Assembly (NCBI GenBank): GCA_012026655.1
Contig: JAAILG010001711.1
Span: 1 to 62,766, forward strand
Reading direction: 5' to 3'
Length of the DNA stretch: 62,766 nt
DNA from: Hydrolagus affinis
Taxonomy: Eukaryota
Both the position numbers and the translations under genes were made by a program. Positions 1 through 62,766 of this stretch are shown here, piece after piece (within the stretch, counting starts at the first letter, position 1; every line of letters begins with the position of its first letter). The notes under the pieces were generated by a model. That model made no database searches. It was not told where the DNA came from and saw only the letters and a list, made by a program, of their open reading frames with translations.

Positions 1-215
1 CTCTGGAACTCCATCCCGCAATCCCTCACCCCCTTCCTGGCCTCATTCAACACCCCCCTCAAAATCCTCCTCATCGAGGTCCCATCAGTCACTCCAAATC
101 TCCTCCTTTCCCTCCACACCGATCCCGACCCCAGCTCAGGTCTGAAACAATGACTGTCCAAGCCTTGAGACGTCCTCCTGATGTGAAAGATATGTAATTT
201 TGTTGTTGTTGTTGT
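1..215 (+). mobile_element. L2-type LINE 3' fragment with (TTG)n tail
   Basis: LWNSIP-like RT C-terminus and GTGAAA...TTGTTGTTG tail; related pieces at about 1740-1990, 5290-5640, 24980-25140, 34690-34900, 45600-45930 and 48980-49150. Confidence 0.65.
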
Positions 216-582
216 CCCTCGCCCACAAATGGAATTCATCTATATCTAATTTCCTGATGGTCACCCTTCAGGAAATTAGATATAGTTTCCTTCCAACTCA
301 TGCCCTCCCTCACTTCTTTCCATGTCCATCTCAAGGCCATCTTCCACCTTGGTTTTAGTCACCCCAGCTCAGGTGCCAAACCAGGCCTGGCCAGCCTTTG
401 GGTTGCCCTCCCGATGTGAAATGTACTTGTGTATTATGTTGTATGTATGAAGATCTTGGTTGGGTTATCCCTTAACTTTCTCTGCTGTAAGTGTGTGGAA
501 CCATTCCTCCTGATCTTGTAAGATCTCGACATCCCACTCCTGGATGTTTCAGTATTTGAGTTTGTCGGGTTGTGTCACTTAC

Positions 583-715
583 TCATCCGCATGTAGGACC
601 TTGGGCATGGATTCCACCACTGGGTAGAGACGTTCTGCTGCCTCGTCGTCTCCTTGCAACCAATTGATGGCAACGATAATCATTGAAGCCCACCACTTAG
701 CAACCGGATCTGTGC
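583..715 (-). CDS. SREBF1: SREBF1 exon 15
   Basis: [31 protein letters not shown], read manually; gtaagt donor. Confidence 0.92.
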
Positions 716-3700
716 CTGGGGAGGAGGGGGAGGGAACAGGCAAAGTTAACAGTGTTAAATCACAGCTGCGGTGGGCTGCAGGTATAGCAAGCAGGTGGGG
801 GGTGACTTGTGTTACATGTTCTCAAACTCATCAAGGAACAACAGTGGGGAGGCAGGGGAGGTTGCAAAGAGGAAATCAGTGGGAGCTACATCAGCAGTGA
901 ATTCTGTAACTGGAGGGTGAGTTTCAGTGAGCGAAAAGATATTTAGTGTCTTCAATTACTTTTCTTCTGTGCCTCTGCTCCTGGTCTGCCATCTCCCCTC
1001 CCCGGGCTGTTGTTGCCATGTGCGCCTCCCCCACCCCCCATTTGCCCAAGAGACTGATGCTTATGTGTGAGCCTTGGCAACATTGGCAGTGCCATTAGAA
1101 TATAGAGGGTAGCAGTCGAGCCTGACCTCCTCTCACCCAGCTGCCCCACACATGCACACACACCCTAGAGGGGTTAAGGTATCGCACTGCCTAACCTAAG
1201 GAATGCCTAGGCATTTAGCTTCCCCACAAAGTGCTGGATTCACGCCAGTGATTCTAACTACTGCACCACTGCCATTGCAGCTTAATTTCACACTAAATAG
1301 ATCTGGTTTGACACGAATGTGAAGGAGGGCTTGGTATGAGAGTCGCCATATAGAATGATACTTGGCTGACCTGTGACGGCTGCCACGCTGGAGCCGAGGG
1401 CAAAGGTCTGGGTGGTCACTCGTGCAACGTCAGAGCAGCCGTTCAGCAGCTGCAAATATTCCAGAGCGTCTGAGAATTCCCTGGGAGGGAGAGGGAGAGG
1501 GAGCAAAGTCAGCAGCACTTCACTCTGTCAGAAACCTCACCAAAACTCAAGATGTTTCTTGTAATGTACACACTCTGCATTGTCACAACATACACTCTCA
1601 TAGACATATTATATACTTATATCTGTGAAATGGTATACACTGTATATTACTTGCATACTCTGTAACACTGTAGCTACTGTGGTGTACCATACCCATCCCA
1701 GTGTAAAACTGTTAAGATTCATTACAACAAAAATAAGCTGCATTTAAACAGTCCCTCTCACGCAAGATAGGGTTTGGCATTGCTAGAGTGGTGGAGCAAC
1801 CCTAAGCGGGCGTGGGGGTGATGGACCCGACTGTAAGTACAGTCAAAGAGAAAGGTCTTCTTCAGGCGCGATCTGAAGATAGGGGGGAGGGAAGGAAGGA
1901 GGGGGCAAGGCAGAAGGAATGAGGGAGTGTTCCAGGATTTCGAGGCATAGTGGCTGAAAATGCGGTCACCAATGGTGTGCATGAGGGACTAGTGTGAAAT
2001 GTATATGAATGAGACACTGGAGCTGAATGCCCACCCGCCTTCCCTTGCTGAGCGCTTGCTGCTCTCTGGTTTAACCATGCAGTATAAGGCCTTCTCCAGC
2101 AGATGCTCACGAAACGCCTGTGTCACTTGAGCCAAAGGATCAACTGTTAAAAAACAAAAGAAAATTTCTGTTCAATTTAAAAATAGACCACGTCTTGTGT
2201 CAAAGAGAAAAATGATAATGATAATAATCCATGCCACATATAGGTTTATCACGTCTTCGAGACGTCTCAAAGCGCTTTCACATAATTTACTGAATTGACT
2301 GTACACTTTGTGTGTTAAATGCGGCAGCCAATTGCACGCAGCAGTGTCCCACAAACAGTCTTGAATTGAGTGACCAAATTATTATTATTTGAATTTGAAG
2401 GGATTATTATTCCCCAAAAAGCGATCCGCGAATGGACTGATAACCGGATTCTTACTTACTGCTAGGTAAGCAGAGACGTGTGGAATGTGGAAATTTGCCC
2501 AACGTTTCGTCATGGCTGGGAATTGAACCCAGGTCCTCTGGCTTGTGAGGCGAGTGCTCTAATCACTGAGCTACAGGACTCCTCTAAGTGGTCACTTTCC
2601 GAATTAGCGAATGGCTGAAGAAGCCCTTCCCATGGCTCACCCGTGTTGCCCGCCATGCTGTAGGTGCTGTCTCTGGGGGCGCTCATCACACTCCAGTCTC
2701 CGTCCACAAAGAACCTGTGTCCCAGTGGGTGGCAAAGCCAGTGTAATGTGGGCAGCACGGTGCCGCTGTGAGACAGGCAGATCTGTCTGGTGCTGCTCAG
2801 GAAGAAGCGCTGCGATCGAACAGAGAAATAAATAGGGAGGCAGAGGATGAAACCTGTCTCACAGAACAAGGCAAATTACACGTTCACCCCACCAATTAAC
2901 CAACCCACACCCTCTCACGACCTGCAAACACTTTGGTTAATTTGCTGGATCACAGCAGAGAAACAACAACAACAAAATTACACTTGTATAGCGTCTTTCA
3001 CGTTAGGAGGACGTCCCGAGGTTGGGTGACATGGGAAATGTTATGTTTGACACCTTTCAGGGGCTCCCGTCCACTCCTCTCTGTGGCTTTCACTTTTCCT
3101 TTCTTTTTTGAAATCCTGCTCTCTCCCGCAGGCAAACACCCTACAAAGTGTCAGAACCCCTCGAAGGGTGGGGAACCCTTGGTGCCTCCTTCAAAATGGG
3201 GTCCACAGAGGAAGCCACGCCCCCCCACCCCCCTCCCTCCCACCCCCTACTACAAATGCCCGGGTTTGCTGCACCCGGGACACAAAAGAGTTTTTTTCCT
3301 TTCTGTGAGAGGGTATTTTATGAGATAGGTGTGAAAATAGATTCAATCAATCCTATTCTCTAATTTAAAAAAATTCCTGTTACTTTTAAAACTTATAATT
3401 AGGCTTATTAGGAAGAGAAGCTGCTGTATTATAAATAATAATAATAATCCTTGCATTTGATGTAGCGCTTTTCACATCTTATCGACGTCTCAAAGCACTT
3501 CACAGAATATACTGTAAAGTGAATTGACTGCATATTTGTTGGCGAAACGCAGCAGTCAATTGCGCACAGCAGCGTCCCCAAAAACAGTCATGGATTGTAC
3601 TCACAGTCATGAAGTGGAACCTCCTGTTCAGGCTGGTCTTGATTCGAATTGCAGCTGCCACGTACATCTCGGCCACGGTTGCCACGGAGACGGCCTCACC

Positions 3701-6700
3701 TGCACACTCGGCCAGGTTGACCGAGCTCAGCGCCATGTTAATGGCCGACAGGTGGCTTCCACCCAGCTTGCCTGGGGCACAAGGTTAAATGTAAACTTCC
3801 TCGAGGGATGAAGTTAAAACCTCAGCCAGATTCACTTCCCCACTACCACCCGTCCATCTCTCTGTACCTCCCAACGCCAGCAAAGAGCAGACACAGGAAA
3901 TCGCTGATTAAAAAGGTCACAGCTCTGCAGCACGCTTAAATGCTGTTAACCTGGAACTGCGCAGATTGTAAATGGTGGTGTCTAGAGTGATTGGGAGTGT
4001 GCCACTGATCACCAATGCTCAGTCATAGGGTGGGGCGTGGGTTCAATGGACAGGTTCCAACCCTAGCCTGTTGCAACCGCCCAGACAGCCAGGTCTGAAC
4101 CCGCAGGAGCAAAGAGTCTGGGAGGAAAGCCAAGGGATCTGTGGCCCTCGTTTAAAAAAGTCAATTAGCAGGTATGGATCTGATGGCCTATTTATTGCTT
4201 TGTCATGTAACAGTAATGGGCTGCAGTGTGCAGTGAGGCTAGCCAGCTGTCACAGACAATCCCTTCTCGTTCACTCCTCCCAGCACTGAATGGCTCTGCT
4301 TGTCAAGATGATTCCTTCAGTGAGCAACGGTGACACTAATTCTGTTCAGCGTCTGATCCGCTTTGGTTGCTGCTCGTGCAACGGCAATGCCGCCCATCTG
4401 CTAAACTTTTTCTATTTGGCCTTTGAGCACTCCCTCCCTCTCCTGCTCCTCACCTCCCTCACATCCCCCCCCTCACCCTGCTTCTCTTGCTCACCATTCT
4501 CCTCCCTCCCTCACTCCCTCCTCCTCCCTCCCCACTTCCCTCTCTCTCACTCTCCCTTGCTCACCAGTCAGGTGGAGCTGGTGCAGCTTGTGATAGACCA
4601 GGGCTGCGTCGCGAGCGCTCTTCCTGACATCCTTGGTCAGCTCGCTGTCCCGGCGGAAGCCCCCCGCCCGCGCCGCCAGCCAGCGGCCCACCCACAGCCG
4701 CTGCAGCACATGCCGGACCAGGTTCCACATCAGGCTGCAGGCGAGGTCCAGCTTGGAGGTAGGGAGGGGCCGGCCCAGAGCTTCCAAACAGGTCCAAAGG
4801 TTCTGCGATGCTTGAGCAAAATCACCCTGAAAATAAACCCAAACACAAAAATGTGGGCTGTGTTGTTTTTGCTCTCCCCTCCCCCTGCCACACAACAAAC
4901 TTCACTGGGTAATCACAAGAACCCTGCAGGCTTGACATTTGAGCTGACAATGTGATGTGGAACATAAGGACGGCACAAAGAAGCAGTGGAGCAGAACTAG
5001 CTAGGCAGTAAAACACTGTGCCTGTAACTCTGCATCGCTGTCCCTACAGATCGCAGGGTTATACACGGTTCTGCCGGTTTAGGTACAGGAATTCTCTACT
5101 ACATCTTTCAAAGTAAAAGATCTAAAGCATTCAGTGTTTTAGGAATTCAATAAATTACAGAGATCTGATAATAAACACCACAATTCAGACACTGAATGTT
5201 GTTCATTTTAAACCTCATGAGACTCATCATCAGCTTGAAAAAATATCCTGCCCAGAACCAACATCAATTTCAAGAACCCCTGACTCATTTTCAAATACCT
5301 TCGTATCCTAGCACCGCCCTACTTCTCCAACCTGCTTTCCCCACAACCCACTACCCAATGACTCTGCTCAACTGACACTGGCTTCCTGCATGTCCCTCAT
5401 GCTCTCTGTTCCACCATCAGTGGCCACACATTCAGCCACTGTGCCCCCAAACTCTGGAACATTTTCCTCTATTCTTCCGCCTTGCCCTCTCCTTCTTCAT
5501 CTTCAGATCGTGCTTGAAGACTTTCCTCTTCGATTGTGTTTACGGTCACCTCCCGCTCCCCCGGCTCAGCATCTTGTTTGGCCACTGCCAAGTACTCTGG
5601 GACCTTGTGTGAAGGGCGCTATATAAAAGCAAGCTGTTGTTGTGGATCACCCAGTGGCAGGGATGAGGAGGGAAATGATTCCAGCGCGTCAGTCCAGGGT
5701 AAGGTGATGAATGAAGAAATCCTTACTCTGGCCAAATCCAGATCAGCCTGTTTGCGGTGTCTCCAGAACAGGACTGACGACTCCGAGTGCAGCCGGGTCA
5801 CAGGCTCGCCATAGACAAAGATCTTAATGATTACGCCCAGGACAATGATTCCATTGAGGAGCCAGAGGGTTAGTGTGGGCCAGACCCACGCCAGCCAATC
5901 AGATGTGTTCACTGGGAATAGAAGGATAATGTTAAGAGCTATAATAATAATCCTTGCATTTGATATAGTGCTTTTCACATTTTATCGACGTCTTAAAGCG
6001 CTTCACAGAATATACTGTAAAGTGAATTAATTGTATATTTGTGGGCGAAACGCGGTGCCAATTGCGCACAGCAGTGTCCCACAAACAGTCGTGGATTGAA
6101 ATGACCAATTATTGTGTTTTTTTTGGAGGGATTATTATTAGTAGCCAGTATCCAGTTTGCTGGGCTCAGTGCCAGGTTATTTATCCAATCAACTGCAGAC
6201 CAATTTCACCACCAAAACAGATTGGTGCCAATCAGATACCAGAACTGCATGAGGCAAAGATCTCCGATTAAATCCAATCCTACTCTCTTCATTTCCCCCT
6301 GGCTCAGGTCTAGCGAGTTGGGACGTCCTCCTGACATGAAAGGCTCAGTGTGAATGTCTTTTTGTACTGGATTCTGCAGACTCCTTACCTTCAGCAGAAA
6401 CTTCCAGCATGTTCCTGCCGGCGCCATAGTATGGCCTGCCATCCAGGGAGCCGCTGTTGTCTGACCGGCCAATCAACGATGCCAGTGGGTTGAAGGACAG
6501 GCAGAGGAAGACAAAGGTACAAAGTACCATCCTGGAGCGATCAAGCATGCCAATACTACTAGATGATGCCAACTCTTGTTTGACAAATACCTGAATAGGA
6601 GTGAAAATAGAGTAATAATAATAATCCTTGCATTTAATATAGCACTTTATCACGTCTTCTAGACCAACCTTCTGGTTCTCAACCTTTTTCAGTAATGTAC

Positions 6701-9700
6701 CCCTTGTTATTCTTCAACATTATCATGTAGATCCACCCAACCACATACACACATACACACCCCACTCCTCATTCCACTTGCATTTTACGACCAAGCTTTG
6801 CTTATATAACAAAATAAGTAGCACATACAAAACGAGAGGAATAACAATTAAATATACAATTTGGAAGGCTGTAAAATGCTAATTAAGAGAGCTAAATAAA
6901 TCAATGTACCGCCACAGTTACCCTTGGAAGTAACGGAAAGTACCCCACCGGGGGACATGTACCCCTGGTTGAGAACCGTTGTTTTAGACGCCTCAAAGCG
7001 CTGCCAACAAACAGTCGTGGATTGAGTGACCAAATTATTATTAAAATGAATGTATATCTAAAAAATTCCAGAAAACAGAACCATATGAGAGCACTTTGAG
7101 AGCGCTACCTTGCCATCTTCAAAGTCTGGCTCTGAGTCACTGCTGCTCAGCGAAAAGGGGCTGCTTTGAGGTGAGGAACCAGCATCTGAAGGTGGGGGAG
7201 TCAATACATCGGACTCCAGCTTGAATCCATCCATCTTCCTATCCACACTCATCCCATTGGAAGCTACAATATCTTTCAGAGACTCTGAAACACACAGGCT
7301 TGTTATTACCGTGAGGTAAAACAATGAACACAGCGCAGCATTAGGTTTGAGTACATGTTAGTGTGTGCACACACTACACTAGAAATGCAGAGACTTAAAC
7401 CAGTCTGGAAATTCTCAACAAATCCCAGCTTGAGCAGCTTGCTCTGGGTGTCTCAGATGGACATTCAGACTCACGATTTTTTTGTACCGCCATCCTCAGT
7501 GCTGTGTTCTCTTGTTTCAGCTTCTGGTTGGTTTGTTGCATGAAGCGAATATAATCGACAGCCTTCCTCAGGATCGCTGACTTGTTCAACTAGCAGCACA
7601 CACAGCAAAAGAAAAAAAACAGCACTTTAAATAACCCACTTGCAAATTGGGAGTCTGTAAGTTTCTAACTAAGTTCCTTCCTGAGGAATTTCTTTAGAAT
7701 TGCCATCAACCCACTGGACGTCTGCGCTGAACAGAACAGCTTAAGACCTAATGGGAGTTTCTGGCCTCTGCATGCGTTTGCCTGAGTGCTCAGCTTTCAT
7801 TGGGGAATTTTAAATCAGGTCACGAGGGGAAAGACAATGTGTGATGTGACCAGGAGTGGAGTCCTGAGCACAGAGAGGAAGCAGGACCTGGCAGCAAGAG
7901 GCCAAAGACACCTTGTATTAGTGCATAATATCCTGTGGAAATCAAGCCAGATAGTCAGGAAGGTAGTCGATAACTGGGACTGCACTGAAATCTCCTACAG
8001 TTAAGGAAAATCACTTTCTGGGTGTTGACATGCAATTTAGGCTGAAATTGGTACCTTGGAATCAGTGCCCATAATGAGTTCTTTGAGCTCCACAATCTTG
8101 TCATTGATTGACGACCTGTAGCGCTTCTCGATAGCGTTATGAGCTGTGCGTTTCTCCCCCTTGTTTGGGGTGTTAGAAGGTTTGCCGTTGGATGGCATGC
8201 GATTGATGGGCAGTTTATCCGTGTCCACCATCATTGTTGTCAAAATGGTATTCCCACTGACCAGAGCCTGCAAAAACACAGCGTTAAAAACTTAGGATGT
8301 GAGGAGAATAGTTTTGACACTAAATTCAGCCTGACTTCATTTGTTGGAACATTTGCCTCTGTTTAGGAGTTCAAGTCCATCATGGTGGCATTGAGCTCAC
8401 AGACAAGGAACTCAGAAAGGGCTTTGAGGCAGAAAAAAAGCTCTCAATCTCTTAAAATTTACTCATCACCACAAGAAACCGGGACTCAGTAGCGGCTAAA
8501 GAACAGTTAGGATAATTTAACTGAAGTTGAGTGAAATCTAAGTGAAGGTTTTGGATAGTCATGAAACATAAAAGGTTGATAATATTCACATGTAGCCCAG
8601 GTTGACTGAACCTCAAGAATTAGGAGGCTTAAATCCCCAAAGAGTGAATGGAAGACAATAATCTTGTTTCAACAGTTGGGATGAATTTAATGGGCCGCGG
8701 GTCGCCCGAATATCCGGCAGACGCTTTAACCGGCATTGACCAGGTCCCACGGGTGCCGGATAAACGGGCTTTTATTGTATATATTTTGTGGCTGAAACGG
8801 AACAGCCAATTGCGTGGATTGAAGTGATCAACTGATAATTTTTTTGAGTGAAGGAATTATTACCTGCAGAAAAGTGATCTGCCAGCCGCCTAACAAATGG
8901 GTTCTTACTGCTGGGTAAATAGAGGCGTGTGGAGTAAGGAAACTTGCCCAACATTTTGCCCTGCCCAGGAATCAAACCCAGGTCCCTCACTTGCGAGGCG
9001 AGTGAGCTACAGGACTCTACAATCCCGAAATGCTAATGATTATTATTACAGTATACCCAGTAACTTGGCATCACATACCGGCATCTGCAGCGGGTTGCTG
9101 GTGGTCAGAGAGGAGAGAGTAGGTGTCTTTACCGCTGTTACCATTGTGGTTCCGTCAGGCTTCAATGCTGTGAGCAGCAGCGAGTCAGCCTTAATGAACT
9201 GAGGCTGAAAGAGGACCTGCAGGAACACACAGGCAGAAGTGTCACAACTTTGTATTTCCACTCAGTCCTATGGCAGCTGCCCTCCTTTGTCTTTTCTGAA
9301 CTCTTCTGAGGATCAGAGATTGGATCCTAGGATCCTAGATTGCATGAGAATAAGCAAGAGAAACTGGAACCTTGTAACCACTTTAACACAGGAACAAAAC
9401 CAAATTACATTTGTTTGGCGCTTTTCACATCGGGAGGACATCGCAAGGCGCTGGCTTCAATATGTTGGTCACGCACGGGTTGTTATTCATTGAACATTTT
9501 AGAGGTTAATTTGGATTCAACAACAACAACAACAAAATTACACTTGTATAGCGTTTTTCACGTCAGGAGGACATCCCAAGGCTCTGGACAGTTAGTTACT
9601 GCTTCAGACCCGAGCTGAGGACGGTTGGGGGGGGGTGGGGGGGGGAGGGGCAGAGGGAAAGGGGAAATTAGGTGTTGCCGATGGGGCCATCGAAGAGGAG

Positions 9701-12700
9701 AGTATTAAGACGAGACTTGAAGGGTTCAGTACATATCTGAAAATACTGTAAAAACCTGAGCTGGAGTTGATTCTAACCCCCAGTGCAGGTTTTAACCATT
9801 TGACTGTCCAGCATTGGGATATTCTCCTAACGTTAAGGGCGCTATATAAATGCAACTTGTTGTTGGTATAAGAATTCCACTCTGCAGTCCAACAGGTGAT
9901 TGACAGCCAGCTTTGGATTTCACACCTGAAATCCCGTTTATTTCACTGATTTTCAACCTAGGTGTCTGAGCTTCTTACACAATATTCCTTTTCAGGTTTT
10001 TCAGTAATAGACAAAAAATAAACTGTGGTCTTTCCCCCAAGGCCGGGCAATGGGCCAGTGTGACCTGAAGCCAACCCTCTGGCTCCCTATCTGCAGCTGA
10101 ACATTGCACCTCGAAAACCACTAACTCCATATTACAACAAGAGTGATGGGATGTCAGCCTGTGAATCTCGCAGGAATAGGAGTAACACCTTGAGCCTGGC
10201 TGATTCATGACTGATGTGTAGCTCAAATTCAATTACTCACCTATGCCACATACCCCTCGATACCCTTACGTAACAAATATCTATCCACCCCAATCTTAAA
10301 AAATTGAATGGATCCAGCATCCACAGCCTTTTGAAACTCAACTAATTATTATTATTATCACTGAGGTGAATCTGATTGAGCTCAGTTCTGCCTTCCCGAG
10401 CGGCGGAATGACTTACCGGGACCTGATGGATCTGTGCTGAAACAGTGGGAGTTGTGCAGGTTGGTGCAGGGGCCAGGAGCTGCTGTGTGGGCTGGGTCTG
10501 GGTCTGAACCATCATGGCCTGCATCTGCTGAGGAACCACCAGGTCCTGGAGTTGCTGTGGCACCATCTCCTGCTGTAACACTGAACAGAGTAAAGCCCAA
10601 TGTCAGTTCAACTCCACCTTACTTACACTGACTGAATGGGAAAGTGCTTTGGTGAAAATTTGAATCATAAAATCCTCAAGGTCTAGGGGTTTGTCAGTCC
10701 TCTCATTCCCACATGCCCCAGGAGGAGAGATAACTACGTCCTTTGCTGCTATGGTTGTCCTTCCTACACTATTGAATACACACTCACTAACTGTTTCAGC
10801 GTCTTGCCCTCACCCTAACCTGTGTTGTTTCCTCCAGTTCTTCAGCCACTCTTCTCCTGCTCTTTGGAACTCCCTCCCCATAATCCCCAACCCAATTTTG
10901 TTTTACACCAGCTGCAGAACTCTTCCTACCCATGTCTCACGTTTGTTCATAACTCTGATCCACCCTCACAGAACTGGACACCATGTGCTATTGAATACTC
11001 TAGGAATATGGCATGTCCTGATTAGCGAAATGGCAATCCTAAACCGCATTACTGCACATCTCACCTTGGCCCTTTGCATTTCTTGTTTAAATCTCGTTGA
11101 GGAAAAATAGCACAAATTGGCCATTCACCCGTTTGGATAATCGCTCTCCTGGTCACCATGGTGCATTTTAGATAGTTTGGGGAAATTATGTGGGACAGAG
11201 AAGCGCACAGGTCCATATGAAATGGTAGCAAAGTTTTTTATTTAAATGGACACCATTTGGCATTTGTCGATGTATAACACATTAAGGTGCTCATTGTTAA
11301 CAACAACAACAAGATTACACTTGTATAGCGCCTTTCACGTCAGGAAAACAAATAATCTGTTGTAATTAAACTAGCACGAATGTGTGTGTGACCTTCAAAT
11401 TCATTCATCCTCTTGCTCCACCCTAAATCTATAATCTCCTCCACCTCCAGTCTCCTGTCCACATCCTCCACTGCTCCAACTCAAATCTAATATTCATTCC
11501 TCATCCCTCCTCTGTTGCACCAATTAGTGTCTGAGTTCTCTGCTCCGTGGAACTTTCTAGATCTTTCTCAAAATCCTTTCACCTTGCCACTCCCTCTGAC
11601 TCGCTTTCTCTCTCCTCTTCTTCCCACCTTCCAAACCCTAAATAACATGTTTGTAACTTCCTCAGCACCTCTCACCCTCTCCAACCCACCCCCACCCCAT
11701 GACAACCATGACACATGTTGTTTCTCTAAAGCACGGCCAGAATGTTGCTGCATATGTGCGTGTTATCGAACGATGAAGGTTTACCTGTAAATGTATTGGT
11801 GTTCTGGTAATTCATCAACGGTTGCTGCTGAGTAAACTGTGGCTGTGGCGAGACTGTAAAGCTGGGAGACATCATGATAGCCTTTTGTGTGCCTAGTTGC
11901 ATAGGGCTCCCTTCCTGCTTGACCTGCTGTGAGGGAAACTGTAGGGGCTGTGGCAAGAGCTGTTGATGTTGCTGCTGGTGAGGAGATGGCTGGAACATTT
12001 TCACAGAGGTTGGCGACTTGTTACCGCTCCCCAAGATGCTGTCCAGGGACAAATTCATTGAGCTTTGGTTAGACAGGGAAGCTGAACTGCTGTCCTGCAG
12101 TGGGGTGCTTGCACCAAAAGGACTATCAAACAAACCAGGGAACTCGCCATCCTGGTTGTTAATCAGCTGCAGCATATCTGTAAAGCAAGCAAAATTCTGA
12201 ATTACAGCCACTCACACATACACATACAAGGTATCAAATACAAGGTAGCACATTGAAGGGATGCGTAGAATCTTATAGCATAGAAGGAGGCTATTTGGCC
12301 CATTGTTTCATCCACACATACACAGTCAATTCACTTTACAGTATATTCTGTGAAGCGCTTTGAGACGTCGATAAGATGTGAAAAGTGCTATATCAAATGC
12401 AAGTACAGTAAAAGCCCGTTTATCTGGCAGCCTCGGAACCTGGCCAATGCTGGGTAAAGCGCCTGCCGGATATTCGGCTGAAAATACAAATAAATAAAAA
12501 TTAAAAATGCATTTTTCTGGATAAATTCCGGTTAATCGAATGTAGACTTTTTTTTTGTGATGCTGGTTATACGGAAGTTACAGTTGATCAGGTCACGGAT
12601 GAATGGACTTTCACTGTATTATTATTATCATGCCTGTTCTGGTTCTTTGAGAGAGCTATTCAATTAGTCACTCTCCCCCAATCTTTCTCCATAGGCTTGC

Positions 12701-15700
12701 AAATAGTTTATTTTCAAGTATCTATCCAATTTGGGTTATAACCCAATCCAGAAGATCAAAACTCAACTACTTTATGATTATGAACACAAATACACTCCCA
12801 CCCCACCCAATTGCTGTCAATAGAATAACTGGTCACAACTGTAGTGGTAAGGGTGTGATGCAGAGTACCAAGTTAGACTTTTATTCTGTAGTTAGGCAGC
12901 CCTGTTCTTTCCATGTAAAATATATAGTTTGAAATCTATTAAGTCAAGCTTGGATCGTCTACAAATGTACACTTGCATGTACGCCTACATAAACTTACTA
13001 ACTTGGTTATAAGTAAAATTGTTTATTTATTTATCTTCAAATCTCTAGGTTTTGAGTGCATCTTCGCAAAGGCAAAAACACCTGCTGGTTCCTTCACAAT
13101 TCCATCATCATTTAGTAATAATCCTTGCATTTGATATAGCGCCTCTTCATGTCTTCGAGACGTCTCAAAACGTTTCACACAATGTACTGTAAAGTGAATC
13201 GACTGTACATTTTGTAGACGAAATGAACATTTGCTGCAAAAATGAAAACTTATGTTTTCATTGCCCAACAGTACATTGGAAAAGAAAAATAGAAAGAGAT
13301 GTTCCGTTTGCCTCTACGCCTCGCCCACTATGTTACAATGATTATACCATGTGCGCTCCGAGGAGCAATGATAAGGATTATTGTTGACTCTAAAATTCAT
13401 TGTTGTACAGTTTCGATAACTGAACCCAAGCCAGTGTGATACAAATGTGCAGGATTTCGGTAGTACTCTACATGATTTTATGATGCAATTTAATTCAGAG
13501 ATTTTAATTTAATTATTTTGGGATTGATGCGTGTTCGTTTTTCGAACAATTAAATTTCTTTAAATGTTTGTGGGAGACGTCTGTGCGCCATTAGCTGCCG
13601 TGTTTTCCCCACAAAGTTTCGAGGAAGTGCTTTGAGACGTCTCAGCAATGTGATCAGGTCCTACATCAAATGCAAGAATTATTATTAATTATAGAATTAT
13701 TATTATAGTATAAATACTGACAACTTTAGCCCCTGTCTGGAAAAGAGCAGGGAGATGCTAAAAATACATAACTCCTCGCAAAGCTATCAGAGGATTAAAA
13801 TAAATGACAACGATCTCCCACTTGTCTAAAGCAGACAAAAAAGTACTGTGCGGAAAGTTTTCTTTTAAACGAAGTCTACAGTACTCTAAATTTGTGATTA
13901 AAATGTTGCAGCTATTACTACACAACAAATCTCTATCTAGCTGAAGTTAAGGATACATCAATGTTTACTGTAGTAAACAGAAATCTGCCACTGACCCGAA
14001 ATACTTTATTCACCAACAAATAATACAGTTGCTACATTTTACAGCAAACCCTGTGAAGCTCTACGAGACATCCTCATGACTTGAAAGGCATTATAAGAAA
14101 GACATGATTTATTACATCAGGTGATCCCTTTTAGTTATGGCTTATATAGTAACAATTTTATTTTACCCACAAAATACATTTGATTCACTTTACGGTACAT
14201 CCTATGAAGCTCTTTTGAGACATCAACGACGTGATAAGGCACTATATCAAATGCAAAGATTATTATTATTAGTTAATACAGTATTTACTTAATCATAACC
14301 GACTAAACATAAAAGGCACAAATATTCCTTTAATGCAAATGCATCGCTTGCATTAAAATAAAAGTTACATTTCCATCTAGAATTGAGCCAAGTTAGTTTA
14401 TAGTTAGAAATCACAGCAACCCGAGGTCAAAAAAAAAGTTGCATGTAAATAATTTTTTGTCCTCAGAGCATGCAAAGTTATGCTGAAAGGGAGAAATAAA
14501 ATAAAACTTTTTTTAGCAAAGCAAATCATTTTAAATACCTATCGCCCAGCCTTCTTGTAAAAACATACTGTTCTATTAAGGAGGTTACTACAGGTCATTC
14601 TTGCAAAGCTTTTCAGTTAAATCATTACCTTCAAACGTGCAGTCCATGATTTCTGTGTGAACTTCACACAAGACTTACACGAATTTAGCCACAGCTAAAT
14701 TTTCGACGATGCACTTTTTACAGCATGTGCTAAACCTTACTAGCCTGCGAGAAGAAGGCTGCTCTGGTTTTCTTCTCTCCTCTGCTTAACTCCCCACCCC
14801 CCCATGTGGAAAAAAAATCCACTGACTGTATTCAAATCGAGGGGCGGATTTTTGAATCATTTTTTTTCCTCCATGAGGTGATCCAGTTCAGCCAATCGCT
14901 AGAGCTCCCAGTCCCTCGCTATGTTGTCCTCCCCCCACTCAGACACGACAGAAAGGATTTGTTTGACAGTCTGCACTTCCAGGGCACTGATTAATTCAGA
15001 AAGGTGAATAACCAGAGGTTACTCCAGGGCGTTTGCAGCAAATCCACCCACTTACAGGCACATCGCAATCCTTTACAAGCTTTACATGTCAGCGGTCGCC
15101 ACATTTTATTCAAATTGAAAAGCACCACAATCTCACGGCATCAACCAAATCCCTTTGGAGAGGGAAAAGAATAATCTGTCTTTACTATTTAAGATGAGAC
15201 ATTCAAAATCATTTAAAAAGACTCAGAAACAAACACCAAATCCTTTTTTTAAAAAAAAGTAGAGCTCTCTATTTTCTTTTTTTTAAAAAAAACAAGGTAT
15301 ATAAAAGCAATGTTTGCCTCTCGCTTCATACAGCAAAACGATATCTCCCGCAACACTGTAAATGTCTAAAAGTAGCTGGGCGTGTATATGAACTTGAGAT
15401 TCCACTTTGCAGGAGGAGGCAATAACCGACAGTAACCCTGGTGTGTCGTCAGAGCTTGAAAGGACTAACTATAACACAACTCAGCAGCAACTGTGGACAT
15501 GCAATACGGCATTGTGCCAAACACCAGGCAAACACTCCACACTTTCAGCAAATAGATATTTGCAAACATTCAGAAAACCTTGCATGTTTGTATATCTACT
15601 TGGACACCTTGTTCGATTCATCCCCAAAGTGTAACTTGTAATATACTATATTTTCGAAAATATAGTCAATTCACTTTAGTCTATTCTGTGAAGCGTTTTG

Positions 15701-17009
15701 AGGTGCCTCAAAAACGTGTTAAGGTTCTATATCAAATGTGAGGATCATTATATAAAGTAATTACTTAATTATTTAAATAACGTGCTTCTCAATCTTTTGA
15801 AAATCATATATTAATATGAATGAAAAACTTATTTCAGAATGAATGAATGAAAGATGAGCCACATTATACTAAGAAGTACAGTATTGACAAACCAGTGGCA
15901 CAACAACGTATAAATATAATCGTAGTTTATTACACAACAAATCCCATAACTTGATTGATTATACAATTTCCAAGCAAACAAACAATAAGTATAAATATTA
16001 GAAGCTAATAAAAAGTAGCCGCCAATGTAGCTTTGGAGCATAACATCCATTATGTTTGCAAATCTGTTCTCTATCTAGCATGTGCGCTCCAAACGATGCC
16101 CATGCAGTCTCCGTTGCTCAATAATAATATTAATTCTTGCATTTGATATATTTTCACTTCTTCTAGACGTCTCAAAGCGCTTCACAGAATATACTGTAAA
16201 GTGAATTGACTGTATATATTTGTGGAAGAAACGCAGCAGCCAATTGCGCACAGCAGCGTCCCCACAAACAGTCCTGGATTGAAAATGAGCAATTTATTGT
16301 TGCTTTTTGGGGGATGGATTATTAAATGGGGAAGATGCATTTCACTCAGAAATAAAAGGTAAGGCAATTCATTATCATTCGTGGATTTATTCAGATTTCT
16401 GGATGTGAGGGGGGAGCTCTCCTGCGTTTCCCCCATCAAGGGAGAGAGCGCGCGCACTCCATTTCCAATAAACCTGTCGGGAATTTCTAAATGTGTCGGT
16501 GGGATTCATGGAATTCACACTCTGGTCAGGCGAATCTTCAAGCATGGTGATGGGTTTCCACATGTGTCAGCTGAAAAAACTGCCAATGGCTGCCAATAAC
16601 CAAGCTGCCAATACTAAAGACAGTCAATGACCAGGCAGTCACTGCCAACCTTGCCAATGCCAACCCTACCAATGCCAACCCTACCAATGCCAACCTTGCC
16701 AATGCCAACCCGGCCAATGCCAACCCTGCCAGTGCCAACCCTGCCAATGCTATCCCTTGCCAATGACCAGACCATCAATGCCATTCCTGCCAATGCCAAC
16801 TATGCTAACGACCAGACCCTCAACTCTCAATGCCACTCCTGCCAATGACCAGACCGTCAAGGCCATGCCTTGCCAATGCCCATCAACTCACCATCGATGT
16901 CGCTGAGCAACGCGCTATCGATCTCGCCGCTGTCGGTCAGTGACGGGTCCAATTGGTCCAGGGACGAGTCATCGTCGAAGCCGCTGGCGGTCGGAGCGGC
17001 GTTATTCAT
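583..17009 (-). CDS. SREBF1: Sterol regulatory element-binding protein 1, isoform 1a; exons 1-15, 3' end beyond the window start
   Basis: 15 GT-AG exons with consistent phases (about 884 codons). Acidic N-terminus, bHLH-Zip with the SREBP-diagnostic Tyr ([10 protein letters not shown]), TPPPS degron, DRSR/NP site-2 motifs, RNML site-1 motif and two TM helices. Synteny with TOM1L2 supports SREBF1 over SREBF2. Confidence 0.96.
1371..1480 (-). CDS. SREBF1: SREBF1 exon 14
   Basis: [17 protein letters not shown]. Confidence 0.92.
2035..2143 (-). CDS. SREBF1: SREBF1 exon 13
   Basis: [20 protein letters not shown], read manually; ttaacag acceptor, gtgggc donor. Confidence 0.9.
2212..2582 (-). mobile_element. 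tRNA-derived SINE, long variant with an extra central domain
   Basis: Same head and tail plus an internal segment shared with copies at about 8780-9020, 43045-43220, 44400-44700, 48225-48630 and 49590-49940. Confidence 0.8.
2641..2809 (-). CDS. SREBF1: SREBF1 exon 12
   Basis: RFFLSS...[16 protein letters not shown]. Confidence 0.93.
3605..3771 (-). CDS. SREBF1: SREBF1 exon 11
   Basis: [25 protein letters not shown]...; canonical splice sites. Confidence 0.93.
4565..4826 (-). CDS. SREBF1: SREBF1 exon 10
   Basis: GDFAQA...[16 protein letters not shown]...[15 protein letters not shown]. Confidence 0.94.
5727..5911 (-). CDS. SREBF1: SREBF1 exon 9 (TM2)
   Basis: [10 protein letters not shown]...VYGEPV...[14 protein letters not shown]. 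Confidence 0.94.
6389..6590 (-). CDS. SREBF1: SREBF1 exon 8 (TM1, S2P and S1P sites)
   Basis: [23 protein letters not shown]...GRNML. Confidence 0.94.
6665..6981. mobile_element. hAT (Charlie-like) MITE
   Basis: GGTTCTCAACC / GGTTGAGAACC termini, 8-bp TSD TTCTAGAC/TTTTAGAC, interrupts a SINE. Confidence 0.75.
7109..7284 (-). CDS. SREBF1: SREBF1 exon 7 ([10 protein letters not shown] phosphodegron)
   Basis: Conserved TPPPSD motif; phases fit. Confidence 0.92.
7475..7589 (-). CDS. SREBF1: SREBF1 exon 6, helix 2 and leucine zipper
   Basis: [28 protein letters not shown]; ctag acceptor, gtgagt donor. Confidence 0.95.
8055..8267 (-). CDS. SREBF1: SREBF1 exon 5, basic region and helix 1
   Basis: [27 protein letters not shown]. 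Confidence 0.96.
9079..9216 (-). CDS. SREBF1: SREBF1 exon 4 ([16 protein letters not shown]...)
   Basis: Conserved [10 protein letters not shown]; canonical splice sites. Confidence 0.93.
10417..10580 (-). CDS. SREBF1: SREBF1 exon 3 (Gln/Pro-rich, ...QIHQVP)
   Basis: ttcag acceptor, gtaagt donor, phase 1 to 0. Confidence 0.88.
11785..12177 (-). CDS. SREBF1: SREBF1 exon 2 ([18 protein letters not shown]...)
   Basis: tttacag acceptor, gtaaac donor, conserved [10 protein letters not shown]. Confidence 0.93.
12406..12616. mobile_element. Tigger/pogo-like MITE, short copy
   Basis: CAGTAAAAGCCCGTTTATC... TIR, TA on both flanks; ends shared with 59289-60108. Confidence 0.8.
14582..14597 (+). promoter_or_regulatory. 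DR4 / LXR response element AGGTTActacAGGTCA
   Basis: Near-perfect DR4 about 30 nt inside the intron after exon 1c. Confidence 0.6.
14629..14647 (-). CDS. SREBF1: SREBF1 alternative first exon 1c coding part (MDCTFE)
   Basis: Minus strand reads aatcATG GAC TGC ACG TTT GAA G|gtaatg. Matches the mammalian SREBP-1c N-terminus as I recall it; phase 1 fits exon 2 (G|AT ATG CTG = D M L). Confidence 0.85.
14841..14896 (-). promoter_or_regulatory. SREBP-1c promoter module: inverted CCAAT (14892-14896), SRE-like ATCACCTCAT (14873-14882), GC box (14841-14847)
   Basis: Motifs read directly about 200-250 bp upstream of the MDCTFE ATG, in the NF-Y > SRE > Sp1 order known from the mammalian 1c promoter. 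Confidence 0.65.
15016..15031 (+). promoter_or_regulatory. DR4 / LXRE-like AGGTTActccAGGGCG
   Basis: Upstream of the 1c SRE module; resembles the proximal rodent 1c LXRE as I recall it. Confidence 0.5.
15423..15438 (-). promoter_or_regulatory. DR4 / LXRE-like GGGTTActgtCGGTTA
   Basis: Plus strand TAACCGACAGTAACCC; DR4 spacing, about 780 bp upstream of the 1c ATG. Confidence 0.45.
16580..16885. repeat. Minisatellite of TGCCAA-based units (about 15-bp period CCAATGCCAACCYTR)
   Basis: Directly visible tandem repeats; explains the spurious PTLPM / LAGLA / GIGRV ORFs. Confidence 0.9.
16892..17009 (-). CDS. SREBF1: SREBF1 exon 1a ([16 protein letters not shown]...ALLSDID)
   Basis: ATG at 17009, GTGAGT donor, phase 1; acidic transactivation segment in a CpG-rich region. 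Confidence 0.9.
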
Positions 17010-17119
17010 GGCCTGATAAAAGTCGACACACACACACACAGAGTGAACAACACCAGGGCCGCCCGCTGACGGCGGGAGCAACAAACTTTTATCACAGGGA
17101 CAAACACCAACCAACTCCC

Positions 17120-17530
17120 TGAATGTGTTTACGCCGAACTGTCGGCCCGGCGCCTGCCCGCCCCGCCTGCCCGCCTTCACCAACCGTCAATCAAGGGCGC
17201 CCGATACCTAACTCGCTAGCGGAAATGGCGGCTCCCGATGATTGGCGGCCAGTACCGACCAATGGGAAGCGGGAAATGGTGGGCGTCGCCGGACTAGTAG
17301 CCAATTAGCGACGGGGACGGCTCAGGTTTGGTTGAGAGGGCGGGCGGTCGGCACGCGTGCGGCTGGAACCAGCGCGGGCGACCAATCAGCGCGCGGGCTC
17401 CGGCGTGGGGTGATCGGTCGTCATGGTTCCAACCTCGGCCATTACATCATGTGGTTAGCAGGCAGCCCAGCACACCATTCAGCCAGGAGGGCGGGCGCAG
17501 TTTTGTTTCTCCCCTCCCGCCCACCCCATG
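17120..17530 (-). promoter_or_regulatory. SREBF1 1a CpG-island promoter with multiple CCAAT boxes, GC boxes and a perfect SRE-1 (ATCACCCCAC, 17405-17414)
   Basis: CpG-rich; CCAAT/ATTGG near 17241, 17260, 17301 and 17382; GTGGGGTGAT on the plus strand. Confidence 0.7.
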
Positions 17531-20439
17531 TCATCTCACAGCATCAAATCCTTGCATTTTTGCATGTTTTTGTCTCAATCCATCCCGCTCACATTCCTCA
17601 TTACTTCAAAGGTTTTACACTCCAGGGCGGTGCTGGGGGGAAGAGGGGGAATGCCTAACAATCTTCCAGATACATTGGTCAGTCACTTCCCAGCTGTTCT
17701 GGAACATTGCTTGCTGCCTTCGTCTTTTAAATACGCAAGTCACGGCACTTCACGAACCTTAAAGTGAAGCACTTTAAGATGTTGCACTCCTCCTGAGCCC
17801 ACTCATTCAGCATTGTAAATTCTGAAATTCAGCCTCAGTTTGGAAGCAAAATTTGAGAACTGTGAGAGATTTGACTTCCACTTATGACTGAATTTTTAGG
17901 AATATGCCACAATTAAATTTTGAGACACCATCTAAGATCAACTGTGGGTGGAATAATATTAATAACTCTTGCATTTGATTTAGCGTCTTATCACATCTTT
18001 GAGATGTCTCAAAGCGCTTCACAGAATATACTGTAAAGCGTATATTTTGTGGGCGAAATGGCCAATTGTGCACATCAGTGTTATTTTTAAAGCTACGATT
18101 TCCTGAAATAGGAACATTATCTGAACTTTGTCTTGGATTGTTTTTAACGGCAGTGCACTAAATGTAAACAAGAGAGGTTTGCTAATCACTCGAAGCAATT
18201 GCATCATTTAATCCGGGTTCAGAAATAACCTCCTGAGTGTAAAATTAGTTGGTGATTCACAGATTCCCAATGTGCAAATATAATCGCTGCAGTTTGCCCC
18301 TGGAGGTTATAAGTGCAATAGGTATTCCCAGTTGCATTAAATGATCCTCGTGAGAACAGATAGTTTGTTTGGATTAGACAAGACGGAGAAGCTGAAACGT
18401 TCCATTAAAAAAAATTAACTTGAATTCATACAAAGTTGTTTCCATGAAGTGTTCCACTACAGAACTGAGACTGCTCTTTAAGACAAATTCCAATCGTGCC
18501 CTAATAGTTTAGACAAGCTTTGTTATTTTTTTCTTTTAATCCTTTCTATAGGCTGACTCAGGTTCGGACACAAATCCCCAGGTACCAGCTCCAGTCTCGA
18601 CCTGACTGTTCAGAGTCTTGGGACATCCTCCCAACGTGAAAGGCACTCTATAAATGTAATTTTGTTGTTGTCAACTACATGTCGATTCTTCCATGTGTCA
18701 GCCACAATCAAAACAATCTAATAATCATTGTGTTTGATATCGTGCCTTTCATGTTGTCCATGTCTCAAATTGCTTCACAGGATATTTTTTGCTGAAAACC
18801 TTGGGATTTTACATTTTGCACATAGCAGTCAATTTACACACAGCCGCATCCCACAAACAAGTGGAAGTGAATGGTCAACTTTATTTGGAGAATTGTCAGC
18901 CAACTCGTTCTATATTTTGCTCCATTGCTTGGATTGTTTGTTCCATTTGTATGAAAGTACTCTTTCCCCTCCGAACCCAAAAGGTACCACTAAATGTCTG
19001 CTGATGTATAGTTCCATAGAGCCTCGTGACCATTCTTTATATGAGGAGCGGTCTGGAGCATCATAGCAACGCCGAAATACTGTCCTGAAGTCCACAAACA
19101 TGCATTTTTCAATCACATTCAGGAAGCCATTTTGATGCCAGCCCGTCTTTGAATATCAGTTAAAGCTGGGATCTGAACTGGAAGCATTGAGCTGAGAACA
19201 GGATCATAGCTTCAGAACTGTGCCACTTTTAAGCAATCACAAATGTACACTGGTTCAAACTGCTGATACACAGGTAGTGTTTATTCATAATATTACATGC
19301 AAGGGTCAACACTATAGTTGAAGCAGTAGTGACAGTTCAGTACAAACCATACATTCATTCCATCCTTAGTCACTGGCATAATTCATGAGTCTGCAGCTAC
19401 ACAAGGTTAATGAAATGCCAGTGCACAGCCAATTGTATATGAACTGCATCTACCGCTCTTGTATGTGAAAATGAACCCAAAAGCTAAAAAGGTTCATAAA
19501 TAAATATTAAACTGCGCTTCTGCATAAATGGCTACTAACATACAGGCTTTTGCTTGTACTGCTTACAGGTTATGTGTAGTGTTAATGTCATCGAAAAAGT
19601 CATACTGTTAAGCTGCATAATTTTGAGTTGGTCATCTGCATTTCAAGCCTTTGTTATAGTAAATATCGTTTCAAGGATCCAATCCCATATTTTGAATCGA
19701 GTAGCAATGATCATCACAAGACTCTTTAACAACCTGTATTTGTAGCTGACAAAATCCATCACAGTTTCAGCTGAAATAGATGCCGCTGGATATTTAAGTT
19801 GCCAGAACTAGATAAATCTTAAGTTCTGCCATCTTTTGACTTAGTAAAAACAAGGATTGACAATTTTTTTAAATGCTGTTTTTTAACAAAATTATCTGCT
19901 CGCATTTTCCCCCCACCCCCACCAATATCATGTGATAAAATGCTGCATAATATGTCACTCTAACTTATATAATCATTCCTGATCACATAGTAGCAACCAA
20001 CAGGAGTTGGAGTGCACACGCCACATCTGGAGTTATCCCAATGTGTATGTTGAACTAGTTCAGACAGTTTTTGCAGTGAGAGAGAGAAAAAAAAACACAG
20101 CTTTTGTTTTTAGAATTCAATTTCAAATTTAAAGTTGCTTTCGTCAAAAACAAAAAATGCTGGGGGCTTTCATCCAATTTGAAAACAGCTCTGAAAGTGG
20201 ATGAAAACTCTTGACTGCAGTCTCCGACAACCACTTTTAAAAAAATCAATTAATGCAGTAGAAGAATGGATGTATCAGCAGGTACTTCAGCATGAATTGC
20301 TGCTGTGCTCTAACTCCCGAATCTTTCTAAACCATTTCCTGCATTAAATATAAAGACGATTATTTACAGTTTATTTTCCTATAAAACTGACAGTCTGATG
20401 AAGTCTGATGAAGCAGCAAGCTCAAGTTCAGAACTTTTC

Positions 20440-20539
20440 NNNNNNNNNNNNNNNNNNNNNNNNNNNNNNNNNNNNNNNNNNNNNNNNNNNNNNNNNNNNN
20501 NNNNNNNNNNNNNNNNNNNNNNNNNNNNNNNNNNNNNNN
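20440..20539. other. Assembly gap (100 N)
   Basis: Run of N. Confidence 1.
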
Positions 20540-23500
20540 TTCCCATGCTCTGTTGTAGCATGATGGCTGTTTGCTTATATTAATTTTGTTTAATACCAAC
20601 AGAGAAACTGAGTGAGAGACTTAAAGAAAGTGTGAGATAAGAGACTTCAACCCAATCTGCTGCCTGGGTCAATAACACAAGGATATAATGGATGAACCCT
20701 AACCCTGTGCTACCAATTCCTTGTCATGCAAACTTTGCACTATAAATCTAACTGCAGACATCAGGGCCGAATTTGCACACTTCTATAAATGCAATTAGGA
20801 ACACATCAACAAAATCCTTATGCCTCATATTTACAATGTTTATCCCCCATCATCAGTTTGCTGAAGTAAGACATAAATATCCAGACTTAATAAAAGATCC
20901 AACTAACATCATTAACAGTTAATTGCAATGCGAGGAATCCTTATATTTAAGGAGTCTTAACGGTAGCTGAGAATTTACAAAAAGCAGATGAATGTACCAA
21001 CTCAAAAGCTATGTATCCCAACAGAGAGGATTGTAAAAAGGAAAACATCTCATTACATATTTAGCCTATTTTGATTCCAAACTCACAGGTTGGCTTTGGA
21101 AACTTACTATTGCACTATTATACAGACTTGTAAAAGTGGAACCTTGGATATGTACCCTCATTTCTCAGGTGCAGGTTCCTTTACTGTGCACTGAGTCGTC
21201 CGTCATTCAGGAATTGGGAGGACGACCTGTTTATAAAGCACTGGTGCGCAAATGGCAACACTTCAGGAGGATACAAATAAAGAGTGCTATCACAAGTAAA
21301 CTTTAACAGCCTGGTAACTGCACTTGCTTGCGGAGGTTACTTATAATGCTACACGGTCAATAGCACGTTACATATCCCTAAAATGACCAGAGAAGTGTTT
21401 GTTATTAACACCACTGATTAAAGCTACACAAAGTATTGTTTCACACCAGATTATCCTATTGATAGAAATATTACATTGTAACTTACACTATTGTTAAATG
21501 TATGTGCACGTCACTTTTTGTGAACATTAATACACCTGGCAGATTACCATTTACATACTTTATATACTACTGTACCTACATATTTTCTGTGTATCTAAGT
21601 ATTCATTTTGTTACTGGGTAATGGAAGTTATTTTTATAGCGACTCTATTGTCTGAGCAATTTCCAAACACTTTTACTAACTGAACCTTTCCAATAGATTG
21701 GAGGAACCAGTTGCTACTCCAAATCTATATTTTTTTAAATCCACATTTAGAATTCCACTTCTTTTCCCTATTTTTGTGCTGCAAATGACATTTTATAGTA
21801 AGCAACGTTCTGCAGGGAAAGAAACACATAACTGTGACGCAGTTGTTCATCGATGGTGAGAGAACAGAGAAGAGATGCTGCACTTCAGTCCAATGGGAGA
21901 AACGTCATTCAAACTGTATCTGTCAGTAAAGTTAACATTCCCCACATTTAGCTCCAAGAGACATGCTTATTGTACCTTTCTCTCAATCCAGTTGCTCTGA
22001 ACAACTAGAACCTAATTTCAAACGTGAGCTACTACCTTCCACTTTCTTAAGTATGTTCCTTCTCCACAAGTTATGCCTCAAAAAAGGTAAATGGAGAGTA
22101 ACAAAAAAAAAGCTGCCAGGCAGCCTGCAGTCTGACCAAACTTTCAGAACTGTACAGTCCTGGGAGGGTAGGTCACTCAGTCCAAACCAGAGTGACCTAC
22201 ATTTGTGTTTCTATTAAGAGTTACTGTGCTTTTGGTCACCTTTCCCCCCTCCCCCTGGCTCAGCCTTGGACTCCTCTTTGTGAAGCGCTCTGAGACACCG
22301 TCTGGCGTGGAGGGCGCTATATAAATCCAAGTTGTTGTGGTTGTTGTTACCATCAATAATCTTTGCAATTGATATAGCAAAATAGAATAAGAATATTAAA
22401 TCTAGATCAAATATTCCACCGTGAGAAATTGACACTTGGCAGCATCGTTTAAGCCAAAGGCAAATCTTTAAATGGCATATAAACAACATAAATGTGAGTG
22501 CCATTCATGTAACATGAAAAGAAATAGTAACAGGAATTCTGCTTCACCTAAAGCCCCATGTCAGGCATTCACTGGTTAAGTAGCCCTATGTCAGGAGATG
22601 GTTCATTTTCTAGTCAAACTCTGTCTCCCTGTTATTTCCCCACCACATGCTTGCTGACACTGATAAGTAATTTTCAACAGTAGCTTCACTGGTCACAACA
22701 TAGGACACTTTAATAAAGCTATTATCACTTGCAACACTCCAGCACAGTAAGGCGTAAAACACACACACACACACAGAGCGTGGGACAATCTGGTTCAGCA
22801 TTTTCTCACTCTCTTGGCTACTTCACAAAACTAATCTCTCAGTTAGTGCATTTTCCCAGTGCATCTTTGTGTTACAGTTATGGTTACAGGAATAGAATAG
22901 CTTTGTACAATCAACTATAGATTAGAATAAACTTTAGAATCGCTCTAATGTACTCTCAGTAACTTTCATACTACGTATTGCACTGTACAAGTCGCTAAGT
23001 CCCTACCGCACTGACGTTTGGACAGAAAAACGAGGGAGATTTACTGGGGAGATTTTTTTTAAAAAAAAGACATGCTTGTTGAAAATATTTCAGTTTAAAA
23101 GTGAGCAGTTTCTATTAATGCCAAAATAACCAATTGTTCGATCTTCCCTTTGGGATCAGGTACCCCCAAAAGGATCAGGTAATGCCTCATACAATCTCCT
23201 AAGTGAAATAAGTCAACAAAATGGAAAGCTTTAGGATAGTATGCATCTAAATTAGGAGGTAGGTGGATCTCAACTACTGTATAACCGTGAACTGTAGAAC
23301 CTATTGCAAGCGTAGCTGAAGGTGCACACAATACTTAATACTGAGGAAATCGTTAAATCTATTGGTTGTGGGGGGAAGAGGAGACAGAAATAATCTGTTG
23401 AGTTTGTAACAGAGGAATGCACACAAAATAAGGCTGTTTTTGAATGATTGGAGCAAAGAACTCAGAGCGTCCTCAGCTGGGTACTGAGGATAAACGGTAG

Positions 23501-23576
23501 CAGACTGTACAGCATCATTCTGCCCAATACAGGGGACCCACCACGCACACGGACACGAACACAACAAGCAGATTAT

Positions 23577-23728
23577 TTACAGTGCGAAGAGGGCGTCCTC
23601 AGAGCGATCCGGTTTCTTGCGGTTTGCAGCGGGCACTGTGGGGGGAATGGAGATGCCTGTGGGAGGAGTGGGCAGGTTTGGGATTCTTTCTGCAGCTTTC
23701 GCCCTTTCTTCCAAAAATTTATCAAACT
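23577..23728 (-). CDS. TOM1L2: TOM1L2 last coding exon
   Basis: [14 protein letters not shown]...[14 protein letters not shown]. Confidence 0.94.
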
Positions 23729-26700
23729 CTACAATTCAAGAGAGAGAAAGGAAAAAAAATGTAAGTCACAGAACCTCAGCTCGCTTTCAAGGTCTACTTT
23801 GTCTCTGGCAGAGGCAACTTCGCAAGCTAACCGCTGAGAGTGGGAGCATGTTTCACTGAGAGTTGCTATTTTGTTTGGGAATATATACCATGTTTACAAG
23901 CCTTTCCCCCAATGGCACAACAGAGCCTATTAACTCACCCCACGGAGGAACTAGTGAAACAAGGAATACTACATGTATCATCATCACTGTGCCCCATTCA
24001 ACATCATTATATACCATAGGCAACAGACACAAGTCTGTCAGGTTGGATATAATATCTGGTGATACGTTGGATAGTTTAAATGGACTGTAAAGATAAGGAA
24101 ACAATCCTTATGGAAAATAAATGAATTTAGGAAAAAAGGAATTAGAAAAACCAAATTGAATTGATATTAAACAATTATAGTGATTTACACTTTCTGATGC
24201 AGGATTTTGATGACGAGCAGAGAGGGTCAACTTATCCATCATCAACAAAAACCCCCCACAACCGCTTGCTTCTTCAACGGAGTACATGCAACGAACTCAC
24301 CTTCACTCGTAACTCCTTCTTCCGTGTCATCCCCCTTCTGAAATTTAATGTTTAAAAAGAGTTATCACAGTAGATCAGCCCTCATGGCTAGCTTGCCAAC
24401 AACATCCGTCACAGATTTGTTTCCTTTCCTTGAACAAAATAGCTAAATACACAGAACCGATTTTAAGAATGACAATTCCTTAGAAATTGCATCTGTTCTG
24501 ACACTTTAAGCAATTTTGCCCAGCCAGTTTTTGTTCGACCGGATCAGAAATACCAGACAGCAAGTAAAGTCAGCAACCTCCAACTTACTATCAACATGTT
24601 TCACATCAAACACTAAACATTACAGACTCACACAAAGGGCTTGAAACCAGGAGTCACAGCTGAAATGTGGATACACTTTTGAATCAAGAGTAACATATTC
24701 AGGCGTTTACACGGGCAAGCCAGAGAGGAACATGAAGGATCATTTTCACAGAACTGCAACAATCAACAATTATGATAAAGAATCTTTGTAGGAAAGCTGA
24801 GACGGATTGCCGAGAATTAACCACACAGAGCAAAGGGAACACTGGTCCACGTGCTCAGTTGAAAATTGGTGCAAGGCGCAACACGCCAGCTGCCTCCAGG
24901 GCATCAGAGCTACCAAATGTTACAAGCAAAATCATTCAACAGAATGCACTGTACAGTATATATATCACTGAGCTGCAGCAACAACTTGTATTTATACAGT
25001 GCCCGTTATGTGGGTGAGCATCCCAGAGCGTTTGACAGTGGCGGAGTATGACGCCAAGCTGCGGGGAGGTACGGTCGAAGAGGAAGGTCTTGAAGTACAA
25101 TCTGCAGATGGGGAAGGAATGGGATAAGGTGAACAGTGTTCCAATCTTGGTCAGATGGAAGAAAAAAAAATTCATCAGTGATCCACCTTCAATCTGGAAA
25201 TGCTGTATTGACATATCGAGCATTTCACCCACTTGCCAATTGGCTGAAAATACCCTAAAGAGTCACGTAAACATCACTCTTATATCCAAGGCAGCACGTG
25301 ATCAGCAGTCACCCAAGCAAATCCGATTTATCATACGACAACTATGAAACCCACACAACATCAGCTTGCATTCGAGCACTGTCAAATGCAAGGATTATTA
25401 TTATTGGTATTACTGTAAATCTGACAAGCAAAGTCATGCACTTTTTGCGTACAGGAAGACATGTACACCAGCACAATCCTGCTTTTTTTTTTCCTGTTTA
25501 CACCAAAATGATAACCAGAAAACACAGGGAGAAAATGACATGCTGGATTGTATGGGAAAGAGAATTGGAATGGGAAGCAACATTTACTGAACACGAATTG
25601 CCAGAACTAGGTCACAGACACCCGCACAAGTTTCTCTTGCACTAAAAACTAAACAACTAATAGACTGATACTGTACTGGTATTGCAATCACACTTGCTCA
25701 GTACTGGTTCCTGAATAAGAGTACTTATTAGACAACAGTAAAGTACAGGCGATAAGACGATGTTTTAGAATAGACATAGATTTTGTATTTATAATCATAA
25801 TTTTATGATTATATAATTTTTTATATATATATTTATATAATTTTGTATTATATAATCATAGATTGATTCAATTCTGCGCATGATCCGTTTGAAAACTGAC
25901 ACATTATTTATTTTAATTTAATTGGATAAATAAATAAATATTGCATAATTCAGTCCATTAATGCATGAATGCATAATTCCGTTGCAAGCTCTGCAATAGG
26001 TGGGTGGAAATAATAGATAATAGAGCTTTGAAGTACTCAATGTACATCTCTAGGTGTCTCTACTTAATGTTGAGCTTTATGAAGGTTCATTCTAGTTGCT
26101 AAGAAAAAAGGAAAAGCATACAGAGTAAAAGGAGTACAGCAGGATTTCTGTGGTCAGTACGGTCGTCAAATAATTTAGCAAACCACAAATTTACACCAGA
26201 ATCGATTTTAAATCAGTTTCAAAGCATTGCATATTTTTAGTCAATGTATTTTTGTTAAAAAAGAGGCAATAAAGAGGATTAAATACAAGTGTGTTTCACA
26301 ATATGTACCGACAACTTTTATGACTTTTTCTTTTCTTCCATTTGAAGTATAGCAAGGGAGAAAATTCAATCAAACACAAAGAGCAGCTAAGAATCAAAGC
26401 AGTAAAAAGAAAGAACCCTCACCACATCAGTGCTGAGCCATTCCTCAATGTCATCCATGAGAGACGACTGTGTGACCGGAATCTACACAGCGGTGGGCAA
26501 ACCAAACCAGGCAACCCAAAATGTAACAAGGACACAAAATAAAAGAGGAAAAACAACATAAAATGGGAATGCAAAACTGAAGCAGAACAAAACTGTTCAT
26601 CACACACAAGTAGAAACTAACACAGCAGTAACAGGGTCAATCCTCAAACCACACCAATGATCTGACCATGGAGATGAAGCAGAAATAACTTTGGTGGCAA

Positions 26701-29700
26701 CTTTAGAAAGGGACAAAAGCAGGAGGTTACAGTGAACAAAGCATGAGGCTACGCTATTAATAGGTTCTTCCTATGAGGGAAGGCTGCATGGCACACTGGA
26801 GTTGTTCACACTGTGTTAAGAGGGTAAAATATCTATTTGTACATTTAGCAAGTTCCCAATCTCAAGGTTACTGTTTAGTGAGCACAAAAGATGGAGAGAC
26901 AAGTTATGTTCCTCAATGCAAGAAATCTATCCACTAGACAAAAAAGTCCCCAACCATTTAGATGTACAGTAACATGATTAGAGGACTGGTCTGAATGAAA
27001 TAGATCCTTTGGCCCATGTGATTTTATTCCTCTAGAACAACGAAACCTCCCATCAAAGCATCAAGCTGCTTAAACGAGTGCAGTATCGTGTCCTCAACCA
27101 CACCTCCTGGTAACTTGTTGCGGTTATTAATTACTGCCTTGAAAGACTTCCTATTGCCTGTCCTGGAATTGCTCTTTGCAACTCTAAACCCGGGGCCTCT
27201 TGTTCTACTGTGTTGGTTCATCCTAAAGTATTGTTCTGGATTCAGTTTTTCAATCCTCCCACACAGCTTATTCATCCTTGAAGTAATAAGAGAATGTAAA
27301 ATCTCTAATCTCCATTATTTTAGCTCTATCTGTCTGATGTTTAAGAAAGGTTCAGGATTAATGAGGCTTTTAAGGGGAAAACACACAAGAGCAATAAACA
27401 ACAATAAATCACAAAGAAACCATGATCTTCTTAATTACATGATCTCAGATTCACTAAGATATAATCAACTTACTTCAACATAAAATCCATTACATTCAGC
27501 TATATAACTAAGCTGCGTGACTCTGTTCAGGATTTCAATCATCTCTGTTCTGATTTTGTTCCAGGAAAGTTGGCATTTAAATATTAACGTAGAAGCACTA
27601 TTATTGTGTAAGATTTCACATATCGTGAAGATTGATAACCTATGGTAGTTTAAACCCTAACGAAACTCCAGATGGACAATAATATCATTGAAAAAATTGA
27701 GGGATTAGAGACACTTACCAATCTGGTGTGGCTTGGTAAGTAATGACGTATTGAAATAATGCATGTTTACAGTAATAATAATAATAATCCTTGCATTTGG
27801 TATAGCACTTTTCACATCTTATCAACGTCTCAAAGCCCTTCACAGAATACAGGTATCCCTCCCCAACCGCGGGAGATACGTTCCTGTAAACCTTTGCGGT
27901 TGGAAAAATCGCGGTTGGAAAATGCAGGGCCCAATGGGAAACACAGGGGTTTGGGGGAGTACATTCAGTTTTTTGCGGTTGGGAAATGCAGGGCCCTATG
28001 CGAAACATGGGGATACAGGGAGTAAGTTCATGTTTGGGAGGTGGAAGGAAGAGAAGGTGAGTTAGAGAGAGAGAAGGTGAGAGAGAGAAGGTGGGAGAGG
28101 GGAAGAGAAGGTGAAATAGAGAGAAGCGTATTTACCTTAGTCCAAAGAGAGAAGCGTTGTCGCTGCATGATTGCAACATAGCGACTGAGGGTCCTAGTAC
28201 TATACGCTAGCTGTTACACACAGACAGTACCTGTAGATCCACGAGTGCAGCTAAACTACGTAGGGTAGTAAAGATGCTGATAGGCGGGAACTGCAGAGCG
28301 GATGAATAAGGTCCCTTGTTTGGAGGAGTGAAACTTGAATATTTAAACTGCAGATGTAAATCGCGGATGCGCAAAACGCGGTTTGCGAGGATTGTCGCAT
28401 TCAGCAAACCACGAAGGCCTGCGTTTCATGGTTGGCGAGGCCGCGGTTGGGGCGGGACACCTGTATACTGTAAAGTGAATTGATTGTATATTTGTGGGCG
28501 AAACGCGGCAGCCAATTGTACACAGCAGTGTCCCACAAACAATCGTGGATTGAAAGACCAATTTTTATTATTGTGGATTTCTTTGAGGGATTATTATTCA
28601 AATGCAAGGATTATTATTATTGAAAAAAAAACACTGCAACCTACAAGATACAGTTTTCAACCCAAATTAACTCCCACAAAGGTCACCTGGAGCATCCAAG
28701 CACAGCAAAACTGCACCAGATGGAGGAGGCCTTGAAGGTAACAAAAAAAGCCTCGGAAGGGCAAATTATGATAAAGAGTTCGTACAGAGAGTTCAAGGGA
28801 TTTAGTCGGAATCACGTTTTAATGCTACAAACCAAATTTTGAACCTCTGGGATGGTATGAAGAGGAATGGGAAGTGGGAACAGATAAATTGTCCTTGCCT
28901 ACAGCACACATACAAGGAAATCTGCCTGACATATCCACTCCATGCCCGGGGCACTGAAGCTAATAACACAGCATATGCTGCTGTCTAGGCTAACTGACAG
29001 AACAGGGATTGACCCTAATACCTTCCTGGTCTGTGTGGCTCTGATTTACATTAGAGAGCAGCTTTACCAACCAAAGCAGTAGGAGGCTTCTTTAAAGCTA
29101 ATGTAATAAATCTGCTGTGTCTGAATATCTAATGCCTAACCTTAGATTGAAGTTCATCTGCCTTTGGAATAAGAATGAAGTGTCCAGTGACAACTGAGGA
29201 TATTACATTATAATGATCATATATCCATTCATTCAGATCAGATTACTAGCAACCGGAAAAATTTCTAACTGCCCTCGATGGTGGGCCCTGACCAAGTTCA
29301 TCACCAGAGTGGGTGTTTCGGTGTAACATTAGTCAAAGTTAGGAATTAAATTCCTAACTGTTTCAGCGCAATGGGGGCTCTCTAACCACACCAGAATATG
29401 CAACTACAATAGGGCACCTTATTTATAAAAGAGTTATAGAGGGATTTGAATGAGACTCAACACTCCATCCAATAATGTAGATTGAACTTTTTTGTTGCAA
29501 CCTGAACAAGTGTGATTTACGCTCTCCCTCACAAGTGTTTCCAGTGACAAGGCGGTGGATTTATATTTACAGAATGTATCTGTTGTATTTACAGAGAATT
29601 GGGAAGGTCAGGCACGTATCAGGTTCAATGTAAAGCGTCCATAGTATAGGATGTGCACAGCCCTGATATGCTGATTGGTATGGAAAAGAAAACACATCAT

Positions 29701-32700
29701 TTAAAAATATTTAACTGCGATAATCACATCACCAATGATACAGTAAAAGGGAATGAGACGAGAGCAGAAAGGTAGAAAGGTAATAATAGCTGAACAAGCC
29801 CATAATGAAAACATTTGAGGGCAAATTTTAATTACACAGCATCAAAGGAGGAAGAGAGAAATGATGTAAATAAACAGTTTTTTAAAAAACAGTATGCAGT
29901 TAATTATTCTGTAACATTTCTGATTTTTAAATATTTTAACTCAGTTACAACCTTTTCTGCTTCTATGTTAGACAGCGAATAGGCTTAATACGGTTAATAA
30001 TTACTATGTTAAAAGGGAAGAATCACAAGTTATTACAATGCAAACTGGACAGTAAGAGATCAATCACGTTAGCCTCGGAATCCAATCGAAGCTTTGAATA
30101 TCCAACCTTTGTACAGACAAATACAGAGCACCCCACACAGATCAGTCACAGGCTCCCCTACACATTACTGCTGAGACATAAAAAAAGCCGGGATAGGCAT
30201 TTGTTTTTGGCTAGACTTAATCAGCGAGAACCGTTGACTTGGACTATCTTCCCCAAATATTTGTATGATACATATCAGATAAAAGCAGGAAGTAGAGGTT
30301 CCTATCTGGTACTTTATGCCCTGTGAATATCGCAAGCACCAACTGCTGTCCTTATACTGTAGTTTAGCAAGTTTTAGCTTCGGAGAGGAGCAGAGATTGG
30401 ACTCAAGACAAAGCTGGAGTTGGTAACAGAGGAATCTGTGCTCATAGTAGCCTAAGAAAACGTCAAAGGCAAGTGAACTGCAGAACAGCGCAAATCTTCT
30501 GATGAATTGGTAAAACTCTTATCTAGGGTATGGTGCCAAGGCTGGCTTGTTACTGTCCAGTGTGCCATGTTGCATGACAAAGGGTTTGACAGAGAGGAGG
30601 TTCTTTCTCTAAACATTAGCAGGTTACAGCAGATCAATTTGGTGAAAGCTCACCATTCCTTGCTTCATGAGCCACTGGTCAATAGGCTCGAGGTCTGAGT
30701 TGCCTGGCTTATTGCTCTGCTGCATCAGTTACACAACATTCCCACAGGCCCAGCAGTAAACAGCAGAACAAGAGTCAAGAAAGGAGAAAGACAGGTTAAA
30801 GAGGGGGAATAAAACCGTCATACAAATTCATCTCAGTACACACTCGTCACAGTTTGCTGTAAGATGTTAAGGAGTCCCATTCTTTTGTTTTAAAAATAAT
30901 GAATTGAAACTCTGGCATAGAGATGCAATTGCACTCCTCAAAGAATTATGATCAAATTAATTTGAAACTTTGATCATGGTCTGAACTTCCTCAGAACAAG
31001 ACTGAGCCATGAAGATTGGTCATCATTCAGGTACATTATATGACATCCAGACACAGTCATAAGGTAAAATACTCAGTGAAAAAAACTCAAACTGTTGTTC
31101 TGTATTTTATGCACTTCTTCATTCACAGACTGTGAATTCCCATCATGAATTTGGATTTTTTTTTGCTCAATTCAACGTCAGGTTTTTGAAAGAGATGTTA
31201 ACACTTTGAAGTCTGGACACAGTGGTTTGCCAAATTGATAAAATGCAAACAAACTGTTTAGCTATGGTTGACAAGAATAAAACATATTCCTGCAGCAAGC
31301 AACCTTCATCCACAAAAATGAACACAAACAAACTAACTACTCTACTAACAACAGTAGAATAGTGTGCAATAGTTCACATAAATTACTGCACAGAGTTAAA
31401 GTTGAGCTTAACTAAACTCTCACAGCAGTCAGTAAACTGGGTAAGAAGGCAGTCATTTAATCACATTTCTTTCCCATCCACACCAAAATCTGTGAAAAGG
31501 CACAACACACAAGCGCGTAAGTGGCAATTAGTATAATTCCAATATACAAAAACAATCACAAAAGCATAATAAGGTAAAGAGGTACACATATAGAAACAAA
31601 ATGTTTTTTAAAAAGTAGCATTTTTGCTTTCAAATTGCTTTGGGATTCTAGAAATATAATTGAAATTCCAGAACAATAAAGAGATTAGATTATGTTCATC
31701 ATCATTCAGATGCCCAAATCCATTTGCCGTGAGATCGCTGACCTAGCTCCCCATACACATGGTTAATTCAACACCATTCCATGGACTGAATAATTCAACC
31801 ATCAGGAATACTTCCCAAGAAAAGCTGTTACTGCTTCTTCTGCCTTAAGTTTCTTTGAAAAAAAGACTGCATTTCGAGTATTCAGTCGTGCAGTTTTCCC
31901 CTTGTGTGAAGTGCACAGGGATTTCATGGCACATTAAACATATTTTCTATTTCACAGCTGGAACTAAAATACCAGCCCACCTTTTAATTCAAAGCTCATG
32001 TTAGCAACATTTCTATTAACAAAAGTGAAATGTAAATCCAATTAAAGGTATAAGACAAAAGTACAACACTGAGCAGTAACAGCTGAAATGCAATCGTCTT
32101 GCAACAGCTTTAAAACTACGTGCATATATTTATCTGGAAAGACTCTCAAAGGCCCATCCCAGCTCCCAATCCATAGTAGGCAGTAATGATCTCACGGGAA
32201 CCAAACGCAGATCAGAGGCATTCTTGTTCTTGTTTACAGAGCAAGACTGACAACAGCTGTAAAGGTGATCGGTCACCAGTTCCCTTCTAGATGGGGAGAG
32301 GCCATGGGAAGAAGACACTGGTATGTTGTATTCAAAAAGATAAGATACTAAACTAGGTTTAAAAGCAGATTGAATAGTGTGAATAAAGGAATTGCTGGTA
32401 CTGTAGCAATTTCAGGACTGATTAATCAGAAAATATCCTACACAGTTAGTTTAGTAGCGTGCAACACACAAATCAACATACAGTGAAACATACCAGGACA
32501 TTCTGAAAGCACAAAAAAGTTGTCAGCTCCCATTTATTTATTTCTACCTCCTCGACCTTTGTTTCTATTTTCATCTGCAGTCACTAAGGATTTACAATTC
32601 TACTAATTTGATAGTTGAATGCTGGACAATGAATCAAGACACTAAACACCCAAACTGGTTAAAGCAGGATGGTCCAACTGGTGCCCCACGGACCTCCCCC

Positions 32701-35700
32701 CCACAACACTATTCCACTTAACCCACCCACTCCCTCCATAACCTGTAAATGTTATGTTTCTGGAAGGAAAAATAAAACCAAATACTGCTTATGCAGCCTG
32801 CGGACCTTTCTCAAGTAAGGCATCCAGGCCTCAGCAGCCAAAAGGTTGGACCTAGGTTAAAGTATTGAAACCCATTTACTGAAAGAACAGTTGAATTCAA
32901 CTTAAAGATGATTTTTTAAAAAGAACACTTACCACAGCTGCATTGTTTTGCCGAACATCAAGAGCAGGTGCCAGACCTCCCGCCAAAGCTTGTGGTGCCT
33001 CGTACGTTACGCTATAAGTAAAAAAAAAATACTTTGCAAACATATAGAGCCTGCTTTTCAATGCACACATCTCAATGCACTGTATAAACCAGAATTTGAA
33101 ATCATCTATTGTTCAGAGACAATTTATTCAGCCATTACTTACGTTTTACGTTGATCAGCAAGGAAACTGCTTCTCGTCTGTGCAAACATATCAAAATTTG
33201 CCATGTCTCGATCGCTTGGATTGCAATTGGGCAAAGAGCTCAGGGTTCCACTAACACTCTCTTTACCCATGTCTGAGAAAAATCGAGTAAACCACAATGA
33301 AATATTGTTGAACAGATCACAATCAATACTATAACTGGAATGCACTGTCTTGAAAGGGTGGTGGAAACAGATTTAATAACAACTTTCAAAATTAGATAGG
33401 TAAAAATTTGGAGGGGCATGGGGATAGAGTGGGAGAGTGGGACTAAATGGTAGCTCTTTCAAAGACCTGGCGCAGGCATAATGGACTGAATGGCCTCATT
33501 ATGTGCTGCAATATTCTATCATTACTAAATCAGAAGGTTAGCATTGCTGCTCTGCACAGCACAGAGGAGCCAGGGGAGAAGACAATGAATACCTGGTTAG
33601 TCAGTATTAGTTGATAATAATCCTTGCATTTGATATAGCGCCTTATCATGTCTTTCAGACATGTCAAAGCGCTTCACAGAGTATACTGTAAACTGGCTGT
33701 ATATTTTGAGGATTGAATGAGGCAGCCAATTACCCACAGCAATGTCCTCCCCACAGTACAGTTCCCTGTTTAACCTCCAGTACCTCATTAAACAGCCATG
33801 CAATGTTAGCTGCTGTTGGCACTTTATTTGAAAACCTGAGCATATTATTGTACTGTATTATGTATTATTGTATTATTAACTATACAGTGAGCAGAACTCC
33901 AAGCTAATTTCTGAAAGTTAATAATGAAGAAAATGTGTTTCAGAATTTCAACAAAGATTATCTTTTAAATGCCAAGATGTATGGAGCTCCTGTAGCTCAG
34001 TGGTTAGAGCACTCGCCTTACAAGCGTGAGACTTGTGTTCAAATCCAAGCAGGTCAGGGTGAAACCTTGGGCAAGTTTCCTTACACCACAGGCCTAATGA
34101 TAATCCCTCCAAAAAACCACACTATTAAAATTGGTAATTTCAATCCATGACTGTTTGTCGGACCCTACTGTGCACAATTGGCTGCTACATTTTGCCCACA
34201 AATATACAGTCAATTCACTGTACAGTGAAGCACTTTGAGACGTCGATAAGATGTGAAAAACTCTATATCAAAATGCAAGATTATTATTATTATCATAAAA
34301 GGTGTGAGCATGGAGCTACATGCAGAAAGGTTGCTATCTTAGATAGAAGGAACAACAGTGACATGCTGGCTGGGCGAGGAGGTGCAGTACTTTGCAGAAG
34401 GTTTACACTTGCACAATGATAGTATTTAACTTTTTACGTATAAAACTCAGAGCAACTACTTAACTAGTCTCAGCTGAGCAGGGGAGGTTAAGGTCTTTCT
34501 CTTACCTAGTCCAGCAAGCTGTGAGGACAGAGAGGAGGCAGTGGCATTTCCAACCATTGGGCTTACAACTGCAGGAGACCCTGGGCCCAAGTCTATTAGA
34601 TTATCTGCGTCTGTGACATCATCTAATATCTGGTAACAAAATAAGACCGGGCATTAATAAACTTGTCATTTGGAAACTTTGGCTGCATTGTAAACAATAA
34701 TTTGCATTTACACAGCTCCCCTCAGAGAGGGTAGCGTCCCAGAGCGCTTAACAGAGACGGAGTACGACGCCGAGTCACAGGAGGGTGATAGTAGGCACGG
34801 TCAAAGAGTAAAAACTTCAGGCGCAATCTGAAGATGGGAAAGCAAGAGAAAAAGTGTTCGAGAGTTTTGAAGCATAGTGGCTGAAAGCGCAGCCACTGAT
34901 GTAAACATGCACATTCATAGATAATTCTGACTACAACGAGGTCATGTAATCGCAGCCACCAATAGTGGTGAAACATATTTCAAGCTTCCTGAGAGAAAAA
35001 CAACATTCAATGTTCAAATTTCAGCCTCAATTGTTTCAGCTCACGGCTGAGACATCAGGAGAAACTCTTGTCAAACAGTAAAATGGGATCGTTAATGTCC
35101 ATCTGAATAGTCAGACCGAACCTCAGTCCACATCTCATCTAAATGGTTGGCGCTTCCGACAAGGCACTGCGCTGGAGCTTTAGTCAACCCATAACTCTCT
35201 GACCCCTAGGTGAGGGTGCTACCAAACACTTCAAGCAGCCAGACCGAGCCAAGGAGATGCAGCCAGAGTCCAGATTTATGTTTTTAAATTAAGGTACAAA
35301 ACATACAAGTAATCACTTACCCCATTATCTATACTCTGAGTCATACGTGCTCCTGATCTGCACCTTTCAAATCTTCAAAGAAAATACAAGTCAAAAAACT
35401 GATTAGGGTGTTTACAGACTGATACAGAACACTGCAATGTGAATACAGCTTCACAGCAAGCTTGTTCCAATGGTAAAACTTCTGACCAGTGGCTACTGGG
35501 GTTCCATTTGCTTTCAAATTTTTCAGCTGGAACCCTCAATCATAGTTTGTAGAGCTCTGCAGGGATGGATATCTAGCACAAGGCAGTGACCTGTAGCACA
35601 TTTCTCTTCGTCACTTTGGGAATGACTATCACGTAGAAAACAGGAAATCGTTTTGTCCGATAAACTAAGCTATTGAACAACTTGCTCACCTCTCGTACCG

Positions 35701-38700
35701 AAGGAAGACATTGTTCAGGTCATCGTTAACATGCAGCAGTTCTTCTGTGATGTCCTCGCTGGACACACTGGACAGAAGCTCGACAATTCTTGCCTGCATT
35801 GCACGACACGTTTGATTCAATTCCTGCATTAAATATTAATGTGTTAAAGAGTTACTTGAGGCAAATTAATAAATTTTGCCCTGGTGAAATAATCACCCGT
35901 GATATTTTGCTTTCATCGAGGCAAAAAATGCTCGGAACTGGACATAATACCATTATTAAGCCCTTTGATTAGGTATAACACAGACAGTAAAACATCCCTT
36001 AAAACCATCTCAATCCCAACACCAAAAGAGCAGAATACAGCACTATTGTGAATGTTTTATTTCCTATAGCACATATCCTCATGGGTCTTAAACAGTACAA
36101 CCAAACCCCTGCTATTTGAATGCTGTGCACTGCACACTAAGATTGGAGTCTGCCTGAAATTCACTTAACATGACCCTGAAAGGGAATGTATTTTTATCTT
36201 CTTAGATCTGATACTCAAATCCCCCTTGTGGAACAAAAGTGGTCCAACCGGCTTAGTATTACGTCAATAATTCTACAGTACAGTTAAACTTCTCACTAAA
36301 AGTCAGTTTGCAGGTACTTCATACCACTTTGTGCTTGATAAATTGTACATCCAATTCCAATACAGAAAAATATTTAATAATAATCTTTGGATTTGATAAC
36401 AGCTTCAATGCAAAAGAATTATCTCTTTGACCGCGCTCCCTTTCAGTAATCTTCCCCCACCCCCCTCTGAGGTACCCCAGACGGTCGTGTAAAGCACTTT
36501 GAAATGTCACTGCATGAAAGGCACAAAATAACCGTCAATTGTGTCTTATTGTAACACCCGAAACCTCTCAAACCACTTTACACGTCATTTCTGTCAAATG
36601 TTGCAATTTACAATTTTGAACTACGCTAGAGTCATAATTCATTTACTTAAACAAAAAAGTGCTATGTAATCCTAAATCTTGTCTATTCGGATTCCTGTTG
36701 GATTACCCCTTGGCGGAATGAAGCATAAGTACTCCCGGCAAAAGGACCTCATCTCACAGCTGAGCATTAAACTTTTCTCACCTGGAGTAACTCGAAATCT
36801 GACTGATCTTCCTGCCCTGGGACCATTTCAGTCAGCATCTCCGACATAACCTTGGTGTTTCCACGTACAACATCCAGTTCGCTGCGCAACCTGGCAATCT
36901 GCCACACAAATGGCTCAACTTAAAACAAATGGCAGCCTAGTTATTACTCGTGTTAAGTTACATTACAAACTGACCAATAAATAGTCAGGGCTTTTAAAAA
37001 AAATTTTAAACAATGTTCGTCAACGCATATTTTTCAACAGGTTGATTGCAACCATAAAAACATGACACTTGTTCATTGAGCCTCCTGGTAAATTTAGCTC
37101 ATGTGGCTAGAGCTTGGAGTCTGCGTGCTGAAGAAGACACGGTGGCCATCTTTGTTTCTGGCATAAGGGGTAGTGCCCATCTTATAGAAGACCAATCACT
37201 CAGCCGCCCTACCCTTAAAAATATTTTCATCCACCACCAATAGTCTGGCTGACTCATATAGTGCCTTTTGAATGAATTATTACCATCTATAGGGCACCAC
37301 CACCCTATGAAGCAATCATGCCATGAGTACCTTGTAGTAATTTAAGTTGAAACATAAAAATCTGAGCCACTTTAGAGACAGACAGTATTAAAATTCTTCT
37401 GATTGTCATCCATTACAAATAGATTCCAAGATTTCCCATTTCAGGAGCAAAAAGGTCACATACACACTTTATCCATGGACTTCTGCACGTTTAAAGCTGG
37501 AAATCAGGAACCAGCAGAAAGCGTGAGTGGGAAAAGAGTAGATTCTCAATTGTATATTTTTCTGAGCAGAGTTAAGCAACGTCTAATAAAAGCTTTAACA
37601 TTGCCAGAATGAGTGGAAATGTGCAACCATTAGCCTCTCTTAGCTCTCTGCACCTGTTCAGTATTTGGAGTGATCGGTCCAGCTACGTGCACGGGTGGAA
37701 AGCCGTGGGCTGCTGAATACACATTCAGTGAAGATGCCGCGGACCGGAAAGAGTTTGTAGAAGAGGGTCTCTGCAGAGACTGAGGTGTGGCTTTGTTCAT
37801 TGCAGTATCAAGGTCTGGAATACTCTACAATATAAAAATAAGCATAAGATTATATAATCTCTGTAGGCAAATAACATTCAACAATAGTTCAAAGTTAACT
37901 CTGTTATGAGCTTCTTCCAGCAGACATTAAAATAGATTTTGCAGTTTGCAACAAAGCAACAGACAATTTATTAGTATACTAAAATATTGCCCAACATTTA
38001 AGGTAGGTCAACAGAGATGGTTTCAGCGTCAAGAGCTAAGATTGAAGTCCAGAATGAGTGTGAATACTAATCTTCTACTTACTGCACCATCACTGACTGC
38101 AATGAGATACAAAATCATAGAATCTTACAGCAAAGAAGGAGGCCATTCAGACCATAGTGCCTGTGACAGATCTTTGAAAGCTTTCCAGCTAGTCCCACTC
38201 CCCGCTCTTACCCCTGCAAATCGAGTCCTGCAAATCTGTAATTCAACACAATTAAGAACAACATCCCCCACTCCACCCCAAGTTGGTTGTTTCCATACCC
38301 ACAATCATCAGCTTCTTTTCCTGCTGGGGACCCCAGTGTAATGTAAGTCAAATCAATTCTGCAGATGATTATTGCATACTGCATGCTTTTCAAGAGTCAC
38401 TGAAACTCCCCAAGACATCACATGCAAGAACAATTTTCACAGTAAGTATATTCATAGGAATGGAACGGGCATTTGCTTTGCACTACAACTTATACAAAAC
38501 TGGTGAATGCAATTTCCCACATTATTTTAAAATAACTAAATTTTAAAAAAACTTACTGTAATTTGAATTACAAGATCTCTCAGATCGGCAGTTATCAATG
38601 AAGTGAAAAATTGTAGAACCTATTTCGATAAAATATTCTATCTACTGGTGTTTAATCCAAGCCCAACCTGACCTCTCTGGCTTTTACCCCAATACTTGTC

Positions 38701-41700
38701 ATTTTTACCTTAAGTAGACAATGTACGTTCATAACATCTGAAGGCTGTGTGGCAACAGTGTGAATTCTTACACCAACTCCCCATCTCCACCAAAGTACAT
38801 TGCAGCCTTAACTGCTTTATGTACAACACTATTATGTCTAAGATTCTGAAAGAAGATACCTATTCAATCTCTCAACTGAGATATTTAATGCTTGAATTTG
38901 CACGGTCAGAACATTCTCCCTCCAATTTTAACAGGATTGAGCATTAGTAACATCTAGTGGCAGAATATCACTACAGCAACTACATTAAATCCAATTTGAG
39001 TCCAGTGTTCAACTGGAATGCCAACACTTGGATCTGAACTCATCACGGGAAATTTGGGCACGGGAGGGAAATTACAGGGGTTGTTCAATGTGTAATTTAT
39101 TCTGTACAAGGACCCAATGTGCAGCATCAATGCCAGCCAAAAATAACTATAATAACTTAACAGTCTGGCATGATTACCTCACAAGTTACAGTAATCAATT
39201 ACACTAAAATGAGATGAGGCTATCCCTATCTTAAACAAACGTGGAAATCCAGAGACCCATTAGTGCACAAATTGAGATGCCTTTCTCAGTCTACACCATC
39301 AGCGGATACAAAAGCAATACTAGTTACTGCATTTCCCTAATCAGAGACCTCGCACTTTAAGACTTTTAAACACATTTCACCACAACCAATGTGAAGGTAA
39401 ATCCTCACCACAGGCAGAAGGACAACCACCTCTAGTCTTGTACACACAAAAGCAAGTTAGTAATTATCCCTGTGACATCTGTGAATGTCTAGTCCAGGAT
39501 TCTGAAGGGGGAGGAGGAGAAGAGATTTTAGTTAATAACAGTGGTTAACTTGGAGGTAGACTGGGAAACAGTGACAGCTGTAGAATAAGCAAGATCTTAA
39601 ACTTGATGTGCTATACACACAACATACAAGAAGCTCACTACTCGGAAGCCTTCAGCTAACAACACTGCAACTGGTTAAGGCTTACTCTCTGTGGTGTATG
39701 TATTGGAGACAGTACATCCCGATCTGCCATTGGGAACTCCATCCCTTTTCTCTTTAATTCTTCATAAATATGAACTACTCCAGTCAAATCTGGGCTACTC
39801 CTGAAAGCATCAGCCCAAGCCTAGGAGCGAAAACACCAAGCAATGCATCAGAATCTTTTCAGCGCACACAAAAACTTAACAGTGACACAATTTCAATTTC
39901 ACAAAATTTGTTATCTGGTGGAAAATTTTGCTCCTAGTAGCAAGGAACAAAACTAAAAGCTCTTGGAATACATTCAAAACTAACGTGATGTTAGAATATT
40001 ATTGCACTCAATTAACCCTTTAGACTGTTGAAGAAGAGGTCAATTTTTCTGAATGGCCAAGAATCTAACCGCTATAAGGAGATATTGGAAGCGCTCCTGG
40101 TACCACTCAATCACCCCTATTCCCAAGGTATGAACCATTTTAATAAAAATAATGCACTTTGTATAACACTTTGTACAACAAGCTTCACTTGTGTTAAACA
40201 TACCTGTATCAATCCAAGCACTTTATCCTGCACAATAGCTGGTGGATTATTTTTAGGCAAGACAATTTTCACCAACACACCATCAATAAAGTCACGACTG
40301 GCTACAAGGACGTGGAAACGATGGCCACAGTTCTTAATGCACGTCTCCAGAACCTAGTTGTGACAGAGAAATGAATTAATACATTATTTCTTCAACAACT
40401 GCAGTTCAAGTTCATCCAATGCTTTCCAGCAGGTTTACTTGGGAGTAAATGTGTAAATTTTTCCCACTCAAAACACGCTGAATATAAATTTCAGATCACG
40501 CCTACAGTTACACATCTGCATGCAGCAAATTGGTCATTATCACTGCTTATTGGATCCTCCCAGGTACAATTTTACACCATAAAGGATTATTATTATGAAA
40601 TAACTTTCACAAACTATGTACAACTTGAGACTTAGAAAGAAGCATCTCAGAGTATACCTTATAGAGTTTAAACTAGATCTTCAATAGGATGGAGAAAGTT
40701 ATTTTACTGTTATATATCCCAAAGTAGCAGGACAAGGTCAGGAGTAAGGTGCAATTTATGGGATGTCGGGGTAAACAATAGGTGAAATGGGTTACCACAA
40801 ATGATGGTGCACAATTTCTATAACCCTTGCACTGGATATGTTCGAGATGTCTTAAAGTGTTTCACAGTAATACCATAAAGTACTGTGTATTTTATGGGAG
40901 AAGCACGGCAGCCAATTGTGCGCAGCAGTGTCGCCTAAACACACGTGGATTGAGTAATTTTTTAAAGAAATTTTATTAAAAAAAAATTTTTTATTATTGC
41001 CATTAAAGATAATACAGAGAGTTTAGTTTTTCCAAGAGGGCTAAGAATCAGAGACCTGGAAAATGCCAGCTTTGTACTCACTGTTAAAGCAAACATCACT
41101 TCCCGGTAGTTCTTGTTCCCACTCAGTCTCTTTTTAAGGGCACGAATTGCATCCTTTGGCCTACAAAAATAGAAGCAAAGGAGAATAAGATGGGACAGTT
41201 CACCAAAACAGCTTAGCGTACAATATGGATTTTAGCAGCAAAAGTTGGAAAACATAACAAATGACAAGCAATGGAATGTAAATTTCATAGCTCTTGCCAC
41301 CAGTAAATACATCAGTGCCCTCCATTGGCAGAAAATTAGTATTACAACACATAATAATCAGTATGTCAGAAGGATTTTCAACGCTCTTCACAGGATGTGC
41401 TGCTGAGTCATTGTGTTTTGTGGGCAAACAAATAAGAGTAAACAGGTATAAAACCACATCCGCATTTGTAAATTAGGATCACATTTTATTCTGAGTTCAC
41501 ATAGCTGTGTCTTTTACAACAATAACAAATTTCATTTATATACTGAAACAAGAACAGAAGTTACTGGGGAAACTCAGCAGGTCAGGCAGCATCCATGGAG
41601 AAAGGAAAGTGAGTCAACGTTTCGGGTCTACAATTCTTCGGCAGAACTTCGTCCAGTTCTGACGAAGGGTCGTGGATCTGAAACATTGACTCACTTTCCT

Positions 41701-44700
41701 TTCTCCATGGATGCTGCCTGACCTGTTGAGTTTTCCCAGCAACTTCTGTTTTTGATTCAGATTTCCAGCATCTGTAGTACAGTGTTGTGTTCATTTATAT
41801 ACTGCCCATGCAGAGCAGTGTGTGTCTCAGCGTACTTTTCACTGGTTATTCTGGCTGTTTTTGGATATTGCTGGAGTTGCGAATGAATACATAGTCACTA
41901 CACTTAACCTCTGTGAAACACTGACGTATATGCTGTATGTCAAGGGTTAATATTAATTAGCTGCATTATAAAATTGGCATGTTGCCACATGCCAAACTGC
42001 CACATCTGCAAACATCAAAACAAACAGCCTGATGCCTTATCAGTGAGATACCAAAGGCACCTTCAAAGCTCCCTGTAGTTGATCGCATCCTTGTTTAAAT
42101 CTTACCCTTCTTCAGTCTCATTAATAATATCACATATCTCCATGTTCAGAGTCCAGTCTTCCACCTGCAGGGATCCATCTGTGCCTCGCTCTATTAAGAA
42201 AATAATAGAGTTAAACTTAGAAATTCTTAAGAGCATCACTTCAACAACCCAGTGTTAGAAAACTTGGGACCATTCCCCCCCACCCCACCTTGTGACTTTC
42301 ATTGTATGTCTTGCTCTACATCCTGTTTTGAAACATCTACACTGAAAGATTAAAAGTTGCAAGGTAATCACTTCAAATTTGAGAACCACAGTTGATGGAA
42401 GTGTTTTAATAATAGTAATCCTTGTCTTTGATATAGAGCCCTTTTATCACGTTGTAGAGATATTTCAAGCGCTTCACAAGATACACTGTAAAATGGATTG
42501 ACTGTGCATTTTGTGGGCAAATGTTGTGCACAGCAATGGCCCACAAATAGCCATGGAGTGAGGGAGTAGCCAATTTTATCCAGAGGGATTGCTAATCTGG
42601 ACATCAGGAGAGAGAAACTCCCTTTTTTTCAAAACAGTGCCATGGGATCTTTATCACAGGTCCTTAGTTTAATGTCTCATCTGAAGGAAGTTTAAGAGTT
42701 AAATGAATCACTGAGTCTGTATCTAGCTCAGGACCAGCAATGACAAAGGTATAGACTTATGTAGGAGCGTTGGATTGTAAAACTTAAATACTGTAACCAA
42801 ACCAATATGAAACATCATCATTATCTCCAAGCACTTTAATTATATATACTGTACTTTGATTAGTTTAACAGCTCTCGGACACATCCAATTTAGATTTGGA
42901 GAACACACACCATGTATTGTTCGATATCAGGGTTTATTTATCTGGTAGTTACCTGCTGCCCTCCCTTATTTAGTCTGCAATAATCATCATAATTACTACT
43001 TGTTAGCTTCTGCCTTCCTGGATCATGCAAAATTCCCCAATCCCATATCTCAGTGGTTAGAGCACTCGCCTCTCAAGCGAGAGAACTGAGTTCAATTCCC
43101 GGCAGGGCAAAACGTTGGGTAAGTTTCCTTACTCCTCACACAGGCCTCTGTCTATCTAGCAGTAAGTAGATACCCGCTTGTTAGTCGATTGATGGATCGC
43201 TTTCCCAGTGCTTATAATCCTTTAAAAAAAGAAAATTTGATATAGCGCCTTATCATGTCTTTTGAGACATCTCAAAGTGCTTTGCAGAATATACTGTAAA
43301 TTCAGCGTACATTTTGTGGGCAAAACGCAGCAGCCAATTGCACACAGCAGTGTCCCACAAACAGTCGTGGATTCAAGTGACCAATTTATTATTTATTCTT
43401 AGAAGGAATTATTATCCCCAGAAAAGATAATGAACAATTTATTACAATTTTTAGTTTGATCAACTGCTGTGCGCAATTGACTGCCATGTTTTGCTCACAA
43501 AATATACAGTCAATTCAATTTACAGTATATTCTGTGAAGCACTTTGAGACAAGAACAACAACAAAAGACGTGAGGGAAGACACTATAACAAACGCAAGGC
43601 TTATTATTATAATTAGGATTCTGTCAGAAATGCAATTTTACCTCTATTCCAAAACACATTCTCTTAGGTCCTTTTCTCAATTTGCAGTAAGTGTTGTGAT
43701 TACAGCATGTTTGAAACATTCCCACATACAAATACAGTACCACAGTGTGGTTTTCACCTTAAATAAGCCCAGCCATTGAGAACCACAGGCAATTCAAAAA
43801 AAGTTGGGAAGCACTGATAAAAGAAGAAATGCTTCTCAAAGGCCATCTATGTGATTAGGAATTTTTCATTGCACACCTATCACTTTTAAATTGGCAGTTA
43901 CACGTTGCCAACAACAACTTGTAACAGTAACAATGCAAAATATATTTTTCAGTTTGTCCTGTTATATTCCATCTTTAATTAAGATTTAATTAAACCCCAA
44001 AGTGAAGTCACTCCATAATTAAAACCTTCTTTATCTCAGGGTTAACTGACTTATTTGCAACAAATAAGCTCTCCCAAGATAAATTACAAGTTTACGCTAA
44101 TGATAATAATAACTCCATGCATTTGATATAGCGCCTTATGTCTTTGAGACGTCTGAAAATGTTGCACAGAATCAATCAATCAACCAATCAAAACTTACAT
44201 TTATATAGCGCCTTTCACGTCGAGAGGACGTCCCAAGGCGCTATACAGTTAGGTAGGGACAAGGACAGGGGGATGGAGAAGGATGAAGAAGAGTAGGAAA
44301 ATTGACTGCATATTTGTGGGCGAAATGCGGCAGCCAAATTGCGCACAGCAGTGTCCCAAAAACAGTCATGGATTGAAGTGACCAATTTATTATTTACAGA
44401 ATATACTGTAAAGTGAACTGAGTGTACAATTTGTGGGCGAAACACAGCAGCCAATTGCACATAGCAGTGTTCCATAAACAGTCAAGGATTGAAGTGACCA
44501 ATTTAATATATATTTTCTTAGAAGGAATTATTACCCCCAGAAACGAGATCTGCAAATCAAATAATAACTAGGTTCCTATTTACTGCTAGCTAAACAGAGG
44601 CAAGTGGAGTAAGGAAACATGCCCAAGATTTCACTCTGCTGGGAATCAAACCCAAGTCTCTCATTTGCGAGGCAAGTGCTCTAACCACTGAGCTACAGGC

Positions 44701-47020
44701 CTCCATGTCACAGCATCTCAATTTACGTGAGACAGAGAGGTCAGAACGCAGCCAACTCTTCAATTCTTACCACATTGGTAAGATTTGGTTATTCCAATTC
44801 CACTAGACAGAAATAGCAAACATCCTTACTGATCTGCCGAGGAAAGCTAACTGATCTAAACTGAACTGATTTCAATCAGATCCCTATCCCAACTCAGGTT
44901 CGACCAGCTGTGAATAAAGCCCTTTGAGATGTAAACCCAATATGAAAGGTGCTATATATATGTAAATTGGGTTGTATTGTATATTGCATTTCAGGCCTGG
45001 TGTAAGACAGCAAATTACTAAGGAATAAAATACTAATTGTGAAAAGGAGAAAATGGATCCCACAGTAGGAGGATGGGTAGGTTGTGTTTGTGGAGGTTCC
45101 AAATGACTGAATATTCTATGAATTACAAATATTTCCATAGAATTAAATGAAATATGGAACTATTTCTAGTTGCATGTATATTTGGCGGATTTCACAATAA
45201 AGGCTCACAACCCACACTGAACAATCTTCCTCCAAGTTTGGATTTCATGACAGGATGAAAGCTACAAATATAGTACTGTATTGTTATTGAAACAGGCTTC
45301 CCAAAGAAGAGAATCGTAAAAACGATGCACGAATGAACTAAACTGATATTATTTGCAACTAACTTGCACCGCATTTTAGTTTCAATTGCATACATGATCC
45401 CTCATGTACGTAGCAAAGGAATAGAGGGATATGGTAAATGGGATGGGGTGGTGGCACATGTGGAATATGAACACCAACCAGCGCAGGCTAATTGGCCAAA
45501 TGGCTTGTATCCTCGCTGCAATGTAATTCTATGAATTAAAATTGCATCAATACTAAAGGTGAAATATAAAAGCCTGGTAAAAAGGCTTTCCTCCTCCCCT
45601 CAAACATCAGTGCAAATTAACACCCTACTACCAACCTGTTCGTATCCTCCCCTCAGCAGGCTCCGGCCTACTTCACGACCTCCAACCCACGCGCCCTACC
45701 ATCGGCGGGTGAGCCTTTAGCAGTCCCTTCCCCTCACCCCCTCCCTAGTTTCCTTCAAGTCCCCCTTCAAGACCCTCCTCTTTGACAGTGCCGTCACGGG
45801 ACCCCCACCTTCCCCTCCACCCTCACCGATCCCGACCCCAGCTCGGGTCCGAAACACTGACTGTCCAGTGTCTTAGGCCGTCCTCCCGATGTGAAAAGCA
45901 CTATACAAAGGTAATTTTCTTGTTGTTCTCTTTACGAATAGTGCCATGAGATATTTCACATCCATCTTTCAGGCAGACAAAGATATTATCATCTCAACCT
46001 ATGTGACAGGTCACGATTGCTCAAGACTGGGAGTGAACCTGTGGCATGTCGCAATTTCAAGCTTAAATATGACAGGAGCACTCTCTCTTGTGTTTTAACC
46101 AGATTCAACTGCACTGCTTCAGTCTTCAGACTGAGCAAACACATCCTGTTGAATAATATTCGCTTTCAGCAAAGTGTGTCAAGAAAAACAAACACACACA
46201 CACGCAGAGCTAAACAAAGCAAAGCAACTAACTAGCTGAAGGGGTGGGGGGGCTGAATGATGCTACAGTTCAACCTGGTGTCAGGAGCTGCCAACATCCC
46301 ACAGGAGCCAAAGAAGGCGTGTGTGTGTTTGTGTGTGTGTGTGTATATATATGTGTGTGTGTATTTGGCGAGAGAATGGATGCCTCCAGTTCTTAGTCCT
46401 CCTTTCTGTCCATTACTCTCACAAGGGCGTGTGGTGCAGCGTTCATAACAATAAAAACAAATGGTAGGGGGAATAAAAATCACCCCAAATGGTTCGATTT
46501 GAACAGTATTTGGTGTGACTTTGTGAAGAAAGATACATGACATCATCACAATTATAATCAAAATAAACAAAAAGTATGTATATTGTATATGTAAAGATAA
46601 AATGAAGCCGAGCCTTAAATATAGGACAGATAGATAGATAGATAGATAGATAGATGAGTGGCAACAACGGTTTACAAACGATGGCCCCTCTTTGTAATAA
46701 TGATCATGGTGATTATTGTTATTATCGTTTAAAAAAAGAGATTCGGGGTAAAACAGGAGCGAGGAAATGGAAATGTCAAAAGGATTGACTGACTTGACTG
46801 AACTGACTGACAAACTGACGCCAGGCAGCGCCTTGCGCTGCCCGTGAAGAAGAGATCGTTATTTTTAAAAACGTTTCTTTTTAAAAAAAACGCCAACCGT
46901 GTTCTGCACAGAGCGAGAGAGGGTGAGAGTGGGAGTGAGGGGAAAGGTTTAATGGTGTCGCCGCTCACCTATGCACTGACCCACAGGAGTGCTGTACGGG
47001 TTCCCGATGAAGAACTCCAT
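23577..47020 (-). CDS. TOM1L2: TOM1-like protein 2 (VHS and GAT domains), complete, 15 constitutive coding exons, 518 aa
   Basis: [18 protein letters not shown] start, VHS and GAT motifs, clathrin-box-like LIDLG, IEEWL motif, C-terminal RSEDALFAL*; all phases consistent. Confidence 0.96.
24301..24337 (-). CDS. TOM1L2: TOM1L2 exon 14 ([12 protein letters not shown])
   Basis: Conserved EGVTSE; canonical splice sites. Confidence 0.9.
26423..26482 (-). CDS. TOM1L2: TOM1L2 exon 13 ([20 protein letters not shown])
   Basis: IExWL myosin VI-binding motif of the TOM1 family; phase 0-0. Confidence 0.92.
27000..27285 (-). mobile_element. CR1-type LINE 3' fragment
   Basis: RTRG...NKLPGGVVE...SFKQLD resembles the CR1 ORF2 C-terminus; a similar remnant lies at about 51880-52150 (+). 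Confidence 0.65.
27505..27770 (+). pseudogene. Decayed duplicate of DRC3 coding exon 2 plus flanking intron, inside a TOM1L2 intron
   Basis: Near-identical to about 49922-50190; acceptor CAG>CAC, CAG>TAG stop, 1-bp deletion. Confidence 0.9.
27850..28463. mobile_element. Non-autonomous Tc1/mariner-pogo (Tigger-like) element
   Basis: 23-bp TIRs CAGGTATCCCTCCCCAACCGCGG / CCGCGGTTGGGGCGGGACACCTG (21/23 match), TA duplication, splits a SINE. Confidence 0.85.
30654..30716 (-). CDS. TOM1L2: Putative TOM1L2 in-frame cassette exon ([21 protein letters not shown])
   Basis: 63 nt, phase 0-0, cagcag acceptor after a long AG-free, pyrimidine-rich stretch, gtgagc donor. Confidence 0.65.
32665..32854. mobile_element. 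hAT-like MITE
   Basis: GGTCCAAC/GTTGGACC subterminal inverted repeat and 8-bp direct repeat GGTTAAAG on both flanks. Confidence 0.55.
32933..33011 (-). CDS. TOM1L2: TOM1L2 exon 12
   Basis: [21 protein letters not shown]. Confidence 0.9.
33143..33272 (-). CDS. TOM1L2: TOM1L2 exon 11
   Basis: [10 protein letters not shown]...FDMFAQTR...DQRKT. Confidence 0.92.
33983..34295 (+). mobile_element. tRNA-derived SINE, full-length short variant
   Basis: A box TAGCTCAGTGG, B-box-like GTTCAAATCC, (ATT)n tail; many dispersed copies. Confidence 0.85.
34506..34629 (-). CDS. TOM1L2: TOM1L2 exon 10
   Basis: [20 protein letters not shown]...LSSQLAGL. Confidence 0.92.
35321..35372 (-). CDS. TOM1L2: TOM1L2 exon 9
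   Basis: [17 protein letters not shown]; gtaagt donor. Confidence 0.88.
35690..35823 (-). CDS. TOM1L2: TOM1L2 exon 8 (GAT)
   Basis: [16 protein letters not shown]...[19 protein letters not shown]. Confidence 0.94.
36782..36898 (-). CDS. TOM1L2: TOM1L2 exon 7 (GAT)
   Basis: [31 protein letters not shown]. Confidence 0.94.
37654..37824 (-). CDS. TOM1L2: TOM1L2 exon 6 (linker)
   Basis: SIPDLDTAM...GPITPNTEQ; phase 0-0. Confidence 0.88.
39686..39820 (-). CDS. TOM1L2: TOM1L2 exon 5
   Basis: [26 protein letters not shown]...SPIHTPQR. Confidence 0.94.
40204..40353 (-). CDS. TOM1L2: TOM1L2 exon 4
   Basis: [22 protein letters not shown]...[10 protein letters not shown]. Confidence 0.94.
41082..41160 (-). 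CDS. TOM1L2: TOM1L2 exon 3
   Basis: [26 protein letters not shown]. Confidence 0.94.
41546..41789. mobile_element. Foldback Penelope-like retroelement remnant
   Basis: About 103-bp inverted arms with a 6-nt spacer; 15-bp TSD TTCATTTATATACTG; CTGACGA...GAAAC core. Confidence 0.7.
42106..42190 (-). CDS. TOM1L2: TOM1L2 exon 2
   Basis: [29 protein letters not shown]. Confidence 0.94.
46628..46655 (+). repeat. (GATA)n microsatellite
   Basis: Directly visible; (TG/CA)n tracts also at about 46318-46362 and 57595-57618. Confidence 0.9.
46969..47020 (-). CDS. TOM1L2: TOM1L2 exon 1
   Basis: [17 protein letters not shown]; gtgagc donor. Confidence 0.93.
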
Positions 47021-47755
47021 CTTCGCCGCTGCCCTTGCCTGACAACAGCACGCCCTGTACGCACTTGCACGGCACTTGCGCGGCACGCACGTACGTACGT
47101 AAGGCACGTACGCAAGGTGAGCGGGCGGGTACGCACCTCACGCCATGCCGCTTCCTGCCCACGAGCGGCACTCAAAGTTCAATACGGCTGTACGTTTATA
47201 GCCCAAATACTAGCCCAAAAAGTAACCCAATGTTATGCGTCGCCCTCCTACCGTATATGGAGTCCAATACTTAGATAATATGAACCCGCCCAATCTACTG
47301 CTCTTGACGGGCACCTGTCGCCGACGGCAACCCGCGGTTCCCATTGATCCGCGTGCCCATCAATCAGAACCAATTAATCCATCCGCAGCTCGGCCGTGCG
47401 CCACCTCTCAAAATCAAATGAGTTCGTTCGCCTGTGAGGCAGATAAAGGATTACGTAACGCATTTTTTGGGAGGGGGCGGGGTCTCCGGTAGAGGCTAAT
47501 CCAGTGTTTACCAAGGACGTCTGGTGTTGGATCTTTTTGTGCGAATTTGAGAGTGGAAGGGGGCAAAAAAAAGTGCGGATGGTTATTGGAAAGCCGAAGG
47601 TGGTGGTGCTGCGGCGGTCGGGAGGCGGGGTGGGATGGAGAGGAACGACGCCGCACGTCATCTGTATCCTAGCAACGGGAGTGAAGCTGAACACAGCAGC
47701 AGAGCCGCCTGTTCCCTGGTCACTTGTTCTTCAGTCAGAAAAAGACGTTAAACGG
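47021..47755. promoter_or_regulatory. Bidirectional CpG-island promoter TOM1L2/DRC3, with RFX X-box-like sites and a probable non-coding DRC3 exon 1 ending at 47755
   Basis: CpG-rich; head-to-head genes; GTCGCCGACGGCAAC (47317-47331), GTATCCTAGCAAC (47664-47676), CCAAT and GC boxes; G|GTAAGT donor at 47756. Confidence 0.65.
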
Positions 47756-47835
47756 GTAAGTTTTTCAATTCATTCGAGTTAACTCTTCCCCACCCAAAAA
47801 AAATACACCCACAATCACTTCCATTCATATCATTA

Positions 47836-48176
47836 TCCTGTAGCTCAGTGGTTAGAGCGCTCACTCGCAAGTAAGTGTGAGACCTGGAGTTCAAATCCAG
47901 GCAGGTCAGGGCGAAAAACCTTGGCCAAGATTCCTTACTCCATGTACACGACTAATAATAATCCTCCATTAAAAAAAATACAATAATAAAATTGTTCATT
48001 TTCAACTCATGACTGTTTGTGGGGACGCTGCTGTGCGCAAGTGGTTGCCACGTTTCGCTCACAAAATATACAGTCAAGTCACTTTACGGTATATTCTGTG
48101 AAAAGCTTTGAGACACAGTCTAAATAGAAGACGTGAAAACTGCTATATCAAATGCAAGGATTATTATTATTATTAT
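47836..48176 (+). mobile_element. tRNA-derived SINE, full-length
   Basis: Same head, body and ATCAAATGCAAGG(ATT)n tail. Confidence 0.85.
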
Positions 48177-49343
48177 AATCATCGCATTTGATCCAGTCCC
48201 TCCTTCCCTCCCTCCCTCATCAGATTGTCGAGACGTCTTCAAAGAGCTTCACAGAATATACCGTAAAGTGGAGTGACTGTGTTTTGTTTGTTTTGCAACA
48301 GCATCCCACAAAAGGTCGAGGTGTTGAGCTATGACATTTTAGGCAGTGAGGAGGTGTCGGGGGGGGGGGGGATTATGTATTATATATTACACCCGGGAAA
48401 GTGATCCATCCATCGAATAACAACCGGGTTCCTCCATCATCCTAGGTAAACAGTGATTATGGAGTAAAGAAGCGCTCCGAGACGCCGTCCGGCATGGAGG
48501 GCGCTATATAAATTGAAGTAGTAGTAGTTGTTGTTGTTAAAGAAACACGCCTAAGGTTGTGTCCTGTTCAGGAATCGAACCTAGGTCCTCTCACTAGCGA
48601 GGCGAGCGGGCTAATCACTACACTACAGGGACTCCACTCCATTTGTATATGACTACTACAACAACAAAATTATATTTGTAGAACGCCTTTCACATCGGGA
48701 GTACGTCCCAAGGCACTGAATAGCGCCCTCCCCTCCCCCTCCACAGAGGGGAATATCGTGGAGCGCTTGACAGTGGCGTGGTTTGACGCTGTAAAAGAAA
48801 ACAGAAGTGGAAGGTTGCAAATGCTGCCTGGTCCTAACTCTGTCCCAACCATCTCCTGCAAAGTACACACAGTTGCTACACTTTATAATAAAATCCTGTC
48901 AAACGCTTTGAGACATCCATCCACCCGTATGAAATGTTCAGATTTTTATGATTATTATATCCTCCATCCTGGAGTCCCTTCATCTTGCTCCATCCCTTAC
49001 CTCATTCAAGGTCCGACCTACCCCTTTGACCACTCTTTCGGTCATCTTTTTTGCTCCTTCCCCACAGTCTCGTCACCCACCCCCAGCTCGATGCCCATCC
49101 AGTTCTGTTGGGATGTCCTCCCAGCATGTGAAAAGAGCTGTATAAATCTAAATTCATATTTGTGGATAATTACATAGATTGCACTGCATGAAGACAAGCC
49201 ATTATTCCCTTTCCATTCTATATGTATATATAACTTCCTCTTAAATAGCATCTATACTATCTGAATGCTTCTGTATTATTCTATTTACGTGTGTGATTAA
49301 AAATTGTTTTATTTTGCTTTTCAAGTGAACCTAACCATTCAAG

Positions 49344-49503
49344 ATGAGCCAATGGTATAATTCACTGGTGCCCAATATAATAGATGAGAACATGCTCAAC
49401 ATAGCAGTGGTGGAGCAGGGTCCAACTGGAAAAGCAGGAGAAATAGCCAAAGAGGAGGGGATTGACTTTAAAGATGTAAAACACCTTCAGCTGGATTACA
49501 GAA
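49344..49503 (+). CDS. DRC3: DRC3 coding exon 1
   Basis: MSQWYNSLVPNIIDE...EEGIDFKDVKHLQLDYR; acceptor at 49325. Confidence 0.92.
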
Positions 49504-52500
49504 GTAAGATTTATGACTATTTTGGTAACCTTTTAACATTCCGAACATCACTTTATTTCTGATACATCCAGATTTTGTAAAGTAACATTCATAATAATCC
49601 TTGAATTTGATATAGCGTCTTATCAGGTCTTTGAGATGTGTCAAAGCACTTCACAGTATATATTGTGAAGTGAATTGACTGGATATTTCGTGGTCAAACT
49701 ATACTCAGCCAATTGTACTCAGCAGTATCTCATAGGCAATCGTGGATTGAGTGACAACATTTTTTTTCTTTTATTACCTCCAGCAAAGTGATCCGCCAAT
49801 CAACTAACAATTGGGTTCTTACTCAATGCTACTTAAACATGGAGTAAGGAAACTTGCCTAACGTTTCACCTTGCCTGGGAATCGAAACCAGGTCCTCTTG
49901 CTTGCGAGGCGAGGCATCTAACAACCAAGCTGCGGGATTCCGTTCAGCATTTCAATCATCTCTGTTCTGATTTTGTTCCAGGAAAGTTGGCATTTAAATA
50001 TTAACGTAGAAGTACTAATATTGTGTATGATTTCAGATATCCTGAAGATTGATAACCTATGGCAGTTTAAAACCCTAACGAAACTCCAGATGGACAATAA
50101 TATCATTGAAAAAATTGAGGGACTAGAGACACTTACCAATCTGGTGTGGCTTGGTAAGTATTGACGTATTGGAATGATGAATGTTTCCAGTAATAATAAT
50201 AATAATCCTTGCTTTTGATATAGCGCTTTTCACATCTTATCAACGTCTCAAAGCGCTTCACAGAATAGACTGTAAAGTGAATTGACTGTATATTTGTGGG
50301 CGAAACACAGCATCCAATTGCGCACAATAGTGTCCCACAAACAGTCGTGGATTGCAATGACCAATTTTATTATTGTGTGTTTTTGGGGGACAGATTATTA
50401 TTAGGCATGTGGAGTAAGGAAACTTGCCCAAGGTTTCATCCTGATCTGCCTGGATTCAAACACAGGTCTTTGCGCTTGTAAGGCTCTAGCCACTGAGCTA
50501 TAGGAGGACCAAGGAAGTCCAATGGAGCTGTCTATTTTCTAATCTTGTTTTTCCCTGCTCTTTCCGCTTTGTCTTTTACATATATTTCCTCTCTAACACA
50601 CTCACTGTCCCCGGCACCATGTGTGGGCCGGTGACTTTATAAGCTACTAAACCTATAATTTATTTAATAACACATAATAATAATCCTTGCTTTTGATATA
50701 CAGCCCAATGTATAGTTTAGGTTTAGGTTGATGAATTTATCTGTGTTCGAGTGTTTGGATTGACAAAGAAAGAATCTTACAAACACACCCTAAATTTGGA
50801 TTGAGTTATTTGTTCAGTTTGGTTTTGTCTGAGGGTGTCTACGATTTGCTGAAATACCAATCCAGCCTGTATTCCATCAAATGTGAATGATGCCTACCAG
50901 AAATACACTGTATAAATGCAATGTTGTTGTTTTCTAGATTTATCCTTCAATAACATTGAAATTATTGAAGGACTAGATGGACTGGTTAATCTGGAAGATC
51001 TGACCTTATACAACAACAGAATTTCTCTCATTGAAAACATGGATTCGCTAGCCAATCTGCAAATATTTTCTATTGGCAATAACCATCTCAGCCAGTTGGA
51101 AAATGTAAGTTTTTCAATTCAATGCCTTCTCTTCTAATCTCTCTAGATATATGTTTCTCATTGCAGTGGTTGTTTTGTATGGCACAGGTCATAACACCAT
51201 TCTGCTTTTGGCACAATTTACACAGATACTCTACTTGCGAAAGTTTCAGCACCTGCGCACGTTAAACCTGGCCAGGAATTCATTGTGTGAAGATGAACGC
51301 TATAAAACCTACATTGCTGCTTACCTCCCAAAGCTGGTGTACCTGGACTTCAGGTTGATCGATAAGAATGTTGTAAGTGTTCCAATGTACTGTATTGGTC
51401 CGTATGTAAAAACGTTATTTTTAAAAGATGCTGTCGCCCATAGCATCGCCTGGCCCCCTCATTCCCCATCGTCACGTCTTGCCCGGAGACCATCCTCTTT
51501 GACCATGCTTACCACTCCCTTGGACTCGGCATCAATGAGCGCTCTGAGACACTCTCCTGAACGAGGGGCACTACATAAAATGCGAGTTGTTGTTTGTGAT
51601 TGCTTAGATAGTTTGCAGTTTTTTGATAGTTTTTTGATAGTTTGCGTGTTTGATTTTGCCTGTGTGCAAATGTAAGCACACCTCTATCTTCTCAGGGATG
51701 GGCAATAAGCCAGAGTTAGCCAGAGCTCAAAATGAGAAAAACAAGAAGAACGATAATGCTTTTATTCAGATTGGCCCATTGCCACAGTGAGTCTGAGTGA
51801 CATTGCACTGTGTGGTCAAGTAGTGGATGGCAACTACGTGGTGAGGATCCTCGACTGACGGGATATTCTGCGAGTCGAATGAGTTGCCATGCAGAGGCTG
51901 GACACAGAAGATTGGGATAGAAGGGAGACTGGAAACAGCATTGCAATACAGTGTAACGCAAAGGGTAGAGAAAATCTGGAAGTGCCTCCTCCAAAAGGCA
52001 GTGAATGCTGGATCCTTTCAAATTTTCAGATTGAGGTATTTGTTAGGTCAGGGTATCAAGGGACATGGGGCAAACGCAGGTATTTGGAGTCGAGGTACAG
52101 ATCAGCCATAGAATGGCTCAAGGGGCTGAATGGCCCACTCCTGTTCTATGTATATGTGTATGTACATATATATATATAAAACCAGTCTGTCATTGGTTAG
52201 CCAGTTACCTGTGACATTGGCAAAGCGCTGGAAGCAAACTGTGTGAGACCTCTGTACCAAGCATGGTTCAGATACTATCAGGAAAGTGGAAAGGAAGAAA
52301 ATGTTTTCCTTTTAAACAGCTGAAGAATGTTTTTCTGTTAAAGCGGGATATAGGTTTGCATACGTATATCTATTCTATTGAAGAATTGATCCAAAATGAG
52401 AAAGCACAGTTTACAAGGCTCGAAGAAACAAGGCTTAAGCAGGAAGAGTTGGCTTTACACAAGGTACAATAACCAACTGATTTCTTATTTCAGAAATTAA

Positions 52501-55500
52501 AAAGTACAATATTCAATCAAATATTCACTACATATATGTTTGTAAAGTGGCCAGTCCATGGTAAGGATTCCTTGTTTTTAAAACTAAAAACACATGTAGT
52601 TGATTTAATGTGGAGTCCGGTAGCTCAGTGGTTAGAACACTCGTCTCGCAAGCGAGAGGACGTGCACTCAATTCCTGGTAACGTTTGGCAGGTTTCCTTA
52701 CTCCACAGACACACCTCTGCTTGCTATTCCAGGGGTAATAATCTGTTACGAAAATAATAATAATCTGGTCACTTAATCCATGACTGTTTGTGGGACACTT
52801 GTGCACAATTGGCTACCACTTTCAGCCACAAGGATACAGTCAATTCACTTTACAGTATATTCTGTGAAGCGCTTTGAGATGTCTCAATGACATGCTATGG
52901 TGCTAAGGATATCAAATGCAAGGATTCTTATTATTATAGCTGAGATCAGCTAACAAAGCAGACAGCATTGATCAGAACCATTGCACTGAACTATCGGTAG
53001 TGATTTGTTTTACTAACATCTGGGTTTCCCTTAGGCTGCCTATGTGGAGTACCTCAATGGATCCAATCTCTTCGACAGCATGTTCGCAGAAGACGTTGAA
53101 GCAGAAAAGCTTGGACATCTCCCTGGATTGGCTGAATTCGTAGAGACATATCCTTTTATAAACAAATATATGCTAAATATGCTTTGAATTGGTTGCAGTC
53201 CTAGTAATTAAGCAACTCGCTAGATTGGAATGAATGGAAGACTTCTTCTGAAGTCTTAACTTTTCAACCACCGTTCCCTGACCATTCCAACTCCACCACA
53301 TTGCCTGCCTCCGTCCATATGTCACAACCGATGCAGCTGAAACCTGTTCACGTCTTCGTCACTTTCCGGCTGAACAATTCCAACGCTTTCCTCGCTGGTC
53401 TCCCCGGTTCTACGATACACAAAACTCCGTACCCCCATCACACAAGTCCTTGCCAGGCTCCATTGGCTCCCAATCAGCAAACGGATTGATTTGAAGATCT
53501 TGTTACTCGTTTTTAAACCTCTTAGCCTTGCACCTCCCTATCTATCCAACCTGCTTACCCCCACCATCTGTTGCTTCGGCCCCACCTGGCTCCAGCCTCC
53601 TTTTTGGCTGTGCGTTCATCTTTGTTTACCAATGTTTCCCTTTTGAAGCTAATAATGAAGGTGCTCACAGGTTGCGTTGAGAAAACATCAGTCTAAAAAT
53701 GTCATGGGGAAAACCCATCATCGGGAACCAGCTCAGTTGTCCTTGACCACATTGTCACGTACAAGGCTGAATTTACTGAGATTTGTATAAAGATCTTTCA
53801 CTACGGGCTCCGCGGTTATGATACCCGGGAAAAAGAGGTCAAACAGTTCCTTGAATGTTTTCAAGAAGCCATCGAGGACAACCAGAACGTCGGGGTGGAA
53901 ATCCTAAAGGAGTTTGAGGAAAAGAGCAAAGAGGTAGGATGCAGATATGTTTAAGGGAATCATTGTTCTCAAGAGTTTGCTGGATATGGTTTATAATAAT
54001 AATAATCCTTGCATTTGATATAGCGCTTTTCACATCTTCTAGATGTCTCAAAGCGCTTCACAGAATATGAACTGGAATGTTCTGATGCGGAGTGCAGTAC
54101 ATCTATATACAGAGATATTTGCTGACCGCTATTTTCCTCTTGCAGTTTACAAATGTACAGCAGCATGTAGCTGATAGCAGTGTTCTCGAAATTCACATGG
54201 AAAATTTTAAGTTAGACCTGAAAAAGTTGTGGAACACACTCATGAACCTGGAGATGCAACTGGTTGACCAGCTAGAGGTAAGACACATTGAGATGATGAT
54301 GTTCAACCAGGAAGATTTGCCACAGGTTTAATGGTGGAACAGGCTCAAGGGGCCAAATGGCCTACTTCTCCTATAGTAAATAGATCCCGATCCTGCCAAC
54401 ATAAATCTCCCAATGATACAAACATTTTAAAGCCATATTGACTTGTCTGCTCCCTCCGTTCAGTGGGCTGCAGCCTGCTCCGCAACCCTAGCCCAATCCA
54501 TCCACCACCATTAACAACAAAATGACACTTGTATAGTGCCTTTCACGTCAGGAGGACGTCCCAAGACGCTGGACAGTCATTGACAGTCAAGCTCTCTGAG
54601 ATGCCGTCCGGCGTGGAGGGCGCTATATAAATCGAAGTTGTTGTTGTTTCAGATCCAAGCTGGGGACAGGGAGGATGGAGGGAAAGAGGGGGATTTGGAG
54701 TGACCGATGGGACTGTCAAAGTGGAAGGTCTTGAGGTGAGACTTGAAGGAGGCCAGGGAGGGGGCGAGGTGGAGGGATTGCATCATGGAGTTCCAGAAGT
54801 TGAGGGTACAATTGGCTGAAGGCTCACCCACCAACGGGTGGGTGGGTCGGGAGATGTGAAGCAGGCCGGAGCCTGCTGAGTGGAGGGGGTAGGCAGGTTG
54901 GTAGGGGGTTAGAAGGTTGCAGAGGTAGGGTGGGGCGAAGCCATGGAGGGCTTTGAAGGTCAATGTAATTTGTTGAAAGAGCCAGTGACTGCAGATATCA
55001 TTCTGTAGGAACTATTATTATTATGTAACTTTTTTCTGTTTTGTTCTGTAGGAAACTCTCAAAGATTTTGAACGAAATATTTCAGAAATGGTTTCAACTT
55101 ACATTGAAAATGTACAGGCTCTATATCCTTTGTGATAATAATAATAATAATCCTTGTATTTGATATGGCATCCTATCACGTCTTCGAGACAATACAAAGC
55201 GCCAAGTGAACCGTAGTGCACTAAAGTTATCAACTCCTTAATCATAACACAATAGCTCAGTGCCGAGATCTGGAGAATCATTATCACGAGAACGTTTTGG
55301 AAATCGCCGTGAGCACATTTGAAAAAATGGTCAAGAATGAAGTGGAGGAGGAAATGCCGGAAGAATTGAGAACAGTAAGTTAGGGAGAGAAGCCATGTTA
55401 ACTGCTAGCTTCACATTTACAGTTGCAGATTTTGTATTGCCCTAATTGGGTCTCTGTGTGGCATTCTTAGAAAATAATATAATACTAATCCTTGCATTTG

Positions 55501-56469
55501 ATATAGCACCTTATCGCAGCTTCGAGATGTCTCAAAGCGCATCACAGGACATACAGTAGTGTGACTGTATTTTGTAGGCGAAACACGGCAGCCAGTTGTC
55601 CACAGCAATGCCCTAGTCATGGATCGAGTGACCAAATTATTATTATTTTTTCAGTGGGGTGTATTTTCTCGCCCATTTCAAAGTCCACATCCTATATGCA
55701 CTATTCCTTAGTGGGTGGGATCATACGATTAAAGAGATTCCCATCATTGCAGCACAACAGATGATGACCACCATTTTATAACTCGAGATAATACAGGAAC
55801 AGTCTTAACTGATTAAGCTACCAACTAACCTGATTTATACATGGTGCTTTGCCTTTCTGCTTACACCAGCTTTTTGTAGATAAGGATACAATAGTCAATG
55901 CCGTGAACGCATCACATGACATGCATCTCCTTAAGATTGATAATCGAGAGGATGAATTGGTTACAAGGGCGAATAGCTGGTCCACTGCTATGATGGATAA
56001 GGTAAGAACCCAATACTGTACCAACAACTTGTATTTATACAGGACACCACCCGCTTACACAGGGTGGGGTCCCAGAGAGCTTGACAGTGACGGAGCACTA
56101 TCATGAGCCGGGAAGGAGCTGACCACAGGCATGATCTGAAGATGGAAAGGAAGAGGTAAGGCGGAAGGATAGAGGAAGAGTGTTCCAGGGTTTCAAGCTG
56201 AAGTACTTTGGCCACTGATGCGCTATCGGTGTGAGCAAAGAGAAGGTGATGCCTCGAAAACGATGTACACCACGCGATAGAAGTAATACACTTTCTGCGC
56301 TTTGGGGTATCATTTTTAAAATTGTAAGTAATTAACTTATTTGTTTATACCCTTGCAGCTGCACATGGAAGAAATAAACCGAAACCGTAAACGTGTTTTG
56401 GAAATTAACCATTATATCGACCACTGGTACGGTGAATTGGAGTTCTTAGAGTTTCAGGAGGCAATGTAA
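49344..56469 (+). CDS. DRC3: Dynein regulatory complex subunit 3 (LRRC48), complete, 12 coding exons, 522 aa
   Basis: N-terminal LRRs (LQLDYR, LQMDNN, LDLSFN, LTLYNN, FSIGNN) and a coiled-coil C-terminus; exons sum to 1569 nt when the two AT-AC introns are used; synteny between TOM1L2 and ATPAF2. Confidence 0.95.
50037..50153 (+). CDS. DRC3: DRC3 coding exon 2
   Basis: [29 protein letters not shown]. Confidence 0.94.
50190..50508 (-). mobile_element. tRNA-derived SINE
   Basis: Same family; further copies at about 3430, 5940, 13115, 16120, 17960, 43235, 52612, 55480 and 58455. Confidence 0.85.
50938..51104 (+). CDS. DRC3: DRC3 coding exon 3
   Basis: DLSFNNIEIIEGLDGLVNLEDLTLYNNRI. Confidence 0.94.
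51226..51372 (+). CDS. DRC3: DRC3 coding exon 4
   Basis: ILYLRKFQHLRTLNLARN...YLPKLVYLDFR (LRR cap). Confidence 0.93.
52344..52463 (+). CDS. DRC3: DRC3 coding exon 5
   Basis: RDIGLHTYIYSIEEL...ELALHK. Confidence 0.88.
53035..53147 (+). CDS. DRC3: DRC3 coding exon 6 (followed by an AT-AC intron)
   Basis: AAYVEYLNGSNLFDSMFAED; ends at ATATCCTTT. Confidence 0.9.
53148..53758 (+). other. U12-type AT-AC intron
   Basis: 5' ATATCCTTT, branch site TCCTTGAC (53740-53747), 3' AC; preserves the reading frame. Confidence 0.92.
53759..53933 (+). CDS. DRC3: DRC3 coding exon 7
   Basis: YKAEFTEICIKIFHYGL...FQEAIEDNQ; AC acceptor. Confidence 0.9.
54146..54277 (+). CDS. DRC3: DRC3 coding exon 8
   Basis: LMNLEMQLVDQLE. 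Confidence 0.91.
54513..54965 (-). mobile_element. L2-type LINE 3' fragment
   Basis: ORF remnant FKALHGFAPPYL...FWNS...SFKSHLKTFHFD, typical of the L2 ORF2 C-terminus, plus tail. Confidence 0.8.
55052..55122 (+). CDS. DRC3: DRC3 coding exon 9 (followed by an AT-AC intron)
   Basis: ETLKDFERNISEMVSTYIENVQAL. Confidence 0.9.
55123..55250 (+). other. U12-type AT-AC intron (128 nt)
   Basis: 5' ATATCCTTT, branch site TCCTTAAT (55235-55242), 3' AC; preserves the reading frame. Confidence 0.92.
55251..55374 (+). CDS. DRC3: DRC3 coding exon 10
   Basis: IAQCRDLENHYHENVLEIA. Confidence 0.9.
55870..56001 (+). CDS. DRC3: DRC3 coding exon 11
   Basis: LFVDKDTIVNAVNASHDMHLLKIDNREDEL. Confidence 0.94.
56359..56469 (+). 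CDS. DRC3: DRC3 last coding exon
   Basis: LHMEEINRNRKRVLEINHYID...EAM*. Confidence 0.92.
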   Translation: MHMEEINRNRKRVLEINHYIDHWYGELEFLEFQEAM

Positions 56470-56898
56470 TTCGATCATGGAGCAGAGGGCTTCGTAAAGT
56501 TATCCTTTCAGACGTTTTGTTCTATGAATTTTTATATAAATTCAAAAGCACTGATAAAATGCATTTGAATTTGGAATTTTGTAGAACAGTATTCTTCAAA
56601 GTATAATTTTACCACCGCGAGAACTCCTTAATATGAGCATGTGTCAACTGAGCATTTCCTGACATTCACTCTATCATCAGCAATTTAGAAGCTACTAGCT
56701 ATACCCCCGCGTAACATACTGTAGCCTAGTGTTTTTGAACACGTTTATTCATATATTTCAAAACTTGTTTTAAAAGAATGTATTTGTTGTTTACAAAAAA
56801 AAGGTGAGCTTTAATCACTGGGTGGTTTATCGTTGTTGTTTTTTTTAAGCTGTATTGGTTTTTGTTTTCCTTTTAGAAGTTCTTTGTTACAATTGTGG

Positions 56899-57045
56899 NN
56901 NNNNNNNNNNNNNNNNNNNNNNNNNNNNNNNNNNNNNNNNNNNNNNNNNNNNNNNNNNNNNNNNNNNNNNNNNNNNNNNNNNNNNNNNNNNNNNNNNNNN
57001 NNNNNNNNNNNNNNNNNNNNNNNNNNNNNNNNNNNNNNNNNNNNN
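56899..57045. other. Assembly gap (147 N)
   Basis: Run of N. Confidence 1.
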
Positions 57046-57645
57046 TTAGTTGAATGGACAAACTGAAAGGATGTTAAATGTTAAGCAGAACGTGCAATAA
57101 ATATCAAGAAAGGCAATTTGATCAAAAGCCCAACAATGACTTGCAGTTATATCAGAGCAGCCTTCACATGCGGTAGTTTATCACCTCACAGCAGGACTAC
57201 ATTTCCAGCAATGCAACAACCAGCACTGCATCAGAATATCACCTCAGAATATTTGATTCCAAATTCCAACATAAGGCTTGAGCCCACACGCCTGACTCCA
57301 AGGCGAGCTCTACCACTGAGCCAAGCTGACGCACAAGAGGGGCAAATAACCAGATTGCAGAGCAAACTATTTCCAGTCTGGCAGCCCACCTTGGCATAAC
57401 AGTGTTGGGCTACACACCCTTTTTATCAATCATCTTAAAGATACAATGAACAACGCAATGAACCTTTCCAAAGAATGTTTGAAATGCCATGCTAAGACGG
57501 GACATCACAAGAAGTTCAAAAAGCAAAGTCAATTTTAATTTAGAAAAACTAAATAATACACCCAATACACATATTTTATACATATACATATTTATACACA
57601 CACACACACACACACACAGAAATACACTGCAAGTGCAGACCACTG

Positions 57646-57783
57646 TCAGTGCCGTAGGAACTTCTGTTTGACTGTGGAGGTCTCAGAACACAAATGGACG
57701 AACAATGTTCCTGCTGCGGCTCGGGCACAAAGTTCATGCAGGTCGTAATCGTGTGCCCATTCAACACTGCCCCAATGCTCAAT
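57646..57783 (-). CDS. ATPAF2: ATPAF2 last coding exon
   Basis: IEHWGSVEWAHDYDLHELCARAAAGTLFVHLCSE...*. Confidence 0.93.
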   Translation of the reverse strand: MEHWGSVEWAHDYDLHELCARAAAGTLFVHLCSETSTVKQKFLRH

Positions 57784-60700
57784 CTGGAAAGAGAGGAATA
57801 TTCAGTCTAATAACCTGCTTTTAAATCAACCTGCAGCAAAACTGAACATTCTCAGCGTCTGCGCCCAGAGATTCGGACATGAGCGATGTGGGTGAAAGCT
57901 CAGTGTGAGAGCGGTGAATGGCAGTTTATCAGACACAGAATCCCAGGAAGAGTAGGGTCGTAGAGTGCTTGACAGTGGAAGAGCACAACACCAACACAAG
58001 CTGGGGCGAGGAGGGTTGGCCATAAACACAGTCAAAGGGGACGTTCTTCAGACGCGACGTGAATGAGCGTGAATGAGGGATAAGGCGGAGGGAGGGATTG
58101 AGGAAGTGCTCCAGAGTTTGGGGGGGGGGGGTGGGTAGTGGCTGAAAGCGCTAGCACCAATGGTGAAACGGAGGAGCCATGAGAGACGAGCAGGAGGCCA
58201 TTATTGCATACCTGATATTGTTCCTCCAGTCGCGAAAGTAATACAGCCTTTTCTACGTTCAAGTTTCTGTCGATCAGGTTTAAGGAAAGAACAACCGACT
58301 TCAGTTGATGGATAACATATTCCAAACCTACAACATTAAAGACAGGTAGTCCTCAAAGGGTTACACACGGAATGTTCCAATTGAATGTTTAATTCTGCAT
58401 TTTACAAGAATACATTATTTGAGCACTTGGGATGTCTTCCTGAAGTGAAAGGCATAATAATAACAATCCTTGCATTGACATAGCGCTTTTCACGTCTTCC
58501 ATATGTCTCAAAGCGCTTCACAGAATATACTGTAATTGACTGTATACTTGTGGGAGAAGCACGACGGCCAGCTGTGCACAGCAGTGTCCCACAAACAGTC
58601 AGTCGTGGATTGAAATGACCAATTTTATTATTGTATTTTTTCTGAGGCATTATTATTAAGCATGTGGAGTAAGGAAGTTTGCCCAAGGTTTCGCCCTGAC
58701 CTGCCTGGATTCGAACACAGGTCTCACGATTGTAAGGCGAGTGCTCTAACCATCAATAATCCTTGTATTTGATATAGCATTTTATCAATGTCTTCAAGGC
58801 ATCTCAAATTCACAGAACATTCTGTAAAGTGAATTGCCTATATATATTTTGTGGGTGAAATGCAGCAGTCAATTGCACCCGATGTATCCCACAAACAGTC
58901 ATGGCTTCAATGACCAAATTATCATTATTTCTTTTTCTTTTGAAGGTATTCTTATCCGCGGAAAAATAATAAGTTGTTGTTTGAGCGTGAGCAAGCTTTC
59001 TTTGCTATTTTAATCAAAACAATCCTGTGATGGATGGGACTAAGTATTTACATACCCATTAACGCCCAAAGATTATAAGATGAAAGATGCTGATGAAAAG
59101 TGTGTTTGGTCTCCTCAGTGATGTTTGGTCCCAGGATATCTGTGGAGGTGCCTATCACAACATCATATCTTTTTTAAAAAAAAGCACAATTAATACAATA
59201 TTATTAATTAATTACTACAACAAAAACAAAATTACACGTGTATAGTGCCTTTTACACCAGGCAGTATTAATATAATACAATTATAATACAGTAAAAGCCT
59301 GTTTATCCGGCACCCTCCGGACCTGGCCAATGCCGGTTAAACCGTGTGCTGGATATTCGGGCGGCCAGCTGCCGAAAACCCAAAACAAAAAAATATTTTT
59401 TTAAACATACCATATTAAATAATAGACTAAACAATAACAGAATATTGTATGAATACTTACCAATAAAGCAATAAATATTGATTAGTCTATAAACACAGCA
59501 CACAATCACAAAGCAAACTTCTACAATGGCAGTCAGAAGAGTTTTTTTTACTTCTTAATGGGGTAATGTTTTTCCTCTCTTTTTTCTATCTTTCTCTTCC
59601 TCCTTCCCTCTCACTTTCACACACACTCAGTCAGTCTGGCATCTCAATAGCTCCAAACCCAATCCTCTCCATTCTTTCCCTCTCTCCCCTTGCCTCTCCC
59701 TCCTTCTCCCACCCCACCCAAACAGTGTATAAACCCATGATACCACACAGGCAATATGTAGTATCCGTCAGAGAGAGAGAGGGAAAGAAAGGGGAAGAGA
59801 CAGAAAGAGAGAGGGAGAGATAGAGAGGAAGGAAGGAGAGGGAGAGAGAGAAAGAAAAAGAGGGAGAGAGAGAAAAAGGAGAGGGAGAGGAAAAACAATG
59901 CCCCTTTAAGAAAAAACAGAAGTGACACTACTGGGGCAGCATTCAGAACTAATCATACTGTACTTTAGTGCAACAATCGACTCATTAAATGCGCCACCGT
60001 GATTGAGCCGGATCAGATCCAATTAGTCGAACGGGGACCTTTTTTTTTGAGGTGCTGGTTATATGGGAGTTACAGTTGATCGGGTCACGGATAAACGGGC
60101 TTTTACTGTAATAATAAATAATAATCCTTGCATTTGATGTAGCGTTTTTCACATCTTATCGACGTCTGAAAGCGCTTCGTAGAATATAGTGTAAAGTGAA
60201 TTGACTGGATATTTGTGGGCGCAATGAGGCAGCCAATTGCGCACAGCAGTGTCCCACAAACAGTCGTGGATTGAAATGACCAATTTCTATTATAGATTAT
60301 TTCAGAGGGATAATTATTGGTGTGGAGTAAGGAAACTTGCCCAGGGTTTCGCCCTGATCTACCTGGATTCGAACACAGGTCTCACTCTTGTAAGACGAGT
60401 GCTCTAACCACTGAGCTACAGGAGCTCGGTACATCAGGGGAAAATAATGTGGAAATAATAACTCGGATCCTTCTGTTTGAAGGCATACACAAAAGACGTG
60501 TTGCCAGCACATCAATCTGCAAACAGTATATGTACACATCCAACATTTCTTGATCCACTTAAGGGAAGTCAATCACAACAAATTTATATTCCACAAAATG
60601 GCTGATGAACTCCAATCCATATTTCTTATAACTTTCAATCCGGTTCTTATCAATCTATCTCTGGGATAGAATGACTCTGTTGCGTTTTGCTCACAAAATG

Positions 60701-62517
60701 TACAGATAATTGACTTTACAGTATATTCTATAAAGTGCTTTTATACATCCCAAAGATTCAACATTAAAGGACCTATACTCTCTTTACTATCTCTACCATT
60801 CACCTGTTTTCTATCCATTGAATGACTGGATCCCATTCATTTTTCTGTAGCTCCACCAAACCAGGGGGTTCTTCTAATCTGTAACTGTACATTAGAAACA
60901 CAAAATTGTTATCCTTTAAAAGTCAGTACACCAGCCTCTAATCAGACAGGTTTTCCTCAATTCTTTTTCTCCATTGATGAGCATATGATAATAATCCTTG
61001 CATTTTGATTTAAAACTTAAGGCTAAGACAATGACTTGGGCAAAGCCTTTTGCAAAATTAGCAAGTACTGTATGGGGTTCAAGCTAGTGAAAACATGGCT
61101 AAAAATAGTGAAAATTATTTGAATCGAACCATAGTAATAAATGCAAACACCTGCAAACATACCAAACTGTGTCTGTATCCAAGAATTTCAGAGCAGATCC
61201 TATCAATTGTTCCTTTGTTCGCTGGGTAGGGTTATCCAGAGCAGTGTTGCACAGAGTTGTCTAGTGAAAATAAACATTCATCAGATTTAGCATTTCACAC
61301 GTCCACCAACGCCTCGATTACGCACTTTGCTGGTATTTAGAAACCTTATCTAGCATTGCCTAACTTTACCAATGTTGTAACGTTCACCCAAAATAGTTTG
61401 ATTGTGTTATTTAAGATGATGAGTGTAAAAATACATCAACATACAAAGAAATAAGTGCCAGTACTTGTGGTTGTCGGGGTGTAAAAATTCTGCATCCCAC
61501 AAATAGTGGATTGAATGACCAGGATGGTGAGGCGCCGAGTGCCCGATTTGAGAAACGTCTGCAGGCAGCATCATAAGGAATATTTTTGTGTTTCCCTCCC
61601 AGGTTTGGGTTATGGAGGGAGCGAGTGGATATATGTGTGTGTGTGTGGGATGGGGAGATGCCTGTATGAAATCGGCCCACGAGCTGTCAGTTGGACCACC
61701 CTACATTCCCCATGAGTGGACACTGTCCTGTCTTACCAGGTGCATTGTAAAAAACTGTAAAGTGCCTCTCTGGGAATCCCACTCAGTGGCAACAGCCACT
61801 GCCAGTGCCTCACTTGGGACGGTGAATAACTTCCCCTGAGGCGTCCTCATCTTACGGCGGTCAAGATTTATCTCAAACAATCCTCCTGCAACAAAAAGAA
61901 GGTCCAGTAAGGACAACAGAGGCAAAGATGGGAACGTTGAACAGAGATCATAGCAATGGGGAATAATGCAAAATCCTTGCATTTGATAAGAGTACTTTAT
62001 CAAGTCTTCGAGATATCTCAAAGTGCTTCACAGGAGAATTTACTTATATTGTATTGTTGATGTATATTTTGTGGGCAAAACAGAATGGGAATCCTGGCGC
62101 AGTTTTTTTCCCCATGGGAAGTTGTGCCACTAATCTCTGGAATTCCTTATCTCTCATCGTTCGCTTGGCTCCCTCTCTCTCGGGGCTTCAAATTCCCTGT
62201 TAAAATTTATCCCTTCGACTGCGCTCACGATTGCCTCCCCCAACATGCAACCCCAACTGAGACGCTATCCAATGGGATAGTAATCACAATAATCATTGCG
62301 TTTGACACAGTCTTATCAGGTCCTTGAGGTGTCTCAAAGCGCTTCACAGGATATACTGTAAAGTGAATCGACTGTATATTTTGGCAGCCAATTGGGAACA
62401 GCAGCAACACAGGGGCTATGTTTAAAAGAAATAATACAATCCATCAGGTTACGGTAAAGAATACGAACCTACCTTCCCCTTGAGAAATGGAAACATTCTG
62501 ATAAAATTTCTTTCGAT
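57646..62517 (-). CDS. ATPAF2: ATP synthase mitochondrial F1 complex assembly factor 2 (ATP12 family); first coding exon beyond the window end
   Basis: Exons 62473-62517, 61737-61885, 61163-61260, 60804-60884, 59056-59168, 58212-58327, 57646-57783; RKKFYQNV, LAVAVATEWDSQ, LSRLEEQYQIEHWGSVEWAHD motifs. Confidence 0.95.
58212..58327 (-). CDS. ATPAF2: ATPAF2 exon 7
   Basis: QLKSVVLSL...AVLLSRLEEQYQ. Confidence 0.93.
59056..59168 (-). CDS. ATPAF2: ATPAF2 exon 6
   Basis: YDVVIGTSTDILGPNI...HLSSYNLWAL. Confidence 0.92.
59289..60108. mobile_element. Tigger/pogo-like MITE, long copy
   Basis: TIRs CAGTAAAAGCCTGTTTATCCG / CGGATAAACGGGCTTTTACTG with TA flanks; partial inverted third copy at about 8700-8777. 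Confidence 0.85.
60110..60426 (-). mobile_element. tRNA-derived SINE, full-length
   Basis: Reverse-complement copy of the same family. Confidence 0.85.
60804..60884 (-). CDS. ATPAF2: ATPAF2 exon 5
   Basis: YRLEEPPGLVELQKNEWDPVIQW. Confidence 0.93.
61163..61260 (-). CDS. ATPAF2: ATPAF2 exon 4
   Basis: TTLCNTALDNPTQRTKEQLI...FLDTDTV. Confidence 0.93.
61737..61885 (-). CDS. ATPAF2: ATPAF2 exon 3
   Basis: FEINLDRRKMRTPQGKLFTVPSEALAVAVATEWDSQ. Confidence 0.94.
62473..62517 (-). CDS. ATPAF2: ATPAF2 exon 2
   Basis: RKKFYQNVSISQGEG. Confidence 0.9.
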
Positions 62518-62766
62518 CTGGGTTTGTGAAAGAAAAAGGGTCAGAATTCAGATTGAGACAAATAATTTAGATAGTTAAATTCAATTTAATTTGATTTGCT
62601 CAAGAGATTCAAATCAACATTTTAAGCGCGCATCATTGCTATAACTGTGGGGTATAATGGGGGCTTGTGTCTGTGGGGGAGGGTGTTTTTTTTGGTATTA
62701 TCGGGGCTGTATCTGCGCGGGAAGGGGTATTATGGGAGGAATATATTAACGGGGGAATATTATCTC

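Follow-up and report, generated by a model that had tools for sequence, protein, structure and literature searches.

The 1a and 1c forms of SREBP-1 are defined by alternative start sites, and 1a carries the longer acidic segment (PMC6275055, excerpt). The locus described here raises the question of whether a chimaera SREBF1 gene also holds a 1c-type first exon within its first intron, and, if so, how that exon is controlled and how old the arrangement is. The window, i.e., the whole 62,766-nt stretch of DNA that was analysed, carries SREBF1 on its minus strand. In our reading, a 19-nt segment in intron 1 is very probably the alternative first exon 1c of chimaera SREBF1, joined in frame to exon 2 and likely transcribed from its own intronic promoter. 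Its product would be a short-headed SREBP-1c, for which we predict weaker activation and, as in mammals, regulation through LXR, SREBP, NF-Y, and Sp1. The features are listed in Table 1.

Table 1. SREBF1 exons and candidate control elements in the window
Feature	Position	Strand	Remarks
Exon 1c, coding part (MDCTFE and first base of Asp)	14629..14647	(-)	donor GTAATG; sequence; RNA reads clipped at 14629
Exon 1c 5' UTR, minimum extent	14648..14791	(-)	clipped reads to 14712; one unclipped read to 14791
Exon 1a, coding part	16892..17009	(-)	118 nt, phase 1, donor GTGAGT, 39 residues
Exon 2, common to 1a and 1c	11786..12177	(-)	3' end approximate
Other SREBF1 exons (bHLH-zip, membrane part, start of regulatory domain)	582..10584	(-)	
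Candidate LXRE (DR4), intronic	14582..14597	(+)	AGGTTA CTAC AGGTCA; ~30 nt past the 1c donor
Candidate proximal module	14841..14896	(-)	inverted CCAAT, SRE-like, GC box
Inverted CCAAT, candidate site	14896-14892	(-)	
SRE-like candidate site	14881-14873	(-)	TCACCTCAT
GC box, candidate site	14847-14841	(-)	
Candidate LXRE (DR4), proximal	15016..15031	(+)	AGGTTA CTCC AGGGCG; 12/15 vs human SREBF1c primer
Candidate LXRE (DR4), distal	15423..15438	(-)	GGGTTA CTGT CGGTTA; 14/16 vs mouse Srebf1c primer

The SREBF1 gene and its host

A tblastn search with Callorhinchus milii SREBP1 as the query places 15 exon hits between 17009 and 582, with 845 of 975 residues identical (87%), and the gene exceeds the contig start. 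Identity falls to 68-69% for three sharks and rays and to 62% for human. The gene is SREBF1 and not SREBF2, since all 11 exon 2 hits are named SREBP1 and the tree agrees. That tree, a quick one with 25 rows, pairs the window with C. milii as its sister (SH-aLRT 100). This position, together with the 87% identity, identifies the host as a holocephalan other than C. milii, and the cartilaginous-fish host on which the earlier note had made its argument conditional is confirmed. Exon 1a is part of a CpG island, with an observed/expected ratio of 1.11 across 16850-17450, and its product agrees with the N-terminal end of C. milii isoform X1. The first base of exon 2, 12177, is preceded by ...TTTACAG.

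A 1c-type first exon in intron 1

The minus strand from 14647 to 14629 reads ATGGACTGCACGTTTGAAG, followed by GTAATG. Its ATG is located ~2,245 nt inside the 4.7-kb intron 1 in a favourable Kozak context, with A at -3 and G at +4. The codons ATG GAC TGC ACG TTT GAA are followed by a single G before the donor, and the frame agrees with that of exon 2: the next codon, Asp, is composed of this G, which either first exon supplies, and the AT of exon 2. An in-frame TAA at 14677, 10 codons upstream, makes this ATG the earliest start in its frame. The segment lies between exons 1a and 2, has a phase that fits exon 2, and qualifies as a short alternative first coding exon. Its N-terminal hexapeptide matches mammalian 1c. 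The head that it encodes has 6 residues, 2 of them acidic, versus 39 residues with 10 acidic ones in the 1a head, so the acidic segment is the shorter one, as expected of a 1c form.

The match is not of a kind that arises readily by chance. The expected number of exact hexapeptides followed by G and a GT donor in a 4.7-kb intron is 1.2e-7, and exon 1c is the single instance in intron 1 of an ATG followed by 15 nucleotides, G, and GT. A degenerate 21-nt pattern of the exon has one match in the 1.11-Gb genome, at exon 1c, and its reversed control has none. The micro-exon described in the earlier note, with its Kozak context, donor, and phase 1, is borne out by the sequence and by this single genome match, and its identification as the SREBP-1c first exon holds on hexapeptide, position, and orthology. 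Eight metagenome loci also match the exon pattern. They lie inside long open frames (253-1007 codons), contain no LXRE core, and have no blastn match to the window, and were rejected as chance.

Probable donor use in the RNA of a close relative

The RNA comes from three poly(A) runs (X2, X3, and X4) of one sample from a close relative of the host, of which ~27-30% of each run was read. This sample and the window differ at two of five exon 2 places listed. Exon 2 has a depth of ~10-20 in the three runs, and exon 1a is also covered. Over 14429-15178 there are six reads in the gene orientation, three from X2 and three from X4, with none from X3. In X4, the depth drops from 2.0 across 14629-14653 to 0 across 14604-14628. 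Two of the three X4 reads are partly aligned, and one of these continues with at least 20 unlike letters. The X4 bin depths resolve into 41+84+100 bases, i.e., two donor-clipped reads (41+60 and 84+17) plus a whole read at 14692-14791. The two clipped reads are on the gene strand, have different starts, and reach upstream to 14669 and 14712. The donor at 14629 is apparently used in the RNA of this relative, and the reads are clipped there as splicing predicts. As for the junction from 14629 to 12177 that the earlier note had named as a check, its donor half is seen in two reads clipped exactly at 14629, and its partner would be the acceptor at 12177, a join that the RefSeq models of relatives imply.

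The same reads bear on whether the segment could be an internal cassette exon, spliced in between exons 1a and 2 through the AG at 14654-14653 with the frame kept. This AG stands five bases before the ATG in frame with the phase-1 exon 1a, and several mammalian models have the hexapeptide internally, behind the 1a head. However, both clipped reads pass the AG, which indicates that exon 1a is not spliced in there. In addition, the pyrimidine tract is poor, and no chondrichthyan model among the matches listed has the hexapeptide behind a 1a head. We consider a cassette exon very unlikely. In sixteen mammalian models, the 1a head is followed by ~30 extra residues and then the 1c hexapeptide; in the chimaera, the stop at 14677 and the 2.2 kb of intron exclude this arrangement.

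Exon 1c is minor relative to the exon 2 depth in this sample. The very small number of reads, with none in run X3, could be taken to mean that the exon goes unused in this lineage, as a vestige or a chance match. This seems extremely improbable to us given the chance expectation above, the reads clipped at the donor, and a hexapeptide that is identical in C. milii and mammals whereas exon 3 is down to 79% identity with C. milii.

Where its transcripts begin is less sharply marked. No start-site pile-up is seen among the six reads over 14429-15178, and the proposed promoter is itself covered by two unclipped reads from X2 (about 14826-14926 and about 14980-15086). The start may therefore be located further upstream, or these reads may be unspliced 1a transcripts. 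Five repeat-free intron bins have a depth of 0 in the gene orientation in all three runs. Read joints and loose ends over 11700-17300 yielded repeat artefacts only, the SINE copies of intron 1 swamping the signal. None of the 11 listed differences between X1 and the window falls in exon 1c or in the six motifs, a count that is uninformative at 1-2% divergence over 88 bases. On the minus strand, upstream ATGs with short open reading frames precede the 1c start at 14726, 14805, 14860, and 14874; the one at 14726 (Met-Leu-stop) is within the read-covered region and, judging from its sequence, could damp translation.

Candidate elements of a 1c promoter

The mammalian 1c promoter contains two LXREs plus NF-Y, E-box, SRE, and Sp1 sites (PMC3107472 and PMC6113258, excerpts). 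Our references for the LXREs are human and mouse ChIP primers (PMC13022077 and PMC13617935, excerpts), which have the core RGGTTACT in common. Three DR4-like candidates surround exon 1c. The one at 14582 is the sole mismatch-free DR4 in the window, where 0.79 are expected with the general DR4 consensus, so for this site only its position is notable; it also matches the human primer at 12 of 15 positions, and matches this good number 4 in the window against 1.0 expected. The mouse element has a second 14/16 match at 9092, inside a coding exon, which indicates that matches like that of the distal candidate can arise by chance. The core itself is not enriched across the window (6 versus 3.5 expected), and three of the six copies are those at 14582, 15016, and 15431 (binomial p ~1e-4, for a zone drawn post hoc). 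Two cores lie in the kilobase upstream of exon 1c, a number equalled in 3 of 3000 shuffles, and 0 of 400 shuffles of this kilobase came within 3 mismatches of the mouse element.

Closer to the exon, at -249, -234, and -200 relative to the ATG, the candidate CCAAT, SRE-like, and GC box sites follow one another as published for mammals. With a pattern defined after the site had been seen, the window contains one such module, and 2 of 3000 shuffles do. No E-box is found between the CCAAT and SRE-like sites, the E-box being displaced, and no TATA match is found within 600 nt of the 1c ATG.

Taken with the mammalian promoter, the candidate LXRE, NF-Y, SRE, and Sp1 sites of the chimaera are arranged in the same published order. 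The spacing, in contrast, is wider: the upstream candidate LXREs are 376 and 791 nt from the ATG, and the mouse LXREs are at -184/-168 and -234/-218, counted from the start site. When the primer labels are taken as gene-relative, the distal DR4 seems to be inverted relative to the mouse. Unlike mammals, the chimaera lacks an E-box within the module and has a third candidate LXRE, in the intron downstream.

Based on these motifs, the candidate sites are probably functional controls of 1c. Alternatively, the exon may be a true 1c first exon with regulation unlike that of mammals, the LXRE-, SRE-, and NF-Y-like sites being chance occurrences or parts of an intronic enhancer of 1a. Single motifs are common in the window, the module pattern was defined with hindsight, two X2 reads span the module, and the spacing and orientation depart from the mouse, all of which would fit such an account. 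Three DR4-like sites that surround a 19-nt exon in a span of 860 nt, and a CCAAT-SRE-GC order equal to the published mammalian one, do not, and we regard it as unlikely.

In the mammalian-type control that we favour, a second, TATA-less start in intron 1 would most likely produce an mRNA encoding the 6-residue head in place of the acidic one of 39 residues. The SREBP body common to both forms would be escorted by SCAP and cleaved by S1P and S2P as in any SREBP (PMC6275055, excerpt). By analogy with mammals, LXR/RXR at the candidate DR4 sites would confer induction by sterol ligands, and SREBP together with NF-Y and Sp1 at the candidate module would provide positive feedback. The same analogy predicts a dedicated promoter and start site bound by these factors, induction by nutrients and insulin, predominance in the liver, and weaker transactivation by the product than by 1a.

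Distribution of the 1c start and prior annotation

Exon 1c is present in the nearest relative. The C. milii entries XP_007903954.1, XP_042196941.1, A0A4W3IAM8, and V9KB35 have an identical MDCTFE start and the same exon 2, and a 1a-type isoform, XP_007903953.1, is annotated as well. The V9K series of UniProt is presumably derived from transcript sequencing. These entries are labelled 'isoform X2' or similar, never 1c, and do not mention a promoter. Mammalian SREBP-1c (primate, bat, camel, and rodent models) starts with the same hexapeptide; as in the chimaera, the exon sits between exons 1a and 2 and the acidic head is short.

Our protein set comprises 302 proteins, all from jawed vertebrates (the best 120 of 1190 matches listed, with 30 clusters expanded). 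Among the matches listed, 61 of the 302 begin with M[DE][CS][TIL][FLY][EK] followed by exon 2 sequence, and the 1c-type start occurs in 39 non-mammalian species, counting a Heterodontus model that begins MAMDCTFE. These include 16 of 22 chondrichthyan species (Heterodontus again included). The ray-finned fishes with a 1c start among the matches listed are two bichirs, paddlefish, sterlet, spotted gar, European eel, and Indo-Pacific tarpon; the lobe-finned lineage contributes the coelacanth, seven amphibians, four reptiles, four birds, and many mammals. Variants of the hexapeptide (MECTFE, MDCTLE, and MESTFE) are conservative. With 120 of 1190 matches listed, a species without a 1c model may still carry the exon. 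The database isoforms are mostly automated predictions.

The exon is thus common to holocephalan, elasmobranch, ray-finned, and lobe-finned lineages, which places the two-start design in the last common ancestor of jawed vertebrates. Models across these groups agree with the proposal of the earlier note that the 1a/1c system predates the split between bony and cartilaginous fishes. At the level of annotation, protein models among the matches listed also provide the MDCTFE-type starts sought in sharks, gar, coelacanth, amphibians, and teleosts, in the last group for some species. The description of the exon as hidden does not hold, as the C. milii RefSeq and UniProt models and those of 38 further non-mammalian species among the matches listed begin with a 1c-type hexapeptide. 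The 1c protein form is already publicly annotated in the nearest relative and in most groups of jawed vertebrates, and the surprise is limited accordingly.

A literature search, mainly of freely accessible papers, returned no account of a cartilaginous-fish 1c or of the origin of 1c. The available excerpts of PMC3305589, PMC6724022, PMC2478640, PMC2878982, and PMC5027541 contain nothing on non-mammalian 1c. A non-mammalian 1c is probably in print already. Work in chicken reportedly distinguishes 1a and 1c. An explicit dating of 1c may be unreported, as may the candidate conserved control module and the loss in teleosts.

Teleosts

In zebrafish there is seemingly one srebf1 transcript, 'unlike higher vertebrates' (PMC3820260, excerpt), and the one form characterised so far in fish is 1a-like (PMC5220380, excerpt). 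The teleost srebf1 genes of zebrafish, rainbow trout, Japanese seabass, and large yellow croaker are orthologous to the chimaera gene and have a 1a-type head, with a single 1a-like form reported. Among the matches listed, 1c starts are found in 2 of 14 teleost species, in an eel protein named 'srebp1-like' and in the Indo-Pacific tarpon. These two proteins form one paralogue clade (SH-aLRT 100), separate from the other eel copy and from bonefish, arapaima, milkfish, and herrings (SH-aLRT 86), in a quick tree with a long eel branch that draws on annotation and on five clupeocephalan species with two clusters expanded. This pattern hints that 1c was kept in just one srebf1 duplicate after the teleost genome duplication.

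A tentative scenario can be drawn from these data. The LXR-SREBP-1c feed-forward switch, i.e., the exon with its LXRE, NF-Y, SRE, and Sp1 module, might have been invented in early jawed vertebrates and be intact in chimaeras; most teleosts might have lost 1c, with the exon surviving in one duplicate that is retained in eels and tarpons and gone from the herring and zebrafish lineage. With a 1c start ancestral to jawed vertebrates, any absence in teleosts is a loss, and a loss in most teleosts, if true, would explain why fish papers find just a 1a-like form. The ancestral 1c start corrects the framing in the fish-lipid field in which two SREBP-1 forms belong to 'higher vertebrates' and one to fish. 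Our impression is that many fish studies label their transcript 'SREBP-1c', and the data suggest that this label should be checked species by species. Cartilaginous fishes keep large lipid stores in the liver, which makes them a natural test of the first role of 1c.

Neighbouring genes and repeats

Upstream of SREBF1, the window contains a TOM1-family VHS gene at ~23000-47700 (-), an LRR gene at 49900-56100 (+), and an ATP12 gene at 58000-62030 (-). We take these to be TOM1L2, DRC3, and ATPAF2, in which case the neighbourhood presumably corresponds to the human gene order SREBF1-TOM1L2-DRC3-ATPAF2. A second SREBP gene elsewhere in the genome (C111472:79-300), with a bHLH exon that is 67% identical, is probably SREBF2.

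An Rfam search of the window, where SREBF1 is truncated by the contig start, found only tRNA-like heads of SINE repeats, at 2508, 33989, 43046, and 44636. It found no miR-33, which in a truncated gene does not amount to an absence. Intron 1 contains copies of a very abundant, transcribed SINE-type repeat at 12260-12630, 13010-13380, 13570-13760, 14130-14320, 15630-15810, and 16000-16400. The interval 14320-15600, with exon 1c and the motifs, is free of such copies. A tandem repeat of degenerate 15-nt units (GGTTGGCATTGGCAA-like) occupies 16630-16880, directly following the donor of exon 1a.
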